Assembly: GCA_044344255.1 (NCBI GenBank)
Contig: JBIJDH010000030.1
Coordinates: forward strand, 1 to 63,991
Length of the DNA: 63,991 bases
Direction: 5' to 3'
Source of the DNA: Myxococcota bacterium
Lineage (GTDB): Bacteria; Myxococcota_A; UBA796; UBA2385
Made by a program: the position numbers and the translations under genes. This document shows positions 1-63,991 of the stretch, one piece after another (positions within the stretch are counted from its first letter, which is position 1; each line of letters begins with the position of its first letter). Under the pieces are notes generated by a model. That model worked only from the letters and a program-made list of their open reading frames with translations, had not been told where the DNA came from and ran no database searches.

Positions 1-88
1 TCATGAACCACCGAGGTGTCGACCGACCAAAGAGATAACTGAACCACCGAGCCCTTGCAAGGACCAGCACGCAGGTGGACTACCCCTG

Positions 89-403
89 GTGAGCACACCC
101 CGGTCTACTTCCAATGAGCGCTGCAGGAGAGCTCGGGGGGCGCGGCCCCGCGACGGCCTGCGGGTGCTCGGGATGCGGTTCACCGGCGATTTGGCCGTGC
201 CCGCCGAGCGGTTCGCCCACCTGCGCGAGGCCTTTGGCGCCTCGTTCGAGGCCATCGAGATCGACTCCGCCGCCGGGAACGCCGCGGCTGTGCCGCAGGA
301 CGCCCACTCCGTCGTCACGGAGCACCTCTTCGAAGAGCCCCGGCACCCCACGCGGGTCGCGCGCGACCGGGTGTTGGCGTTCTTTGGGGAGCAGTTGCGC
401 TGA
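89..403 (+). pseudogene. C-terminal remnant of a dienelactone hydrolase-family protein
   Basis: GLRVLGMRFTGD..VPAERF..AHSVVTEHL..RVLAFF resembles the DLH C-terminus. Similarity is lost upstream of ~150 and no nucleophile region is present. Confidence 0.55.
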
Positions 404-410
404 CGAGCCC

Positions 411-490
411 GAGATCGGGGCAAGAGATGCCCTCCCGAGGCCGTGCCCTGGGAGAGCGAGGGGGGTGGCGTCCTGTGGTAATCTGGGCCC
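411..490 (+). repeat. ~80-bp dispersed repeat, copy 1 (copy 2 at 62072-62150)
   Basis: gagatcggggcaagagatgccctcccgaggccgtgccctgggagagcgaggggggtggcgtcctgtggtaatctgggccc aligns almost end to end with 62072-62150. Confidence 0.8.
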
Positions 491-654
491 CATGTTGGAG
501 CCGCCACGGTCGGGCCACCCGTCCCGTCGGTTCCATCTGTCCCGTCGGTCCCATCGGAGCCCTCGGCGATTTCTCAGGAAGTGTCCCTTCGACCGGTCTG
601 TCAGGCGGCAGCGAGGAGGAGCAGGGTGCGGAGGGGGAGGATCCAAGGGCGCAT
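487..654 (-). pseudogene. Decayed lipoprotein gene with DGT repeats
   Basis: GGAG RBS + ATG654: MRPWILPLRTLLLLAAA* (TGA at the lipobox Cys position), then QTGRRDTS*EIAEGSDGTDGTDGTDGTGGPTVAAPTWG in the same frame. It runs into the dispersed repeat. Confidence 0.6.
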
Positions 655-779
655 GCGGGCTCCAGTCGATACCTGCATCTGGCGACGGCGCGGGGCCATG
701 GTCTACCCCTCACACCGCCGGCGAGCTGTCACCTGATCTTCGTCTCGTGTTGTATGCATTGACTACAGGAGTGTCCGTC

Positions 780-1463
780 GTGGAACCTTTTATTCCCCTG
801 GCTCGACTCGAGGCCTTGCCTTACGTGAAGCCCAAGCAGGGCAGGGAGTATTGGCTGCTGGACGGTGCCCTCCGAGATCCAGAGCTCGTCCGGGCTCGCG
901 CGCTGGCTCGGATGGATTGGGCCTTTGGCGCACCGCGAAGAGCGGAGCCCTGGCCCGGTCAGCGAGCCCCTGGGGCGCTGCTGTCGGCCGAGCTTGCGCC
1001 GATCGAGCGCTGGGTGCGGCAGGTGACGGGCGCCCGCTCCTTGTGGCAGGCCGAGCCTGAGGCGGGGGCGACGCTCGACCACAACATCGTTCAGGCGGTG
1101 GGGGCCGCGGAGTCTGGGCCCCGGCCCCATTCGGACAGCCGGCGCCTGTGCCGGTTTGCCGCGGTCCTCTACCTCCACCCCCGCCCCGATCCCGAGGCGG
1201 GCACGAGCTTCTTTCGGTTGCGCCTGCCGGATGGCCGCCTCGGTGGCAATTCCGTCCCGCCCCCCCACGCGAACCTGCCCGAGGCCCTGGGGGTGCGGGG
1301 GCTGCCCCTGCAGGCCTGGTCTACCGATCTCTCCCTCCCCAACACCTGGAACCGTCTGCTGCTGTACCGAGGCGACCTGGTGCATTCGGCGACCCGCTAT
1401 TTCGGTAGCTCCCTGGAGGATAAACGACTGACGGCGGTATGCTTCTGGATGGCCCGCATGTGA
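780..1463 (+). CDS. DUF6445-like 2OG-Fe(II) oxygenase-fold protein
   Basis: PHSD (HxD), AAVLYL, GTSFFR, WNRLLLYRGDLVHSA (distal His) and KRLT motifs. AGGAG RBS precedes GTG780. Confidence 0.75.
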   Translation: MEPFIPLARLEALPYVKPKQGREYWLLDGALRDPELVRARALARMDWAFGAPRRAEPWPGQRAPGALLSAELAPIERWVRQVTGARSLWQAEPEAGATLDHNIVQAVGAAESGPRPHSDSRRLCRFAAVLYLHPRPDPEAGTSFFRLRLPDGRLGGNSVPPPHANLPEALGVRGLPLQAWSTDLSLPNTWNRLLLYRGDLVHSATRYFGSSLEDKRLTAVCFWMARM

Positions 1464-1952
1464 GTGCTGTTTGGAAACCTGAGCGAATGGGCGGTGCCAT
1501 GGTCAGTGGGTATATCCCGGAATTGTCCTGACGATAGGATATTTTCTGGCTCGCAGATGGTCAACAGTAAGGTTCACCGTGAGTGAGACGACGCTGACGC
1601 AATTCTAGGGGCTGGTGCCGCCGCTGTGGTACAGGTCCGGGTCTCCCAGACTTTGAAGAGGGGACGACGGCCCTCTCTTGGCTGGGCACTCGAAATCGGG
1701 CCAAAGACGACCTCCCAGTGGCCGGTCGATCGTGGAGGAAGCGAACCGAGAGGTCGTCCCTGCGGTTTCAGAGGGGGTCTTACGCGAGCGCGGCCAGATA
1801 GGTCCCCTGCTCCTCGGTGCGTACCCGCCGGAGGTGGGGCTGCTCGATGACGTGGACCTTTCGACGAAAGAGCTCCAGCCGAAAACGTCAGGGACCAAGC
1901 TCGAAGTCGGTGGATTCGAGGAGCGCGGAGAGGTCTCGGACGAGGTGCTGCG

Positions 1953-3566
1953 TCAACGTCTCCGCCGATAGAGGAGGAGGGCGCCCAGGAGATAGGCCAG
2001 GAAGGAGGTGGGCGCGCCCGACAAACCGCGCTCACCGCGGGGCCTCCCGTTGGCGGTCCCGCAGGCGCAGCCGGCGCTGCCCACCTGAACCTCGACCTCG
2101 TCAGAGGCGGAGATCTCGGCCTCTGTCACGGTCAGTCGGAGGGTGTAGCGGCCCTCCCGGTCCGGCGTGAAGCGACAGAGGGCCTCGTCCGCCTGGATGA
2201 GGTGGGTGTCGGTGAGCTCGGAGCCCGACGGGGTGCTCTCCAGCGTCCATTGGTAAGAGAGGGTGCCGTGGTTGGGGCTCTGTGACTCGCTCCCGTCCAC
2301 CTGCACGGACTGACCGAGGGAGATCTGGCGGTCGGGGCCGGCGTCGGCCACGGGCGAGGCGGGATCAACGTCCGGCTGGCCGCTGTCCTCCCCCGAGGGG
2401 GGTGCGGAGTCCCCGGGCTCATTCGTATCCCCAGGTGTGGCGGTGTCGCCCGGGGTGCCGGTGTCCCCCGGGTCGGTCTCTTCGAGGATGGCGGGGTCGA
2501 GCTTGAGCTCCACCAGGGTGGGATTGACGGCGTGGTTGTAGGTGACGATGAGGACATCATCCTGGGCGGCCAAGAAGGTCCCCATCGCCCCCTGGGTGGG
2601 GGCCTCGTCGGTCACCTGCACGGACTGGACGTGGTTCCAGTCTTTGTCAAAGACCTCGACGTAGACATTTCCGGTCAGGGTGATCCAGTCATCCGCCTCC
2701 GCGGCGTTGACGCCGACGTGCCCGACGAAGAAGTAGTCGTGGTATCGAATGAGCCCCTGTGGCCATCGCACGATGCCGTCATCGGGCATCACTTGCACCA
2801 CGAGGGTGTCGACCTCATTCAGGTCGTGGTCGTACCGCATGATGGTGAGCTCAGGGGAGTCACCGAAGGAGCGGACGCTGATGATCTGGTCGGACTCTTC
2901 GTCGTAGAGGATCGAGCTCCCCCCGAGCACCGGCACCTGTCGAAAGGGGAGGGCCGCTTCGGGCTCCGCGGCGGCGTCCACAGGGACGAAGATGCCGAAA
3001 GGCGAGGCGCCGCTCGAGGTGTCCCGGGCGCCGAAGGGAGCGCCGTCGAGGAAGCCCGAGCAGAGCACCGGGGCGTCGTTGTAGAAGTGGTCGGGGTCAC
3101 TCTCGGCGATGGCCCCACTGGCGATGACATTCCAGTCGGCGTCGTATCGAAAGGCATACGCGCTGTCGTCGAAGCCGCTCAGGTTGGCGGAGGCGACGTG
3201 CAGCCAGCTCCCGTCGGGGCAGGCGGTGATGGCGTGGTCGACCAGCACGGTTGAGTCGTTGAGGGCCTCTTCGTCATCGAGCATGCTGTAGTCGGACAGC
3301 ATCGTCCGTCGGTGATAGGCGCCACCGGAGGCTCGAAAGACCGTCCAGTTCCCGTCCTCGGCGGGGAAGGCGTGCACCCAGTTTCCAGCGGAGTCACCGA
3401 TAGGAAGGGGGCTCCCATAGGAGAGGATCACGTCCTCCGCCAGCGCCGGATAACCCGCGAGGAGGAGGAGCGCCGCGAAGGCGCCTGGCCCGCTGTGGAG
3501 GCGACCTGGGGAGCGCTGGCGGGGTGTGCGGCTGTGCTTGGGGAGGAGCGGGGCGGCGTCGGGCAT
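1953..3566 (-). CDS. Secreted protein with PKD-like domain and MYXO-CTERM-like tail
   Basis: Signal peptide ending PALA-ED, acidic GDT linker, PVADAGPD..DGSES..LSYQW..FTPD..G.YTLRLTV PKD-like repeat, C-terminal GCAC + hydrophobic helix + RRRR. Confidence 0.8.
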   Translation of the reverse strand: MPDAAPLLPKHSRTPRQRSPGRLHSGPGAFAALLLLAGYPALAEDVILSYGSPLPIGDSAGNWVHAFPAEDGNWTVFRASGGAYHRRTMLSDYSMLDDEEALNDSTVLVDHAITACPDGSWLHVASANLSGFDDSAYAFRYDADWNVIASGAIAESDPDHFYNDAPVLCSGFLDGAPFGARDTSSGASPFGIFVPVDAAAEPEAALPFRQVPVLGGSSILYDEESDQIISVRSFGDSPELTIMRYDHDLNEVDTLVVQVMPDDGIVRWPQGLIRYHDYFFVGHVGVNAAEADDWITLTGNVYVEVFDKDWNHVQSVQVTDEAPTQGAMGTFLAAQDDVLIVTYNHAVNPTLVELKLDPAILEETDPGDTGTPGDTATPGDTNEPGDSAPPSGEDSGQPDVDPASPVADAGPDRQISLGQSVQVDGSESQSPNHGTLSYQWTLESTPSGSELTDTHLIQADEALCRFTPDREGRYTLRLTVTEAEISASDEVEVQVGSAGCACGTANGRPRGERGLSGAPTSFLAYLLGALLLYRRRR

Positions 3567-3680
3567 GACCCAGGCTAACGCATATCGCCGGCTGGCCCCA
3601 CGCCTTCGCGGGCCCCCCGCCAGTGTCGTTCGTCCGGTGAGCGTGGAGCCGCCGCGCCCTGCTCCCCCACCCCGCCGTTC

Positions 3681-4108
3681 GTGCGCTCTATCCCCGACCA
3701 GCGCCAGCCCCCGCGCCCTCTGGGTCGGGGCGCAGCCTCCTCGCGACGGGGATTCAGCCTGCTGAAGGGGGTGCTTGGACTGACAGCCGGGGCGGCCGCT
3801 CTCATGGGTGTCTTATTGGCGTTCTGGATGTTGGGCGTCGACGGAACCGATTGCGGTGGCCCTGGTGGCGTCACCGGTTGGCAGATGCGGAGACTGAGCA
3901 GCACGCTTGAAATGTATGCAGCCAAGCACGGCGGGCAGTATCCGACCACCGGGGAGGCTCCGATACGCCCTACGAGCTGATCTCCCTCGGCGCCGACGGG
4001 AAGCCGGGGGGAGAGGACGAAGGCACCGATCTGAGCTTCTCCGAGCTCCGCCGGCCGCATTCGGAGGGAGCGGCCTCAGAATATTCGCCCACCGCGCACG
4101 GCCGCTGA
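3681..4108 (+). pseudogene. gspG: GspG-like major pseudopilin, internally deleted and frameshifted
   Basis: RRGFSLLK prepilin-like start and LEMY..YPTT in one frame. PYELISLGADGKPGGEDEGTDL (GspG C-terminal signature) is in another frame from 3962. The DPWG segment is missing. Confidence 0.65.
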
Positions 4109-4239
4109 AGGGCCTGCGACAGTCTTTGTCCGCTTCGCCTCATTCCCTGCGGTGATGGGTCCCGTTCGGTCAGGCGGGGTCCGGGTCTTGCACTCGCTCC
4201 GGCTGCGGTCTCATGCGGCGCCCCGGGACAGGGGAGGCC

Positions 4240-5247
4240 TCAGTCGCGCTCGGCCTTCCGCTGGCGGCCCATGAGGTCGCGCATCGCCTGGGCGACGGGC
4301 TTGTCTTCGTGGAGCACGAGGTAGACCTGCTCGGTGATCGGCATCTCGACGCCGTGCTGCTGGGCGAGCATCAGGCCCGAGCGGGCGGTGACCACCCCCT
4401 CGGCGACCTGGCCGAGCTCGGCCAGGATGTCGGGCAGGCGCTTGCCCTGGCCGAGGCCGAGGCCGACGCGGCGGTTTCGGGAGAGGTCGCCCGTGCAGGT
4501 GAGCACGAGGTCACCCGTGCCAGCGAGGCCCGCCATCGTGAGCGGGTTCGCCCCGCGGGTGACGGCGAGGCGGGAGAGCTCGGCCAGGCCGCGAGTGATG
4601 ATGGCGGCGCGGGCGTTGTTGCCGAAGCCCATGCCGTCGGCGACGCCGCAGGCGATAGCGAGCGGGTTCTTGAGCGCGCCGCCGAGCTCGGCGCCGATGA
4701 CGTCGTCGGTGTGGTAGACGCGGAAATGGCCGGCGTGGAGGGCGGCGGCGAAGCGGTCGGCCGCGGCGTGGTCGTGCGAGGCGACCACGACGGTGGTGGG
4801 CAGTCCCTGGGCCACCTCTCGGGCGAAGGAGGGCCCGGCGAGGAAGCAGGCGGAGGCGGCCTGGGCGGGGGGGAGCCGCTCGGCGAAGACCTCGGCCATC
4901 GTGAGCAAGGAGCCCTGCTCCACCCCCTTGCTGGCGCAGGCGACGATGGCCGCCGGGGGCAGGAGCGGCAGCATCTGGTTGAGCACCGCCCGCATCTCGG
5001 TGCTGGGCACGACGAAGAGCGCGATGTCGGCGCCGTCGAGGGCGCGGGCGGGATCGGTGGTGACCCGGAGGTTGTCGGGGAGGCGGATGCCCGGCAGATA
5101 TCGATGGTTCTCCCGGCGGGCCTCCATGAGTTCGGCCCGTTCGGGGCGGTGATCCCACAGTCGGACATCGGCCCCCGCGCGGGCGGCCTGGATGGCCAGG
5201 GCGGTTCCCCAGGATCCGGCACCCAAGACCGCGATATGCACATGCAC
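4240..5247 (-). CDS. gpsA: NAD(P)H-dependent glycerol-3-phosphate dehydrogenase
   Basis: GAGSWGTALA, ASKG, GPSFAREV, GGALKN, GDLVLTCTGDLSRNR, AEGV. True start is probably GTG5241 after GGAGG. Confidence 0.97.
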   Translation of the reverse strand: MHVHIAVLGAGSWGTALAIQAARAGADVRLWDHRPERAELMEARRENHRYLPGIRLPDNLRVTTDPARALDGADIALFVVPSTEMRAVLNQMLPLLPPAAIVACASKGVEQGSLLTMAEVFAERLPPAQAASACFLAGPSFAREVAQGLPTTVVVASHDHAAADRFAAALHAGHFRVYHTDDVIGAELGGALKNPLAIACGVADGMGFGNNARAAIITRGLAELSRLAVTRGANPLTMAGLAGTGDLVLTCTGDLSRNRRVGLGLGQGKRLPDILAELGQVAEGVVTARSGLMLAQQHGVEMPITEQVYLVLHEDKPVAQAMRDLMGRQRKAERD

Positions 5248-5320
5248 CTCCGCCGACCCCCCTATTCTCTCTCGACAGAGCGGTCACCGCCCGGGACCGC
5301 GCATGGCACAATGAGCCCCC

Positions 5321-5962
5321 ATGCCTGATGCCACCCCCCGCAAGCCCGCGAAGCCCTTCGAGCTCATCCGATCCCTGGCGCTCGCAGACTTCATCACCCT
5401 CGCCAACGCCGCCTGCGGGACGGGCGCCATCTTCCTCTGCTTGAATTGTCTGGAAGACGATCATCAGGCCAAGTGGATGAAGGTGGCCTTCATCCTGCTC
5501 CCCTTCGCCTTCTTCTTCGACATGGCCGACGGCGCTGTGGCGCGCTGGCGACGGCGGAGCAGCCCCTACGGCGCCGACCTCGACTCCCTCGCCGACGTCG
5601 TCTCCTTCGGCGTGGCCCCCGCCGTCATCGGCTGGACGCTCGGGATGCGCGGGCTGTGGGACGCCCTCGTGCTCATCTACTTCGTGTGCAGCGGGATCGG
5701 GCGCCTCGCCCGCTTCAACGTCACCGCGGAGTCGCTGACCGATGACGCCACCGGCAAGGTGCGGTACTTCGAGGGGACGCCGATCCCCACCAGCCTCGCC
5801 ATCGTGGGCATCCTGGCCTTCGCTTGGTACCACGGGGCGGTCTGGGACAACCTCTGGTTCGGATCGGTGAAGATCGGCCCCGGGACGCTCCACCCCCTGG
5901 TCTTGCTCTACTTCGTGAGCGGTAGCCTGATGACGAGCAAGATCCACTTCCCCAAGCCCTGA
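5321..5962 (+). CDS. pssA: CDP-alcohol phosphatidyltransferase (phosphatidylserine synthase)
   Basis: DMADGAVAR..YGADLDSLADVVSFGVAPA signature, RLARFNV, FEGTPIP. Confidence 0.9.
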   Translation: MPDATPRKPAKPFELIRSLALADFITLANAACGTGAIFLCLNCLEDDHQAKWMKVAFILLPFAFFFDMADGAVARWRRRSSPYGADLDSLADVVSFGVAPAVIGWTLGMRGLWDALVLIYFVCSGIGRLARFNVTAESLTDDATGKVRYFEGTPIPTSLAIVGILAFAWYHGAVWDNLWFGSVKIGPGTLHPLVLLYFVSGSLMTSKIHFPKP

Positions 5963-6044
5963 GCCCCGGGCTAGGGGTCCTGCGATCGCCGGGTCGGGCC
6001 TCCGCCGCGCTCGCTACTCTCGTACTCTCGACGGAAGGATTCGG

Positions 6045-7976
6045 ATGGAATCGAGCACCAAGCTCCAGGTCGTGTCGGTCGGTTTGATGGGCGCGGTCTT
6101 GGTCGCGCTCCTCATGGACATCGCCTCCCACGATCGGCTGGAGGAGCAGGTCATCGCCACCCGCCTCGCGGTCGAGGGCAAGTCGAGCATCGGGTCGGCG
6201 CCCGCGACGGTGGCCGTGCAGACGGTCGCGGCCACGGACTGCGCGCCCGGCCAGCCCTCCGGGCGGAAGGCCAAGGGGTGGGGCGGGCGAGAGGCCGACA
6301 TCTTGTGCGTGGAGGGGTCCGCTTCGGGGGCCCCGCGCGCGATCGCGGAGAAGCCGAGGCCGCAGGGGGACTCCTACGTCAACCGCCGCACGAGCCCCCC
6401 GTCCACGCTCAACTATTACGCGACCAGCGAGGGAGAGACCGGCCAGGTCACGAAGTACATCCTCGAGAAGATGATCGAGATCGATCCCGACGCGCCGCCC
6501 GCGGTGTTGCCCTCGCTCGCCACCTCTTGGGAGGTGTCGGCCGACCACCTGACCTACACCTACCACCTGCGGCGGGGCGTACAGTTCGCCGACGGCCGGC
6601 CCTTCACCGCCGAAGACGTGGTCTTCACCTTCGACGTCGTGCGCGACCCCGCCGTGAAGGCCGACCACCTCCGCCCGGCCTTCGAGGACGTGAAGTCCCT
6701 CGTCGCGAAAGACCCGTACACGGTCGAGGTCACCTACGCGAAGACCTATTGGAAGGGCATCTACGCGGTCGGCAACCAGCTCCGGGTCTTGAACAAGGCC
6801 TGGGTGCAGGAGCAGCTCCCCAAGGTCGCCAAGACGCTCGACGTCGCGGTCGTCTCGGTCGATCCCGGCAAGCCTGGCTTCGGCGAGGTCTTCAACAAGC
6901 TGCGAGTGCCCGGCCCGGGCACGGGCCCCTACTACTTCTCGGTGGACGAGTACGACCCCAAGAAGCCGCTCGAGATCACACAGAACCCGTTCTACTGGGG
7001 CACCCAGGTCAACCCCACCTGGTACAACCTGACGAACCTGCGGTGGATCTTCATCTCGGACGAGGTGGCGGCCTTTGAGGCCTTCCGCAAGCAGTCCTTC
7101 GACGTCTCGGTGGTCGACTTCCAGCCCTGGGACGACCAGTACAAGGCCGACCCCACCATCACTGGCATCTCGAACTACTTCGAGTATGACCACATGGGGC
7201 TCGGCTACTCCGAGATCGTGTGGAACAACCGTCAGCCCCCCTTCAACGACCCCAAGGTGCGGCTCGCGATGACCCACCTCGTCGATCGGGGCTGGATCAT
7301 CCAGGAGATCGAGCGCGGGCGGGGCGAGATCGCCACCTGCCCCTCGAAGAAGACCTACCCGCAGTACCTGCAGACCGAGCCCATCCCCTTCGACGTCGAG
7401 AAGGCGCGGGCTCTGCTCGCGGAGGCGGGCTGGAAGGACACCAACGGTGACGGTGTGCTCGACAAGGGCGGCAAGCCCTTCGAATTCGAGCTCAAGGTGG
7501 GCTCCCCGCGGCGCTTTTACACCCAGGTGGCGGCCCAGCTCGGTGACGCCGCCAAGAAGGTGGGCATCCGGATGACCCTCCGTCAGCTCGAGTGGGCCAC
7601 CTTCATCCAGGACTACCAGGAGCGTCGCTTCGACTCGGCGGTGCTCTATGAGAGCTTCTCCGACCCCTGGATCGACAGCTACGAGAGCTTCCACAGCTCG
7701 CAGGACGTGCCCAATGGCGGTAACGCCGCGGGCTGGCACAACCCGGCGGCCGACACGCTGCTCGAGGGCATGCGCACCGAGTTCGACAATGCGGCCCGCG
7801 ACAAGATGTACCAGGAGTTCTGCCGTGTCTTCATCGAGGACCAGCCGGTCACCCTGTTGGCCCACGGCCGCGTCGGGGTGCTCCAGAACGGCCGCTTCGA
7901 GGGGGCCAAGGTGCGCCCCACCGGGCTCCAGCTCTTCGACATCTACGTCAAGCCCGACAAGGTCCTGTACAAGTAG
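6045..7976 (+). CDS. Peptide ABC transporter substrate-binding protein (family 5), membrane-anchored
   Basis: PSLATSWEVSAD..YTYHLRRGVQFADGRPFTAEDVVFT, GTGPY, FNDPKVRLAM, LLAEAGWKD. N-terminal TM helix. Confidence 0.93.
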   Translation: MESSTKLQVVSVGLMGAVLVALLMDIASHDRLEEQVIATRLAVEGKSSIGSAPATVAVQTVAATDCAPGQPSGRKAKGWGGREADILCVEGSASGAPRAIAEKPRPQGDSYVNRRTSPPSTLNYYATSEGETGQVTKYILEKMIEIDPDAPPAVLPSLATSWEVSADHLTYTYHLRRGVQFADGRPFTAEDVVFTFDVVRDPAVKADHLRPAFEDVKSLVAKDPYTVEVTYAKTYWKGIYAVGNQLRVLNKAWVQEQLPKVAKTLDVAVVSVDPGKPGFGEVFNKLRVPGPGTGPYYFSVDEYDPKKPLEITQNPFYWGTQVNPTWYNLTNLRWIFISDEVAAFEAFRKQSFDVSVVDFQPWDDQYKADPTITGISNYFEYDHMGLGYSEIVWNNRQPPFNDPKVRLAMTHLVDRGWIIQEIERGRGEIATCPSKKTYPQYLQTEPIPFDVEKARALLAEAGWKDTNGDGVLDKGGKPFEFELKVGSPRRFYTQVAAQLGDAAKKVGIRMTLRQLEWATFIQDYQERRFDSAVLYESFSDPWIDSYESFHSSQDVPNGGNAAGWHNPAADTLLEGMRTEFDNAARDKMYQEFCRVFIEDQPVTLLAHGRVGVLQNGRFEGAKVRPTGLQLFDIYVKPDKVLYK

Positions 7977-9923
7977 ATGATCGCGTACCTCATCAAGCGA
8001 ATCCTGGCGATGATCCCGACCCTCATCGGGATCACCTTCATCACCTTCCTGATGATCAACCTCGCGCCGGGCGATCCGGTGGCTGCACAGTTCGGCGGCG
8101 GCGCAGAGAAGTCGACCGAGGGGGGGGGCGGCGGCGATCAGAGCCGGCAGAACGACACCATCAAGGCAAAGAAGAAGCTGCTCGGGATGCTGCGGGAGGA
8201 CTACGCGCTGCACGCCTGGGGGGGCGCTGTTGCCCTCGATCTCGAGGAGGGGAGCGGCGCGGCCCCCCTCGAGGAGGGGCCCGCGGTGGAGGGGCTCGGT
8301 CGGTGGGCGCGGGCCCTGGCCCGGAGCGCGGACGGCCAGCGCCTCTACGCCGGAGGGGACGGCGGCTTCATCGTCGCGGTGGACCCTGCGGGGGGGGCGG
8401 TCGCTTCCACCTTCGCGGGGCACACGGTGCCGGTCTCGGCCCTCGCGGTCTCACCGGACGGACAGCGCCTCGCCTCGGCGGACAGCTCCGGCGTGGTCAA
8501 GCTCTGGGACCTCGGCACGGGGGCCGAGCTCCAGAGCGCCGAGGCCCTCTCGCTGCCGATCCGCGACCTCGCCTGGCTCCCGGACGGGCGTCTGCTCGTC
8601 GCCGCCGACGACGGCGTGGTCCGGCTCGAAGATGGCCAGAGCCTCGCCGTGCAGCGCACCTTCGAGGGGGCCATCGGCGGCGTCTACGCCCTCGCGGTGG
8701 CGCCGGGCGGCGCTCGCTTCTGGGCGGGCGGCGCCGACCGCGTCCTCCGCGAGTGGGACCCCAGCAGCGGCCAGCTCACCCAGGAGCGAAAGGACCACCG
8801 GCAGGCCATCCACGACCTCGCGCTCTCCCCCGACGGCGCCTTGCTCGCGACCGCCTCCGAGGACCGCGCCGTGCGGGTCATCGAGCTCGCGCGGCCCGAC
8901 GCCCCCGCCCGGGAGCTCGGCCTCCACTACAAGGGCGTGCTGGCCGTCACCTTCGCCGCCGATGGGCAGTCGGTCTACTCCGGCGGCATCGACGAGAGCG
9001 TGCGCCAGTGGTCGGTGGCCGAGGCCAAGGAGCTCGGCCGCAGCGCGAAGGGCACGGGCGTGGTGCGGGCGCTGGTGGCGAGAGATGGCCAGGTCTGGTC
9101 GGCCGCCGACTCCTGGACGCCGGTTCCCATCCCGCTCCGCTACCTCAAGTGGGTGGGGCGCATGGCCCGGCTCGACTTCGATCGATCCTTCTCCGACGAT
9201 CGACTGGTGATGGACAAGATCAAGGAGGCCATCCCCGTCACGATGGGGCTGAACCTGCTCACCATCCTCATCATCTACGCGGTGAGCGTGCCCCTCGGCA
9301 TCTTCGCCGCCGTGCGGCGGGGGAGCTGGTTCGACCACGTCTCTTCGTTCTTGTTGTTCCTGCTCTACTCGGTGCCCAATTTCTGGCTCGCTACGCTGCT
9401 GATCCTGACCTTCAGCTCGAAGACCAACTGGGACATCCTCCCGAGCGTGGGGCTCTCGGGAGATCACCCGGAGAACCTCAGCTACCTCTCCTACCTCTGG
9501 GATCGGATCACCCACCTCGTGCTGCCGATCTCGGTGATGGTCTACGGCGGCTTCGCCAGCCTCTCGCGCTACACCCGCACCTCACTGCTGGAGACGATCC
9601 AGCAGGACTATGTGCGAACTGCCCGCGCCAAGGGGCTCTCCGAGACGGTGGTGGTCTTGAAGCACGCCTTCCGCAACTCGCTCATCACCATCGTGACCCT
9701 CATTGGGAACCTGCTGCCGGCCTTGATCGGCGGCTCGGTGATCGTCGAGTACATCTTCTCGATCGACGGGATGGGCCGCTTGGGCTTCGACGCCATCCTC
9801 AGCCGCGACTACCCCGTGATCATGGCCACCACGACGATGAGCGCGGTGCTCACGCTCTTCGGTATCTTGCTCTCCGATATCCTGTACACCTTGGTCGATC
9901 CGCGGGTGTCCCATGACAACTGA
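7977..9923 (+). CDS. OppB/DppB-type ABC permease with inserted WD40 beta-propeller
   Basis: MIAYLIKRILAMIPTL..LAPGDP N-terminus, ~7 WD40 repeats at ~8290-9115, then RYLKW..LDFDRSF, QQDYVRTARAKGL (EAA loop), HAFRNSL, RDYPVI. Confidence 0.92.
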   Translation: MIAYLIKRILAMIPTLIGITFITFLMINLAPGDPVAAQFGGGAEKSTEGGGGGDQSRQNDTIKAKKKLLGMLREDYALHAWGGAVALDLEEGSGAAPLEEGPAVEGLGRWARALARSADGQRLYAGGDGGFIVAVDPAGGAVASTFAGHTVPVSALAVSPDGQRLASADSSGVVKLWDLGTGAELQSAEALSLPIRDLAWLPDGRLLVAADDGVVRLEDGQSLAVQRTFEGAIGGVYALAVAPGGARFWAGGADRVLREWDPSSGQLTQERKDHRQAIHDLALSPDGALLATASEDRAVRVIELARPDAPARELGLHYKGVLAVTFAADGQSVYSGGIDESVRQWSVAEAKELGRSAKGTGVVRALVARDGQVWSAADSWTPVPIPLRYLKWVGRMARLDFDRSFSDDRLVMDKIKEAIPVTMGLNLLTILIIYAVSVPLGIFAAVRRGSWFDHVSSFLLFLLYSVPNFWLATLLILTFSSKTNWDILPSVGLSGDHPENLSYLSYLWDRITHLVLPISVMVYGGFASLSRYTRTSLLETIQQDYVRTARAKGLSETVVVLKHAFRNSLITIVTLIGNLLPALIGGSVIVEYIFSIDGMGRLGFDAILSRDYPVIMATTTMSAVLTLFGILLSDILYTLVDPRVSHDN

Positions 9924-11076
9924 AAGGGGGGCAACTGAAGCGGGGTCGGCTGAAGCAGGGTCGGCGGTCGCGGCGGGGGGCGGGCCTCCCTCGCGCCCGT
10001 CGGAGAGCTACTCGGCGCGGGCCTGGCGGAAGCTCCGGGGCCACCCCTCCGGGATGACCGGCCTCGTGGTGGTGATCCTGCTCGCGTTGTTGGCGATGTT
10101 CGCCCCGTTGCTGGCGAACGATCGCCCGATCATCGCCGAATACAAGGATGAGCTCGTCTTTCCGGCCTTCACCACCTATGTGGACGCCTGGGTGCCCTGG
10201 CAGAGCCTCCGCTACGATTTGAAGAGCCTCGAGGTGGGTGCGGGCTACTTCCCCTTCGGAGACTACTACGCCTCCCTCGAGGACAAGACCTGGAAGGACG
10301 TGCGGGAGAGCCCCGAGATGTCCTTCTCGGTCTGGCCCTTGGTCGAGTGGAGCCCTACCCAATTTGACCGCGACGCGCTGAAGCTCCCGCCCGACCTCAA
10401 CGGCCCCCACCTCTTGGGCACCGACGACCAGGGGCGCGACGTGCTCGCCCGCCTGCTGCACGGCAGCGTCGTCGCCATGCTGGTGGGCCTCGTCGCGCAG
10501 GGCATCGCCACCTCGATCGGGGCCTCGCTCGGCATCCTCGCCGGCTTCAAGGGCGGGGTGATTGACCTCGTCCTCTCGCGAATCTGCGAGATCGTGATGT
10601 GCTTCCCCACCTTCTTCCTCATCATCGCTGTGACCGCCTTCCTCGAGCCCTCGATCATCAACATCATGGTCGCGTTGGGGCTCGTCGGCTGGACCAACGT
10701 CTTCCGCCTCGTGCGCGGCGAGGTGTTGAAGACCCGCGGACTCGAGTATGTGACGGCGGCCCGCGCCCTCGGGATGGGCTCCTGGCGCATCATGACGCGC
10801 CACGTCCTGCCCAATTCGGTGGCGCCGGTCTTCGTGGCCGTGCCCTTCGGTATCGCCGCCGCCGTGCTCACCGAGACCTCGCTCTCCTTCCTCGGCTTCG
10901 GAGATCCGAACGTCCCCTCCTGGGGTGAGATCGTGCAGCAAGGCCGTAACTACGTCTCCCAGGGCCTCTGGCACCTGACGCTGTTCCCCGGTCTGTGCAT
11001 CTTCGTCACGCTGACCGGCTTCAACCTGCTCGGGCAGGGCCTCCGTGACGCCCTCGATCCGCGACTCCGCACCTGA
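9913..11076 (+). CDS. OppC/DppC-type ABC permease
   Basis: HLLGTDDQGRDVLARL, EYVTAARALG, RHVLPN, LSFLGFG, SWG, GLRDALDP. Confidence 0.95.
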   Translation: MTTERGATEAGSAEAGSAVAAGGGPPSRPSESYSARAWRKLRGHPSGMTGLVVVILLALLAMFAPLLANDRPIIAEYKDELVFPAFTTYVDAWVPWQSLRYDLKSLEVGAGYFPFGDYYASLEDKTWKDVRESPEMSFSVWPLVEWSPTQFDRDALKLPPDLNGPHLLGTDDQGRDVLARLLHGSVVAMLVGLVAQGIATSIGASLGILAGFKGGVIDLVLSRICEIVMCFPTFFLIIAVTAFLEPSIINIMVALGLVGWTNVFRLVRGEVLKTRGLEYVTAARALGMGSWRIMTRHVLPNSVAPVFVAVPFGIAAAVLTETSLSFLGFGDPNVPSWGEIVQQGRNYVSQGLWHLTLFPGLCIFVTLTGFNLLGQGLRDALDPRLRT

Positions 11077-11142
11077 GTCCGCACCCTGAGTCCACAGCCT
11101 GAGTCCACAGCCTGAGTCCACAGCCTGAGTCCACATCCTGAG
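11072..11142 (+). repeat. 13-bp tandem repeat (cctgagtccacag) x ~5.5
   Basis: Units start at 11072, 11085, 11098, 11111, 11124, with a partial unit at 11137. No spacers. Confidence 0.95.
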
Positions 11143-11150
11143 AGAACACC

Positions 11151-13091
11151 ATGGGACAGCGCTCCGTCGTGGGTATCGCCCTCACCCTCGGGGGCCTGAC
11201 ATCCGGGAGCGCCCTCGCCGGACCCCGCACCGCCCTCGTCGGCCTCGAGTCTGCCCGCGGTGAGGCGGCCCTGCGTGCCGGGACCGCCGGGCTCGGGGGC
11301 ACTGTCCGCTACTGCTTCTCCGGGGCGCGGCTCTGCGCGGTCGACTTCCCCGGGGCCCCGCCGCTCCAAGCCCTCCAGCGGCTCCCCGGGCTCCGCTACG
11401 CGGTGCTCGATGAGGCCCTCCCCGCCCAGCAGGCCGCTTGGCCGGACGGCGCGGGCACGGCCGACTGCAGCGACCTCTGGGAGCTCGATCTGATGGACGC
11501 CGAGGGCATCTGGGCCCTGGCCGACGGAGCCAGTGGCCTTCCGGTGGCCATCGCCGACTCCGGCTTTCTGCTCACCCACGAGGACCTCGTCGGCACCGCG
11601 GACTACACCTGGGACTATGGCGACGGTGACAGCGGTGTCGAGGTGGTCTACGGCGTGTCGGTGCCCGGGCACGGCACCTTCATCGCCGATCTCGTGGGTG
11701 GCGACGGTGACAACGGGGTCGGGCGGGCCGGACTCGCGCCAGGGGGGGGGATCGCCTACCTCAAGATCGCCGACCACTTCAGCGCCCTCTACTATTCGTA
11801 CGCGATCGAGGCGCTGGCCGACGTCGCCTCCGGAGACGCCGGGGGCGCGCGGATCCTGTCCTACTCCCTGGCCGGTAATTCGAGCTACGGCCCCTTCTCC
11901 GACGCCGTCACCGCCCTCGGAGACGCCGGGGTGCTGCTGGTCGCCGCCGCCGCCAACTGTACGAGCGCGCACTGCAGCGACGCCGACAACGATCGGTATC
12001 CCCAGTACCCCGCCAGCTATGAGGGTGACTTCATCCTCAGCGTGGCGGGGACGCTCGAGGATGACACCCTCAACCCCTACTCCCACTACGGCGAGGAGAG
12101 CGTCGATCTCGCCGCCCCCGGCGATGACCTCTGCAGCGCCGGCATCGACTCGAGCGGCGACTATGAGGTCGCGAGCGGCACGAGCTACGCCACCCCGCTG
12201 GTCGCCGCCGCGGCCTCGCTCGTCTGGGAGCTCCACCCCGACCTTGAGGCCGAGGAGGTGGCGAACCTCATCCGCTGGACGGTCGAGCCCAGCGTCGACC
12301 TCGTCGGTAAGGTGGCGACCGGCGGCCGCCTCAATCCCCTGGACGCGCTCCAGGCGCCGCTCCCGGGCTTGAGCGTGCCCGCCGAGGTGGTGGCGCTCGA
12401 CCCCGAGGGCGCGCTCGTCGTCGAGGTGTCGAACCGCGCCGCCGCCGCGGACGCCACCCTCGTGCTCGTCCACGATCCGGCCCTGCGGGTCACCCACGCC
12501 ACGGGCTGGACGATCAGCCGGGTCGAGCCCGGGGAGACGCTCCACGCGGGGGGGGCCTCGACCACCCTCGGCGGCGTCGCGGCCACCCTCATCACCGGGA
12601 CGCTCGGGGCCCACCAGACCCAGCTCCCCGAGCTCACGGTTGAGGCCGCGGAGACCGGCAGCAGCACCGGCACCCTTCGGCTGCTGCTCGAAGGGGCGAG
12701 CGGCGTGACCCTCGGGGCTCCGCTGGATGGGAGCGTCGATGTGACCGGAGAGCCCGCCCTCGGCGTCGTCTTCGAGGCGAGCTCGGCGGTGGACCCCGGC
12801 GGCGACTCCGGCACCGACGGCGCCGATGGCACGGATGGCGCCGATGGGAGCGACGGTGCCGACGGTGCCGACGGTGCCGACGGCGCGGACGGGAGCGCCG
12901 ACAGCGGCGAGCCCACGGGGGACGGCGGCGGGGACGGCGCGGGTGACGGCGCCGCTGGAGCGGGCGCAGGCGGCAAGGGCTGCGGCTGCAGCGCGCTCGC
13001 CGAGGGTGCCACCGCGAGGGGCGGCGCGCTGCTCATCGCGGGGGTGGGTCTCCTGCTGCTCCGCCGTCGGCCCGCCGGCCTCAGGCGCTGA
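11151..13091 (+). CDS. S8 subtilisin-family serine peptidase with MYXO-CTERM-like tail
   Basis: Signal peptide, triad motifs IADSG / GHGT / SGTSYATP, DLAAPG, DG(A/T) linker, GCGC + TM + RRR. Confidence 0.9.
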   Translation: MGQRSVVGIALTLGGLTSGSALAGPRTALVGLESARGEAALRAGTAGLGGTVRYCFSGARLCAVDFPGAPPLQALQRLPGLRYAVLDEALPAQQAAWPDGAGTADCSDLWELDLMDAEGIWALADGASGLPVAIADSGFLLTHEDLVGTADYTWDYGDGDSGVEVVYGVSVPGHGTFIADLVGGDGDNGVGRAGLAPGGGIAYLKIADHFSALYYSYAIEALADVASGDAGGARILSYSLAGNSSYGPFSDAVTALGDAGVLLVAAAANCTSAHCSDADNDRYPQYPASYEGDFILSVAGTLEDDTLNPYSHYGEESVDLAAPGDDLCSAGIDSSGDYEVASGTSYATPLVAAAASLVWELHPDLEAEEVANLIRWTVEPSVDLVGKVATGGRLNPLDALQAPLPGLSVPAEVVALDPEGALVVEVSNRAAAADATLVLVHDPALRVTHATGWTISRVEPGETLHAGGASTTLGGVAATLITGTLGAHQTQLPELTVEAAETGSSTGTLRLLLEGASGVTLGAPLDGSVDVTGEPALGVVFEASSAVDPGGDSGTDGADGTDGADGSDGADGADGADGADGSADSGEPTGDGGGDGAGDGAAGAGAGGKGCGCSALAEGATARGGALLIAGVGLLLLRRRPAGLRR

Positions 13092-14112
13092 GCGGCACCG
13101 GCGGGACCTCGGCCCCGCCTCGGAGCAGGCTGTGGGCGGCCCTGCGGAGGCGCTCCGGCCGCCCGAGGCCCCGGCCCTCTGGGGGGAAGCTGTACTCCAG
13201 GCGGGCCTCGGAGGCGCGCAGGAAGAGCTCGCGGATGCGGGTCTGGTGCCCGAGCTGCTCGGCGAGCTCGTTGGCGGCGGCGATCTGGCGGCCTTGCCCC
13301 TGGCGGAAGACCTGGCGGGCGGTGAAGCCGAGGGCGGCGAAGTCGTCCTCGAGCTCCGCGAGGCCGTCGATCTGCAGCATGAACATACGCAATTGCCAAG
13401 CCCAAAGGTCGATGAGCTCGTCGGGGCGCATGCTGCGGAGGAAGGTGGGCAGGTAGTGGACCCCGAGGGCGACGTGCCGCGCCTCGTCGCGCTCGTAGTA
13501 CGCGAGCAGGTCGCAGAGCACCGGCTCGACCCGCGCCTCGCGCAGCAGGTGGAAGAGGGTGAGCGCCAGGGGCTCGATCATGAGCTGCATGCCCATGAGC
13601 TTCTTCGCGAGGTTCGAGGCTCGGCCGACCCCTTGGAGCAGGGCCTCGGCCTTGTGGGGGAGCCGCTCGGGGCTGTAGCCGAGCTGACCGAGGTAGTCGT
13701 GCATCACATAGAAGTGACGGGCCTCGTCGTGGGTCTGCCCGGTGGCGGCCATCCGCGCCTCCAGGGGCTCGAGGTGGGCGGCGAGCTCAGCGGAGATCCG
13801 CCACGCGGCGAGCTCCCCCCAGAAGATCGTCGCCAGCACGCGCTTGAGCGGGGCCAGGCGGTCGGGCGGGAGGCGCACGCCACCGTGCTTCTGGAGGAGC
13901 TCAGCCAGCACGGCCTTGCCGTCCCAGATCCGGTCCTGGCCCTTGTGGTAGACCCCCTCCAGGATGTGCGCCGAGTGGAGCTCGCGGGCGCCGCGCTCCA
14001 GATCGAACATGTCGTAGGGGATCCGACCGGGATCCTGGGTGAGGTGCCCGGGGCGGCCCGGGAGATGGGGGCGATTGTGGAGGGCGCCGCGGAGGGTAGC
14101 CTGAAGGGACAT
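13081..14112 (-). CDS. Ferritin-like di-iron protein
   Basis: WGE..HDEARH..IE..RDEARH gives two E/ExxH ligand sets. ATG14112 follows GGAG. Confidence 0.8.
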   Translation of the reverse strand: MSLQATLRGALHNRPHLPGRPGHLTQDPGRIPYDMFDLERGARELHSAHILEGVYHKGQDRIWDGKAVLAELLQKHGGVRLPPDRLAPLKRVLATIFWGELAAWRISAELAAHLEPLEARMAATGQTHDEARHFYVMHDYLGQLGYSPERLPHKAEALLQGVGRASNLAKKLMGMQLMIEPLALTLFHLLREARVEPVLCDLLAYYERDEARHVALGVHYLPTFLRSMRPDELIDLWAWQLRMFMLQIDGLAELEDDFAALGFTARQVFRQGQGRQIAAANELAEQLGHQTRIRELFLRASEARLEYSFPPEGRGLGRPERLRRAAHSLLRGGAEVPPVPLSA

Positions 14113-14232
14113 CGCTGCTCCCGGGCTGAGGTCTCTCCCCTCTATCCCCCCTGGAGCGGCCCCGCGGACCCTCGCCCGCTCTCGGGGCTGGTTAGGCGCT
14201 GGGCGGCCCGATGGGGCGATGAGGAGGCGGTG

Positions 14233-15525
14233 ATGCAGGGCTTGGAGTGGGTCCCGAGGAGGGCCGAGGGGCCCACCGTCGCGCATCGGGTCGCGCGGCC
14301 GGAGCACATCACGATCCTCCCCGGCGGCACCCGCGGCGATCGGGCGCTGCTTGAGCGCTTCCTCGGCAGCCTCGTCGAGAACACACAGCGGTACGATCTC
14401 ATCGACGTCTGGTTCTCGATTGACCGCGGAGATGAGGCGGCCATGGCCGTGCTCGAGGAGCTCCGCGGACGAGTGCCCTTCGGCCTGTCCTGGGTCGAGG
14501 TGAACCCCAGCCTCTCGAACGGCGCCTTCTTGAACGAGGCCTGGGCGGCCTGCACCACCCGCCCGGGGATCTGGGGCTTCATCTCGGACAAGGTGGAGGT
14601 CCGCACCCGCGGCTGGGACGAGCTCGTGCGGCGGGCCTTCCGCGCCACCCCCGACGGCGTGCTGTTCGCCCACGGCCACGACGGGCACGTTGACTTTGGC
14701 GCCTTTGGCTTCCTCGGCGCGACCTGGGTGAACACCCTCGGCCGGCTGTTCACCGACTACTTCCCCTACTGGTTCGATGACGTCTGGATCAACGAGGTCG
14801 CCAACCTCATCGGCAGGCGGGTGGTGCTGCCCATCCACTTCAAGATGGAGGTCGGCTTCGCGCGCCACCTGCACAACGCCCTCTTCTGGGCGAATTTCAG
14901 CGCCGCCCTGTTTGGTGAGCGGGTGGACGAGGCGCTGCGGCTGCTGGCGGTGATCGGCCCCTCCGCGGCCTCGCGCGTCGAGGCGATCCGCGCGGTCGCC
15001 GCCAAGGGGGGCTCGCTGGGCCGGATGCCGTCCGAGCCGTGGGTGTCGTCGGAGCGACAGCGCTCCTTGCGGCTGCGTGGGCCGAACCCGCGGCCGGCGG
15101 CGGGGGAGCGGGTGCTCCGCGCCGAGGGGCTGGCGCTCGAGCACCTCTCCCGCATGCTCGCCGTGGCCACCTGGGAAGGGGCCGCCGGGCGGGTTGAAGA
15201 GCTCGAGCGCTGTGTCGGCTTCAACACCGCCTTCGCCGACCACCTCTACGCCACCGGCGAGTCAGCCCGCCTCCGGGAAGATCGGCCGCTGGCCGTGCGC
15301 TGTGTCAACGAGCTCATCGCCCGCTTCCCGAATTTCCCCGAGACCTGGTGGCTGTCGATCGACCTCGCCCTCCAGCTCGGGGACGTCGCCGGGGCGCGCC
15401 ACGCAGGCGCGTTGAGCGCCTCTGTCCTCCCCCTGGAGCCGGGCCTGGTCGAACGGAGGCGTCGCCTCGCCGAAGAGGAGGCCGTCGCCGGGAAGGTGTT
15501 CGGCACCTCGGCGAAACAGGGGTAG
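14233..15525 (+). CDS. GT-A/GT2-like glycosyltransferase-fold protein with C-terminal TPR-like helices
   Basis: GAGGAGG RBS; TRG..LERFLGSL, IDRGD, SDKVEVRTRGWD, YWFDDVW resemble the GT-A fold. Helical C-terminus. Confidence 0.55.
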   Translation: MQGLEWVPRRAEGPTVAHRVARPEHITILPGGTRGDRALLERFLGSLVENTQRYDLIDVWFSIDRGDEAAMAVLEELRGRVPFGLSWVEVNPSLSNGAFLNEAWAACTTRPGIWGFISDKVEVRTRGWDELVRRAFRATPDGVLFAHGHDGHVDFGAFGFLGATWVNTLGRLFTDYFPYWFDDVWINEVANLIGRRVVLPIHFKMEVGFARHLHNALFWANFSAALFGERVDEALRLLAVIGPSAASRVEAIRAVAAKGGSLGRMPSEPWVSSERQRSLRLRGPNPRPAAGERVLRAEGLALEHLSRMLAVATWEGAAGRVEELERCVGFNTAFADHLYATGESARLREDRPLAVRCVNELIARFPNFPETWWLSIDLALQLGDVAGARHAGALSASVLPLEPGLVERRRRLAEEEAVAGKVFGTSAKQG

Positions 15526-15534
15526 CTTCGGCCC

Positions 15535-17070
15535 ATGCGCGTCCTCCTCGTCCAGCCCCCCCGTTGTTACTGGCCCTACACGAGCGAGGGGGACAATTTC
15601 CTGCTCCAGCAGGCCCTCCCCGCCCTGGCCGGGGCCCTCCGCGTCGAGGCGGGCATCGAGGTGCTCGTCATCGACTGCATGCCGCTCCACATCGGCTGGC
15701 GGAGCCTCGCCGACGAGATCCGCAGGCTCGATCCGGACGTCATCGGCTGCGGCGAGAATCACGCCCTCTACGCCGCCGAGGCGCTGCGCTTCTTCCGGCT
15801 GTGTAAGGAGATGGCCCCGCGGGCGGTCACCGTCGCCGGCGGCGGCCACTTCACGAACCTCGCCCACCGCTACGTGAGCGCCGAGAGCCCGATCGACGTC
15901 ATCTGTATCGGGGAGGGTGAGGTCACCATCCTTGAGCTCTGCCGGGAGCTCGCCCGCTCGCAGCCCGACCTCTCGCGGGTCGACGGCGTGGCCTTCTGGG
16001 ACGGCGAGAAGGTGGTGCGCACCGCGCCCCGCAAGCTCATCCACGACCTCGACACCATCCCGATGCCCGCCTACGACCTCATGCCGATGGAGCTCTACGG
16101 CAAGTCGCGCTATCTGTTTAGCCCCGGCGGGACGACCATCCACCACAGTCGGGGCTGCGTGAGCTCGTGCAGCTTCTGCGCCTGGTGGACGACGATGGCC
16201 GATCGCACCTACGACAGCGACGGCAACACCCAGCTCCGCCCGCGGTGGCGCAGCAAGAGCGTCGGGCGGGTGATGGAGGAGATGGAGCTCCTCTACTGGA
16301 AGTACGGAAAGCGAGGCTACGTCTGGGTGGACGAGAGCTGGAACATCGACCCTCGCTTCAACGACGCCTTCGCCGAGGAGGTGCTCCGCAGCGGCATGAA
16401 GACCAAGTGGTTCGCCTTCATGCGCGCTGACTGTATCGTCCGCGACGAGAAGAAGGGCATCCTCGAGAAGCTGGTGCGGGCGGGCCTCTCCCACATCCTC
16501 ATCGGCGTGGAGCGAGCCGAGGACGACAGCCTCAGCCTCCTCGACAAGCGCTTCTACGGCGGCGGCGTCGCGCGGCAGGCCCTCGAGATCTTTCGCACGA
16601 AGTACCCGGACGTCTTCCTCCAGGCGACGTTTATCGTCGGCGTGAAGGAGGAGAATGAGCAGAGCCTGCAAAAGCAGCTCGCGATGGCCCGCGAGATCGA
16701 CGTCGACTTCCCGGCCTTCCACCCGATCACGCCGGTGCCCGGCACCCCGATCTACGACGAGGCGATCCGCGAGGGCTGGATCACCGAGGCCGACTTCGAC
16801 GACTTTGACTGGCTCACCCCCGTGCTCGACAGTCAGTACATGACCCGCGACGAGATCGCGGAGGCCCTGTACCGGATGAACAAAGAGCTGGTCAACACCC
16901 GCTGGATGTTGAAGGGGCTCCTCTCTCGCGTGCCCTACAAGCGCGACATGTACATCTGGTTCGCCAAGGTGAGCGCGGCGATGGCGGTCGACGCCATGAA
17001 GCGGCGCGTGAGCCCGCTCAACGTCGAGCACTACCAGCAGCTCGTCAAGCCCGAGTGGTACGACCGCTAG
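15535..17070 (+). CDS. Cobalamin-binding radical SAM enzyme
   Basis: N-terminal B12-binding domain (MRVLLVQPP, GGGHFT, IGEGEVT), SRGCVSSCSFC CxxxCxxC, GVE, TPVPGTPIY. Confidence 0.92.
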   Translation: MRVLLVQPPRCYWPYTSEGDNFLLQQALPALAGALRVEAGIEVLVIDCMPLHIGWRSLADEIRRLDPDVIGCGENHALYAAEALRFFRLCKEMAPRAVTVAGGGHFTNLAHRYVSAESPIDVICIGEGEVTILELCRELARSQPDLSRVDGVAFWDGEKVVRTAPRKLIHDLDTIPMPAYDLMPMELYGKSRYLFSPGGTTIHHSRGCVSSCSFCAWWTTMADRTYDSDGNTQLRPRWRSKSVGRVMEEMELLYWKYGKRGYVWVDESWNIDPRFNDAFAEEVLRSGMKTKWFAFMRADCIVRDEKKGILEKLVRAGLSHILIGVERAEDDSLSLLDKRFYGGGVARQALEIFRTKYPDVFLQATFIVGVKEENEQSLQKQLAMAREIDVDFPAFHPITPVPGTPIYDEAIREGWITEADFDDFDWLTPVLDSQYMTRDEIAEALYRMNKELVNTRWMLKGLLSRVPYKRDMYIWFAKVSAAMAVDAMKRRVSPLNVEHYQQLVKPEWYDR

Positions 17071-17100
17071 GCCCGCGGGTGCGGGCGCCTCTCCCCGCGC

Positions 17101-17904
17101 TCAGCGACGCGGCTGCGGCGGGCGGTACTGGTGGCGGCCCTTCTCCACCACCTGCTGCTGCTCCTTCTGCTGTTGCGTCATCATCGCCTCGGGGAAGAAC
17201 TGGTACCAGCCAGGGGCGAAGTCGGTCACCTTGACCGGGCGCTTGTTTCGCACGGCCTCGGCGAGGTCTTTCAGGGGCTTGCTCTGCCCGTTCAGCGTGA
17301 GGCCGGTGGCCACCGCCTGCAGGGCCACCTCGGTCTTGCCGTTCTCGACCGCCATCCAGGTGTAGAGGGCCCAGAAGAGGGGCTCGCGCCCGCCGGCCGC
17401 CTCGGTCTTCTTCATGCGGGCGAGGGCGGCGTCGGCCTTCTTCTCTCGGTGGTCGATGCAGGCGAGCAGGGCCTGGCTCTGCCAGTTGCGGCTCCAGGCC
17501 TTCTCGAGGTTCTGGCGAGCGGGCGCCCACTTCTGCTCCATGTAGTCGAGCGAGCCGAGCTGGGCGTAGATCTGCTCGTTGACGAGGAACTGCCACTTGC
17601 CGAGGGCGAAGCCGCTGCGCATGATCTCGCGCACCCGGGCGAGCTTGGTGTCGCGCAGCGCGACGAGCTTCTGGTACTCACCCGGGGTCGTGGGCTGGGC
17701 GACCGTGTTGAGCGCCTCCATCTCGGCCATCGCGCCCATCATGATGGCCTCGAGCTGCTTGCCCGTGCGCCGCATCAAGAGGAAGTAGGCCACCCCGATG
17801 GCGATCAATGAGGGGATGATACCCGCGTACCAGGCGCCGCCGACCAGCCAGCCGAGCAGCAGGAAGACGAGGCCCAAACCGATGGAGATGCCGAGGTTGT
17901 ACAT
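17101..17904 (-). CDS. Membrane-anchored TPR-like protein
   Basis: Two N-terminal TM helices followed by TPR-like helical repeats (QIYAQLGSLDY..ARQNLEKA). Confidence 0.7.
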   Translation of the reverse strand: MYNLGISIGLGLVFLLLGWLVGGAWYAGIIPSLIAIGVAYFLLMRRTGKQLEAIMMGAMAEMEALNTVAQPTTPGEYQKLVALRDTKLARVREIMRSGFALGKWQFLVNEQIYAQLGSLDYMEQKWAPARQNLEKAWSRNWQSQALLACIDHREKKADAALARMKKTEAAGGREPLFWALYTWMAVENGKTEVALQAVATGLTLNGQSKPLKDLAEAVRNKRPVKVTDFAPGWYQFFPEAMMTQQQKEQQQVVEKGRHQYRPPQPRR

Positions 17905-17962
17905 GGGGCGGGGGGCTAACCGGAGGCCGCCGCCTTGGCCAAAGCGATGGCCTCGGCGGCCC

Positions 17963-18505
17963 CTACTCGAGGGCGGCCGCGCGGAGCTGGCCGTCCGGAA
18001 TGCTCACGGTGCCGCTGCGCTCCTCCCAGGTCCAGCTGTCTTCGTAGCTGTAGACGCCGTTCAGCTCATCGCCGGACCAGACGAGCTCGCCCGTCCACGT
18101 GAAGTCGTGCTGACCGCCGATCGCGCTCGTGTAGATTCCGGAGAAGTCGAGAGAGAAGGCGTTGCAGCTCCCGTCTCCTTCGGTGTAGGTGGCCTCGTAG
18201 GGCTGGTCGTTCACCCGCAGGGTGAAGCTCGATCGGTTCGGCACATAGGTGAGCTCCCAGGCGGACTCTCCGTTGGCGAAGATCGAGGCCAGCAGCTCGT
18301 TGCGGGCTTGGGGCTCGTCGTCTTGGAAGCCGGTGACCAGGGCCTGTTCATGGCCGGCGTTCTCGGTCACCGACCAGCGGCCGTCGAGGCGGGAGGGATC
18401 CTTGCAGTCGGGATCGCAACCGAGTGCGAGGGGAGCGACGACGAGGCCGAGCAGGCCCCAGCGGCGGCGGGCGCCGGGGCTCGTGATGAGGTGGGCTGCG
18501 GACAA
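17963..18505 (-). CDS. Hypothetical lipoprotein
   Basis: RRRWGLLGLVVAPLALG-C lipobox, beta-rich mature domain. Start uncertain (TTG18505). Confidence 0.7.
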   Translation of the reverse strand: MSAAHLITSPGARRRWGLLGLVVAPLALGCDPDCKDPSRLDGRWSVTENAGHEQALVTGFQDDEPQARNELLASIFANGESAWELTYVPNRSSFTLRVNDQPYEATYTEGDGSCNAFSLDFSGIYTSAIGGQHDFTWTGELVWSGDELNGVYSYEDSWTWEERSGTVSIPDGQLRAAALE

Positions 18506-18640
18506 TGGGGCTCCCTTCTGGCGAGGCGCAGCATAGCACCCGGGCTCCCGTGGGTGTCGGGCCCGGTGGGCGGCCAGAGGGTGGCTCGCGGCGGTTGACA
18601 TCGGCAGCCGACCTGCCTACAAACCGCCGCGAGGTGCTCC

Positions 18641-19285
18641 TTGGCCATCGATCTCCGCTGTTTCACCTACGTCGACATCCTCCAGGCGCAGACGGCGGGC
18701 TTCCTCGCCACGGTCAGCCAGGGCTACGCTCCCCTCGAGGGGCAGGCCTCGCTCTTCGTGGAGGTGGCGCCGGGGATGGACATCAACCTCGTGACCGACA
18801 TCGCCCTGAAGCAGACCTCCTGCACCCCCGGGATGCAGATCGTCGAGCGGCAATTCGGCTGCCTGGAGCTCCATCATTATGACCAGGGCCAGGTACGGGC
18901 CGCCGGTGAGGCGATCCTCGCCGCCCTGTCCTTGAAGGAGCTCGACCGGCTCAAGCCTCGCGTCGTCAGCGCCCAGACCATCACCGGGGTGACGGGCTAC
19001 CACGCCCAGATCACCAACCGGATGCGGCACGGGAACTTCCTGAACGAGGGCAAGACGCTCTACGTGCTCGAGACCCATCCCGCCGGCTACGCCCTCATCG
19101 CGGCCAACGAGGCCGAGAAGGCAGCCAAGATCGACATCCTCGAGGTGCTGAGCTTCGGCGCCTTCGGCCGCGTCTACCTCGGCGGCGGCGAGGAGGAGAT
19201 CGCAGAGGCGGCGAAGGCCGCGATCTCGGTGCTCGAGTCGATCGGCGGGCGCGACAACCCGGGCTCGGGCGCGGTCTTCTACTGA
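18641..19285 (+). CDS. Bacterial microcompartment tandem-domain shell protein (BMC-T, CcmP/CsoS1D-like)
   Basis: LQAQ..F, VEVAPG..IN..TDIALK, QIVERQFG.LELH..DQGQVRAAG, NRMRHG, LETHPAGYA..AANEAEKAA, FGAFGRVYLGG. From recall, it closely resembles Haliangium ochraceum BMC-T3. Confidence 0.92.
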   Translation: MAIDLRCFTYVDILQAQTAGFLATVSQGYAPLEGQASLFVEVAPGMDINLVTDIALKQTSCTPGMQIVERQFGCLELHHYDQGQVRAAGEAILAALSLKELDRLKPRVVSAQTITGVTGYHAQITNRMRHGNFLNEGKTLYVLETHPAGYALIAANEAEKAAKIDILEVLSFGAFGRVYLGGGEEEIAEAAKAAISVLESIGGRDNPGSGAVFY

Positions 19286-19325
19286 GCACGGCTGAGCCCG
19301 CTCCCGAGTCTCTCCAGCGCTCCTC

Positions 19326-20553
<1,228 letters not shown>

Positions 20554-20564
<11 letters not shown>

Positions 20565-21408
20565 AGCTCGAATCACGGTCATCGGCGCGGGTACGATGGG
20601 CCATGGCATCGCCCATGTGAGCGCGCTCGCGGGCTACACCGTCGCCCTCTACGACGTGGACGAGCCGCGGGTGCAGGCTGGCCTCGCCAAGATCAAGAAG
20701 AACCTCGATGGGGGCGTCGAGAAGGGCAAGGTCGCCGTCGCCGATCGCGACGCCGCGCTCGCCCGCCTGCGCGGCTCGACCGACCTCGCCGAGGCCGTGG
20801 CCGGCGCCGAGCTCGTCATCGAGGCCATCCCCGAGCGGCTCGAGCTCAAGCAGGCCCTCTTCCGCAGCCTCGCCGAGCTCACGGAGCCGGACACCATCCT
20901 CGGCACCAACACCTCGAGCCTGCCCGTGGCCCGCATCGCCGAGGCGGCGGGCGACCCGAGCCGGGTGGTGGGGCTCCACTTCTTCAACCCGGTCCACATC
21001 ATGAGCCTGCTCGAGGTGGTCTTCCACCCGGGCACCGCCAATGAGGTGCTCGACGTGGTGCGCGCCTATGGCCAGTCCATCGGCAAGGAGTGCATCTTCG
21101 TCAAGGACAGCCCGGGCTTCGCCACGAGCCGCCTGGGCGTGGCCATCGGGATGGAGGCCATCCGCATGCTCGAGGAGGGCGTGGCCAGCGCGGAGGACAT
21201 CGACAAGGCCATGGTCCTCGGCTATCGGCACCCGGTCGGGCCGCTCAAGCTCACCGACATGGTGGGCCTCGACGTGCGGCTCAACATCGGCGAGCACCTC
21301 GCCCGCACGCTCGGCAACCCCGCCTTCGAGCCGCCGGCCCTGCTCCGCCGCCTCGTGGCCGAAGGCAAGCTCGGGCAGAAGACCGGGGCGGGCTTCTACC
21401 GCTGGTGA
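20554..21408 (+). CDS. 3-hydroxyacyl-CoA dehydrogenase
   Basis: [51 protein letters not shown]. Overlaps the thiolase 3' end. Confidence 0.95.
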
Positions 21409-21436
21409 GGGGCCCCGACTCGCTGGAGCGGGCGGC

Positions 21437-22852
21437 TCAGCGGCGGGGCGGGGTGGCGACGATCGCCACGACCTTGTCGGCCCCCCGCTGGAGCGTCAGG
21501 GCCGGGTTGGCGTGCTCGGCGACCCCGCGCTGAAAGCTGGCGAGGTCGCTCACGGGCTCTCGCTGCACCTCGAGCAGGAGGTCGCCGGGACGGATGCCCG
21601 CGGCGGCGGAGGGGCCGCCGGGATCGACCGAGAGCACGATCAGCGCCTGGGCGCGGCCCTCGGGGAGGTGCGCGGCGTAGTGGCGCAGGCGCTCCGGGGT
21701 CGCTGGCGCGAGGTGGGCGCCGCCCCAGTCGAGGGCGTCGGCCGGCGGCGGCTCGACCCGGGCCACGCTGGCCTCGTCTCGGGGCTGGAGCGTCGTCTCC
21801 CCCTCGCTGGCGCCGCGTCGATAGCGGAGCTGGAGGTGGGCGTCGACGCCGGCGCCTTGGACCATCCCGCGCAGGTCGGCCTCGCCCCCGACCGGCTCAC
21901 CGTTGACCTGGAGGATGACGTCGCCCAAGGCGAGGCCCGCCTCGGCGGCCGGGCCGCCGGGGACGATGCCGGTGACCCGCGCGCCCGGTCGGGGCTCCTC
22001 GCCGGTGGGGCGGAAGTCGACCGCGGTGAGGCCGGCGCCCGCGCGGCTCACGCGCCCCTGCGAGAGGAGCTCGTTCATCACCCGGCCCGCCATCTTCGAG
22101 GGGATCGCGAAGGAGATGCCGCTCGCCGCTCCGGCCGACTGGGCCGTGAAGATGGCGGTGTTGATGCCGATGAGGCGACCCTGGAGGTCGAAGAGGGGAC
22201 CGCCGGAGGAGCCCGGGTTCACCGCGGCGTCCGTCTGGATGTAGTCCTGGATCTCGTCCTCGGTGAGGTTTCGCCGGCCGCGCGCGCTCACCACGCCCAT
22301 CGTGACGGTGAAGTCGAAGTCGAAGGGGTTGCCGACCGCGACGACCGACTGCCCGGGCCGGACGGCGTCGCTGTCTCCGAGGGTGGCCGCGGGGAAGGGG
22401 CCCTTGCCGAGGAGCTGGAGCAGGGCGAGGTCGGTCTTGGGGTCCGCGCCGAGGATGAGCGCGGCGTACTCTCGCTTGTCGGAGAGGCGCACGCGCACGG
22501 CGTCCGCTCCACCGACGACGTGGTCGTTGGTGAGCACGAGGCCGTCGCTGCGGATGAGCACGCCGCTCCCCGAGCTCTGGCGCCGCTCCCCCGCGCCGGC
22601 GCCGGGGCCGATGGGGAGGTCATAGTCGTGGAGGAGCTGCTGGAGGCCCTTCGAGACCGCCGTGGGCTTGAGGACGTCGACGCGCACGGCGGTCGGTGTG
22701 ACGCGGGCGGCCACCTCGATGAGGGCGGCGTCGAGGGCCGCGGGGTCAAAGGGGGCGACGGCGGCGCGCGGCGCGCCCCAGGCGGCGCCCGAAGAGGCGA
22801 GCGCGGCGAGCAGGAGCAGGCGGCGGGTGTGGAGCGGCAGCGGCGAGGTCAC
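21437..22852 (-). CDS. HtrA/DegP-family serine protease with two PDZ domains
   Basis: Signal peptide, GSGV..LTNDHVV, DPKTDLAL, IQTDAAVNPGSSGGPL, two PDZ domains. Confidence 0.93.
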   Translation of the reverse strand: MTSPLPLHTRRLLLLAALASSGAAWGAPRAAVAPFDPAALDAALIEVAARVTPTAVRVDVLKPTAVSKGLQQLLHDYDLPIGPGAGAGERRQSSGSGVLIRSDGLVLTNDHVVGGADAVRVRLSDKREYAALILGADPKTDLALLQLLGKGPFPAATLGDSDAVRPGQSVVAVGNPFDFDFTVTMGVVSARGRRNLTEDEIQDYIQTDAAVNPGSSGGPLFDLQGRLIGINTAIFTAQSAGAASGISFAIPSKMAGRVMNELLSQGRVSRAGAGLTAVDFRPTGEEPRPGARVTGIVPGGPAAEAGLALGDVILQVNGEPVGGEADLRGMVQGAGVDAHLQLRYRRGASEGETTLQPRDEASVARVEPPPADALDWGGAHLAPATPERLRHYAAHLPEGRAQALIVLSVDPGGPSAAAGIRPGDLLLEVQREPVSDLASFQRGVAEHANPALTLQRGADKVVAIVATPPRR

Positions 22853-22922
22853 GCCCCGAGTGTATCCGGCCCGGCCGGCGACGCCGTGCCGGGATAGACG
22901 CCAGCGGATCTGGAGGGGCCTG

Positions 22923-24542
22923 ATGGCAGAGACGAGCAACCCTGATCCAAGCCGGCCCGACGCGAGCGCCTCGGGCTCCGGCGAGCGCCTCGACGCGCTG
23001 CTCTTCGAGCTCGTCCGCGAGGGGCGCTCTGCCACGGTCGAGGTCACCGAGGGCAAGAAGCGCTGGGTCTTCAGCCTCGACGGGGGGCGCCTCGTCTCGA
23101 CTCGCTCCAACCTCAAGAGTGAGCAGCCGGAGGCCGCCCTCGAGGCCGAGCCCGGCCTCAGCGGCGACGCTCTGGCCTTCGCCCTCGCGATCCGGCGGGT
23201 GCGCGGGGCCTGTCGGTCCGAGGCCGCGGTGTGGTCCGTCGGGCCCCTCGGCGAGCTCAAGGCGGTAGATCGGCTGCCCACCCGCACGGTGCTCGCGCGG
23301 GCCCTCAGCGGGCTCCGCGGCCCGGAGGCCCTCCAGGCGGCCATCGGCGGCCTGCTCCGGGGGTGGCCGCGCGCGAAGGCAGAGCTCTCCGAGCTCGGGG
23401 AGCTCGGCGCCACCGACGCGCTCGCGACCTACCTCCAGGAGCTCGACGGCAGTCGCCCCGGCCTGGACGTGCTCGACTTCGCCCCCGGTGACCGCGCCCA
23501 GGTGCTGACCTGCCTCTGGCTGGCCTCGGGCCTCGGCCTCCTCGAAGATCGGCGCGAGGACGGCTTCCTCACCCCATCGCCCCCTCCCACCGCCTCCGCC
23601 GCGGTGGTCTCACCCCCCAGTGGCGCAGGTGCCGGCCGGCTCGACGAGGGGCCCTCCCACGTCGTCGCCGGGCTGCCTGGCCGGCGCGGCGCCAGCGCGG
23701 CCCCGACGTCCGCGGTGCCGGCGGTCCCGGTGGCGGTCGAGAAGCACCCCATGGAGGATCGCCTCCGCGAGCTCCATCGTCGTTTCACAACCGCAAACCA
23801 TTACTTTGACGCGTATGGCCTCTCTTCGGACGCGCCGGCCGACCACTTCCGGAAGTGCCACCTCGAGTTCGCCCAGGCGCTGCACCCCGACAAGTACGTC
23901 GAAGCCAGCCCGGAGCTCCAGGAGCTGGCCACCGAGGCCTTCGATCGGGAGCGCGTGGCCTGGGAGACGCTGGGCGACGACGAGAAGCGCCTCGCGTACG
24001 CCGACCGCGTGATCCGCGGGGTGAAGACCGAAGAAGAGCTCGCGATGGAGCAGGTGCAGAACTACTGGAGCGCCGAGGCTGACTTCAAGCGGGGAGTGGC
24101 GGCCTTGAACGCCGGGCGCCTGCTGCAAGCCCACCCGATGTTCCAGGCGGCGGTGGAGCGGGTGCCCGACGAGCTCGAGTTCAGGGCGTACCTCGGCTTC
24201 ACCACCTTCCAGGTCAACCGGAGCCGAGACAAGGAGGCCGCCGAGCGCGGCGTCGAGATGTTGAAGGACGTCATCGAGCGCAACAAGGAGCAAGAGCGGA
24301 AGCTCGACCTCGCCTGGGTGCTCCTCGGCCGCACCTACAAAGACGCCGGCAACGACACGGCGGCGAAGCGTTGCTTCGTCCAGGCCCTCAAGCTCAACCC
24401 GGCCAACGCCGACGGTCTCCGGGAGCTCAAGCGCTTGTCGGGCCAGGAGCCGGGCCGGAAGGACGAGCCGAAGGCCGAGAAGCGGGATGAGGCGAAGACC
24501 GAGAAGAAGGGCTTCTTCGCCAGCCTCTTCGGCAAGAAATAG
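22923..24542 (+). CDS. DUF4388-like + J-domain + TPR protein
   Basis: N-terminal DUF4388-like segment, J domain with LHPDK, C-terminal TPRs (AWVLLGRTY..ALKLNP), FFASLFGKK tail. Confidence 0.8.
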   Translation: MAETSNPDPSRPDASASGSGERLDALLFELVREGRSATVEVTEGKKRWVFSLDGGRLVSTRSNLKSEQPEAALEAEPGLSGDALAFALAIRRVRGACRSEAAVWSVGPLGELKAVDRLPTRTVLARALSGLRGPEALQAAIGGLLRGWPRAKAELSELGELGATDALATYLQELDGSRPGLDVLDFAPGDRAQVLTCLWLASGLGLLEDRREDGFLTPSPPPTASAAVVSPPSGAGAGRLDEGPSHVVAGLPGRRGASAAPTSAVPAVPVAVEKHPMEDRLRELHRRFTTANHYFDAYGLSSDAPADHFRKCHLEFAQALHPDKYVEASPELQELATEAFDRERVAWETLGDDEKRLAYADRVIRGVKTEEELAMEQVQNYWSAEADFKRGVAALNAGRLLQAHPMFQAAVERVPDELEFRAYLGFTTFQVNRSRDKEAAERGVEMLKDVIERNKEQERKLDLAWVLLGRTYKDAGNDTAAKRCFVQALKLNPANADGLRELKRLSGQEPGRKDEPKAEKRDEAKTEKKGFFASLFGKK

Positions 24543-24590
24543 GCCGATCTTCGGTGAGAAGTAGCGGTAACGAACCCTCGAAGCTGGAGC

Positions 24591-25235
24591 GTGGCGGTGT
24601 TTGACGAGCTCTTCCGAACCTGGTTCGAGTGGTCCCGGGACGCGGGCTACGCCGGTGTCTTCCTCCTGATGGCGGCCGAGAGCACGATCATCCCGATCCC
24701 GTCGGAGATCATCATGCCGCCTGCCGCCTACTGGGCCGCCCAAGGGCAGATGAGCCTGCCGCTGGTGATCCTCTCCGGCGGGCTCGGCTCCACCTTCGGC
24801 TCTTCGCTCTGCTACCTGCTCACCGCCACCCTCGGGCGGGCCTTCGTGGCGCGCTGGGGTCGGTATTTCTTGCTGCCGCCGGCCCGCCTGGAGCTGGCGG
24901 AGCGCTGGCTCGCCTCCTTCGCGCTCGGCGGGGTCTTCTTCGCCCGCCTGCTGCCGGTGGTGCGGCACCTCATCGGCTTCCCCGCCGGCCTCATCCGGAT
25001 GCCCTTCTTGCCCTTCGCGGCGGTCACCTTCGTGGGCTCCACCTTCTGGTGTGGGATCCTCGCGGTCTTCGGCGCGCGGACCCTCGGTCAGCACCCCGAC
25101 CTGTTGAACGACCCCTCGGGGATCGCCCACGTCATCAAGCAAGACCTCGCCTGGTTCATCGGCCTCATCGTGATGCTCGGCGCGGGCTGGCTCTTCGTGA
25201 AGTGGTTCAGCCTGCGCAAGGCGACGCGGGCTTAG
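24591..25235 (+). CDS. DedA-family membrane protein
   Basis: LMAAEST.IPIPSEIIM, FFARLLPVVRHLIGFPAG. Confidence 0.92.
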   Translation: MAVFDELFRTWFEWSRDAGYAGVFLLMAAESTIIPIPSEIIMPPAAYWAAQGQMSLPLVILSGGLGSTFGSSLCYLLTATLGRAFVARWGRYFLLPPARLELAERWLASFALGGVFFARLLPVVRHLIGFPAGLIRMPFLPFAAVTFVGSTFWCGILAVFGARTLGQHPDLLNDPSGIAHVIKQDLAWFIGLIVMLGAGWLFVKWFSLRKATRA

Positions 25236-26452
25236 CCCGGCGCGGCGGCGAAGCGGGCGACGACGGCGTCGTAGTGGTCGATGATCTTGCGCACGTAGGC
25301 CCGCTTCTCTTTGTAGGCACCCGGAAAGAAGCTCCGCTTGAAGCCGTAGATCACGGTGTTTCGCAGCGCCCGGAGGTCCATGTCGAAGCCGTCCACCGCG
25401 AGGCGGAGCTCCCGGCTCACCGTGGTGTGGGACACGAGGCGGTTGTCGGTGCAGATCGTGGCCGAGAGCTTGTCTTGCAACATCCGGCCGAACATGTGGT
25501 TCTGCACGGTGCCGACCTTCGGGTTCGTCTGCAGGTTCGAGGTGATGCAGACCTCGATGGTGACGCGCCGATCGGCGATGTACTGGGCGAGGCGGGCGAC
25601 GTAGGCCTCGGGATCGATGATGTCGGCGCCGCAGAGCTCGGCCGAGAAGAGGTGGTAGCCGTGGCCCACGCGGTCGGCGTAGAGCTCGGTGATCGCCTCG
25701 AAGATGCTCTCCGGGCCGTAGGCCTCGCCGGCGTGCACGGTCTTCTTCAGGAACCAGCGGTGGGCGTGGGCGAAGGCGTGCCGGTGATCGTGCGCCGGGA
25801 AGCCCGCCTCGGCGCCGGCCAGATCGAAGCCGACGATGGGGACGTTGTGGTTGTCCCGGCAGTGCACCGCCGCCCGCGCCAGCTCCTCCGAGGCGAGGCC
25901 GAAGATCTCCTTCTTCGGCATGTCGGGGAACAGCGAGCAGAGCCGAGCGTACCAGGCCGAGAAGGAGGGCGTGAAGAAGCGCAGCGCGCAGACGATGATG
26001 CCGTAGGCGAAGGGGGGCTCGCCGTGCACCGCCACGGCCTCCGAGGCGTTGAAGGTGTCGGCCGCGTGCCGGAGGCCGCGATCCACCGCCAGCAGCACGG
26101 CGTCGAAGCCGAGGTCTCCGTGCATGTGGAGCTGGGGAGCGAAGCGCACCTCGATGTAGCGGACCCCTTCCTCGATGTTGTCCCAGGCGAGCTCAGCCGC
26201 CGTCTGCTCGAGCGAGGCCTCGTCTTGGAGCACCGCCGTGGTGTAGGCGAAGCCCTGGAGGTACTCCTCGAGGTTTCGATAGGCGGGCTTGAAGACCAGC
26301 GCGTTGAGCCCCTCGACGGTGTTCGAGGGCAGGCGCACCCCCCGCTCGCGGGCGAGGTCGATGAGGGTCTGCTCCCGCAGTGAACCGTCGAGGTGCACGT
26401 GGAGGTCGGTCTTGGGGAGGGCGCGGAGGAGCTCGTCGGAGATCGGCTTCAT
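25232..26452 (-). CDS. add: Adenosine deaminase
   Basis: LPKTDLHVHLDGS, YIEVRFAP, GFDLAGAE, TVHAGE, RVGHG, EVCITSN, CTDN. Confidence 0.92.
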   Translation of the reverse strand: MKPISDELLRALPKTDLHVHLDGSLREQTLIDLARERGVRLPSNTVEGLNALVFKPAYRNLEEYLQGFAYTTAVLQDEASLEQTAAELAWDNIEEGVRYIEVRFAPQLHMHGDLGFDAVLLAVDRGLRHAADTFNASEAVAVHGEPPFAYGIIVCALRFFTPSFSAWYARLCSLFPDMPKKEIFGLASEELARAAVHCRDNHNVPIVGFDLAGAEAGFPAHDHRHAFAHAHRWFLKKTVHAGEAYGPESIFEAITELYADRVGHGYHLFSAELCGADIIDPEAYVARLAQYIADRRVTIEVCITSNLQTNPKVGTVQNHMFGRMLQDKLSATICTDNRLVSHTTVSRELRLAVDGFDMDLRALRNTVIYGFKRSFFPGAYKEKRAYVRKIIDHYDAVVARFAAAPG

Positions 26453-26588
26453 GGCGTTTCCCTAACCAGCGCGGCGCGCGGGCGGGCGGCCCCCGCGGGG
26501 AGAGTGCAGGAGAGTGAGGTGCGGGGCCTTGCACGGCCGGCGGGCGTCCGCTATGCCCGCTGAATCTCGACCAGCCCGAGGATGCGAG

Positions 26589-26966
26589 ATGTTGGAGCTA
26601 CCTGCCGGTATGCGAGAGCTGCTGATTGAGCAGCTGGACGAGTACTGCGAGAACATGGACGACACGTCCGACACCGATGCCATCGCCGAAGCGGTGGTCG
26701 AGCTCGTGGAGTCCGTCGCTCAAGAAGTGAGCGGTGTGGACGCCGAGGAGATCATCTCCAAATTGGAGACCTCCGGTGAGCTTGACGCCAGCCTCGTCGA
26801 GGTGCTGGAAGAACACTTCGCCAAGAGCGCGAGCCTGGAGTTCTCCGGTGAGGACATCGTCACGATGCTCGAGAAGATCTGTGAGATCGAGTGGTCTGAC
26901 CCCGACGACGACGAGGGGGGCTCGGGCTTCTTCGGTGAGGAGCCCGAAGGCGAAGAGGACTTCTGA
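26589..26966 (+). CDS. Highly acidic hypothetical protein
   Basis: 125 aa with ~40 D/E versus 4 K/R. Codon usage looks coding-like. Confidence 0.7.
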   Translation: MLELPAGMRELLIEQLDEYCENMDDTSDTDAIAEAVVELVESVAQEVSGVDAEEIISKLETSGELDASLVEVLEEHFAKSASLEFSGEDIVTMLEKICEIEWSDPDDDEGGSGFFGEEPEGEEDF

Positions 26967-26996
26967 GCCGGGGTGCCAGCGCGATCGGAGCCTTCC

Positions 26997-28712
26997 GTGA
27001 GGGTGCGCGTCGCCTTTGCATTGCTCCTCGGCCTCAGCGCCACGGCGCGCGCCGAGTCCGTGGCGGGCTCCGCCCCTGCGGACCCCCTCCTCCAGGCCGC
27101 GTCTGCGGAGCTGGACCGCATTTGGGCGCAGCTCTCCGCCGCGCCCGAGCCCGCCTATTGGATGTCGCTCGGCGTCACCGACCGGCGTTCGGTGGAGGTG
27201 CAGGCCACCCACGGCGCCGCGGGTAGCATCAGCCGCAGCCACACCCGGGCGGGCGACGTAGACGTGCGGGTGGGCTCCCCTGAGCTCGACAACTCGCACA
27301 AGATCCGAGATGCCGGTTGGTTCTCCGAAGATCCCCGCGTCACGCTCGATCTCCCGCTGGTCGACGCCGTCCCCCGTGCGACCCGCTACGCCATCTGGCG
27401 GGCCTTTGACGACACCTACCGCACCGCGGTGCGACGCCTCGTCAAGGTGCGCACCAATGACGCCGTGAAGGTGGAGCGCGAAGACCAGAGCGCCGACTTC
27501 TCGCTCTGGGCGGCCGTCCGCGACGAGGGCCCGGTCGCCCCGCTGGTCGTCGACGCAGAGGCCTGGCGGGACGCCGCGCGGCGCGCCTCCGCGGTGTTCC
27601 TCAATTATCCTGGTGTGTACGACTCCAACGTCAACTTCCAGGGAGATGACGAGGTCCAGTACATCCTCACCACCGAGGGCACTCGGATCCGCCAGCAGCG
27701 TCACCACCTTCGGATGAGCCTCTGGGCCGGCACGGTGGCCGAAGACGGCATGGAGCTGCAGGTCTACGACTACATCGACGCCGCCTCACCCGACGGCCTC
27801 CCCGACGTCGCCCGCATCATCGACATGGCCCACGCCGCCGCGCGCCAGGTCGAGGCGCTGCGCGTCGCGCCGGTGGTCGATCCCTACGTCGGGCCCGCCA
27901 TCCTCCGCGGGCGGGCGGCCGCCGTCTTCTTCCACGAGATCCTGGGCCACCGGGTCGAGGGCCACCGCCAAAAGGACGAAGACGAGGGCCAGACCCTGAC
28001 CGACAAGGTGGGCAAGCCCATCTTCCCCGACTTCATCACGGTGGTGGACGATCCCACCGTGGCCCGCGTGGGCGCGGTCGATCTGAACGGGCACTACCGC
28101 TACGACGACGAGGGGGTGCCGGCGGAGCGGGTCTCGATCGTAGACAAGGGTGTGCTCAAGGGCTTCCTGATGAGCCGGGCCCCGATCGAGGGCTTCGCGC
28201 GCTCGAACGGCCACGGTCGGCGGCAGCCGGGCTCGGCGGTGGTCGCCCGCCAGGGCAACCTCCTCGTGAGCACCAGCGCGGCCGTACCCTACACGGAGCT
28301 CCGCGCGCGCCTCCTCCAGCAGATCAAGGCCCAGGGCCGCCCCTACGGCTTCGTCTTTGACGACATCACCGGCGGCTTCACCTTCACCGGCCGCAGCAAC
28401 CCCAACTCCTACGCGGTGCAGCCGGTCACGGTCTGGCGCATCTGGGCCGACGGGCGGCCCGATGAGCTCGTGCGCGGGGTCGATCTCATCGGCACCCCGC
28501 TCACCACCTTCCAGAGCGTGATGGCGGCGAGCGACCGGGTCGATGTCTTCAACGGCGTGTGCGGGGCCGAGAGCGGCTGGGTGCCGGTCTCGGCGGTCTC
28601 TCCCGACCTCCTCGTGCGAGAGGTCGAGGTGCAGCGCAAGGACAAGGCGAATGACCGCCCACCTTTGCTCCCGCCCCCGGTCCCTGTGCCCGCGAACGGG
28701 GGTGGCCGATGA
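26997..28712 (+). CDS. TldD-family metallopeptidase with signal peptide
   Basis: FFHEILGHRVEG zinc motif, DDPT, YDDEGV, SNGHGR, GVCGAESG with the conserved Cys. Signal peptide ending ATARA-ES. Confidence 0.88.
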   Translation: MRVRVAFALLLGLSATARAESVAGSAPADPLLQAASAELDRIWAQLSAAPEPAYWMSLGVTDRRSVEVQATHGAAGSISRSHTRAGDVDVRVGSPELDNSHKIRDAGWFSEDPRVTLDLPLVDAVPRATRYAIWRAFDDTYRTAVRRLVKVRTNDAVKVEREDQSADFSLWAAVRDEGPVAPLVVDAEAWRDAARRASAVFLNYPGVYDSNVNFQGDDEVQYILTTEGTRIRQQRHHLRMSLWAGTVAEDGMELQVYDYIDAASPDGLPDVARIIDMAHAAARQVEALRVAPVVDPYVGPAILRGRAAAVFFHEILGHRVEGHRQKDEDEGQTLTDKVGKPIFPDFITVVDDPTVARVGAVDLNGHYRYDDEGVPAERVSIVDKGVLKGFLMSRAPIEGFARSNGHGRRQPGSAVVARQGNLLVSTSAAVPYTELRARLLQQIKAQGRPYGFVFDDITGGFTFTGRSNPNSYAVQPVTVWRIWADGRPDELVRGVDLIGTPLTTFQSVMAASDRVDVFNGVCGAESGWVPVSAVSPDLLVREVEVQRKDKANDRPPLLPPPVPVPANGGGR

Positions 28713-30460
28713 GCGTCGCGCCGGTTCGTCGGTCGCGAGGGGCCACCACCCTCGGTTGCGCCGCGCTGTTGGGCCTGCTCACCGCGACAGGGCCGACCTT
28801 CGCCGCCGAGCTGCGAGACCCCGCCGCCCTCGAGGCGGCGGTGGCCGCAGAGATCGAGCGCACCCTCGGCATGAAGCTGCCCGATCAGCCGCCTCCCTAC
28901 TATGTCGGCTTCGAGGTGCTTGACGGCGCGGTGGCCACCGCCTCGGCGGCCTTCGGCGCGCTCACCTCCTCGGACGACGGGCCCTATCGGAGCCTGCGGT
29001 CTGAAGTGCGGGTCGGCGATTATACGCTGGACAACGCCAACTTCGACGTCGGAATGGGAGAGCGGGACGGCGTCCAGTCCCGCGGCCTGCCCTTGGACGA
29101 CCTCGAGGTGGCGCTGCGCCGGGAGCTCTGGCTCTCGGCGGACCTCGGCTACAAGGGCGCCGCCGAGCAGTACTCCGCTCGCCTCGCCGCGCGGAAGGGC
29201 CGCGAGCAGGGCCGGCACGCCGCCTCCTTCACCAAGGTCCCGCCGCTCGTGCTCGCGCGCGGGGAGCCGCGGCCTGTAGACGGTGCGCGGGTGGTCTCCG
29301 CCGTCGAGTCGCTCTCGGGGCTCCTCTCCGCCTACCCGGAGCTCGAGGATGGCAGCGCCGTCGCCCGCGACTGGCAGGGCTTCCGCTACATCGCGAGCTC
29401 GGAGGGCACCCGGGCCTGGCTGCCGACCGGGTTCACGGTGCTCCTCGTCGAGGCCATCGCCCGGGCCCCCGACGGCGCGCGCCTCCGGAATTGTCGGTGG
29501 TGGGTCTCCCGGGACGCCGCCGGCCTCCCTGCCCAGGCCGAGCTGCAGGCCGAGGTCGCCGAGATGGCCCGCTGGCTGCTCGACAGCCGCAGCGCGCCGG
29601 TGGAGGACGACTACCTCGGCCCTGTGCTCTTCGAGGAGCCCGCTGCCATCGAGCTGTTCCGCCAGCTCCTCCTCTCTGAGCTGAGCGGCACCCCGCCGGC
29701 CGAGTCGGCGCCCGATCCCTACAACGAGGGGGCGAGTGACGGCCCGCCCGCCGCTCGCCTCGGTCGCCGGCTCCTCCCCGACGGCTGGTCCGCCGTGGAC
29801 GACCCCGCCGCCTACCCCGGCGAGACGGGCGCCTACACCCACGACTTCGAGGGCGTCGCCGCCGAGCGGGTGGAGCTCGTCCGCGACGGCGTGGTGCGCG
29901 ATCTCCTGATGAGCCGTGTCCCCCGCCTCGACCGCGCCGGCAGCAACGGCCATGGCCGCTCTCTGGGCACGGACCGCCGCGTGGGCCTGCCGGGCGTGCT
30001 CAAGGTGGAGCCGGAGCGGGAGCGCAGCCAGCGCCGCCTCCGCAAGAAGGCCCTCGCCCTCGCCCGGGAGGCGGGTCTCCCCTACGTCATCGTGGTGCGG
30101 CGCCTCGAGCCTCTGGCGCTCGCCGAGGACTTCCACATCGCCTTCACGGGCGAAGGGCCGCTCCCCGGCCTCACCCGCCCGCTCGAGGCCTATCGCCTCT
30201 ACCCCGATGGCCGGGAAGAGCCCGTTCGCGGTCTCGAGTTCGTGGGGGTAGACGTTCGTGCCCTGCGCGACATCGCCCTCGCCGGCCCCACGAGCGCCCC
30301 CCTCGGCGTGATGGACGGCGCGCCGGGCGCGGGCCGCTTCGGCATTGGCGCGGTCGGCGGGCTGCCCACCACCTGGATGGCGCCGCCGGTCGTGATCCGC
30401 GAGCTCGAGCTCCGCGGCCAGGGCGGCCGAGAGCCGCGGGTCCTGACGCCGCCGCCCTGA
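28709..30460 (+). CDS. TldE/PmbA-like partner subunit with signal peptide
   Basis: Paralogous to the upstream gene (RVGDY.LDN, YLGPVLFE, DDPA, SNGHGR, EEPVRG) but lacks HExxxH. ATGA overlap. Confidence 0.82.
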   Translation: MSVAPVRRSRGATTLGCAALLGLLTATGPTFAAELRDPAALEAAVAAEIERTLGMKLPDQPPPYYVGFEVLDGAVATASAAFGALTSSDDGPYRSLRSEVRVGDYTLDNANFDVGMGERDGVQSRGLPLDDLEVALRRELWLSADLGYKGAAEQYSARLAARKGREQGRHAASFTKVPPLVLARGEPRPVDGARVVSAVESLSGLLSAYPELEDGSAVARDWQGFRYIASSEGTRAWLPTGFTVLLVEAIARAPDGARLRNCRWWVSRDAAGLPAQAELQAEVAEMARWLLDSRSAPVEDDYLGPVLFEEPAAIELFRQLLLSELSGTPPAESAPDPYNEGASDGPPAARLGRRLLPDGWSAVDDPAAYPGETGAYTHDFEGVAAERVELVRDGVVRDLLMSRVPRLDRAGSNGHGRSLGTDRRVGLPGVLKVEPERERSQRRLRKKALALAREAGLPYVIVVRRLEPLALAEDFHIAFTGEGPLPGLTRPLEAYRLYPDGREEPVRGLEFVGVDVRALRDIALAGPTSAPLGVMDGAPGAGRFGIGAVGGLPTTWMAPPVVIRELELRGQGGREPRVLTPPP

Positions 30461-30683
30461 GGCGCGCCGCCAGCCTCCCCGCGCGGTCGGCCCTCTGCGC
30501 GTCGCCGCAGGCGCCCCGCGTTCGATCCGAGCTCTCTGTCGGGCATCGGACCGTCTTGTCATCCCGGTTCACTCCTGTGCGACAGCGGTGTCGCGGTTTT
30601 CGGTGTCGGGGCCGATCGGAGCCCCCAGGACCACCCTGAGAGAGCGCTGTTATCGCCTGGATCTCCGCCCCGGGCGCCGGCTC

Positions 30684-30699
30684 TGGTACGAGGCTTGCA
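30684..30699 (+). promoter_or_regulatory. Sigma54 -24/-12 promoter
   Basis: TGGTACGAGGCTTGCA (GG-N10-GC), 30 nt upstream of ATG30730. Confidence 0.7.
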
Positions 30700-30729
30700 C
30701 AGAGGTCTTCACCCTTGTGGAGGTCTGTG

Positions 30730-31482
30730 ATGCGCGTGGCTTCGTGGATGATGTTGTCGGTGGCCCTCTCTCCCCTCGTCGCCTGCGGCGACATGAGTGA
30801 GTCCACAGGAGAGCTGGGCCGAGTTCAGTACTCGTTGCACACCGACGTCATCACCGACGGGAGCTCGCTCAGCGGTGCCCTCCTCGTCGCCGGGCACCCC
30901 TTGAACATCCAGACCGCGCTCACGGAAGACGGCGCGCGGGACGCGGGTCGGCACCCCGAGCGCCTCCGCCACCGCTTCGATGACGATTCTGTCCAGGTCG
31001 AGAACGAGACGAACGACGACGAGATCGCCGACCTCGTGATCACCGCAGAGGCTGGCATCGACGGTGACCTGGAGACCGTCCAGGACGGCGAGGTCTTCGA
31101 CTACCTGCCCCTCTCTTTCCGCGAGCCCGACGATCTGGGCGCCATCACCTTCGTCCGGGGGCCGATGGACGATGAGATGGCGGAGGTGGACGGGGCCGCC
31201 CACACCGTGGTGGAGGGCGGATCGGCCACCCTGCTCGGCTTCCCGAAGCGCGACGGCGAGCGCCTCGTGGGGGACATCCGGCCGGAGCTCACCTTCGAGC
31301 CCGAGGGCATCGCCGTGCCCGACTTCGACGTGGCGGTCACCGTCGAGCAGGGGGCCTACGGCGCGATCTCACCCTACACGATCGTCTTCATCGAGCCGGG
31401 CGAGGTCACCGCGACCCTGACCGATCCGGTGTGGGGGGTGACGGTCACCCGCACCTTCACGGTCCAGCCCTTCGCAGACTGA
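30730..31482 (+). CDS. Hypothetical lipoprotein
   Basis: GGAGG RBS, LSPLVA-C lipobox, acidic beta-rich mature region. Confidence 0.8.
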   Translation: MRVASWMMLSVALSPLVACGDMSESTGELGRVQYSLHTDVITDGSSLSGALLVAGHPLNIQTALTEDGARDAGRHPERLRHRFDDDSVQVENETNDDEIADLVITAEAGIDGDLETVQDGEVFDYLPLSFREPDDLGAITFVRGPMDDEMAEVDGAAHTVVEGGSATLLGFPKRDGERLVGDIRPELTFEPEGIAVPDFDVAVTVEQGAYGAISPYTIVFIEPGEVTATLTDPVWGVTVTRTFTVQPFAD

Positions 31483-31485
31483 GGC

Positions 31486-32727
31486 TCAGGGCAGCCCCAT
31501 CGCGAGGCCCGCCACGCCCACGGCGGGCACCGTCTCGACCTCCGTGAGCGTGGGCCCCCACCAGATCGCCACGGTGGCGCCCGCGGCCGCGCCCGCCGCG
31601 TCGTACCGTTGGGCGAAGGCGAGGTCGGTCGCGCCGTCGCCGTCGAGGTCGCCGGCGGAGACGGCGGCAGCAGAGACGGTGGGGATGGACCAGCGCAGGG
31701 TCGGCTCTCGCACGCCCACCCCGAAGGACCAGACCTCCGAGCTGGCCTCGAAGTCGCTCTCGGTCATTCCCCCTTCCATCGCGTTGGCGATGATGAGCTC
31801 GGCGCAGCCGTCGCCGTCGAGGTCTGCCAGGGCGAGGTCATCGGCGCCGTGGGTCGGCAGGTCGCTGCGGCGCTCGGGGTCGAAGCCCCCCTCACCGCCC
31901 CAGTAGACCGCGGAGAGGATGTCGGTGTCGAGGGCGTCATAGAAGTTGGCATAGATGAGGTCGAGCCAGCCGTCGGCGTCGAGGTCGTGCTGGAGCACGG
32001 CCTCGGGTGCGAGGGTGGGGAGGGACTGACGGTTGGCCTCGGTCCAGCCGTCGGGGCCGCCCAGATAGACCCAGCTCTCCGTGGCCCAGAAGGTGCCGGC
32101 GGCGAGGGCGAGGTCGATGGTGCCGTCCTGGTCGAAGTCGCCCACTGCGGTCTGCGCGGTGCCGAAGCCCGGGACGGTCCACACCCTGTCCGGTCCGTAC
32201 CCCTCGGGGCCGCCCTGATAGACCGTCACGTCGACATGGTAGCTCTCCTCGGAGATGCCCCCGGTGCCGCTGTAGCGGTTCGAGAAGATGAGGTCGGGCC
32301 AGCCGTCGAGGTCGACGTCAGCCACCTCCACGTCAGCGGCGCCCACCGTGGGGAGCAAGGTGCGGCGGGCCTCGTCGAATCCTTCGGGCCCGCCCCAGTA
32401 GACGGCGGAGTCGACGTCGCGCACCGCACCGTCCGACAGGTTGGCGAAGATGACCTCCGGCCAGTCGTCTCCGTCGAGATCCGCGATGGCTACGTCATCT
32501 GCGCCGAGGGTAGGCAGGCTCGCGAGCGGGCTCCAGTCGGGCCCACGGAGGAGGGCCGAGCGGGTGTCGTAGGCCCCTGCGCTGTCCTCGGTCTGGGCGA
32601 GGGCGAGGTCAGCCGCGCCGTCACAGTCGAGGTCTCCGCAGCCCGCCTCGAGGGTGACAGGCGCGGGGCAGCGGGCCGGCGTCTCCGCCTCCTTGGAGGC
32701 GGCGCAAGCGAAGAGGAGCAGCAGCAT
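31486..32727 (-). CDS. FG-GAP/VCBS-repeat lipoprotein
   Basis: LLLFA-C lipobox and seven D(L/F/V)DxDGxxD/E(L/V) Ca-binding repeats with YWGGxEGF turns. Confidence 0.88.
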   Translation of the reverse strand: MLLLLFACAASKEAETPARCPAPVTLEAGCGDLDCDGAADLALAQTEDSAGAYDTRSALLRGPDWSPLASLPTLGADDVAIADLDGDDWPEVIFANLSDGAVRDVDSAVYWGGPEGFDEARRTLLPTVGAADVEVADVDLDGWPDLIFSNRYSGTGGISEESYHVDVTVYQGGPEGYGPDRVWTVPGFGTAQTAVGDFDQDGTIDLALAAGTFWATESWVYLGGPDGWTEANRQSLPTLAPEAVLQHDLDADGWLDLIYANFYDALDTDILSAVYWGGEGGFDPERRSDLPTHGADDLALADLDGDGCAELIIANAMEGGMTESDFEASSEVWSFGVGVREPTLRWSIPTVSAAAVSAGDLDGDGATDLAFAQRYDAAGAAAGATVAIWWGPTLTEVETVPAVGVAGLAMGLP

Positions 32728-32846
32728 GCCCCATCGTATCAGAGGCGGCCGCCACGCCGAGGCGGGCGACGACGTTGCGGGGGACGGCTCGGAGGCGCGG
32801 TTCACCGCGTCACCCTAAACCCCGGAGGCCCCGGGCCCTTGGCCAC

Positions 32847-35681
32847 TCAATCTCCCAACATCTCCCGCACCCGTTGGGGCAGGAGGGCCCGCGCGGCCTC
32901 GGGATCGGGGGTGTCGGCCAGCGCCAGGGACAGGCGGTCGCGGAGGCGTTGGTTGGCCTCCAAGGAGGCGATTCGAGAGAACTGCTGTGTCCAGTTCAAT
33001 GTGCGGAGCAAGAACCCCGACAGGCGAGCCCGCGCGGGGTCATTCGCCCAGCGCTCGGCATATTCCCGGATACGCGGCGCGAGGGGGGCGCCCGACTCCA
33101 CTACGTCGGTGACGAGCTCGAGGAGCGCGTCCTCTTCGGCGGGGGAGAGCTTCCAGGGTGGGCCGCCGCGACGGGTCGGCTCGATCACCACGTTGCTCGG
33201 CGCCTCGGTGGCGGACACGGCCGGGGAGGGAGACCTCGGTTGGGCCGACAGGGCGGGGCTCGGGAGCGCGGTGTCCGCGTCCTGCCCCTCGCCCCTCATT
33301 CGGTCGCCGACGGCGAGCACGCCGTCTTGCCAGGCGACGAGCCCATCGAAGACGTAGAGGTGCAGCAGGGGCTCGCCCGAGTGACCGAGGACCCTCACCT
33401 CTCCACCCGCGCCGAGCCGTGCGGGGGAGCCGGGCGACACCGCCTGCAAGCACCCGGCGCCGATCCGCCCGGCGACCACCGGCAGCGCGACCCCGGGGAG
33501 CGAGTGGAGGAGGAGGCCTCCGGCCTCGCGCTGGATCACGAAGTGCTCTCGAGAGAGGCCGGCCGTGTGGCTGAGCCCGAGGGTGGACAGGGTGTCGCCC
33601 GCCGCGATGCGCTCGATCTCCGCCTTTCGTGCCGCCTCGCGCGGAGCCGGGGCGGCGCGGTGAGGCCCGTCGAGCTTCGCCCAACCGACCGAGCGACCCA
33701 CCACGACCACAGAGGAGTCAAAGTCCCTTATAAAACCCTGCACATCGCCGCTGTCGTCGATCTGGGGGTGGAGGACGAACCGGAGCGTCCTCCGGTCTGA
33801 AGGCTGATGGTGGTGGAGCTGTGCCTCGACCTCGGGGACCCCGATCGGCCCGGGCCGCCCGTGCCCGAGGGCCAGCAGGCTCTGGTGAACTCCCGGGAGG
33901 GGCGCCCCGCGCAGGCCCTCCAGGAGCCGACGCAGGGCCGCGGTGCGAATGGGTCGGCCCTGGAGCCCTGCGAGCACCTGGCTCTGGAGCGCCGCGGGGG
34001 CCCGCTCCGCCCAGGGCGGCACCACCAACGTCCGGCTGTCCAGCAGCGCCCGATGGCGTCGGCGGAGGCCAGCCTCACTCGCCCAGCCGTCGACAGGCTC
34101 GCTGCTGAGCACGAGGAGCGGGGTCTCGCGGCGAGCCTCGGGAGAGAGGTGGTGGAGGTGCTCCGGGCGGACGACGCCGTCCCCTGCGGGGTCCTGTGCG
34201 GCGAGGTCCACCGCGGCGAGCACCAGCCCACGGAGCTCGCGGATATTGCCGGGCCAGTGCCACTCCTCGAGGAGGGCGTAGGACTCTTCATCAAAGTGCG
34301 GCGGTGGCCGGCCGCGCGCGGTCGCGGCGAAATGATCGGCGAGGAGCCTTACGTCGCCCCTCCGCTCACGCAGCGGGGGGAGCGCGAGGCGGTCGGGGCG
34401 CGCGAAGCGGTCGAGCAGGTCTTCCCGCACCTCTCCGCGGCGGGCTGCCTGCTCGAGATCGGCGTTCGTGGCGGCGACCACGGTGACGTCGACCCGGGTG
34501 GGGCGGTCGGCGCCCAAGGGCTGGATGTCCCCGAACTGGATGGCCCGCAGCAGCTTCTTTTGCGTGGCGGTGTCGATGTTCCCGAATTCGTCGATGAAGA
34601 GCGTGCCGCGGTCGGCCTCTCGGAAGGCGCCCTTCCGCGCGGGGGCCCCAGTGAAGGCGCTGCGCTCCTGGCCGAAGAGCAGCGCGTCGACGAGCGTGTC
34701 CGGGCAGGTGGAGAGGTCGAGGGTGACCAGCCGACCCGGGCGGCCCGAGAGGGCGTGGATGGCGCGGGCCAGGTCCTCCTTCCCGCTGCCCCGCTCCCCT
34801 TGCACGAGGATGGCATTTGACCGGGGAGCCACCCGCGCCGCCGTGTGCAGGACGCGCCGGAGCGCGGGGCTCTCGCCGATGATGCCGCTCAAGGCTGGGT
34901 GGTTGGGGCGCGGCGGGGCCTCGGGCTCCCAGGGCCCGGCGGGCCGCTGGGCGGCGTCCAGCTCGTCGAGGCGGCGAACGAGGGGGAGGGTGAGGGCGGG
35001 GTCCCCCTCCCCGGGCTCCTCCACCAGGGTCCACCGACCGGGGATCGGTCGCTCCGGGCGGTCGGCACGAAGCTCGACCATGGGCCGGTCGTCGAGGGTG
35101 GCGTGTGCCCAACGGGCGAGGCGGTGGCGCCCGGAGCCCGCGGGGCCGGAGAGCAGCACCACGCTGTCCCGCTGACAGAGGGCGAGGAGCGCCGCGCGGA
35201 TCCCGATGAGGGTGGGATCCAGCTCGACGTCGTGGGTGTGGTCGAGGGCCTGGAGGGCGGCGACCGCCCCGGGCGGGCTGGACAGGGCGGGGCCCTCTTG
35301 GGCGAGCAGCACGAGGCCACCCCCGGCGCGCGCCCGTTCCCCGAGGGTGGGGGCGCTCGCGAGCCCCTCCCAGCCGCGGTCGATGAACAGCCAGCCGCGG
35401 GCGGCCTGCTCGAAGCACTCCTCCAGGACCCGAGGATCGGCCTGGTCGGTAAGGTGACGAGGGTCGAGGTGGATGAAGGGCCGCCCCGAGCCCGCCTCTG
35501 CCGCCCAGCTCCGAAAGAGCCAACGGGCGACCACGAGGGCGGTGAGCCCGTGGAGAGGCGGGAGGAGGGCGAAGCCCGCCGTCGCGGCCTCCTGGACGGC
35601 GCTGAGCCACGCGGCCCAGGCTGCGGGGAGGGGGTGCCCGATGGGGAGGCGAGGGGCTTGTCGCCAGGGGGGTCTCAACAT
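32847..35681 (-). CDS. Sigma54-dependent enhancer-binding protein with degenerate extra AAA+ region and C-terminal FHA-like domain
   Basis: IIGESPAL, GERGSGKE, LFGQERSAFTGA, GTLFIDE, VAATN, REDLLDR, PPLRER, WPGNIREL. Upstream GPAGSGRH P-loop; downstream VVGRS..LSREH. Confidence 0.88.
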   Translation of the reverse strand: MLRPPWRQAPRLPIGHPLPAAWAAWLSAVQEAATAGFALLPPLHGLTALVVARWLFRSWAAEAGSGRPFIHLDPRHLTDQADPRVLEECFEQAARGWLFIDRGWEGLASAPTLGERARAGGGLVLLAQEGPALSSPPGAVAALQALDHTHDVELDPTLIGIRAALLALCQRDSVVLLSGPAGSGRHRLARWAHATLDDRPMVELRADRPERPIPGRWTLVEEPGEGDPALTLPLVRRLDELDAAQRPAGPWEPEAPPRPNHPALSGIIGESPALRRVLHTAARVAPRSNAILVQGERGSGKEDLARAIHALSGRPGRLVTLDLSTCPDTLVDALLFGQERSAFTGAPARKGAFREADRGTLFIDEFGNIDTATQKKLLRAIQFGDIQPLGADRPTRVDVTVVAATNADLEQAARRGEVREDLLDRFARPDRLALPPLRERRGDVRLLADHFAATARGRPPPHFDEESYALLEEWHWPGNIRELRGLVLAAVDLAAQDPAGDGVVRPEHLHHLSPEARRETPLLVLSSEPVDGWASEAGLRRRHRALLDSRTLVVPPWAERAPAALQSQVLAGLQGRPIRTAALRRLLEGLRGAPLPGVHQSLLALGHGRPGPIGVPEVEAQLHHHQPSDRRTLRFVLHPQIDDSGDVQGFIRDFDSSVVVVGRSVGWAKLDGPHRAAPAPREAARKAEIERIAAGDTLSTLGLSHTAGLSREHFVIQREAGGLLLHSLPGVALPVVAGRIGAGCLQAVSPGSPARLGAGGEVRVLGHSGEPLLHLYVFDGLVAWQDGVLAVGDRMRGEGQDADTALPSPALSAQPRSPSPAVSATEAPSNVVIEPTRRGGPPWKLSPAEEDALLELVTDVVESGAPLAPRIREYAERWANDPARARLSGFLLRTLNWTQQFSRIASLEANQRLRDRLSLALADTPDPEAARALLPQRVREMLGD

Positions 35682-35719
35682 GGGGTCGTGTAGCCTGTTG
35701 TCTGGATCCTCACCGGTGG

Positions 35720-38152
35720 TCAGCCCGTCGACGGCGGAGGAGGCGTCCGACAGAGTCGGAAGCCGCTGTCTACCCGGCGGTCGCTCACTCGCCGCATCCA
35801 GCGGCTCACGGTGGTGCAGTGCTGCATGCGCAGGGGCCAGGCGCCGCCTCGCGCCGCCCGGAGCTCGGCCTCGACGACGGGGGTGGTGTCCATCGCGCCG
35901 TCTGTCGTGACCAGGGGCCCCTGCTCCCGATAGCGGTCCTGGCACCAGTCCATCACGCCCCCCGCCATCCCGAAGACCCCGTAGGGGCCGACGTCGAGTG
36001 GGGTCTCCGATACGGCGCGCGGCGCTGGGGTGCCCCCCGCGCTCTCCCGCATGTTGGCGAAGGCGGGCTCGGCGTGGTCTCCCCAGGGATAGAGTCGTCC
36101 ATCCACACCGCGGGCGGCCTTCTCCCACTCCAGCTCCCAGGGGAGCCGATAGGGGAGGCCAGACCGACCGGCCTTCCACGCGGCATAGGCCATCGCGTCC
36201 GACCAGCCCACCATGAAGACCGGCCAGTCTGGCTCCCAGAGGTCGCCGTCGGGATCGGGGACGAGGCAGAAGCCGCCGTCGGGGCGGCGCCCATACAGGA
36301 GCTCGCCGCCCCGACCGCCGACCTTGTCCGTGCGGGGGGCGTGGCCGAGGGCGCGCGCCTCCTCCCCGCGCGCGACCAGATCATCGAGGAAGCCGATGTA
36401 CTCTGTGTTGGTGACGGGGTGGGCGTCGAAGACGAGGTCGTCTACCCACACCCTCGCCTGCCCCCCTTCGTGCTCGGTGCGTCGAGCGGTCCCCGCCTGG
36501 AACCAGCCCGCGGGGATGAAGCGCTCCTGGTCGCCGAGGCCGCCGGCGGGGAGGAGTCGGAGGGGGCGACCCTCCTGGCGCCCGGGAGGAGTCGCGTCCC
36601 ACCGTTCATTCCGTCCGATAGAGACGGGATAGCGCATCGGGTGGTGCCCAGGCGCCGACAGCTCCAGCAGGTAGCTCCCCATCTCGAGCGCGAGCTCGAC
36701 CGTCGGCCCGCCCCGCAGCGTCCGCAGCGGCTCGGGCACGAGGCGGCGCCCGCGGGGGCGATATCGGGAGAGGACCACCTCGACCTCGTCCGCCTCGAGG
36801 GTGATCCGGAGGGAGCCACGGCCGGAGCGGTATACGGCGTGTCGGCCGGAGAAGGCGTCGTGGGACTCGAGGAGCGCCGCGTACTCGGTGGCCTCTGCGC
36901 TCTCGCCGCGGGCCTCCGCCGCGCGGTGTAGGGCGAGGTAGTGGTCGGCGAGGCGGCTGTGCGCCTCCGGGAGATCGGGGACATCGACCAGGGCGGCGCG
37001 GAGGAGCTGCAGCGCCTGGGTCTCGTCCTGCCGGGCTTGTTGCTCGACGCGGGCGGCCTCGTCCTCCTGGGCCCAGGCGGGGGCCTTCTCCGGGGCGGGC
37101 GCGGCCGGGGAGAGGGCCCGCAAGCGCTCGGCCGCCGCGGCCCGGAGGCGGGCGGCCTGGCTCCGCTGCGCCTCGACCTCTCCTTGCAGGCTCAGCGCCT
37201 CGGCGACACGGTCGAGGGCTTGATCTCGGCGCCGGTCGCCGTCGAGCCAGGCGCCGAGCGCCCGGCCAAAGGCGCCTCCGTCGGCGAAGCGGTCGGCCGG
37301 GTCGGGCGCGAGGGCGCGCTCCACCAGGGCGACCATCTCCTCCGGCACCGGCTGGATGGGCCGCCAGGGCGGTCGCAGACCCCGGGCGAGCCCCTCCCGA
37401 AGCGCCGCGGCGTCTGGCCAGGGCGGCGAACCGCAGCAGAGGCTGTAGAGCATGGCGCCGGCCGCGAAGACGTCGGTGGGGGGCCCGATCTCGCCGAACC
37501 CCGGGCTGCCGGGGCCGGCCACCTGCTCGGGCGCGAGGAAGCCGGGGCTGCCGGGGGCCTCCCCCCAGCGGGTCTGTCCGTCGCCCCGCGCCTCGTCGGC
37601 CGCGAGCGAGGCGCGGGGCTCGCCGCGCGTCCACCGCGCGATCCCCCAGTCGAGCAGGAGCACCTCCCCGTAGCCCGCGGTCATGACGTTGCCGGGCTTG
37701 ACGTCCTGGTGGATGACGCCGCGGGCATGGGCGAAGCCGAGGGCGTCGAGCACGCGGGCGACGGCCTCCACCGCGCCTCGGAAGGTCCAGCCCTCCACGC
37801 TGGTCCAGGCCCCCGCGCGGCGGGAGGCGGATTGGAGCTGGCGAAAGACCTGATCGAGGCTCCGCCCCTCCACCACCTTCATCGTGAAGAAACGGCGCCC
37901 GTCGGGCAAGTGGCCGAGCTCGTAAACCGGCACGATGGCCGGGTGCTGGAGCGCGGCCGTGATGCGGGCCTCTTCGAGAAAGAGCGCCTGGAGCCGATCC
38001 TCGTCGCTGGGGTGGCGGGCCGCCACCACCTTCATGGCGACCTCGCGGCGCAGCTCGAGGTCCTCGACACGCCAGACCTCGCCCATTCCCCCGGCGCCGA
38101 GGTGGGCGCGAAAGGCATAGCGGGGTGGGAGCAGGGGAGTGGGCTCGCTCAG
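35720..38152 (-). CDS. Ser/Thr protein kinase fused to an FGE-sulfatase (SUMF1) domain
   Basis: LGAGGMGEVW, VAMK, HQDVKPGN, DWG, FLAPEQ, DVFAAG; HPVTNTEY, RLPWELEWEKAARG, YPWG, MAGGVMDWC, RGGAW, SGFRL. Start codon uncertain. Confidence 0.92.
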   Translation of the reverse strand: MSEPTPLLPPRYAFRAHLGAGGMGEVWRVEDLELRREVAMKVVAARHPSDEDRLQALFLEEARITAALQHPAIVPVYELGHLPDGRRFFTMKVVEGRSLDQVFRQLQSASRRAGAWTSVEGWTFRGAVEAVARVLDALGFAHARGVIHQDVKPGNVMTAGYGEVLLLDWGIARWTRGEPRASLAADEARGDGQTRWGEAPGSPGFLAPEQVAGPGSPGFGEIGPPTDVFAAGAMLYSLCCGSPPWPDAAALREGLARGLRPPWRPIQPVPEEMVALVERALAPDPADRFADGGAFGRALGAWLDGDRRRDQALDRVAEALSLQGEVEAQRSQAARLRAAAAERLRALSPAAPAPEKAPAWAQEDEAARVEQQARQDETQALQLLRAALVDVPDLPEAHSRLADHYLALHRAAEARGESAEATEYAALLESHDAFSGRHAVYRSGRGSLRITLEADEVEVVLSRYRPRGRRLVPEPLRTLRGGPTVELALEMGSYLLELSAPGHHPMRYPVSIGRNERWDATPPGRQEGRPLRLLPAGGLGDQERFIPAGWFQAGTARRTEHEGGQARVWVDDLVFDAHPVTNTEYIGFLDDLVARGEEARALGHAPRTDKVGGRGGELLYGRRPDGGFCLVPDPDGDLWEPDWPVFMVGWSDAMAYAAWKAGRSGLPYRLPWELEWEKAARGVDGRLYPWGDHAEPAFANMRESAGGTPAPRAVSETPLDVGPYGVFGMAGGVMDWCQDRYREQGPLVTTDGAMDTTPVVEAELRAARGGAWPLRMQHCTTVSRWMRRVSDRRVDSGFRLCRTPPPPSTG

Positions 38153-38277
38153 GCGACGCCTCGCAGCGGGCGGACATCGTAGCGCGTGGCGATGGCTGGG
38201 CGTAGTCCCCGCGCGGAGGTGCTCTGCGCGCCGCGTCGGCGGCGCGACGCCGGGCCGATCGGCGCGGGTCGCGATCC

Positions 38278-38293
38278 TGGCATGCGTCGTGCT
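38278..38293 (+). promoter_or_regulatory. Sigma54 -24/-12 promoter
   Basis: TGGCATGCGTCGTGCT (GG-N10-GC) in the intergenic region, ~130 nt upstream of ATG38421. Confidence 0.6.
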
Positions 38294-38420
38294 ATTTGTC
38301 GGGCGCCTGCACGGGACGCTGCGCGGGACCCTGTCGGAGGGTGACCGGGCCGAGGGCCTGTCTCTCCTTCGGCGCACCCGCTTCGTGCGCGCTCGCTTAC
38401 ACGCGCCCCTTGGAGGTCTG

Positions 38421-39647
38421 ATGTCTGTCGCCCTCGCTCGAGCCCTGATGGTGGGCTGCCTGGTCATCGCCGGGACCGCCTCCGCGGCCACCCCGCTCCC
38501 CACCATGCAGGCATCCCCCGCGTCGAAGTTGGGTACCGCCTCGTCTACCACCAGCCCCGCGGCCCCCTGTGTGACGGAGGGGTGCAGCCTGCGACCGACC
38601 GACGTGGGCGACATCATGCCGCCTCCGGACTGGATCCTCTCCTCCCTCGCCTTCGTCCTTCCGACGTCCTCGCGGGATGGCCTCGTGGGGGAAGCGGTGG
38701 ACCGCGCCGCGACCCTGTCCCGAACCGACCCCGCCGCAGCCTTCCTCCCGCTGTCGGGAAGCCCCGATGTCGCCGTGGAGGCCGCCTTCACGATCGGCGG
38801 CCAGCGCTTCGAGGGCGAGCTGCAAGGGGTCGCGGACGGTCGAGGCCGCCTCGAGGAGGGCGAGCCGCTGCTCTTCGTCGGCGGGACCGATCTCGACGGC
38901 GACGGGGTGGACGAGGCGGTCGCCGGGCCTGTGGAGTGGTCGGCGGGGTCCTTTCGGGCGGCCCTCCTGGTCCGGAGCGCCGGCCTGGACGATGAGGCGG
39001 CCCCGCTCCTCCTGCTCGAGGTCGGCAGCGGGCGGCTCGGCTCGGCCAGCGCGCCGGTCTCCGTGCCGGTCCTCGAGACCCTGAGCCTCTACGACGCCGA
39101 CGGAGCGCCCCTCCTCATCGACACCTCCCGTCCGATCTCCGCGGACGTCGTGTTGGAGGGCTGGGCCTCCTCGACCGACGTCTATGGGCGAGGCAGTAAC
39201 CTCCTGAGCTCGACCGGCCTCTCCTGGCGGGGCGAAGACTTCAGTCTGGCGGTAGATGTCGTCTCCGCCGCCTCGCGCGGCGCGAGCGCGGTCGTCTGGG
39301 CCTCCGAGTATGCCGACGGGGACGGCATGGTCACCGGGGTCGCCAGCCTGCTCGGCACCGCCAGCGCGGGCAGCCTGCGCGCGGCCTACCTCATCGAGTC
39401 GGGGGGCCGGACGGTCACCCAGGACCAGCGGGGTCTGGCGACGAGCCGCGGCGCCACGCTCTCCACGCGCACGGTGGAGGGGCGGTCGAGCTGGTCGAGC
39501 AGCACGAGCTGGACCGATGTGGACCTCTCCTACCAGGCCCCTTCGGTGAGCACCGACGGCTCGATCGACTGGGCCGCGGTGGGTGAGGCGCTCGGCGCGG
39601 GGGTGCCGACCGGCTCGGTGGACTCGGTAGACCGCGACCCGACCTGA
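38421..39647 (+). CDS. Secreted hypothetical protein
   Basis: GGAGG RBS, signal peptide ending TASA-AT, one DLDGDG Ca-binding-like motif. Confidence 0.7.
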   Translation: MSVALARALMVGCLVIAGTASAATPLPTMQASPASKLGTASSTTSPAAPCVTEGCSLRPTDVGDIMPPPDWILSSLAFVLPTSSRDGLVGEAVDRAATLSRTDPAAAFLPLSGSPDVAVEAAFTIGGQRFEGELQGVADGRGRLEEGEPLLFVGGTDLDGDGVDEAVAGPVEWSAGSFRAALLVRSAGLDDEAAPLLLLEVGSGRLGSASAPVSVPVLETLSLYDADGAPLLIDTSRPISADVVLEGWASSTDVYGRGSNLLSSTGLSWRGEDFSLAVDVVSAASRGASAVVWASEYADGDGMVTGVASLLGTASAGSLRAAYLIESGGRTVTQDQRGLATSRGATLSTRTVEGRSSWSSSTSWTDVDLSYQAPSVSTDGSIDWAAVGEALGAGVPTGSVDSVDRDPT

Positions 39648-39702
39648 AGCCTCGCGCAGCCGGCGCCGCCCGGCCGAAGCAGCCTGCGGATCGTCATCAC
39701 CC

Positions 39703-39739
39703 AGAGCGCCCTCGAGCCATCGAGGGCGCTCTTTCATTT
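39703..39739 (+). terminator. Rho-independent terminator
   Basis: 13-bp perfect stem agagcgccctcga-gcca-tcgagggcgctct followed by ttcattt, ~55 nt after stop 39647. Confidence 0.75.
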
Positions 39740-39887
39740 CCGGGGATGGGCCCGCGCCCCCGCGCGCGGTGTCGGCCCATCGCCGAACCAACACGAAACA
39801 AGCCGAACCGGCTCCGGCGGGCGGCCTGTTGACGCCCCGAACGGGCGGTGCGCGGCGCGACCGGGGCGCCCAGCGGCCGATTGGGGC

Positions 39888-39903
39888 TGGCACGGGCCTT
39901 GCT
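39888..39903 (+). promoter_or_regulatory. Sigma54 -24/-12 promoter
   Basis: TGGCACGGGCCTTGCT is an exact match to TGGCAC-N5-TTGC(A/T). Confidence 0.85.
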
Positions 39904-39985
39904 TTTAGGTTCCTCGTGGCCGGCACGGCCGGAAACACCCTCTGATTCCTCATCAATGCTCGCTCTTCACATCCGGATGGACCCC

Positions 39986-40801
39986 ATGCGCGCTCCCGCC
40001 CTCCTCGCCGCCCCGCTCTTCGTCCTCCTCTCTCTCCTCGCCGCCTGCGGCCCCTCCGACGACAGCGCGGCCGAGGGCCTCGCAGCGGACGAGCTCGGCG
40101 CCGACGTCCTCGTCGATGACCCCGCGGGCGATCCCCTCGTGGCCGAGAGCCCCGTGTCCTCCAACGCCTGGCCCCTCGCGACCACCGCTGCGGCCGCCGA
40201 CGCCATCTTCTCGGGCACCGTGACCGCCGTGGACCAGCGCCTCGCCGAGCGAAACGCGGCCGGCGTGCGGGTGCCCTTCACCTTCGTGACGATCCAGGTG
40301 GAGCACGCGGTGAAGGGCGCGGTGGAGGGAGAGCCTGTGACCCTCCGTCTCCTTGGCGGGCGCGGCGAGGACGGCGGTCTCCTCTACAACGCCGAGGGCA
40401 CGGTCTTTGAGGTGGGGCACCGCTGCATCCTCTTCGTCTCCGGGAATGGGGAGAGCGGCTATCCCCTCGTCGGGGGTGGTCAGGGGCGCCTCCGCGTCGT
40501 GGACGGTCGGGTTTATGACAATGGTGGCGCCGCGCTCCGCCTCGACCCCCGCGACGGCCTCGTCCGCGGCGGCTGGGAGCGCCTCGACGAGGTGCTCGAC
40601 GCCCAGGTGGACGGCACCCCCCTCCTCCTCCACGCCGATGACCGGGTGGACAGCAACAACGACGAGGACGCCGCCGAGCTCGGCACGACGCTCCGCTTCC
40701 TCGATGGACAGGTGGGCGACGCTCAGGCCCCCCTCATTCAGAGCCTCGACCGGGACGCCGCCTTCACCTTCTCCTTCTCGATGAAGCCCGACGCGCGCTG
40801 A
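39986..40801 (+). CDS. Lipoprotein with putative OB-fold (NTR/TIMP-like) domain
   Basis: LLAA-C lipobox; ADAIFSGTV..TFVTIQVEHAVKG..LRLLGG..FEVG.RCILF..GGGQG pattern. Confidence 0.75.
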   Translation: MRAPALLAAPLFVLLSLLAACGPSDDSAAEGLAADELGADVLVDDPAGDPLVAESPVSSNAWPLATTAAAADAIFSGTVTAVDQRLAERNAAGVRVPFTFVTIQVEHAVKGAVEGEPVTLRLLGGRGEDGGLLYNAEGTVFEVGHRCILFVSGNGESGYPLVGGGQGRLRVVDGRVYDNGGAALRLDPRDGLVRGGWERLDEVLDAQVDGTPLLLHADDRVDSNNDEDAAELGTTLRFLDGQVGDAQAPLIQSLDRDAAFTFSFSMKPDAR

Positions 40802-40889
40802 TCGCCCGACCCGGCCTGTTTGACCGAATCGGCGCCCCGCGTACGTCAGCCTCTCCTTCACATCCTCACGACCCTATCGGAAGACCATC

Positions 40890-41960
40890 ATGCGCAAGCT
40901 CTCCCTCGCCGCCCTCTCTATCGTCGCCCTCAGCCTCTCCGCCCCCGCCGGCGCCACCACGGTGGCCAACAAGTGGGCCAGCGGCACCGCCAACATCCTG
41001 CTCAACCCCTGGACCGCCTTCCTCCGCTCTGCAGAGACGACCACCCTCCAGAACGCCATCGCGATGACCTACAACAACCCGTCTTACGCCTATCTGACGA
41101 TGAGCATCGACGATGACTACTCGTCAGACCTCCTGAACGGCGAGAGCGAGTCGGGCCTCACCAATGACAGCGCCAAGCTCTGCGGCGCGATGTCGGATGG
41201 CTGCGCCTACGTCTATCTGAACTCCAGCGGCAACATCTCGGAGGCGGACGTCTTCTTCAACTCGGTGACCAGCTTCGACAACACGATGTCGAAGTCGGCC
41301 ACCTGGGGCTACGGGGGAGCGAGCCGCCCCCTCTTCGCCACCGGGCTGCACGAGTTCGGACACGCGCTCGGCCTCTCGCACACCAACTACACCCACTCGA
41401 TCATGGGCACCGAGTACACCTACCTCAACGTGAACGGGAACACCTACACGAGCCACTTGGGAGAGGACGCCAGCTACGCCCTGCGCGCCGCCTACGGCAC
41501 GGCGACCGGCTGGGAAGACTTGAGCTTGTCCCACTGGCGTTACAGCGCCGCCTCCGGCGAGTACACGGTCGACATCCGCACCCGCTTCTTGAACTCCGCG
41601 GGGGCCGAGTCTATCAAGTACGCGACCTCACCGGAGCCTGTCTACCTCCTCGGCAAGGGCGCCGTCTTCACCGCCGAGGCCACCCTCGAGAACAACGGCA
41701 GCGCCGCGCAGTACGCGACCATCCGCTATTACCTCTCCGCCGACTCGACGATCACGACCGGCGACACCCTGCTCGCCACGAAGGCCGTGTGGACCTACAA
41801 CGGCACCCCCGACACCATCAACCAGAGCCTGACCCTGCCGAAGACGCTGGTGTCCGGTCAGACCTGGTTCGTCGGCGCCATCGTCGATCCGCTGGGCTCG
41901 ATCGCGGAGTACGACGAGTCGAACAACGCGATCTACCTCTCCCAGATCCGCGTGTTCTGA
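40890..41960 (+). CDS. Matrixin (M10/MMP-like) zinc metalloprotease with C-terminal CARDB-like domain
   Basis: Signal peptide, EADVFFN, HEFGHALGLSH, SIM Met-turn, YYLSAD..IVDP..IAEYDESNN. Confidence 0.9.
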   Translation: MRKLSLAALSIVALSLSAPAGATTVANKWASGTANILLNPWTAFLRSAETTTLQNAIAMTYNNPSYAYLTMSIDDDYSSDLLNGESESGLTNDSAKLCGAMSDGCAYVYLNSSGNISEADVFFNSVTSFDNTMSKSATWGYGGASRPLFATGLHEFGHALGLSHTNYTHSIMGTEYTYLNVNGNTYTSHLGEDASYALRAAYGTATGWEDLSLSHWRYSAASGEYTVDIRTRFLNSAGAESIKYATSPEPVYLLGKGAVFTAEATLENNGSAAQYATIRYYLSADSTITTGDTLLATKAVWTYNGTPDTINQSLTLPKTLVSGQTWFVGAIVDPLGSIAEYDESNNAIYLSQIRVF

Positions 41961-42023
41961 CCCTCCCTCGGCGGGTGGCGCGTGTGGCGCTCCCGCCGGG
42001 TAGACCCTCAGAGGCCGCCGCCC

Positions 42024-43934
42024 TCAGTTCCAGAGGATCTCGGCCTTCCAGGCTTCCATTCGGATGCGGACGGCGAGGTCGGACTCTGTGATGGGCACGA
42101 GGGCGTACATCTCGACCTGATAGGCGTCCCAGCCGCCGCCAGTGGGGCCCGTGCGCATCGGGAAGGTGACGGGGTTGGCCGGCAGCTCGAAGGGGGCGGT
42201 GGACTGACCGTCGGCGGAGGTGATGCTGTTGATCACCAGCACGCCGTCGCCCACGGCGAAGCGGATGGTGTCGCCGTCGGTGGTGGGGGAGGTGCCGGCG
42301 AGCAGGAGGAAGGAGACGGTGCCCTGGTCGGTGACATAGCGCTGGTCCTCCCAGGCCCGGCCGACCTGCTCGCCCGAGACCGAGCCCTCCACCCGCCAGT
42401 TGCCGAGCGCGCCGTCGAAGGTGAGGGTCCAGGTCTCGGGGCGCACGAGGCCGCCGCAGTCGGCGAAGATCACGCTGCGCAGCGTGTCGGGGTCGGTGTA
42501 CATCGTGGGATTGGAGGCGTCACCGCGGTCGGTGAACTTGACCACCTCCACGCCCTGGCTGGTCGCGAGGCGGGCCCCCTGGCTGTCGATGGCGAGGCAG
42601 CCCGTGGCCCCCTCCACCATGCGCACCGCCCCGTCGAAGGTGGTGAGCATGACGATGTAGTCGTCCTTGCGCACGCCTGCGTTGTTCCGCTCCTGGAGGC
42701 GGAGGGGCTCGGGCGCGGTCGACAGGCCGATGATCGGGCTGCGGACGTCGATGCCTTGGGGCTCCCCGTCGAGGGGGTTCGGGTCGAGCCAGGCCCCGGT
42801 CAGCAGGTCGAGCGTGTCGAGGCGGGTCTGGCTGGCGAGGCCGACGACGAGGTGCGCGTAGGCGGGCTCGGCGAGGTCGGGGTTGCCCTCGCTCGCGACG
42901 TAGGCGATCGCGGCCACGGTGCCGTCGGTCTCGATCTCCTCGTAGGTGGAGGCGGAGGGGTCGGCGAGGTCGAGCGCCACCCGATAGACCGCGGGGCGCT
43001 GGGCGTCGGCCACGAAGAGGTCGGTGCCGTCAGCGCCGAAGGTGAAGCGCCAGGGCTGCGCGCCCTCGGGGAGGGCGACCCGGCCGATGACGCTGCCGAG
43101 CTCGGGGTCGAAGACCTGCACGTCGCCGGTCTCGGCGGCGGCGTCCCAGACGCCGGCCACGAGCAGGGCCTCGCCGGGGATGTTGGAGAGGCCGAGGACC
43201 GGCCCGCCGAGCGGATACTCGAGCAGCCCGGTGTCGGTGTGCAAGGTGAAGACGTCGCCGCTCGAGGCCGAGCCCTCGATCTTGAAGCTCAGCTCGCGGC
43301 GGTCGCTGCGGTAGTCCTTGCCCGTCTTGGCGGTCTGCACCTGCTTGCCGGAGCGGCTGCCCTCCACCCACCAGACGTCTCCGTCGAAGCTGATCGTCCA
43401 GTCTTCGGTGGTGGTCCAGCCGTGGCGGAGGGTGATGTCCGTGAGGGTGGCGCTGTCGCCGCTGCCGTCGGTGTCTACGAAGGCGGGCTCGCTCGCCTCC
43501 AGCACCGAGGGGATGGGCTCGCCGCCGTCGAGGCCGATGACGTAGGGGGCCTCGACGAGCACGTCATTGGAGAGGTCGGCGGCGAAGAGGGTGACCCGCT
43601 CCTCATCGGGGGCCCAGACGGCGAGCTGGCCGAGCTGGCGCATGTCGCCGGTCGCGATGGTGCGCGGCGTGAGGAAGGGGCCGCCGAGCTGATCGGCGAG
43701 CACCGTGCCGTGCTTGAGGTCGAGGGGGGTGATGACCCCGTTGCCCGTGCTGGCGACGAAGGCGACGGGATCGTCGAAGGGGCCGCCATCCAGAGGGTCA
43801 AGGACGACGGCGGCGTCGGGGCGATCGAAGATGCCGCGGCCAAAGGTGTCCGTGCTGCAGCCGCTCTGGCCGAGGCCGAGGGCGAGCCCGAGGACCGCCA
43901 GGGCGCGGGCCGGGGCTAGCGGTCGACGATCCAC
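42024..43934 (-). CDS. Beta-propeller lipoprotein with repeated inserted beta domains
   Basis: LGQSG-C lipobox, YncE-like blades (ADGTDLFVAD), two WT(I/L)xFDG..WxVEGSxSG modules. Confidence 0.75.
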   Translation of the reverse strand: MDRRPLAPARALAVLGLALGLGQSGCSTDTFGRGIFDRPDAAVVLDPLDGGPFDDPVAFVASTGNGVITPLDLKHGTVLADQLGGPFLTPRTIATGDMRQLGQLAVWAPDEERVTLFAADLSNDVLVEAPYVIGLDGGEPIPSVLEASEPAFVDTDGSGDSATLTDITLRHGWTTTEDWTISFDGDVWWVEGSRSGKQVQTAKTGKDYRSDRRELSFKIEGSASSGDVFTLHTDTGLLEYPLGGPVLGLSNIPGEALLVAGVWDAAAETGDVQVFDPELGSVIGRVALPEGAQPWRFTFGADGTDLFVADAQRPAVYRVALDLADPSASTYEEIETDGTVAAIAYVASEGNPDLAEPAYAHLVVGLASQTRLDTLDLLTGAWLDPNPLDGEPQGIDVRSPIIGLSTAPEPLRLQERNNAGVRKDDYIVMLTTFDGAVRMVEGATGCLAIDSQGARLATSQGVEVVKFTDRGDASNPTMYTDPDTLRSVIFADCGGLVRPETWTLTFDGALGNWRVEGSVSGEQVGRAWEDQRYVTDQGTVSFLLLAGTSPTTDGDTIRFAVGDGVLVINSITSADGQSTAPFELPANPVTFPMRTGPTGGGWDAYQVEMYALVPITESDLAVRIRMEAWKAEILWN

Positions 43935-46900
43935 GTGAGCACCTCAAGGTAGGTGGGGCTGGTCTCGTCGATGTCCATCACCGCGAGGGTGGAGAGGGCG
44001 AGGCCCGACTGGGCCACCTCCCCGCCGTAGTTGGCGATGACGACGTGCTTCCCGTCCGGGGTGAGCACCATGCCGTAGGGGTTCTCCCCGAGGTTCGGGA
44101 TCTCGTCGGTCAGCGTCCCATTGGGGCCGAGGTCGAGATCGTAGACCGTGAGGCTGTTGGCGTTGAAGTTGGTCAGGTAGAGCCGCTGGCCGTCGGGGTC
44201 GGGGAGCAGGGTGGCCGGCCCGACGCTCGACATCGTGCTCACGCCCTCGTCCCGCTCCCCCGAGCGTGGGGCCGGGAGCCAGCCGATCACCGTGTCGTAG
44301 ATGAATTCGCTGAAGGCGTCATCGACGAGGCCGGAGATGTCGAGGGTCCAGATGCCCTCGGGCTCGTCGTTGACCGCGTAGAGGCGGTCTTCGCCGGGGA
44401 TGACCACCACGCCGCGGAAGCCGTCGGCGTCGCTCGCGTTGTCGTAGGCGAGGACGGCCTCGACGTCGAGGTAGTTGAGGTCTTGGAAGGCCTCGGTGCT
44501 GTCGTCGCGGATGTCGAGCACCGTGATGTAGGGCAGCAGCTTGCTCGAGACGTAGAGGAAGCCGCGCTCGGAGTCCACGGTGAGGCTGGTGAGGCCGATG
44601 CCCACGATGCCCACGTCTTCGACGTAGGTGTCGAGGGGGATGGAGTCCTGGTCCGGGTCGCCGCGCTCGGTGGAGAAGGTGAGCGTGTCGCCGAGGGTGG
44701 GCAGCGACAGCCGCTTGTGGAGGCGGTCGGGGGCGGCGCCGGTGAAGCGGCCCACGAAGGTCTCGCTGCCGTTGAGCCCGGCGTAGGTGCCGGTGTAGCT
44801 GCCGTCCGCCGCGCGGAGGACGACGGGTCGACCGACGCCGTCGGGGTGGAAGGTGGCGCCTTCGGTGCCCATGATCGGGCGGGGCTCGGCGGTGGTCTCG
44901 TCGAGGGAGCGGGAGAAGTCCTCGGCGGAGGCTGCCTTGTACGCGTAGCCCATCCGCCAGAGGTCACCGTCGAAGCCCGAGTACCAGAGGTGGTGGCCGA
45001 GCAGGTCGCCCTTGTCGTCGAGGTCGCGGAGGATGTAGGGGTCGCGCACGCCGGAGTCGTCCCAGTCGCCGGGGCTGCCGGTGGTGAGCGCGAGCCCCTT
45101 GCTGCCGTCGCGGGACAGGCGCTCGCCCAACGCGCCGCTGGCCGAGCCGACCCGCCAGACGTCGCCGTCGAAGCCGGCGTACCAGACGCGGACCTCGCCG
45201 TCGCCCAGGGCCTCGATGCTGGTCGGCACCACGGAGGCGGCGTCCCAGTCGCCCTCTCCGCCGTGGTCGAGCACCTCACCCACGCGGGTCCAGGTGCGGC
45301 CGTCGTTGCTGGTCGCGAGGCCCATCACGGTGCGCGAGCTGCGGGTGCCGGCGTAGTAGAGGTAGTAGGTGCCGTCGACCCGGAGGACGGTGGCCGAGCT
45401 CACCCCGTCGCGGTCAAAGCCGTCGGTGCCGCCGAAGTAGCCGGAGCTGTCGGGGACGATGTCGCCCGAGGGGCTGTAGGTGGCGGTGCGGATGCGGTTG
45501 GTGCCGCCCTCGCTGCGGACGGTGAGCCAGGCGAGGCCGGCCTCGGCGTCGACGCTGTCGAGGTGCAGCCCGCCAGCGGACTCGGCGCCGGCGTCGCCCG
45601 GGGCGAGGGTGGCGCCCACGAGCACGGAGATCTGCCAGCCGTCCTCGAAGGCGATGAACTCGGAGGCGGGCTCGACGGGGTAGTTCAGGCTGCCGGCGTG
45701 CTCGCCCTCGGCGTGGAAGGCGTGGGTGGGCGCGGCCTGGAGCGCCACGCCGGGGGGCGGCCCGTCGGCGGGGGCGTCGGTGTCGAGCACGGGGCCGAGA
45801 TCGGTCCAGGTGACGCCGTCTCGCTTGAGGGCGGCCCCGATCTGCCAGCTCAGCCCGTCGCTCACCGCGAACCAGAGGCGGTGCTCGCCCACGGCCTCGG
45901 CGATGGCCGGCGCGGCGACGTCCAGGCCCTCGATCTCGAAGGCGGGGGCGGCGTCGGCGGTCCAGACGAGGAGGTCGGGGCTGGTGGCGTGGCCGATGGT
46001 GAGGCGGCCGTCGCTGCCCTCGGCGGTGAAGTACATGTCCCAGAGGTCGGTCTCGACGTCGAAGAGCACGAAGGGATCGGAGACCCCGCCTGCGGCGTAG
46101 TCGAGGTCGGGGGCGAAGACCGGGTCGCGCTCGGCCTCGCCGGCCCCCTTCCGCTGGAAGAACTCACCCTCGGCCGCGAAGGCCCGCCCGATCTTGGACG
46201 GAGCGCCCGCCGCGTCGGCGCCATCGTAGAAGAGGTAGTAGCCGTCGGCGTTGGTGGCGATCGAGGGCCCGCTCACGACCTCGTCCCACTCGCCGGGCCG
46301 GCCGGAGAGGGAGGGGAGGTCGGCCACGCTCCAGTCGCCCAGCCAGTCGCCGCTGGCGGCGTACCAGATCTCGCCCTCGACCTCGAAGTAGAGCCGCCCG
46401 CCGTTGACCCAGTCGGGGTCAGCGAGGGTGAGGCCGTCGCCGAGGTCTTCGGCGAGGAGCTCCACGCCGAGGCCGCTCGCGGTGTACACGCCGCTCCCGG
46501 TGGTCTGGGTGCGGCTGAAGCCGAGCGCGGTGGGGAGCCAGAGGCGCCAGGTGCCCTCGATCCAGGAGAGGGTCCAGCGGTCGTCGGTGAGGAGGTCGGC
46601 CTCCCAGATGTCGAGATCGGTGACCGAGGCGGTGGAGCCCGAGCCATCGGCGTCCGAGAAGGTGCTGCTGGACAGCATCGCCTCTGGCCAGGGGTCGACC
46701 ACCTTGATGGTGTCGCCGCTGCCGTCGAGCACCGAGATGGTGTGGCTCGTGCGGTTGCCGACGAAGGTGAAGTTGGAGGTGGGATCGAGCACCACGGCCA
46801 TCGGATCGGAGCGCAGCGTGATCGTGCTGCCGCCGTCGGTGCCGCGGGAGCTCGGGCTCAGGCTCGGCAGGGCGTCGATGTTGACGAGGTGCAGGTCGTC

Positions 46901-47299
46901 GGCGTGGGCCCGGGTGGCGGCGCCCTCGCTCAAGCGGGAGGCGATCATCGCCGTCCCGTTCTGGATCGCCATCCCGCCCACGAAGTCCGGCAGGTCGATC
47001 GCCGAGGCGCCGAGCTCGCTCACGACGTTGCGGCCGGCCTCGAGGTCGACCGCGCCCCAGGGGATCGCCAGCAGCGAGCCGCCGGTGAAGAGCTTGTAGG
47101 GGTTGGCGTTGGTGACGAGCAGGACGGGGTCGCCGGCCTCGTCGGAGGTGAACGCGAGGTCTACCGGGCCGGACAGGCAGGTGCCGATCCCGATCTCACC
47201 GAACTCGTAGACCCCCTCCGGGTAGGTCGCGCAGTCGCCCACGTCGGGCAGGGGGGCGCTCTGTTTGCAGCCCGCGAGGAGAGCGGCCAGGAGGAGCAA
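43916..47299 (-). CDS. Large lipoprotein: YncE-like propeller with inserted GH43/GH32/GH130-like five-bladed propeller repeats
   Basis: LLAG-C lipobox; WD..V.DP.(I/V)L..(W/Y)Y.G..(I/M)G.ATSxDGxxW repeats; C-terminal PDGQRLYLTN and TPDGKHVVIAN blades. Confidence 0.78.
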   Translation of the reverse strand: MLLLAALLAGCKQSAPLPDVGDCATYPEGVYEFGEIGIGTCLSGPVDLAFTSDEAGDPVLLVTNANPYKLFTGGSLLAIPWGAVDLEAGRNVVSELGASAIDLPDFVGGMAIQNGTAMIASRLSEGAATRAHADDLHLVNIDALPSLSPSSRGTDGGSTITLRSDPMAVVLDPTSNFTFVGNRTSHTISVLDGSGDTIKVVDPWPEAMLSSSTFSDADGSGSTASVTDLDIWEADLLTDDRWTLSWIEGTWRLWLPTALGFSRTQTTGSGVYTASGLGVELLAEDLGDGLTLADPDWVNGGRLYFEVEGEIWYAASGDWLGDWSVADLPSLSGRPGEWDEVVSGPSIATNADGYYLFYDGADAAGAPSKIGRAFAAEGEFFQRKGAGEAERDPVFAPDLDYAAGGVSDPFVLFDVETDLWDMYFTAEGSDGRLTIGHATSPDLLVWTADAAPAFEIEGLDVAAPAIAEAVGEHRLWFAVSDGLSWQIGAALKRDGVTWTDLGPVLDTDAPADGPPPGVALQAAPTHAFHAEGEHAGSLNYPVEPASEFIAFEDGWQISVLVGATLAPGDAGAESAGGLHLDSVDAEAGLAWLTVRSEGGTNRIRTATYSPSGDIVPDSSGYFGGTDGFDRDGVSSATVLRVDGTYYLYYAGTRSSRTVMGLATSNDGRTWTRVGEVLDHGGEGDWDAASVVPTSIEALGDGEVRVWYAGFDGDVWRVGSASGALGERLSRDGSKGLALTTGSPGDWDDSGVRDPYILRDLDDKGDLLGHHLWYSGFDGDLWRMGYAYKAASAEDFSRSLDETTAEPRPIMGTEGATFHPDGVGRPVVLRAADGSYTGTYAGLNGSETFVGRFTGAAPDRLHKRLSLPTLGDTLTFSTERGDPDQDSIPLDTYVEDVGIVGIGLTSLTVDSERGFLYVSSKLLPYITVLDIRDDSTEAFQDLNYLDVEAVLAYDNASDADGFRGVVVIPGEDRLYAVNDEPEGIWTLDISGLVDDAFSEFIYDTVIGWLPAPRSGERDEGVSTMSSVGPATLLPDPDGQRLYLTNFNANSLTVYDLDLGPNGTLTDEIPNLGENPYGMVLTPDGKHVVIANYGGEVAQSGLALSTLAVMDIDETSPTYLEVLTWIVDR

Positions 47300-47416
47300 G
47301 GTGGACTCGGGAGCAGGGGGGAGGGCTGGCGAGGCGGAGCGCCGGCGAGCGCGTGCGGGGGGCTGGGAGCGTCGAGCGCCCTTGGCCGGGCCCGGTATCC
47401 CACCCGCAGGGGTGGT

Positions 47417-48382
47417 TCAACCGGCGGGCCGCTGAACCCCGGTCGGGCCCCCCAGATTCCCCGCCGGCGCGGCGCCGGGACCCTCGGCCGCGGCCGTGGG
47501 CGGGCTCGGCAGGAAGGGGCGCGGGTCGACCGGCCGCCCGCCGATGCGCAGCCCGAAGTGCAGATGCGGGCCTGTCGATCGCCCTGTGTTTCCCGAGGCC
47601 ATTACGGGGGCGCCTTGCCCGAGGCCGGCCCCCGCCGCCACGTCGAGCCGGCTCCCGTGGCAGTAGGCGGTGGTGACCCCGTGCCCGTGGTCGAGGATGA
47701 CGTGGAGGCCGCTCACCGCGCTCTCTCGGGCCCGGCTCACCCGGCCGGGCGCGGCGGCAAAGACGGGGGTGCCCACGGGGACGCCGATGTCCAGGCCCTC
47801 GTGGAGGCGCCGGTCGCCGAGCACGGGGTGGGTGCGGTAGCCGAAGGGGCTCGTGACCCGCGGGCTCCCCGCGACGGGCCAGCGGAGATCGAGGGCCGTG
47901 GCGAGGGAGAGCACGTCGCCCACCTCCTCATCGGCCTTCCGGGCGAGCCCGGCGGGGAGGAAGCGGTGGTGCCCGCGGAGGCGTTCGGGGGCGGCCTCCC
48001 CGGCGGCGCGGGCCCGGGCCACGGCGCGGTCGCGGGCTTCGGCGCCGACGGCGCGGAGCTCGAGGGCGCGCTCGGGATCGGCCTCGCCGCTGGCCTCGAG
48101 CTCGAGCAGCGCCGCCTCGCCGAGCTGGGCGGTGATCGCGGTCCGGAGGGCTGGGCTCCAGCCCTGCTCGACCGCCGGGGGCTCGATCTCGACGGTGGGC
48201 AGGCGCGCCACGGAGTCGGCGAGGCGGCTCGGGAGGGCGGTGCGGAAGCTGGCGAGCAGGTCCTCGGCGGGGGCGTCGTGGGCCCAGGCCCAGCCGCCGC
48301 GGATGAGCGCGCCCACCGGGGTGCGGGTCCAGGCGGCCACCAGGACCGCGCCCAGCAAGAGGAGCTCCGACCAGCCCTTCAT
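47417..48382 (-). CDS. M23-family metallopeptidase
   Basis: VTSPFGYR.HP, HEGLDI, YCH, SGNTGRSTGPHLHF. N-terminal hydrophobic anchor. Confidence 0.9.
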   Translation of the reverse strand: MKGWSELLLLGAVLVAAWTRTPVGALIRGGWAWAHDAPAEDLLASFRTALPSRLADSVARLPTVEIEPPAVEQGWSPALRTAITAQLGEAALLELEASGEADPERALELRAVGAEARDRAVARARAAGEAAPERLRGHHRFLPAGLARKADEEVGDVLSLATALDLRWPVAGSPRVTSPFGYRTHPVLGDRRLHEGLDIGVPVGTPVFAAAPGRVSRARESAVSGLHVILDHGHGVTTAYCHGSRLDVAAGAGLGQGAPVMASGNTGRSTGPHLHFGLRIGGRPVDPRPFLPSPPTAAAEGPGAAPAGNLGGPTGVQRPAG

Positions 48383-49059
48383 GGGAGCCACCGGGTGAGG
48401 AGCCCCCAGACCGGCCAGCCGTCCATCCAGGCGAGGAGGCCGATGGGGGCGAGCACGAGGGCGGGGAGCAGGCCCTCGGCGCGGCGGGCCGGGGGATCGA
48501 GGGCGGCCACGGCGCGGCACCAGGCGGGCAGGCCAAAGCGCAGCGCCGCGGCGAGGCCGAAGAGGGCGGCCGCGACGCGGGCGACGGGGCCGGCGGGGAG
48601 CTGATCTTCGACCGCCATCGCGAGCGACCAGCCCCCGGCGCCGAGCACGCCGGCGAGGCTCAGGGGCAGGACGAGGGCCCCGACCGAGCGGGCCGCCCAC
48701 CAGCCGCGCAGGGTGGGCCGCTCCGCACGGCCGGTGAGCAGGAAGCTCCCGCTGAGGAGCACGATGGTGACGAGCTCGACGACCAGCGCACCGCAAGCGG
48801 CGAGGGGCGGGCGGGCGAGGCCGCCCCAGACCACGAAGGTGTCCCCCGGGACCTCGAGGGCGGCGGCCAGGGCGCCGAGCGGCCCGCCGAGGGTGTCGTC
48901 GAGGCCCTCTTCGAGGCGCTGCAGGCCGTGCAGCACCCGGTCGTCGAGGGCGTCGGCGGCGAGGTGCACGCCGAGGCAGACGAGGCCCACCTGGCCGAGG
49001 GTGCCGAGGCCCCAGGCGAGGCCCCCGGCGGCGCGATCAGCGGTGGCGAGGACTCCCAC
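48379..49059 (-). CDS. Hypothetical membrane protein
   Basis: Multiple hydrophobic helices, GGAG RBS, ATGA overlap with the M23 gene. Confidence 0.65.
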   Translation of the reverse strand: MGVLATADRAAGGLAWGLGTLGQVGLVCLGVHLAADALDDRVLHGLQRLEEGLDDTLGGPLGALAAALEVPGDTFVVWGGLARPPLAACGALVVELVTIVLLSGSFLLTGRAERPTLRGWWAARSVGALVLPLSLAGVLGAGGWSLAMAVEDQLPAGPVARVAAALFGLAAALRFGLPAWCRAVAALDPPARRAEGLLPALVLAPIGLLAWMDGWPVWGLLTRWLP

Positions 49060-49152
49060 GGGCGCTCCCAGGTCGGTCGGGACCTCGACAACGCCGGTCG
49101 CCCGCGGTTCCTTACAGGGGCCGCGGGCCCTGCGCGCCGGGAGCGGCCGCGC

Positions 49153-50103
49153 TCACTCGACGGAGGAGTTCAGTAGCTCCACTTCGCGACCGTTGAGCGA
49201 CTGGACCGGACGGTAGTTGAAGTCGTAGACGGCGTGGAAGGCCTCGACGTCGGCCGGCAGCATCGGGAGGACGATGCCCTCGACGAAGAACTCGACGCCC
49301 TCCGTGCAGGGCGGGGTGGTCAGCGAGCCCGTGTAGTGGGCGACGGCCACCCCGTTGAGCTCGCCGAAGAGCGCCCCGAGATCGGCGGTGGCGCCGAGGT
49401 CGGTGACGGTCTCGGACTCCGGCAGGGCCAGCGCGTCGCGGAAGAGCAGGGCGCCGCCCTCGTCGAAGTAGCCGGTGAGGCCGGACTCAGGGTCGGGGTC
49501 GGCGAGGAGGGCCACCACCGCGAGCTTCGTGGGGTCATCCTCGCGCTCGTGCACGAAGTGGATCTCCACCGCGAGGTGAGTCCCGGCGAGGGTGTGCTCG
49601 CTCAGGCCGTGGAAGTGGAACTGGACGAGGTTGTAGGTGTGGTCGCCCCAGGTCATCGTGCTGCCGGGCTCGACCTCGTAGCGGATGTAGTGGCCCGGGT
49701 TGTAGGCCTGGAGCTCGGTGGTCGACCACGCGATCACGGGCCCAGCGCCGCCGAGGTCGACGAGGTCGCCGGAGCTGATGTCGATCGGCGACTGGGCCGT
49801 GCCCTCGCCGCAGGTGGCCCACTCCTCGCTCAGCTCCCCCCAGTGGTCGGGGCCGGTCTCGCCGGAGTAGCTCCACTCGGGCTCGGCGGTGCCGTCGGTG
49901 CCATCCGTCCCGTCGGTGCCGTCGGTGCCGTCGGTGCCGTCGGTGCCGTCGGTGCCGTCGGTGCCGTCGGTGCCGTCGGTCCCATCCGTCCCGTCGGTGC
50001 CGTCGGTCCCGTCGGCGCCGCTGGTGTCATCGCCGCCGGACTTGTCCGAACAGGCGACGAGGTGGAGGGAGAGCAGGAGCAGGGCGGCGGGCAGTCGTGA
50101 CAC
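49153..50103 (-). CDS. Alpha-class carbonic anhydrase lipoprotein
   Basis: LHLVA-C lipobox, WSY.G.TGP.HW, QSPIDI, QFHFH..SEH, EIHFVH, YTGSLTTPPCTEGV. Confidence 0.92.
   Translation of the reverse strand: MSRLPAALLLLSLHLVACSDKSGGDDTSGADGTDGTDGTDGTDGTDGTDGTDGTDGTDGTDGTDGTDGTDGTAEPEWSYSGETGPDHWGELSEEWATCGEGTAQSPIDISSGDLVDLGGAGPVIAWSTTELQAYNPGHYIRYEVEPGSTMTWGDHTYNLVQFHFHGLSEHTLAGTHLAVEIHFVHEREDDPTKLAVVALLADPDPESGLTGYFDEGGALLFRDALALPESETVTDLGATADLGALFGELNGVAVAHYTGSLTTPPCTEGVEFFVEGIVLPMLPADVEAFHAVYDFNYRPVQSLNGREVELLNSSVE
49888..50013 (-). repeat. 9-bp coding tandem repeat x14 (Asp-Gly-Thr linker)
   Basis: (ggtgccgtc)n with synonymous variants over 126 bp. Confidence 0.92.
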
Positions 50104-50183
50104 GGTCTCGTCCGGGAGGTGAAGTTCGGGGCGCCGTCTATCCCGGAGGCGGTGGTGTCCGGGCGGAGCGCGGCCCCTGGGCG

Positions 50184-51287
50184 TCACAATTCGACGGCGT
50201 AGAGCCCCACGGGGATGCCGCCGTTCGAGAAGTGCGTGAGGCGCTCGACCCGCGGGCTCACCCGCCGGGCCATCGCCGGATCCGAGGTGAGGAAGAGGGC
50301 GCGCCAGCCGGAGAAGCGGTCGCGCAGCGTGTTCCCGAAGGTGGTGTACATGCCGCCCACGTTCTGGCCGAGCCGCAGGCCGTAGGGCGGGTTGGCGACG
50401 ACGAGGCCGAAGGGGGCGGGCGCCTCGAGCTCGCGCACGTCCTGGTGGAACCACTGGACGGAGACGCCGGCGCGCTGGGCGTTGGCCATCGCCGCTTGGA
50501 TCGCCTCGGCGTCGTGATCGGCGCCGATGATGATCGGCGCCTCGCCGCGCCGGCCGCCGCCCTTCGCGCCCTCGCCGCGCCAGCGGGTTCCGAGCAGGAC
50601 TGGCCACTCTTCGAAGGCGTAGCTGCGGCCCACGCCCGGGGGCCTCCCAGCGGCGAGCAGGGCGGCCTCGATGGGCAGGGTGCCGCCGCCGCAGAAGGGG
50701 TCGACCAGCGGCTCGTCGCCGGTCCACCCTGCGGCGAGGAGCATGGCGGCGGCGAGGTTCTCGCGCAGGGGCGCCTTGCCCGTCGCCTCCCGCCAGCCGC
50801 GGCGGTGCAGCAGGTCATCGCCGCCGGCGTCGATCGAGACCCAGGCGCGGTCCTCCACCACCCGCATCTGGATGCGCTGGCTGACCTTGGGCCGGAAGCG
50901 CTGGGTGCTGGACCGGCCGAGGAGGGGGCGGAGCGCGTCCTTGAGCGCGTTCTCGACCTTCTTCTTCAGGGTGTCGTCGCGGTGGATGCGAGAGCCCTTC
51001 GAGGAGACGCCGACGATCACCTCGGCGCGGGGGTGCAGGTAGGGCGACCAGTCGATCTTCCGCACCAGCACGGCGGCCTCTTCCAGCGAGCGCACGGCGC
51101 CCTTCCCCACCTGCAGGAGCAGGCGGCTCGGGCTGCGTAGTCGGCCGGCGAGGGGGGCGCCCTCGAGGAGCGGCGCTTCGAAGGTGACGGCGCCGGGCTC
51201 GATCTCCACCGTCCAGCCGAGCTCGGTGAGCTCGCGGGCGACGACGGGCTCGAGTCCGGGGGGGGCGATGGCGGTCCAGGCGGGCAT
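50184..51287 (-). CDS. THUMP-domain RNA methyltransferase (RlmL-like)
   Basis: PGLEPVVAREL, LHRRGWR, APLRENLAAAML, DPFCGGGTLPIEAA, NPPYG.R. Confidence 0.9.
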   Translation of the reverse strand: MPAWTAIAPPGLEPVVARELTELGWTVEIEPGAVTFEAPLLEGAPLAGRLRSPSRLLLQVGKGAVRSLEEAAVLVRKIDWSPYLHPRAEVIVGVSSKGSRIHRDDTLKKKVENALKDALRPLLGRSSTQRFRPKVSQRIQMRVVEDRAWVSIDAGGDDLLHRRGWREATGKAPLRENLAAAMLLAAGWTGDEPLVDPFCGGGTLPIEAALLAAGRPPGVGRSYAFEEWPVLLGTRWRGEGAKGGGRRGEAPIIIGADHDAEAIQAAMANAQRAGVSVQWFHQDVRELEAPAPFGLVVANPPYGLRLGQNVGGMYTTFGNTLRDRFSGWRALFLTSDPAMARRVSPRVERLTHFSNGGIPVGLYAVEL

Positions 51288-51386
51288 CGGGGCGGCTATC
51301 CCGCAGGCGGCGCCCCTGTGCGGGGAGCCGGTCTCTCCGCGCGCGCCGCGCTTCCCCGCCCCCGCGGCCTCGGTTATCGGGCGGCG

Positions 51387-52193
51387 ATGAGCGCCCCCAC
51401 CCCCTCCGTCTCTCCTGCCTCTCCCTCCCGCGCGGGCGACAGCCGGGTGGCCTTGATCACGGGCGCCTCCTCGGGCATCGGTGAGGCGCTGGCGATCGAG
51501 CTCAGCCGCCGCGGCTGGCGGGTGGGGCTGATGGCCCGCCGCGCCTCCGAGCTCGAGGCCCTGGCCCAGAAGATCGGCCCCTCCGCTGCCTGGCGCACCG
51601 CGGATGTGCTCGATGAGCACAGCGTCAACGCCGCGGTGGCCGCGCTCGAGGCCGAGCTCGGCCCCTGTGAGCTGATGATCGCCAACGCCGGCATCGGCGA
51701 GCCCTGCGCGGCGAAGAATTGGGACAACGCCGTGATCACGCGGGTGATGCGGGTGAACTACGAGGGGGTGGTCTTCGCCTTCGGGGCGGTGATCCAGGGG
51801 ATGCTGGCGCGCGGCAAGGGGCAGCTCGCCGCGGTCTCGAGCGTCGCCGGCTACCGCGGCCTGCCCACCTTCGGGCCCTACGCGGCGAGCAAGTCGGCGG
51901 TGACCACCCTCTGCGAGTCGCTGCGCATCGAGCTCTCGCGGAAGGGCGTCGCCGTGACCACGATCCACCCGGGCTACATCGCCACCCCGATGACGGCGAA
52001 GAACAAATTCCCGATGCCCTTCCTGATGCCGGCCGAGGCGGCGGCGCGGGTGATGGCCGACGGCCTCGAGGCGCGGCGCCGCGAGATCAACACGCCCTGG
52101 CAGATGGGCCTGCTGATGGGCCTCTGCCGCCTCCTGCCCAATTGGATCTGGGACCGCGCGGTGGGCATCGCCGCGCCCAAGCCCATCCTGTAG
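51387..52193 (+). CDS. Short-chain dehydrogenase/reductase
   Basis: TGASSGIG, NAG, SSVAG, YAASK, HPGYIAT. Confidence 0.93.
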   Translation: MSAPTPSVSPASPSRAGDSRVALITGASSGIGEALAIELSRRGWRVGLMARRASELEALAQKIGPSAAWRTADVLDEHSVNAAVAALEAELGPCELMIANAGIGEPCAAKNWDNAVITRVMRVNYEGVVFAFGAVIQGMLARGKGQLAAVSSVAGYRGLPTFGPYAASKSAVTTLCESLRIELSRKGVAVTTIHPGYIATPMTAKNKFPMPFLMPAEAAARVMADGLEARRREINTPWQMGLLMGLCRLLPNWIWDRAVGIAAPKPIL

Positions 52194-52292
52194 GGCCCCT
52201 CGCCGCGCTCCCGCTCTGTCCCGCCCTGTGGTTTTTTTGTGGTTTTTCTGTCGTTTTCTGTCCTGTCCCTCTCCTGACTCCTCGGAGCGTCG

Positions 52293-52703
52293 ATGACCCC
52301 CTTCGGTATCCGCAAGAAGCTCAAGGCCCTCTTCGGTGGTGGTGACAAGGCCGGCGCCCCCGACAAGGCGGCCCGCCCCCCGATCAAGCGCTACAAGGTG
52401 GGCTTCGAGCTCCCGAAGGGCGGCGGATACGAGGCCGAGGCCAAGCACGAAGACTCCCTCGTCCTCACGAGCGGCCGCGGCCCCCAGCCGATCGCCACCG
52501 GCTGCGCCGACGGCACCTGCGGCACCTGTCGGGTGGAGGTCCTCGCGGGGGCCGAGCAGCTCTCTCCGCCGAGCGACCACGAGGGCAACACGAAGCGTAT
52601 CAACAACGTGCCGCCCGCGATGCGCCTCGGCTGTCAGACGCATGTGCTCGGCGAGGGCGTGAAGGTCAAGATCATCAACGTCTTCGGCGACATGCCCACC
52701 TAA
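52293..52703 (+). CDS. 2Fe-2S ferredoxin
   Basis: CADGTCGTC..RLGCQ. Confidence 0.9.
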   Translation: MTPFGIRKKLKALFGGGDKAGAPDKAARPPIKRYKVGFELPKGGGYEAEAKHEDSLVLTSGRGPQPIATGCADGTCGTCRVEVLAGAEQLSPPSDHEGNTKRINNVPPAMRLGCQTHVLGEGVKVKIINVFGDMPT

Positions 52704-52722
52704 GGGGCGCGCGGCGGGCGGG

Positions 52723-54384
52723 TCAATCGGTGACCGGCCAGACGAGCGCCCCGCCCCCCTCCTGTCCGGGCACCCCGAGGGCCTGCCGGAGGGTGCGGGA
52801 GAGGCGGGGGTCGCGGCCGCCCTCGAGGTGGACCAGCCAGCCGAAGCCGAGCGCGTGGGCCTCTCCGCGGAGGGCCCGGACCGCGGCGCCGTCCCCGCGC
52901 TCCGCCGCCTCGACGAGGCGGTCGGCGAGGGCGTCGGCGGCGGGGCGGTCGGTCGGCCCCTGGCTCGCGGTGTAGGGGTTGGCTCCCATGGGGTGGCCAT
53001 GCGCGGTCTGATAGAGGAGCGCGGGGTGGCGGACCGCCGCCGCGTCCCCGCTCGACTGGGCCTTCCAGGCGTTCGCCCGCGGGCGCGGCAGCTCGAGCAG
53101 GGGGGCCTCGTCGCCGAGGGTGAGCAGCGGCGCGGGGACTGAATATTCGAGGGTCTGTCGCGGCCAGGGGAGCGGGGCCACGAGGAGCGAGTCGACCGCG
53201 ACGAGGCCCAGCAGGGCGGCGAGGGCGAGGGGCGCCCGCGCCCCGGCCCGCCCGGCGAGGCGGAGCAGTCCGCTGGCCGCGAGCGGAGAGAGCAGCAGCG
53301 CCGCCACCATCGCCGCCCGGTAATATCGGGGGGACTGACCGAAGAGGGGGTGGAGCTCCGCCAGCAGGCCGGCCGGCAGCAGCAGGGGCCGCCCATAGAC
53401 CCGCGGGATCCGCCCCGCCACCACGAGGTAGAAGCCGAGGGAGAGGACGGCGAAGAGGCCGATGAGCAGCGTGTGGGAGCGGGCCGCGCCCCGCCGGCCG
53501 AGGGCGGCGAAGAGCAGGGCCGGCAGCCCCAGATAGACGACATGAAATCGAGCGTCCCCGGCGCGCGCGAGGGGGAGCACGAGGTGGAGCAGGTCGGCCC
53601 CGAGCATCTGGTTCTTCGGGTCGGCCGGGGCGGCCAGGATCTGGGGCAGCAGCGAGCGGGCGCCGGGGGCCTCGGCCGGCCGGAGGGTGAGGATCGCCTG
53701 CAGGACGGGCGCGGCGAGCAGCAGGGCGAGGCCCGCCGCGACGAGGGCGGCGGCGAGGGCCCGGGGGCGGCGCAGCTCGGCGAGGAGCACGATGGGCAGC
53801 CCCATCCCGAGGTAGAGCGCCCCGTAGGGCCCCGCCCACACGGTCGCCCCGGACAGGCCGGCGGCGAGCAGCGTGGCGGCGGGGGATGGGGCGCGGCAGA
53901 GCGCCGCCCAGGCGGCGAGGGCGAGCACCGGGAGGCCCATCGGCTGGGCCTCGGTCATCCCGGTGAACAGGCCGCCAGCCATCGGCGCCGCGAGCACGCC
54001 GAGGGTGGCCGCCAGCCAGGCGGGGGGCGCGGGCCGGAGCCAGGTGCGGCCGGCCACAGCGGCGCCCAGCCCCGCCACCAGCAGCCAGCCGAGCTGCACG
54101 AGGTGGAAGCCCAGCGCGGGGCCGCCGAGCCACTCCCCGGGCGCGTAGAAGAGCAGGGACAGCGGGTCGCCCATCACCCAGGTGAAGCCGCCGGGGAAGG
54201 CCACGCGGGTGGTCTCGAGCACGAGCGGGCCGTCCCGCAGGGCCAGCCAGAGGGTCCAGAGGTGGTCTACCGCCTCGAGGTCGGGGGCGCCGAGCAGGCG
54301 GTCGGTCGGGTGGAGGGGGGCCGGCCACAGCACGAGCAGCGCGGTGATCAAGGGGATGGCCGCGGTGGGCGCCGGTCGCCTCAC
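52723..54384 (-). CDS. Polytopic membrane protein, GT-C/YfhO-like
   Basis: DHLWTLW, FPGG, many TM helices, YLG, LLELP, LLYQTAHGHP. Confidence 0.65.
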   Translation of the reverse strand: MRRPAPTAAIPLITALLVLWPAPLHPTDRLLGAPDLEAVDHLWTLWLALRDGPLVLETTRVAFPGGFTWVMGDPLSLLFYAPGEWLGGPALGFHLVQLGWLLVAGLGAAVAGRTWLRPAPPAWLAATLGVLAAPMAGGLFTGMTEAQPMGLPVLALAAWAALCRAPSPAATLLAAGLSGATVWAGPYGALYLGMGLPIVLLAELRRPRALAAALVAAGLALLLAAPVLQAILTLRPAEAPGARSLLPQILAAPADPKNQMLGADLLHLVLPLARAGDARFHVVYLGLPALLFAALGRRGAARSHTLLIGLFAVLSLGFYLVVAGRIPRVYGRPLLLPAGLLAELHPLFGQSPRYYRAAMVAALLLSPLAASGLLRLAGRAGARAPLALAALLGLVAVDSLLVAPLPWPRQTLEYSVPAPLLTLGDEAPLLELPRPRANAWKAQSSGDAAAVRHPALLYQTAHGHPMGANPYTASQGPTDRPAADALADRLVEAAERGDGAAVRALRGEAHALGFGWLVHLEGGRDPRLSRTLRQALGVPGQEGGGALVWPVTD

Positions 54385-56105
54385 GGCTCCCCCCTCTCCG
54401 GCGGCGGCGGTGGCGGCGGCGGCGGTCTATCGGTCGGCGCCACCATCCCGGCGGGGGGCGGGATGACCGTGAGGTCCAAGATGATCACCCCCGCCTCCTG
54501 GATCTGGACCGCCTCCGGCCAGCGCCGCGGCAGCTCGGCGATCAGCTTCTGGTCGATCTTCTCGGTGGGCTCCAGCGGGTGGATCACGAGCCATCGATAG
54601 CCCGCGCCCCGGAGCCCGGCCGGCAGGGCGGCGACGTCGCCCAGCACGAGCGGGGTGAGCCGCCGCGGGAAGGGGCTGTTGATGCCGGCGGCGACGGGGC
54701 GGCCGTGGCAGGTCTGGTTGAGCAGCCAGCGCTCGTCGAGGGTGGCGGGCAGGTCAAAGACGGCGCCGGCCTCGAGGCCTGTGAGGAGGCGGCAGGAGGC
54801 GTCCACCTCCACCCGGCCGCTGCGCACGAAGGCGGCGCCGGGCCCGAAGGCGAGGAGGTCGAGGAGGATGAGACCGACCGCCAGCGGCCTGCCGCGGGGC
54901 ATGTCTTTGAGGTCGCGGGCGTCGAGGCCGCGGGCGGCGAGGGCGCCCACCCCAAGGGCGGCGAGGCTGGCGAAGCGGTAAGCGATGGCGAGGGCGTCGA
55001 GGCTCTGCAGGCGCTGCATCCAGTGCCAGGGGAGCCAGAGGGTCTGTCCGGCGACCGTGAGGTCCGTCGGGCCCCAGCGGAGGGCGCCGCCGAGGGCGAG
55101 CAGGAGCCCGAGGCCGGTGAGGAGCAGCCAGCGGGGCGCGGGGTCGCCCTGGGGCGCGGCGCCCTGGGGAGCGCGCGGGGGCGGGCGGAGGAGGCCCCAG
55201 AGGGCGAGGGCGAGGGGGGCGAGGCCGAGGTACCAGGCGTGGCGGGTCCAGCCGTCTTGGATCTCGTCCTGGTCGGGCCAGAAGAAGCCCCGCAGCCAGG
55301 CCGCCCCCGCCGAGACGTGGTGCGGGCCGCGCTTGCGCACCATCGCGTCGGGGCCGTTGATCGTGCTCTCCACGAGCGAGAGGTACGGCCAGAGGAGCGC
55401 AACCGCGACGAGGCCCGCGACGAGGCCGGTGATGAGCAGGCGGCCCGCCGCGCGGCGATCGTGGGGCCAGGGGAGCCAGCAGAGCGCCGCCACGCCGCAC
55501 ATCAGCGCGACGTAGGGGTTGCACCAGGCCGACAGGCCGAGGCCGAGGCCCAGGGCCGCCGCGGGGGCCGCGCCGCCCTGGGCCCGCCGCGCCAGCAGGA
55601 CGACGAGGGGGATGAAGAAGACCGGCGTGACGTCGGGGTTTCCGTTGTGGAGCCCGCTCAGCAGCACGGGCGAGAGGCCGAAGGTGAGGCCCCCCGCCGC
55701 CGCGGCGAGGCGCGAGCGCCCCTCGGCGCGGAGGGCGAGCAGGGTGAGGGCGGCGGCCAGGGCGGGGTGGGCGAGCTGCAGCAGGTTGTAGGCGAAGACG
55801 GGCCCGAAGAGGCGGGCGAAGGGGGCCACGAGCAGGGAGCCCGGGAGGTCTGCCACGAGCAGGCGGGCGCCGTCTGGCCAGAGCAGCCCCTCGACCTTCA
55901 CCGCCGGCAGCCCGGGGAGCGCCTCGCCCACCCGCCAGAGCCCCCAGGCGATGCTGGCGAAGTCGCCCTGCGCCCCGCCGAGGGCCGTGGTGGTGGGGGC
56001 GAGCGGCACGGGCCAGCCGAGCAGGCCGAGCAGCAGCGCCACGGCCAGCGCCAGGCCGAGGGCGGCCGGGAGGTCCAGCGGCGGGCGCGCGGCGGGGTCG
56101 GTCAT
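54381..56105 (-). CDS. Polytopic membrane protein, GT-C/YfhO-like (paralog of the downstream gene)
   Basis: WGLW, WPDG, AYNLL, WYLG, YRF, VFDLP, LLNQTCHGRP. GTGA overlap. Confidence 0.65.
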   Translation of the reverse strand: MTDPAARPPLDLPAALGLALAVALLLGLLGWPVPLAPTTTALGGAQGDFASIAWGLWRVGEALPGLPAVKVEGLLWPDGARLLVADLPGSLLVAPFARLFGPVFAYNLLQLAHPALAAALTLLALRAEGRSRLAAAAGGLTFGLSPVLLSGLHNGNPDVTPVFFIPLVVLLARRAQGGAAPAAALGLGLGLSAWCNPYVALMCGVAALCWLPWPHDRRAAGRLLITGLVAGLVAVALLWPYLSLVESTINGPDAMVRKRGPHHVSAGAAWLRGFFWPDQDEIQDGWTRHAWYLGLAPLALALWGLLRPPPRAPQGAAPQGDPAPRWLLLTGLGLLLALGGALRWGPTDLTVAGQTLWLPWHWMQRLQSLDALAIAYRFASLAALGVGALAARGLDARDLKDMPRGRPLAVGLILLDLLAFGPGAAFVRSGRVEVDASCRLLTGLEAGAVFDLPATLDERWLLNQTCHGRPVAAGINSPFPRRLTPLVLGDVAALPAGLRGAGYRWLVIHPLEPTEKIDQKLIAELPRRWPEAVQIQEAGVIILDLTVIPPPAGMVAPTDRPPPPPPPPPERGEP

Positions 56106-56117
56106 GGAGCCTGTGCG

Positions 56118-56155
56118 GAGGGGGTGGGGGGGATTAGAGGGGGTGGGGGGGATTA
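56118..56155 (+). repeat. Perfect 19-bp tandem duplication (gagggggtgggggggatta x2), G-quadruplex-capable
   Basis: Copies at 56118-56136 and 56137-56155, within a 59-bp divergent intergenic region. Confidence 0.9.
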
Positions 56156-56164
56156 ACCGACCCG

Positions 56165-57427
56165 ATGCCCGCCCCGCGCCCCCCTCTCGAGGCCCTCTCG
56201 GCCGGCTCCTGGCCGACAGACCCGCTCCCCCTCCTGGTGAGCGTCGCGGGGCTGCTGCTCGGCCTCTTCACGCTCCGCAGCGTCTATCGGGGCGGCACCA
56301 CCTGGAACGACCACCTCGTCGCCGGGGTCGTCACCGGCTGCATGGCGGTCTATCCGGTGCTGTCCTGGGGGGCGGCGGCGGAGGGCCTGGATTCGCCGGG
56401 CCTGCATGGGCTGTTCCTCGCCGGTGAGGTGGGGATCGCCGGCCTCTTCTTCGTGCTCGACCGGCGGGTGGAGGCCCGCGCGCTCCTCCCGCTCGCCTTT
56501 TGGAGCCAGCCCGCCTACGCCTTCGCGCTCTGGGCCGGCCTCGTCGGCGTCTTCTGGCTGCCCGGCTCCCTCCTCGTCCGCGCGCTGGGCTGGGGGGCTC
56601 CCAACCCGGGCTGGCCGGGGCTCCTGCTGCTGCCGCCGCTCCTCCTCACGGTATGGGGCACCGCGTGGACCTACGCCCGCGCCAACCGTGTCGTCCGGCT
56701 CCGCCTCTCCGTCCCGGGCCTCGGGGGGCGGCTGCGGGTCGCGCACCTGAGCGACGTCCACGCCAGCCCGACGATGACCGGCCCCCACCTCCGCGAGATG
56801 GTGCGCCGCGTCAACGCCGAGCAGCCCGATCTCGTCGTCGTGACGGGCGACCTCGTCATGCCCTACTCCGAGCAGCACCACGCCTACCTGCTCGAGGCCC
56901 TCGCCGGCCTCCGGGCGCCCACCTTCGCCTGCGCGGGCAACCACGACCTCCCCGTGCTCGACACGCTGCGCCGGGAGCTCGCCCTCCAAGGCCAGCCGAT
57001 GCTCGTCGATGAGCGCGTCCACGTCGAGCTCGCCGGCCAGCGCGTGGAGCTCGTGGGCGCCGCCTTCCGCTGGCGCGGGGTCGCGCCGGCCCTCGACGCC
57101 CTCCTCGACGGCCTGCCGCCCGAGCCCGACGTCGGCCTCCGCCTCCTCCTCGGCCATGACCCGCGGGTCTTTCGAGACCTTCGCCCGGGCCGCTTCCACC
57201 TCGTGCTCTCCGGCCACACCCACGGCGGACAGGTGGCGGCCGACATGTTCGGCTGGCCGGCCTCGGTGCTCCGCCTCTTCGGCGTCTATGACCAGGGCCT
57301 CTTCGAGCGGGGCGGGACGCGCCTCTATGTGCACCGCGGCAACTGGCACACCGGACTGCCGCCGCGGCTCGGGGTCGCGAGTGAGATCGTGATCTTTGAC
57401 CTCGTGCCCCCGGCGCCGGGGCGATAG
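56165..57427 (+). CDS. Membrane-bound metallophosphoesterase
   Basis: N-terminal TMs; SDVH, TGDLV, GNHD, LGHDP, SGHTHGGQ. Confidence 0.92.
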   Translation: MPAPRPPLEALSAGSWPTDPLPLLVSVAGLLLGLFTLRSVYRGGTTWNDHLVAGVVTGCMAVYPVLSWGAAAEGLDSPGLHGLFLAGEVGIAGLFFVLDRRVEARALLPLAFWSQPAYAFALWAGLVGVFWLPGSLLVRALGWGAPNPGWPGLLLLPPLLLTVWGTAWTYARANRVVRLRLSVPGLGGRLRVAHLSDVHASPTMTGPHLREMVRRVNAEQPDLVVVTGDLVMPYSEQHHAYLLEALAGLRAPTFACAGNHDLPVLDTLRRELALQGQPMLVDERVHVELAGQRVELVGAAFRWRGVAPALDALLDGLPPEPDVGLRLLLGHDPRVFRDLRPGRFHLVLSGHTHGGQVAADMFGWPASVLRLFGVYDQGLFERGGTRLYVHRGNWHTGLPPRLGVASEIVIFDLVPPAPGR

Positions 57428-57437
57428 GCCGCGCCCC

Positions 57438-59081
57438 TCACTCCGGGAAGACGTACCCCGCGAAGCGCTCGCGCAGCCGGCGCTTGAGCACCTTGCCGGT
57501 GGCACCCAGGGGCAGGGCCTCGATGAGCTCGATGGCGTCGGGCATCCACCAGCGCACGAGGCGGGTGGACAGATAGGCGCGGAGCTCGCTCACGGTGGGG
57601 GACTGGCCGGGGGCGGCCACCACGACGAGCAGCGGCCGCTCCCCCCACTTCGGGTGGGGGAGGCCGATGGCCGCGGCCCCGGCGACGCTCGGGTGGCCGA
57701 CCATCGCGTTCTCGAGGATGATGCTGCTGATCCACTCGCCGCCCGACTTGATGACGTCCTTGCTGCGGTCGGTGATCTGCATGTAGCTGTCGGCGTCGAT
57801 GGTCGCGATGTCGCCGGTGGCGAACCATCCGTCCTTGTGCGACTCATTCGGCTCGTCGGGGCCGGGCCGGAAGTAAGCGCTGGCCACCCAGGGCCCGCGC
57901 ACCTGGAGGTGGCCGGCGCTCTCGCCGTCATGCGGCAGCACCACCCCCTCGTCGCTCACGAGCCGCAGGTCGATGCCGTAGATGGGTCGGCCCTGCTTGG
58001 CCTTGACGGGGAGCGTCTGCTCATAGGGCAGGCCCTCGTGCTTGGGGAGCATCAGGTTGGCGGTGCCGAGCGGGCTCGTCTCGGTCATCCCCCAGGCGTG
58101 CAGCACGCGGGCGCCGTGCTCCTGCTCGAAGGCTTGGATCATCGAGGGGGGACAGGCCGCGCCGCCGATGGTCACCTTCTTCACGGTGGTCAGTCGCCGC
58201 CCCTCGCCGCGGAGGTGCCCGAGCAGGTTCGACCACACCGTCGGCACGCCGAGGAGGCTCGTCACGCGCTCGCTGTCGATGAGCTCGAGCAGGCTCTTCC
58301 CATCGAGTCCGGGGCCCGGCAGCACCAGCTTCGAGCCGGTCATCGCCGCCGCATAGGGCACGCCCCAGGCGTTGACATGGAACATCGGGACGACCGGGAG
58401 GGTGACGTCGGAGGCGGAGATCGCGAGCGCGTCGACCATCGCGATGGCGTAGGAGTGCAGCACCGTCGAGCGGTGCGAGTACAGCACGCCCTTTGGGTTC
58501 CCCGCGGTGCCGGATGTGTAACAGAGCGAGGAGGCGGTCCGTTCATCGAGGGCCGGCCAGTCATAGACCTCGGGCTCACCCGCGATCAGCGCCTCATAGG
58601 CGGTCGCCGCCACGCCGCCCGCGCTGTGCAGCCCGGCGGGGAGGCCGGCGGCGTCGGTCATCGAGACGAGGCGCCCGACCCCCGGGCAGCGCGCGCCCAC
58701 GAGCTCGGCGAGCTTCGTGAAGGTCGTGTCGAAGAAGAGCAGGCTGTCCTGGGCGTGACCGACCACGTAGAGGAGCTGATCGGGCGGCAGGCGGGGGTTG
58801 ATCGTGTGCAGCACCGCCCCCATGCCGGAGACCGCGAAGTAGAGCTCGAGGTGCCGATGGTTGTTCCAGGCGATCGTCGCCACCCGGTCTCCCGGCTGCA
58901 CCCCGAGGCGGTGGAGCGCGTTCGCCAGCTTCGCGGCGCGCTTCGCCACCTCCCCCCACGTCGTGCGGGTGACGCTGCCGTCCACCTCGCGGGAGACCAC
59001 CTCGACCGACCCGTGAAAGCGGGCGGCGAAGCGGATCTGGCTGGAGATGAGCAGGGGCTCGTCCATCATGAGGCCGAACAT
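57438..59081 (-). CDS. Fatty acyl-CoA ligase (AlkK/DmdB-like)
   Basis: [52 protein letters not shown]. Confidence 0.95.
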
Positions 59082-59166
59082 GGGGGCTCCGGGCGGTCGG
59101 GGGGCGGGCGCCCAGCCTACGCGGGGTCGGCGGGGCGAACAAGGCGCCCCGCGACCTCCGGCGCGT

Positions 59167-60045
59167 TCAGCAGCAGCGACGGCCGCGCGCCCCGAGGGTC
59201 AGCGGGACGGACTGGGGGGCGCCGCCGCGCAGGAGGTGGAGCGTGAGGCGGGCCCCGGCGCCGAGCTCCGCGAGGGCGGCGGCGAGGGTCGGCGGCGTGA
59301 GGGTCCGGGTCTCGTTCACCGCGAGGAGGATGTCCCCCACGAGCAGCCCGCCGACCGCGGCCGGCGAGCCCGCCTCGATCGAGCCCACGAGCAGCCCCGC
59401 CCCCTGCGAGACCTCCACCGGGCTCACGCTGACGCCGAGCCAGCCGCGCTGCACGAGGCCGCGGGCGACCAGGGCGGGCACCACCGCGCGCAGCGTGGAG
59501 ATCGGCAGGGTGGTGCCGCCGCGCACGATGCCCGCCGTGTTGAGGCCGACCACGCGCCCCTCCGCCGAGACCAGGGGGCCGCCCGAGGAGCCGGGGAGGA
59601 GGTTCCCGTCCACCTCGATGAGCCGGTCGATGGAGACACCGCCCGGGGTGGTCCAGGCGCCGCCGAGGCGCTGCACGAGGCCGAGCGTGGCGCGCACGTC
59701 CCCGTCGGGGCGGCCGAGCATCAGCACGAGGTGCCCGACGGCGAGCGTGTCATCCTCCCCGAGGGGGGCCGGGGTGAAGGGGCCCTCCCCCTCCACCTGG
59801 AGGACCGCGAGGTCGCGGGCCAGGTCTCGACCGACCACCCGGGCGCCGGCGCGGCGACCGTCGGCGAGGAGGACGGGCAGCTCATCGCGTCGGGTCGCGA
59901 TGCGGGCGGTGGTGAGCACGAGCCCTCCCTCGCTCCAGACGAGGCCGGTGGCGGAGCCCGCGAGGCCGGGCACCGTGACGAGGGAGGGAGAGAGGGCGGC
60001 CACGGCGCGACCGAGCTCTTGGGACAGCGAGGCGAAGGCAGACAT
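59167..60045 (-). CDS. S1C/HtrA-like protease-PDZ protein lacking the catalytic His
   Basis: GRDLARDLAVL, PGSSGGPL, C-terminal PDZ. LTTARI is found where LTNxH is expected. Confidence 0.8.
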   Translation of the reverse strand: MSAFASLSQELGRAVAALSPSLVTVPGLAGSATGLVWSEGGLVLTTARIATRRDELPVLLADGRRAGARVVGRDLARDLAVLQVEGEGPFTPAPLGEDDTLAVGHLVLMLGRPDGDVRATLGLVQRLGGAWTTPGGVSIDRLIEVDGNLLPGSSGGPLVSAEGRVVGLNTAGIVRGGTTLPISTLRAVVPALVARGLVQRGWLGVSVSPVEVSQGAGLLVGSIEAGSPAAVGGLLVGDILLAVNETRTLTPPTLAAALAELGAGARLTLHLLRGGAPQSVPLTLGARGRRCC

Positions 60046-60224
60046 GCACACTCCAGGTGGCCCGCAGGAGAGAGACCCGCGGGTTGCGTCTCCAACTTGG
60101 GGCCGGTCGGGAGCCTCGGGTATCGCCCGGAAGGGGAGGCGGGGGCTGGCACAACGAGGAGGGGCGCCTGCTCATCCGGGGAGGGGGGGCCTGTTCAAAT
60201 GGACAGGTCCGTCCCTGGCCGCCC

Positions 60225-60839
60225 TCAGAGCGTGATCAGCCCCTCCCGCAAGGCCAGCACCACGGCCTCGGTGCGGGAGCGCGCGCCGAGGTGGTCGAGG
60301 ATGGCGTTGACATGAAAGCGGGCGGTGTGCTCGCTGATGCCGAGGGCGACGCCGATCTCCTTGTTCGACAGGCCCTCGGCGAGCAGCTCCAGGGCCTCCG
60401 TCTCGCGGGGGCTGAGCGTGGTGGTCACCCGAGGCGGGGGCCGCTCGGCGAGGGCGGCGATGGGGTGGTCGACCACGAGGAGGCCCGCGACGATGGCCCG
60501 CAGCGCCGCGGCGAGGCGCGCGGGCTCGAAGCGCCGCGAGAGGGCGCCCCGGGCGCCACGATCCAGGGCGAGGCGGGCCTCGGCGGCGCTGTCGGTGAGG
60601 ACGAGGGTGGGGAGGGCGGGGTCGAAGGCGGTCTCTCCGCCCCCGTTCACGCCGAGGTCCCAGACGACCACGTGGGGAGCGGTGCGCGAGAGCACACCGC
60701 CGAGGGCGTCATTCGCGGCGACCGCCCCCACCGGGAGCAGGCCCGGCGCCCCCACGAGCAGGCCGGCGATGCCCGCCCGCGCGAGGGGGTCGGCCGCGAC
60801 CACGAGCACGCGGGCCTCTTCGGGGATGGTCTCGTTCAC
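60225..60839 (-). CDS. NarL/LuxR-family response regulator with atypical receiver
   Basis: LSPRETEALELLAEGLSNKEIG..ISEHTARFHVNAIL HTH; receiver VVAAD / VVWDL / GALSR. Confidence 0.9.
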   Translation of the reverse strand: MNETIPEEARVLVVAADPLARAGIAGLLVGAPGLLPVGAVAANDALGGVLSRTAPHVVVWDLGVNGGGETAFDPALPTLVLTDSAAEARLALDRGARGALSRRFEPARLAAALRAIVAGLLVVDHPIAALAERPPPRVTTTLSPRETEALELLAEGLSNKEIGVALGISEHTARFHVNAILDHLGARSRTEAVVLALREGLITL

Positions 60840-61067
60840 GTCGGCTCCAGGCGACCGATGTGCACGCCGGGAAGGGTATCGTCCAGCCCTCCGCTTTCGG
60901 GCGCCGCCCTCAGGCCTCGCGGAGGCGCACCACCGTCTCCCCCCAGCTGCCCTCCTGGGCCTCCGCGAGACTGACGCCCTCCGCGAGCAGGTGGTCCGCG
61001 TAAGAGACCACCTCGCCGTCCTCGGTGCCATCGTACGTGAAGGCGCCGCCAGGCGCCCCGCGCTCGC

Positions 61068-61574
61068 TCAGGGCATGTCCGCGCAGACCACCTTGACCCA
61101 GCAGGAGCCGGAGCCGCCGGTGATATAGGCGATCCAGCCCGAGCCCAGAGCGCCGGTCTCCTCGGTCCACTGACTGCGCTCGATGATGTAGCCGCTCGCA
61201 AACTGACAATCGACCCCACCGCCCATGGCGAGATCACCCTCGTCGCAGCTCACCTCGAGCTCGTTGCGCCCGGCCACGAGGGACGCCTCGACTCCGCTCC
61301 GGTAGTAGAAGGAGCTGACGCCCGAGGCGCCGTCCTCCCCCGGCTCCCCCTGCTCGCCCTGGGGGCCGCGCTCGCCCGGCTCCCCCTGCTCGCCTTGCAC
61401 CCCCTGCTCTCCGGCTTCGCCCTGCTCTCCCGCTTCGCCTGCTTCGCCCGGCTCGCCTGCGGCCCCTTTGGCGCCCTTCGCGCCGCTCTCCTCGGGGCAG
61501 CCCGTGGTGACAAACAGGCCAATCGAGAGGAAGGCAAAGGAAAAGGGCTGCAGGACTCGGTTCTTCGTGGACAT
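61068..61574 (-). CDS. Collagen-like lipoprotein
   Basis: FVTTG-C lipobox, ~19 Gly-X-Y triplets, C-terminal Cys-containing domain (VSC..AMGGG..C..VVC). Confidence 0.85.
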   Translation of the reverse strand: MSTKNRVLQPFSFAFLSIGLFVTTGCPEESGAKGAKGAAGEPGEAGEAGEQGEAGEQGVQGEQGEPGERGPQGEQGEPGEDGASGVSSFYYRSGVEASLVAGRNELEVSCDEGDLAMGGGVDCQFASGYIIERSQWTEETGALGSGWIAYITGGSGSCWVKVVCADMP

Positions 61575-62071
61575 TTCATGCCTCATGACAGGTTGGGCAT
61601 CGTGGTCGGGCCGCTGTCGGCCCGTTGTGACACAGGAGAGGTTTTTCCTCCCGCTCCGGCGGCGCCGGTGTGTCACACAGCTCCATTAGCGCCCCTTGTG
61701 AAGAGCGCCGATTACAGGTCCTTGCTCGACCTTTCACCACCTTACACGCCCGAATCGCCAGGGATCAGTCAAGAGGGAGGGCCACCGGTGGTGGGAGCCC
61801 CGCGGCCTGCCAGACCGGCGAGAGGCGAAAGGAGTCCGGGGCCAGGGTCGTGAGGGAGCTCTCGATCGCGCGCTCCGCCTCGGCCATCGCGCTGAGCCTG
61901 TCGCCCCGGGTGGCGGCGTCGATGGCGAGCTCGCTGTGAGCAGGGAGGCCGGGCGCCGCCCGGGGGCCTCGATTCCGAGCGCCAGCCTGTCATAGGCTGC
62001 GAGCCAGACGGCGGCGGCGGCGCGGCCCCGCTCGGGCTCGGGGTCGGAGCGCCAGCTTTGGCTGGGCATTG

Positions 62072-62150
62072 GGGATCGGGGAACGGACGCTCTCCTGAGG
62101 CCGTGTCCCGGGAGAGCGAGGGGGTGGCGTGCTGTGGTAGGCTGGGCGCC
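62072..62150 (+). repeat. ~80-bp dispersed repeat, copy 2 (copy 1 at 411-490)
   Basis: gggatcggggaacggacgctctcctgaggccgtgtcccgggagagcgagggggtggcgtgctgtggtaggctgggcgcc. Confidence 0.8.
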
Positions 62151-62327
62151 TTGACTGCTCCCTGCCGGTCATGCGCCCTATCCCCCGCACGACACTCTGA
62201 AAGCCTCCGGGCTCCACCGACCTGCCACCCCACACCGAACTTCGAAAATTTCTCATCGTCGGATTCCTCGGTCCAAAGCGTTGTGTTGGCATCTTGTCGG
62301 TAACCCTCCATCAGGAGCACCAAGCCC

Positions 62328-62813
62328 ATGCACATCCACTGCCCTTTTCCCGCCCTCCTCGCCAATTGCGTTGACTTCGTGGTTCAACTCGGCAGCGGGT
62401 GCGCAAACACACCGCGGCAGGTGCCAGGCTCGTATCTCTTGGGTCCGGAAGTGATCTTCACGGATGGTTCCATGTCGGATGTCTTCATGCCTCTGAGTCA
62501 ACCGATGCCATCCGCAGGCCTTGTGAACACCTGGGTCCACCAGGAAGCAACCGAGGCGACGGGAGGTACCAATCTTCGGACTCGCCCAGCTCTGCGGTAC
62601 AGCGGTGATGGGGTGGGCTGGGACACTGCGGTAGCCATCAACACAAGCTACATGCAGGGTTCTGCACCTCAACCGGGGTCCACTTTTGTGGACATCAGTT
62701 CTCTCGGAACACCGAAACCGTGGATCCAGTTTGGAGTACGGGTCCACAACTACAACGCCGACCCGCATGAGACTGCTCATGATGTCCTGCTCGTTGATCC
62801 GAAGGGACGGTGA
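62328..62813 (+). CDS. Hypothetical protein (lower-GC region)
   Basis: AGGAG RBS, 161-aa ORF, GTGA overlap with the next ORF. Confidence 0.55.
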   Translation: MHIHCPFPALLANCVDFVVQLGSGCANTPRQVPGSYLLGPEVIFTDGSMSDVFMPLSQPMPSAGLVNTWVHQEATEATGGTNLRTRPALRYSGDGVGWDTAVAINTSYMQGSAPQPGSTFVDISSLGTPKPWIQFGVRVHNYNADPHETAHDVLLVDPKGR

Positions 62814-63724
62814 GAAAAATAATGTCGGCGACGCTGAAGGTGAGAATAGAGAAATTTTGGAGTTGGAGTTTGGTGATAGGCGTGTGTTTATATTCGTCGG
62901 AGGCGTTCCCGCCGACGGCAGCGGAACGAAATCCTATCAAGATAGCATCTGATGGAGGGTACCTTTCTCATCGAAAGGACGTAAACTTTGTCTCCTTGTA
63001 TGAGGGCGAGGAGGCGGAGTGTGAGCTTTCGTCTTGGGTGTTGGTGGGTACGGTGATTGTTCGAGAGTCTTATGATTCGTATGATGGCAACCTTATTCCG
63101 GGTGTCGCTCTTCCGATTCCGGTAACCGATATTAGGTTTAGAGCGGATGTGGTGGCCCACGGGGCGGTTGTTTCTGATTTTGTAATTACTGTCGTAGGAA
63201 GTCTGGCGCCTGGAAGGGTTATGTGGATGTCCGGACTTCCGAAGTTCGAAGTGGGGGACCGGTATCTGTTAGGCTTACGATTGGGGTATAGATGGAATTC
63301 GAACCAGGAGAAGTTGCTTGTCCGTCAGGCAATATACATAGACAAGAGCTTTCCCCTTCCGTCTGATGTTGTCGCGAAGGCGATTTGGGAAGAACATTGT
63401 GGAGCCCCAGGAGGGAAGGTCCCGCATTCCTCTGGTTCTGTTGACGATATCGGGTCAGGTCCAGGCGAAAGCCTCAAGGGACGGCCCGCCGTGGGTACGT
63501 TACCAGGAGGTGTGCGCACGGCAGGCGGATCAGCGCAAGATGCGGAGATGGGCCGTGGTGCCATGACGTCGACGGACATCTCGGGGAGAATGGATTCACC
63601 CCAGGTGTCAGAGAAGCTGAAAGTTTCCGAACCGGGAGGGGGTGCTCCGATTACCGCGGGTCCAAGTGCTCCATTTATGGCGCTCTTGCCAAACAGTGTC
63701 CTTCAGTGGTGTCACCACTACTAA
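62810..63724 (+). CDS. Hypothetical exported protein with putative OB-fold domain (lower-GC region)
   Basis: Hydrophobic N-terminal segment; WVLVGTV..VTDIRF..ITVVG..GLPKFEVGDRYLL resembles the 39986 lipoprotein domain. Confidence 0.55.
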   Translation: MRKIMSATLKVRIEKFWSWSLVIGVCLYSSEAFPPTAAERNPIKIASDGGYLSHRKDVNFVSLYEGEEAECELSSWVLVGTVIVRESYDSYDGNLIPGVALPIPVTDIRFRADVVAHGAVVSDFVITVVGSLAPGRVMWMSGLPKFEVGDRYLLGLRLGYRWNSNQEKLLVRQAIYIDKSFPLPSDVVAKAIWEEHCGAPGGKVPHSSGSVDDIGSGPGESLKGRPAVGTLPGGVRTAGGSAQDAEMGRGAMTSTDISGRMDSPQVSEKLKVSEPGGGAPITAGPSAPFMALLPNSVLQWCHHY

Positions 63725-63991
63725 TGTGGTCTCCAACTATGAAATATTCGTATGCCTTTCGGTGCCAGCGATGGATAGTTGCCACCCCGGCTCGGTGCCT
63801 CCGCCCACGGTCCATGGGGCCGAGCGGTGGTACGGCACGGTGACGGGTGGAGGGCAGGCCTAATCTGAAGTTGGCATAGGTCGAATAGCAAGAATGGCCA
63901 TCAACACGGAATTTGAGACGCAGGTGGGCGTTCGCGTTCTGGCTACGCCAGGACGGGTTTGGTCCGGCGGTGCGCGATCCGGCCCGAAGCT

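Follow-up and report, generated by a model that had tools for sequence, protein, structure and literature searches.

Within the window (the whole stretch of 63,991 nucleotides that was analyzed), three genes lie side by side on the forward strand between positions 6045 and 11076. They are predicted to encode a binding protein, a B-type permease carrying a WD40 propeller (here the propeller permease), and a C-type permease (Table 1). The stop codon of the binding-protein gene directly abuts the start codon of the propeller permease gene, and the operon, with its cluster C binding protein and C-type permease, has the composition of Opp/Dpp systems. The best NCBIfam match of the OppC-type permease was Opp4C, with a score under the cut-off. 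No sigma-70-like promoter was found, and RNA runs X19, X20, and X24 yielded only scattered short contigs.

Table 1. Positions in the window of the three module genes and of the parts of the propeller permease
Feature	Position	Strand	Details
Cluster C (SBP_bac_5) binding protein	6045..7976	+	643 aa; Pfam E 5e-67
OppB/DppB-type permease with WD40 insert	7977..9923	+	648 aa
TM1, residues 1-29	7977..8063	+	Aligns to DppB 1-40; helix 2-29 in the model
Scoop-motif equivalent, residues 30-70	8064..8186	+	Position equivalent to DppB 32-62
Inserted domain, residues 72-382	8190..9122	+	Predicted two-strand stalk and seven-bladed WD40 propeller
Asp254-Arg255, blade 4	8736..8741	+	Present in 13/13 aligned members, both subfamilies; candidate top-face functional site
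Helix alpha3 and TM2-TM6, residues 383-648	9123..9920	+	From alignment to DppB and model
Coupling helix (EAA loop) for the ATPase, residues 544-554	9606..9638	+	Invariant core, 89 rows
OppC/DppC-type permease	9913..11076	+	387 aa as called (length rests on the called start codon); Pfam OppC_N and BPD_transp_1

A 14-base unit is repeated in tandem about five times between oppC and a downstream subtilase gene (positions 11071 to 11140), and the X13 and X18 contigs described below are without 39 bases at this repeat, so its copy number varies between strains. The subtilase ORF (Peptidase_S8; 11151-13091, forward strand) and an ORF predicted to encode a PKD-domain protein (1953-3566, reverse strand) both end in Cys-x-Cys followed by a hydrophobic stretch and a basic tail, and we take these tails to resemble MYXO-CTERM. 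A 214-amino-acid ORF (18641-19285, forward strand) presumably resembles a tandem bacterial microcompartment shell protein. In the propeller module of genome G003, oppC is broken into two frames (L044:2405-3556), through either an assembly error or a frameshift.

The propeller permease aligned to residues 1 to 40 of Escherichia coli DppB and again from its residue 384 (equivalent to DppB 61) through DppB 338, and its BPD_transp_1 domain scored 142.1 bits against a cut-off of 26.4. Alignment and model together recovered the six-membrane-helix layout with TM1, PGDP, the scoop region, and alpha3, and hydropathy (threshold 1.6) detected TM1 and four later segments. The coupling helix was intact, with D544, R547 to R550, and K552 to L554 invariant across 89 aligned rows. 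Most related permeases carry no insert and have a loop of 31 to 39 residues after TM1; measured alike, this stretch is about 310 residues longer in the propeller permease. The first-pass annotation of a WD40 propeller inserted in the first loop of an OppB protein was confirmed.

Residues 32 to 62 of E. coli DppB, between TM1 and alpha3, form a periplasmic scoop motif, of which alpha1 touches the C-lobe and alpha2 the N-lobe of DppA, and deletion of the scoop lowers ATPase activity to about one-fourth (PMC12136057, in excerpt). Similar scoop behavior is described for Mycobacterium tuberculosis DppB in the excerpted text of PMC10954201. The equivalent region of the propeller permease comprises PGDP, a Gly-rich loop (low pLDDT at residues 45 to 50), and a helix (52 to 68) ending in a conserved K-K-K-L-L-G, with P31 to P34, K65, L69, and G70 invariant in aligned rows; the insert enters where scoop helix alpha2 meets alpha3. 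Because the scoop equivalent is retained and the propeller directly follows alpha2, the propeller would be periplasmic, by homology with E. coli DppB, and would stand beside the expected N-lobe site. A cytoplasmic propeller was ruled out by the same homology. The earlier suggestion that the insert lies on the outer face where the binding protein docks is therefore supported, given the periplasmic position of the TM1-alpha3 loop in DppB and the binding of DppA by its scoop (PMC12136057, in excerpt).

The WD40 assignment of the insert was strong (PF00400, 110.6 bits against a cut-off of 27; E = 2e-32), and the predicted model was a closed seven-bladed ring that fitted seven-blade structures over about 280 to 300 residues with an rmsd of 1.9 A. 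Two predicted strands (72-75 and 379-382) make up the stalk, and blade 7 is split in the model between residues 78-104 and 363-377. Repeat scoring placed the opening of the ring in the b-c hairpin of blade 7: a repeat tail ending at residue 75 had a family score of 4.8, versus -5.5 for the next-best window, and no tail was found after residue 355. The best Foldseek match of the model was v22WRAP-T (7bif; TM score 0.92, versus 0.86 to 0.88 for other permutants), which is a designed 2+2 permutant (PMC8458387, in excerpt); in the structure-alignment search, the cluster representative listed was v31WRAP-T. Repeat scoring and the v22WRAP-T match both indicated a 2+2 register rather than the usual outer (1+3) or inner (3+1) closure. 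The propeller is thus predicted to close in the 2+2 manner and appears to be a natural case of this rare WD40 closure. With the ring opened in the middle of a blade, the stalk would, according to the repeat register, leave from the rim of the top face, which would place the conserved top face on the side of the transporter. Besides v22WRAP-T, the closest known propeller structures were the bacterial WD40 propellers 2ymu and PkwA (5yzv).

The fusion is not confined to this contig. Among the best 120 of 1,255 matches, 95 clusters, including that of the window, carry both propeller and membrane domain; the full-length fusions among the listed matches were 41 to 62% identical, with source names of Myxococcota, Myxococcales, Planctomycetes, Oligoflexia, Schekmanbacteria, and metagenome-assembled genomes labeled Alphaproteobacteria. 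X13 and X18 contigs, from two studies labeled freshwater and riverine, cover positions 5900 to 11084 without gaps (45 and 47 substitutions), spanning both junctions, and the propeller differences between strains comprised 13 synonymous and 2 nonsynonymous codons (counted over the 40 listed of 47 differences). These contigs and the fused homologues ruled out a chimeric assembly. A recent foreign insertion was also ruled out, with third-position GC content of 0.94 in the propeller and 0.90 to 0.93 in its flanks. The nearest other WD40 stretches in the host genome were only 28 to 33% identical to the propeller.

The distribution of the fusion is patchy. It was found in 8 of 40 relatives and in 3 of 401 genomes across the phylum, many of them incomplete, and in 16 of 151 genomes of the order (host included; 5 of 7 families), many of which are likewise incomplete. 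A single-protein scan of genome contigs gave only 2 full-length fusions among 19 loci, and long WD40 repeat proteins made up most of the matches in the representative-sequence search. The carriers are mostly uncultured myxobacteria-like microbes; judging by the names of its homologues, the host would be myxobacterium-like too. A second propeller subfamily comprises 9 proteins, of which one is named Planctomycetota; its blades align one to one with those of the first and have the same split register. In a quick membrane-domain tree of 72 rows, all 40 propeller rows fell in one group together with one long-branch plain row (SH-aLRT 93, under the starred threshold of this quick search). A single old insertion, as read from these sequences, is the simplest reading. 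Shortened or strongly diverged propeller inserts also occur in the same permease group (P0191 and L029:1-1188); shortened forms appear to be rare.

Top-face positions of the propeller, assigned from the repeat register rather than from coordinates, were significantly more conserved than bottom-face positions (mean entropy of 2.07 over 40 positions versus 2.84 over 38 positions, P = 2e-5); the top-face set combined R1, R1-2, and D-1 (after PMC3419727, in excerpt) with H+1, H+2, and D+1 added here, and the added positions include structural glycines, which may inflate the contrast. A set of 260 generic repeats varied at top positions no less than at the three bottom positions checked. Top-face residues more frequent in the family than in generic repeats were R196 (82% versus 12%), R255 (85%, or 76 of 89 rows, versus 20%), D280 (78% versus 2%), R297 (88% versus 20%), K319 (76% versus 3%), and E340 (84% versus 2%). 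The pair D254-R255 was the sole top-face feature common to both propeller subfamilies, which differ in their other conserved top-face residues and in the extensions of their binding proteins. Top-face hot spots are the usual protein-binding sites of WD40 domains (PMC3419727, in excerpt). Because the top face is conserved, a role of the propeller as a binding platform is plausible from sequence; the face could instead pack on the permease or the membrane.

The propeller may alternatively be a structural passenger at an insertion-permissive hinge, its conserved residues serving folding or packing with no specific partner. It is the least conserved part of the module (mean pairwise identity of 0.35; binding protein, 0.59; membrane domain, 0.67), any folded domain would be under purifying selection, and unrelated inserts occupy the same site in relatives, either helical without a Pfam match (loops of 182 to 191 residues) or PKD/Ig. 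The site after scoop helix alpha2 is evidently permissive. This explanation is nonetheless quite unlikely: the propeller is intact in the bulk of the listed clusters, down to 41% identity and in several phyla by name; shortened propellers appear rare (P0191); and the asymmetry between faces is absent from generic repeats.

In related genomes, OppB proteins with an approximately 150-residue insert, helical-looking by sequence, after alpha2 and no Pfam match were seen at L051 to L056, L032, L004, and L107 (for example, L053:7700-9163, reverse strand), and their operons keep oppDF wherever the locus extends that far. A Planctomycetales OppB (L003:7797-10025, forward strand) carries PKD/Ig-like domains at the same site. 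The ESM Atlas also held other permease-propeller clusters, combining BPD_transp_1 with PSII_BNR, WD40, or Reg_prop; with scores of 0.80 to 0.84 they are leads only. They differ from the WD40 permease in propeller family or in taxon (most commonly Chloroflexota and Pseudomonadota). The WD40-bearing OppB is one case of a recurring, unstudied permease-propeller design.

The closest solved relative of the binding protein was Bacillus subtilis AppA (1xoc, E = 6e-48), also its top Foldseek match, which was solved with a nonapeptide; the ligands of cluster C binding proteins also include nickel chelates and other solutes. The likeness to AppA suggests an oligopeptide substrate for the module. The N terminus of the binding protein forms a hydrophobic helix (residues 9 to 27 by hydropathy), a predicted membrane anchor, followed in the model by a flexible linker and an ordered, subfamily-specific extra hairpin (residues 71 to 87). 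Binding proteins of propeller loci were 53 to 68% identical to one another and about 24 to 39% identical to those of other loci, and so form their own subfamily; one member (P0344) has an added PF08308 domain. An insertion at about residues 251 to 283 is common to both propeller subfamilies and absent from plain relatives. The binding proteins of helical-insert systems likewise have a long insertion near these residues, which is therefore not specific to propellers.

Divergence of the binding protein correlated equally with that of the propeller (rho = 0.46) and of the membrane domain (rho = 0.45), and the former correlation is accounted for by coinheritance alone. Mutual information over 47 permease/binding-protein pairs, most of them joined only by contigs of equal size, gave a top pair of 237/490 (z = 9.6, versus shuffled maxima of 6.0 to 7.8), and top-face positions made up 36 of the top 200 versus 22.8 expected. 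The known scoop interface showed no enrichment (17 versus 19), and the highest-ranking pairs make up a clade-like clique; the test was therefore without power.

The top face might also act as a peptide prereceptor or filter, with a pocket that would take long peptides or unfolded protein ends and pass them on or keep them near the gate. Consistent with this are conserved charged and aromatic top-face residues (R196, D211, Y237, Y253, N279, D295, and R338), the retention of D254-R255 in both subfamilies, and a binding protein closest to a protein solved with a nonapeptide. The idea is doubtful, however, in that an ordinary AppA-like binding protein is still present in the operon, the remaining top-face residues differ between the two subfamilies, the stalk register would turn the top face to the transporter and not outward, and neighboring genes yield no substrate clue.

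Neither the window nor any of 25 propeller loci contained an ATPase gene, whereas oppDF was present in 11 of 16 nonpropeller loci. Of the propeller loci, 17 reach at least 2 kb past oppC (two of the 17 being apparent duplicates). ATPases of the oligo_HPY type were encoded on other contigs in all 10 genomes checked and in the host genome (G000), which has a candidate OppD/OppF pair (G000:C18 452637-454861). This pair was 54 to 64% identical to the ATPases of relatives' helical-insert operons. G000 and G025 each have an oppDF pair (72 to 74% identical), with no intact permease pair to match it in the sequence read; the one oppDF pair found in G001 is part of a helical-insert operon. The module likely uses OppD/OppF ATPases encoded elsewhere and would be an apparent example of a peptide importer without its own ATPase genes. 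The missing ATPase genes could also mean that the module is an ATPase-free peptide sensor rather than an importer, a reading made highly improbable by the invariant coupling helix, the oligo_HPY-type ATPases elsewhere in the genomes, and the lack of any conserved signaling domain or regulator nearby.

Other transport genes were seen in the host genome. A degenerate OppC-like ORF precedes the oppD/oppF pair (G000:C18 452637-455902, reverse strand), with no binding protein. Further SBP_bac_5 modules (G000:C65 125757-130758 and G000:C36 97320-99884) have strongly diverged permeases with weak coupling-helix motifs, and apparent binding protein-permease fusions, by look of the sugar type and the amino-acid type, lie at G000:C45 20996-23230 (reverse strand) and G000:C77 228752-230560 (forward strand), respectively.

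WD40 domains are general scaffolds, and with the ATPases of the module encoded elsewhere, other partners could be too. The propeller might accordingly dock a third envelope protein encoded elsewhere (a protease, an outer-membrane receptor, or a lipoprotein) and couple peptide production to uptake. A subtilase gene follows oppC in the window, but it has no counterpart among the neighbors of 17 related loci. Only the binding protein and oppC were retained as neighbors across loci; the three module genes and opposite-frame shadows aside, no other neighbor occurred in more than 4 of the 18 compared stretches. Such a partner is unlikely, and protease docking, offered as an example in the first-pass annotation, is not supported. 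Of the built-in receptor or scaffold proposed there, the platform survives as plausible on account of the conserved top face, and the binding protein of the module itself is a more economical partner than the other candidates.

The favored reading, to which we give about even odds (roughly 0.5), is that the propeller serves as a docking arm, keeping the anchored binding protein of its own module on the transporter as MalF P2 does MalE. The propeller would be set beside scoop helix alpha2, whose equivalent in E. coli DppB touches the DppA N-lobe; its conserved top face, turned to the transporter side, would grip the membrane-anchored binding protein; and OppD/OppF from elsewhere in the genome would power oligopeptide import through OppB-OppC. 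Contact between propeller and binding protein is something we infer by analogy. A tether would be less needed than for soluble MalE, since a membrane anchor is already predicted in the binding protein itself.

More tentatively, the 2+2-permuted ring might be a second, membrane-fixed peptide receptor that passes long peptides on to the binding protein; the three-gene module would borrow the ATPases of another importer. If a receptor reading were true, propeller inserts would represent a recurring means of building a further recognition step into ABC import; unless the prereceptor reading holds, the basic import mechanism is unchanged. The role of the loop after TM1 in sealing the binding protein to Dpp/Opp transporters was demonstrated only recently, and tuning of binding-protein docking by accessory domains is known so far mainly from MalF-P2. 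A platform of about 300 residues at the base of this loop makes it possible to test directly whether periplasmic accessory domains tune docking or add recognition.

The fusion is conserved yet patchy. No description of a WD40 insert in an Opp/Dpp permease was found in a full-text library that covers few subscription journals. In a survey of prokaryotic WD40 proteins (PMC5587647), the words "transport" and "permease" occur 0 times, and the propeller goes unmentioned in the PstSCAB paper. The WD40-bearing OppB is apparently an undescribed variation on a known peptide importer. YejABEF (compared from excerpts of PMC10924461) was the closest subfamily-level NCBIfam match after Opp2B, and YejB clusters lay near it in the Atlas. 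The propeller permease scored 240.7 bits against the YejB cut-off of 445 (NF011712), the insert itself lowering the whole-protein score. Unlike YejABEF, its locus has no yejF, and its binding protein is nearer AppA (E values above) than the YejA entry 7z8e (E = 3e-16).

MalF P2 of E. coli MalFGK2-E is likewise a folded periplasmic domain in a permease loop beside the dock of the binding protein, but it belongs to another family, its loop lies between TM3 and TM4 of MalF, and its fold is Ig-like. Binding of MalF-P2 to the N-lobe of MalE was measured (Kd of 7 to 22 uM; PMC6906923, in excerpt), whereas the corresponding contact of the propeller is proposed from analogy. With E. coli DppABCDF and OppABCDF and M. 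tuberculosis DppABCD and OppABCD (8z1v, 8z21, 8wd9, and 8j5q), the module shares a six-helix B-type permease with PGDP, scoop, alpha3, and coupling helix, and a cluster C binding protein and C-type permease in the same operon. It differs from these systems in an operon without ATPase genes, in the predicted transmembrane anchor of its binding protein, in a longer Gly-rich scoop loop, and in the WD40 propeller of about 310 residues set between scoop and alpha3.

Follow-up and report, generated by a model that had tools for sequence, protein, structure and literature searches.

A putative kinase-controlled sigma54 activator in an inserted block of exported-protein genes of an uncultured Myxococcota bacterium

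The genome of an uncultured lake bacterium carries an 11.5-kb gene block with a kinase, a sigma54 activator and genes of exported proteins, which lies in the stretch of 63,991 nucleotides analysed here (the window). With about even confidence, we read this block as an inserted module in which a cytoplasmic kinase likely controls an unusual sigma54 activator via a predicted phosphothreonine-FHA contact, the activator in turn likely switching on, at minimum, the exported-protein genes closest to it through a tail predicted to bind DNA. The lipoprotein-protease pair is most plausibly the target.

The inserted block and its gene content

30461..42023, no strand: inserted block; flanked by the second TldD-like gene on one side and a lipoprotein gene on the other, both conserved
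30730..31482, plus strand: lipoprotein with lipobox LVAC and GGAGG ahead of the ATG; no Pfam match, no paralogue
31486..32727, minus strand: FG-GAP repeat lipoprotein
32847..35681, minus strand: sigma54 activator P0002, 944 aa, of a HTH-less, FHA-bearing family; PF00158, 163 bits (cut-off 20.2)
35720..38152, minus strand: P0001, Ser/Thr kinase, helical linker and FGE/C-type-lectin-fold domain
38421..39647, plus strand: secreted protein, no Pfam match, one distant paralogue (C15)
39986..40801, plus strand: lipoprotein, start at 39977 or 39986
40890..41960, plus strand: secreted metzincin with HEFGHALGLSH, Met-turn SIMG and a C-terminal CARDB-like domain

Insertion of the block as one unit is supported by the empty site in a relative, G003 (L160), where the flanking genes end 52 nt apart with the whole block lacking. 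Among 67 related loci, none was found to carry an activator, kinase or target gene alongside the TldD pair. A direct repeat was sought at the block ends and none was found, and the composition of the block equals that of its surroundings, apart from lower codon scores of the activator, the kinase and the 38421 gene.

As proposed in the preliminary description of this DNA, the kinase-FGE gene (PF00069 and PF03781) lies directly upstream of the activator gene (PF00158); it ends at 35720 on the minus strand, 38 nt ahead of the activator ATG at 35681. The FG-GAP lipoprotein gene, a fourth exported gene and one that has no sigma54 site, is on the same strand and downstream of both. The assignment of the genes behind the three promoters described below to a lipoprotein, a secreted protein and a lipoprotein/protease pair also held, with signal peptides and lipoboxes judged by eye; the 40890 protein is a matrixin-like protease, with PF00413 above cut-off and both the HExxHxxGxxH motif and the Met-turn present. 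Of 13 related loci, 9 pair a lipoprotein of the 39986 type with the protease. A word-index search returned no relatives outside the same species for the 39986 lipoprotein and the C-terminal half of the activator, blanks that do not amount to absence because profile and genome searches did find relatives.

The kinase-FGE protein and the activator family

The kinase start is likely the CTG at 38152, and no in-frame ATG, GTG or TTG occurs from the promoter gap to the glycine loop; a frameshift or assembly error at the start was ruled out, four other runs being without an indel. The highest 19-residue hydropathy of the protein is 1.11, which bears out the earlier remark that it has no transmembrane helix, and its sequence supports a cytoplasmic location. 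Hanks-type residues are kept (G19/21/24, K41, E61, D150, N155, D168, E209, D227), along with HQD instead of HRD (R in 58/65) and S202 where T is found in 63/65. Catalytic FGE proteins carry a cysteine pair after RGGS. Since the FGE domain of P0001 (GGAWPLRMQHC) has one Cys only, and these positions vary among 65 homologues, it is likelier to be a non-catalytic binding domain. Relatives of the kinase-FGE protein number 540 at E<=1e-40.

The activator comprises the following parts, in the order degenerate AAA, AAA+, degenerate lid, FHA and helical tail:

34917..35681, minus strand: two degenerate AAA-like N-terminal units without GAFTGA loop (HHalign 71% and 97.4%)
34137..34889, minus strand: intact AAA+ core with Walker A GERGSGKE, SAFTGA loop, Walker B FIDE, R419/R425 and sensor II NIREL
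33801..34130, minus strand: degenerate copy of the final AAA+ strands plus lid (residues 518-627; HHalign 98.5-98.8%)
33297..33800, minus strand: FHA-fold domain (residues 628-795) with G662-R663 and S710-R711-x-H713, a helical insert of ~35 residues and a third loop without Asn
32850..33170, minus strand: all-helical C-terminal tail (residues 838-944; confident AF2 helices), candidate DNA-binding domain

The fold of the AAA+ core matches PspF, NtrC1 and ZraR, and its catalytic residues are retained. Of 147 columns conserved in the family, P0002 differs at 15, among them V418 in place of F, the lost WWGN motif and the sigma54-contact loop, which reads SAFTGA here (1 of 67 family rows) and GAFTGA in 40/67. 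Judged from nucleotide changes, the activator gene is under purifying selection: 15 synonymous versus 6 replacement changes were counted among the 21 listed, and 0 of 13 replacements in P0003 fall in residues 113-622.

The FHA domain is invisible to Pfam (PF00498 not matched in P0002), and its fold, suggested in the preliminary description, was confirmed by structure search (VIA), with Z 10.3 to the MDC1 FHA over 102 residues (rmsd 3.0) and Z 10.1 to EmbR (rmsd 2.7-3.0 for both matches). In the 67 family rows the GR and SRxH residues are conserved in 66 (G), 65 (R; GR 65), 61 (S), 64 (R) and 46 (H). The motif of the third FHA loop is S-N-G-T; its Asn is replaced by L-P-G in the activator family. 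In G074, the same FHA-like domain is fused to an OmpR-type winged helix, directly behind a kinase-FGE gene.

The family consists of ~900-aa proteins almost confined to one order of uncultured Myxococcota, and outside that order it was found in 2 genomes, among 401 sampled from the phylum. A kinase lies within 1 kb of 5 of the 6 family paralogues in this genome, compared with 3/29 other activators and 4.3% of long genes, and a kinase-FGE gene adjoins 4/6 paralogues versus 1/29 other activators. Because the linked kinases do not group together (a quick tree needs 7 changes for 8 rows) and gene order varies, the pairing of kinase and activator must have recurred. The proposed coupling of the two proteins gains from 5 of 6 paralogues, from the GR and SRxH residues and from an arrangement in G046 described below, but the idea of an obligatory kinase is weakened: among complete family loci in relatives, a kinase is near 7/21 and none is found within 4.5 kb in 14/21, and some family members have no FHA domain.

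The absence of a kinase at most family loci would also suit a scheme in which kinase and activator are co-inherited yet work in parallel, the kinase-FGE protein sensing the cytoplasm for other targets and the activator responding to a nucleotide or partner that its degenerate AAA units would bind. The P-loop (GPAGSGR) retained in the second N-terminal unit and the 13 of 17 kinase-FGE paralogues of this genome that are not beside an activator-family member are consistent with it. We find such parallel action very doubtful, however: outside the ATPase, few positions are as conserved as the phosphate-binding residues of the FHA domain, and three different types of FHA regulators adjoin kinase-FGE genes. 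Control of the activator by the kinase is the reading followed below.

Sigma54 promoters, phased repeats and the lipoprotein-protease cassette

The three -24/-12 sites described earlier are present on the plus strand in intergenic gaps, together with two further features:

30684..30699, plus strand: P1, -24/-12 sigma54 promoter TGGTACGAGGCTTGCA, matrix score 18.6; no 10-bp-phased array upstream
38278..38293, plus strand: P2, -24/-12 sigma54 promoter TGGCATGCGTCGTGCT, score 16.1, the weakest of the three; divergent from the kinase
39703..39732, plus strand: terminator-like 13-bp hairpin with T tail, separating the P2 and P3 units
39785..39808, plus strand: GAAC, GAAA and GAAC spaced exactly 10 bp apart, 103-83 nt upstream of P3; possible activator site, weak
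39888..39903, plus strand: P3, -24/-12 sigma54 promoter TGGCACGGGCCTTGCT, score 25.5

P1-P3 follow GG-N10-GC, are each oriented toward a gene and are putative promoters by motif. When a matrix was built from 47 intergenic sites on other contigs, it returned exactly these three sites in the 64-kb window, which agrees with the earlier impression that no comparable site lies elsewhere in it; among 121 intergenic matches they rank 53, 75 and 5, respectively. The genome-wide scan recovered the three sites but revealed such promoters to be common, with 113 intergenic sites at a score of at least 13. Neither an IHF consensus (best 3-4 mismatches) nor a sigma70-type promoter was found. Two further motifs were set aside: GGCCGATYGG, common to the surroundings of P1-P3, was picked post hoc and lies at unequal distances (about -74, -25 and -13), and the fourfold CGACA[GC] at P1 (second highest of 113) was likewise post hoc and not 10-bp phased, one copy differing in strain X16.

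Promoters linked to the activator family carry short repeats ~10 bp apart. In a motif-free test, chains of at least 4 units at 9-11 bp were detected at 9/31 family-linked versus 4/106 other promoters, the 9 comprising among others each of the 4 further family-linked promoters in this genome, and the arrays comprise 26 spacings of 9-10 bp. Held-out flanks with at least 7 units amounted to 3/17 versus 0.2%, and the strict motif scored 1 at the held-out promoter L170 and 0 at L055. The loci compared are kin, so that p-values overstate the effect, and one metagenome locus, a duplicate of DNA already counted, was left out of the counts. These phased repeats suggest that the helical tail, with its conserved W, E, R, N and P, is a DNA binder. 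The tail gave no Pfam, no PDB-sequence and no clear Atlas match; in the structure searches FHA filled the match list, so the tail may still have a known fold.

The repeat type tracks the tail motif (RPTQ/RLSQ with GCAC, HPTQ with GAAC, KTAD with GTAC), if in few independent clades. This co-variation weighs against another scheme, in which the activator has no DNA-binding domain (cf. FlgR, CtcC) and acts from solution after being assembled by phosphorylation, the repeats being bound by another protein, e.g., a neighbouring TIGR02147 or winged-helix protein. In line with such a scheme, Pfam, PDB-sequence and Atlas searches found no HTH, TIGR02147 genes adjoin several family members, and TGCAC resembles an NtrC half-site. 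Nevertheless, the arrays accompany the family gene in loci without TIGR02147, the GCAC-N7-GTGC palindrome occurs in 1/16 arrays only, and family members without the FHA domain retain the tail; we hence judge action from solution unlikely and keep the tail as the candidate DNA-binding domain.

At P1, P2 and P3 the family-motif scores are 1, 0 and 0 and the chain lengths 2, 1 and 3. The phased repeats of the family are thus missing at P1 and P2, which weakens the original proposal that the activator drives all three promoters; only P3 has a possible phased array, and chains of 3, the length of its triplet, occur at 21/106 control promoters. A sigma54 site lies within 1 kb of 12/21 complete family loci; in this genome, such a site is found for 31% of other activators and 4.4% of all genes, and the paralogues C70 and C77 have none within 5 kb. 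Ahead of homologous lipoprotein-protease cassettes the sigma54 site is retained in 6/13 loci. Cassette and site also occur together in G132, G018, G130 and G046, where the activator family was not found; in G046 a non-orthologous canonical FHA-AAA-HTH activator and a kinase-FGE gene precede the same sigma54 site-lipoprotein-protease cassette. With these four genomes, and with ~35 sigma54 activators and 113 promoters in the genome (RpoN is represented by one PF04552 match), the case for a self-contained circuit is weakened.

These same observations accord with a further explanation, by which the family works as proposed but the P0002 copy is weakened or retuned, P1-P3 being driven in trans by other activators and the block being a landing site for accumulated sigma54-driven exported-protein cassettes. 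The missing arrays at P1 and P2, the divergent residues in both activator and kinase, and the absence of all three target genes from the surroundings of each of 38 activator-family loci in relatives point the same way. Against it stand three sigma54 sites within 5 kb, a density reached at 0.36% of genes only, the lack of the whole block in G003, the retained catalytic core with prevailing synonymous changes and the 10-bp GAAC triplet upstream of P3; furthermore, the G to S change at position 1 of GAFTGA is listed as putatively functional in the Fig. 3 legend of PMC3162934. We regard this explanation as possible though rather improbable, and retain the kinase-controlled activator acting at least on its nearest target.

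Proposed mechanism and comparison with known systems

In the proposed mechanism, the FGE/lectin-fold domain would bind a cytoplasmic ligand and the kinase would autophosphorylate, after which the FHA domain would dock on a phosphothreonine carried either by the kinase or by the activator's own chain. The active AAA+ could then be freed from the flanking degenerate AAA pieces and form a ring; among these pieces, the unit that follows the AAA+ core complements the second N-terminal one, each being half of a single AAA+ fold. Some 80-130 nt upstream, the tails would bind in head-to-tail order to G-N-A-C repeats phased by ~10 bp, and the GAFTGA-type loop would open the sigma54 closed complex. More tentatively, and with more doubt than belief, we suggest a new class of sigma54 activators, with an active AAA+ nested within its own dead copy, a built-in lock that phosphothreonine would open via the C-terminal FHA, and a new helical DNA-binding domain reading G-N-A-C repeats one helical turn apart, whose residue-to-base code (RPTQ-GCAC, HPTQ-GAAC, KTAD-GTAC) would keep six paralogous kinase-activator circuits of a single genome apart. 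If this code were true, the paralogues would be natural orthogonal kinase-switched activators.

The usual sigma54 activator, of a well-catalogued kind, has a sensor in front, an ATPase and a Fis helix-turn-helix on palindromic sites; the family breaks this plan in three ways, by dead AAA copies, by an FHA behind the ATPase and by a different tail with phased direct repeats. It also provides a compact, testable example in which a eukaryote-like kinase is wired to sigma54, as has been proposed for myxobacteria, and suggests for the first time what the widespread kinase-FGE proteins may act on.

The idea of a kinase acting through an FHA activator on sigma54 is already known from myxobacteria; the activator is not of the kind known there. 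MXAN4899-type activators of Myxococcus xanthus (Jelsbak, Givskov and Kaiser, 2005) reportedly have an N-terminal FHA, a central sigma54 AAA+ and a C-terminal Fis HTH, with Ser/Thr kinase input proposed. The P0002 family shares with them the phylum, FHA and sigma54 AAA+ and a kinase gene nearby, but its ~900-aa members carry degenerate AAA units and the FHA after the ATPase, and no Fis-type HTH (HTH_8) was found in the 6 paralogues of this genome or in 25 tails, a difference that the preliminary description missed; the G046 activator does follow the Myxococcus plan (N-terminal FHA, AAA+, C-terminal HTH). SARPs use direct repeats one helical turn apart. EmbR of the EmbR-PknH pair (Mycobacterium; PDB 2fez) likewise has a C-terminal FHA and an adjoining kinase gene, but is an OmpR-type sigma70-class SARP regulator without the AAA+ of P0002. 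The Myxococcota proteins named bifunctional Ser/Thr kinase / FGE-family proteins by NCBI resemble P0001 in their N-terminal kinase, C-terminal lectin-fold FGE and lack of a TM helix; no function or partner was found for them in the literature searched, and here they are linked to FHA regulators. FGS, with which the FGE domain may be compared, are ligand-binding domains (PMC7159879). The literature searched, including PMC3162934, PMC4641369, PMC12288465, PMC7910581 and PMC7159879, does not describe the activator architecture, and supplementary domain tables of surveys could include the family unnamed. Finally, the type Ic activators FlgR, CtcC and FleT, listed without a DNA-binding domain in PMC3162934, share with the P0002 family the lack of HTH_8, but they are short, whereas P0002 and its relatives conserve a helical tail of 105 residues and come with phased repeats upstream.

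The kinase-activator block and its promoters

Our analysis placed the features of the block as follows.

30684 (+): -24/-12 sigma54 promoter P1, before a lipoprotein gene at 30730
32847..35681 (-): sigma54 activator P0002
35720..38152 (-): kinase-FGE gene P0001
38278 (+): promoter P2, before a secreted protein gene at 38421
39888 (+): promoter P3, before a lipoprotein gene at 39986 and a metzincin protease gene at 40890

All three sites named in the preliminary description are present at these positions, and a scan with a matrix built from 47 intergenic sites of other contigs found P1, P2 and P3 (scores 18.6, 16.1 and 25.5) alone within the window, as had been judged by eye. The genome-wide scan proposed earlier placed 94 of 99 hits scoring at least 15 in intergenic DNA despite an 89% coding share, so the motif class is real. 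The motif itself is common (113 intergenic sites at a score of at least 13); three sites within 5 kb are rare, being seen for 0.36% of genes. Exported products were mildly enriched behind such sites (38 of 98 against 29%, by a crude rule). The leader TGGAGGTCTG stands directly before the start codon of both the P1 and P2 genes (window 30720-30732 and 38412-38423).

The kinase gene does lie directly upstream of the activator gene, 38 nt from it and like it on the minus strand, and an FG-GAP lipoprotein gene follows downstream; this gene was missing from the original list, whose genes and sites are otherwise as described. The block at 30461-42023 is an insertion. In one relative (G003, locus L160) 52 nt separate the end of the second TldD-like gene from that of the match to the 42024 gene, so that 30461-42023 is missing there; this is a single empty site and does not imply arrival in one step. 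Around the TldD pair at 67 loci, none of the block's activator, kinase or promoter-driven genes turned up, and one locus gave a weak FG-GAP match. The 42024 gene has different neighbours at its nine other loci. Two large lipoprotein genes at 42024-47299 remained neighbours at all 10 loci retrieved, and homologues of the first occur in 19 of the 21 genomes in the family; neither gave a protein family match beyond weak propeller hits.

The host genome (8.18 Mb, 71% GC, 95% complete; the window is its contig C19) carries one rpoN, about 35 sigma54 activators and, by gene calls made in this analysis, 97 Ser/Thr kinase genes, 17 of them of the kinase-FGE type. Window DNA is present in lake-water metagenomes, and homologues of one flanking gene are labelled mostly as Myxococcota or Deltaproteobacteria MAGs.

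The activator family

The AAA+ core of P0002 (944 aa) is intact, and the protein matched neither FHA nor HTH in Pfam. Profile comparison revealed that residues 15-150 and 150-255 (71% and 97.4%) are degenerate versions of the ATPase's first part, both lacking the GAFTGA loop, and that 518-627 (98.5-98.8%) is a degenerate version of its last strands and lid. Pieces two and three complement each other, from which it may be inferred that an active ATPase is nested in a dead one. The FHA-like domain proposed earlier is borne out by the predicted structure (model pLDDT 86.7), in which residues 628-795 match the FHA fold with Z 10.3 to MDC1 and 10.1 to EmbR. Across 67 aligned rows the FHA residues are kept in 65 (GR), 61 (S), 64 (R) and 46 (H); a helical insert separates GR from S/R/H, and the third-loop Asn of the canonical motif is absent. 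The tail (residues 838-944) is modelled as seven helices and had no match in Pfam (25 rows), PDB sequences or Atlas.

Exact GAFTGA occurs in 40 of the 67 rows and SAFTGA in P0002 alone; this type of change is listed as putatively functional in a figure legend of PMC3162934. P0002 deviates at 15 of 147 conserved family columns, more than 48 of the 66 other rows do. Among the strain differences listed, 15 of 21 are synonymous, and none of the 13 replacements in a sister strain falls inside activator residues 113-622.

Five full-length paralogues (33-39% identity) occur in the same genome. This family of ~900-aa, HTH-less, FHA-bearing activators was found in 28 of 154 genomes of the order (one being a non-AAA fusion) and in 11 of 401 sampled across the phylum, nine of which belong to the same order; from 1.84 billion representatives, a C-terminal-half profile recovered 87 clusters with E<=1e-30, rising to 119 with 1e-10. 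Shorter members (L071:7839-9995, L072:7617-9782, P0114) are without FHA and keep the degenerate AAA units and tail, and two genomes have a detached second copy of the tail a few kilobases away from the full gene (L043:4913-codon region / G034:C2:64821-64973; L069:2853-3296). Other members (L045:10892-12198, L066:7189-8480, L067, L068, L069, L070) have as neighbours a TIGR02147 gene and a gene for a small secreted protein that begins with Y-x-G-N-P, possibly a second recurring module; their GAFTGA loops are mostly altered (GAFEGA, FAFDGA, GAASNF, GAFSDA).

The kinase and its linkage to the family

P0001 keeps the catalytic residue set, with HQD where 58 of 65 homologues have R and S202 where 63 have T, and no TM segment was found, in line with the earlier reading. 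No ATG, GTG or TTG lies in frame in the stretch from the promoter gap to the glycine loop; since a near-cognate CTG at 38152 lies six bases after GAGG and the region has no indel in four other runs, translation likely starts at this CTG. Gene callers place the start of this gene (window 38152) and of that at G000:C52:71379 at a Met within the glycine loop itself (P0153, 788 aa); for the window copy the CTG is likelier. True FGE enzymes carry a catalytic cysteine pair, which is absent from the FGE domain of P0001. FGE-type domains are described in PMC7159879 as ligand-binding C-type-lectin folds.

Five of the six family genes in the host genome have a kinase within 1 kb, compared with 3 of the 29 other activators and 4.3% of long genes; for a kinase-FGE within 1 kb the figures are four of six, 1 of 29 and 1.0%. 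The family-linked kinases are scattered over a quick tree (7 changes for 8 rows). The synteny check proposed for relatives showed the linkage to be optional (12 of 37 loci in 26 genomes); at loci with 3 kb on both sides, a kinase was found in 7 of 21 and one with FGE in 4 of 21. Two other regulator types support the kinase-FHA logic: in G074 an OmpR-type winged helix with the family FHA-like domain directly follows a kinase-FGE, and in G046 a canonical FHA-AAA-HTH activator stands beside a kinase-FGE, a -24/-12 site and a homologous lipoprotein-protease cassette.

Fusions of the insert-bearing FHA-like domain to an OmpR-type winged helix (L079:7405-10935, L078:609-1130; P0101, P0107, P0113, P0118, P0119) have an EmbR-like layout, and in one case the fusion directly follows a kinase-FGE gene. 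Elsewhere in the host genome (L004, G000:C77:82746-89668) another kinase-FGE follows a GAF-AAA-HTH activator at a distance of 26 nt, with a sigma54 site carrying five CGACA[GC] units and an adjoining gene that looks caspase-like by eye; a similar gene adjoins a kinase-FGE at L041.

Phased arrays, candidate targets and relation to known systems

A sigma54 site lies within 1 kb of the family gene at 12 of 21 complete loci, and the genes behind such sites encode small exported proteins that differ at each locus, with no homologue of the three window targets among them. Upstream of these sites we found arrays built from G-[C/T/A]-A-C units, with their peak 80-120 nt ahead of the -24 element, a pattern recognized after the fact in 29 family-linked promoters against 106 controls. 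Unit spacing, which was not selected for, was 9-10 bp in 26 cases, and an NtrC-like palindrome occurred in 1 of 16 arrays. A motif-free test gave chains of at least four in 9 of 31 family-linked promoters against 4 of 106, and all four other family-linked promoters of the host genome have them. Among 17 flanks outside the discovery set (excluding L047 and L068, which were in it, and L056, with wrong coordinates), three had at least seven units (null 0.2%) and five at least five (null 2-5%), two of the five being close kin. The strict motif numbered 1, 1, 0 and 1 at held-out promoters L045, L170, L055 and L076, and L045 carries the predicted GAAC type three times. Because phased arrays lie near family promoters and, in the few clades observed, the repeat type tracks the motif of the tail, the tail may bind DNA; the case is indirect, from loci that are partly kin and not independent. 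An intergenic run of 12 GCAC-type units (C29:173963-174288, G000) has no sigma54 site or family gene nearby.

The anatomy described earlier holds, and the logic of the proposed relay, from kinase through FHA to sigma54 promoters, is likely; as the best explanation it has about an even chance of being right. P0002 alone driving P1-P3 fared less well: the three fit the family motif poorly, with motif counts of 1, 0 and 0 and chain lengths of 2, 1 and 3. A phased triplet (GAAC/GAAA/GAAC at 39785, 39795 and 39805) exists at P3 only, and chains of three occur in 21 of 106 controls. P0002 may still drive P1-P3 alone, and a rival reading, in which other activators of the genome drive them in trans, is less likely than the best explanation. 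The P0002 tail motif, NWTQQFSR, matches no other member, so that its DNA site may differ.

The lipoprotein-protease pair behind P3 (window 39986-41960; L186-L198) forms a cassette in its own right. Homologues of the protease occur in 11 of 153 other genomes; the lipoprotein precedes the protease in 9 of 13 loci and a sigma54 site precedes the cassette in 6 of 13, marking P3 as a conserved promoter. Four genomes (80-93% complete) have cassette and site with no family member detected. The lipoprotein may be either a partner of the metzincin or its inhibitor: its ADAIFSGTV stretch is reminiscent of TIMP-like OB folds, a reading for which no database match was found.

The circuit type of kinase, FHA and sigma54 is reportedly already known from Myxococcus. 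New relative to the literature searched is a family that combines dead AAA units in a nested layout, an FHA placed after the ATPase, a tail that is not of the Fis type, and direct repeats in phase with the DNA helix.
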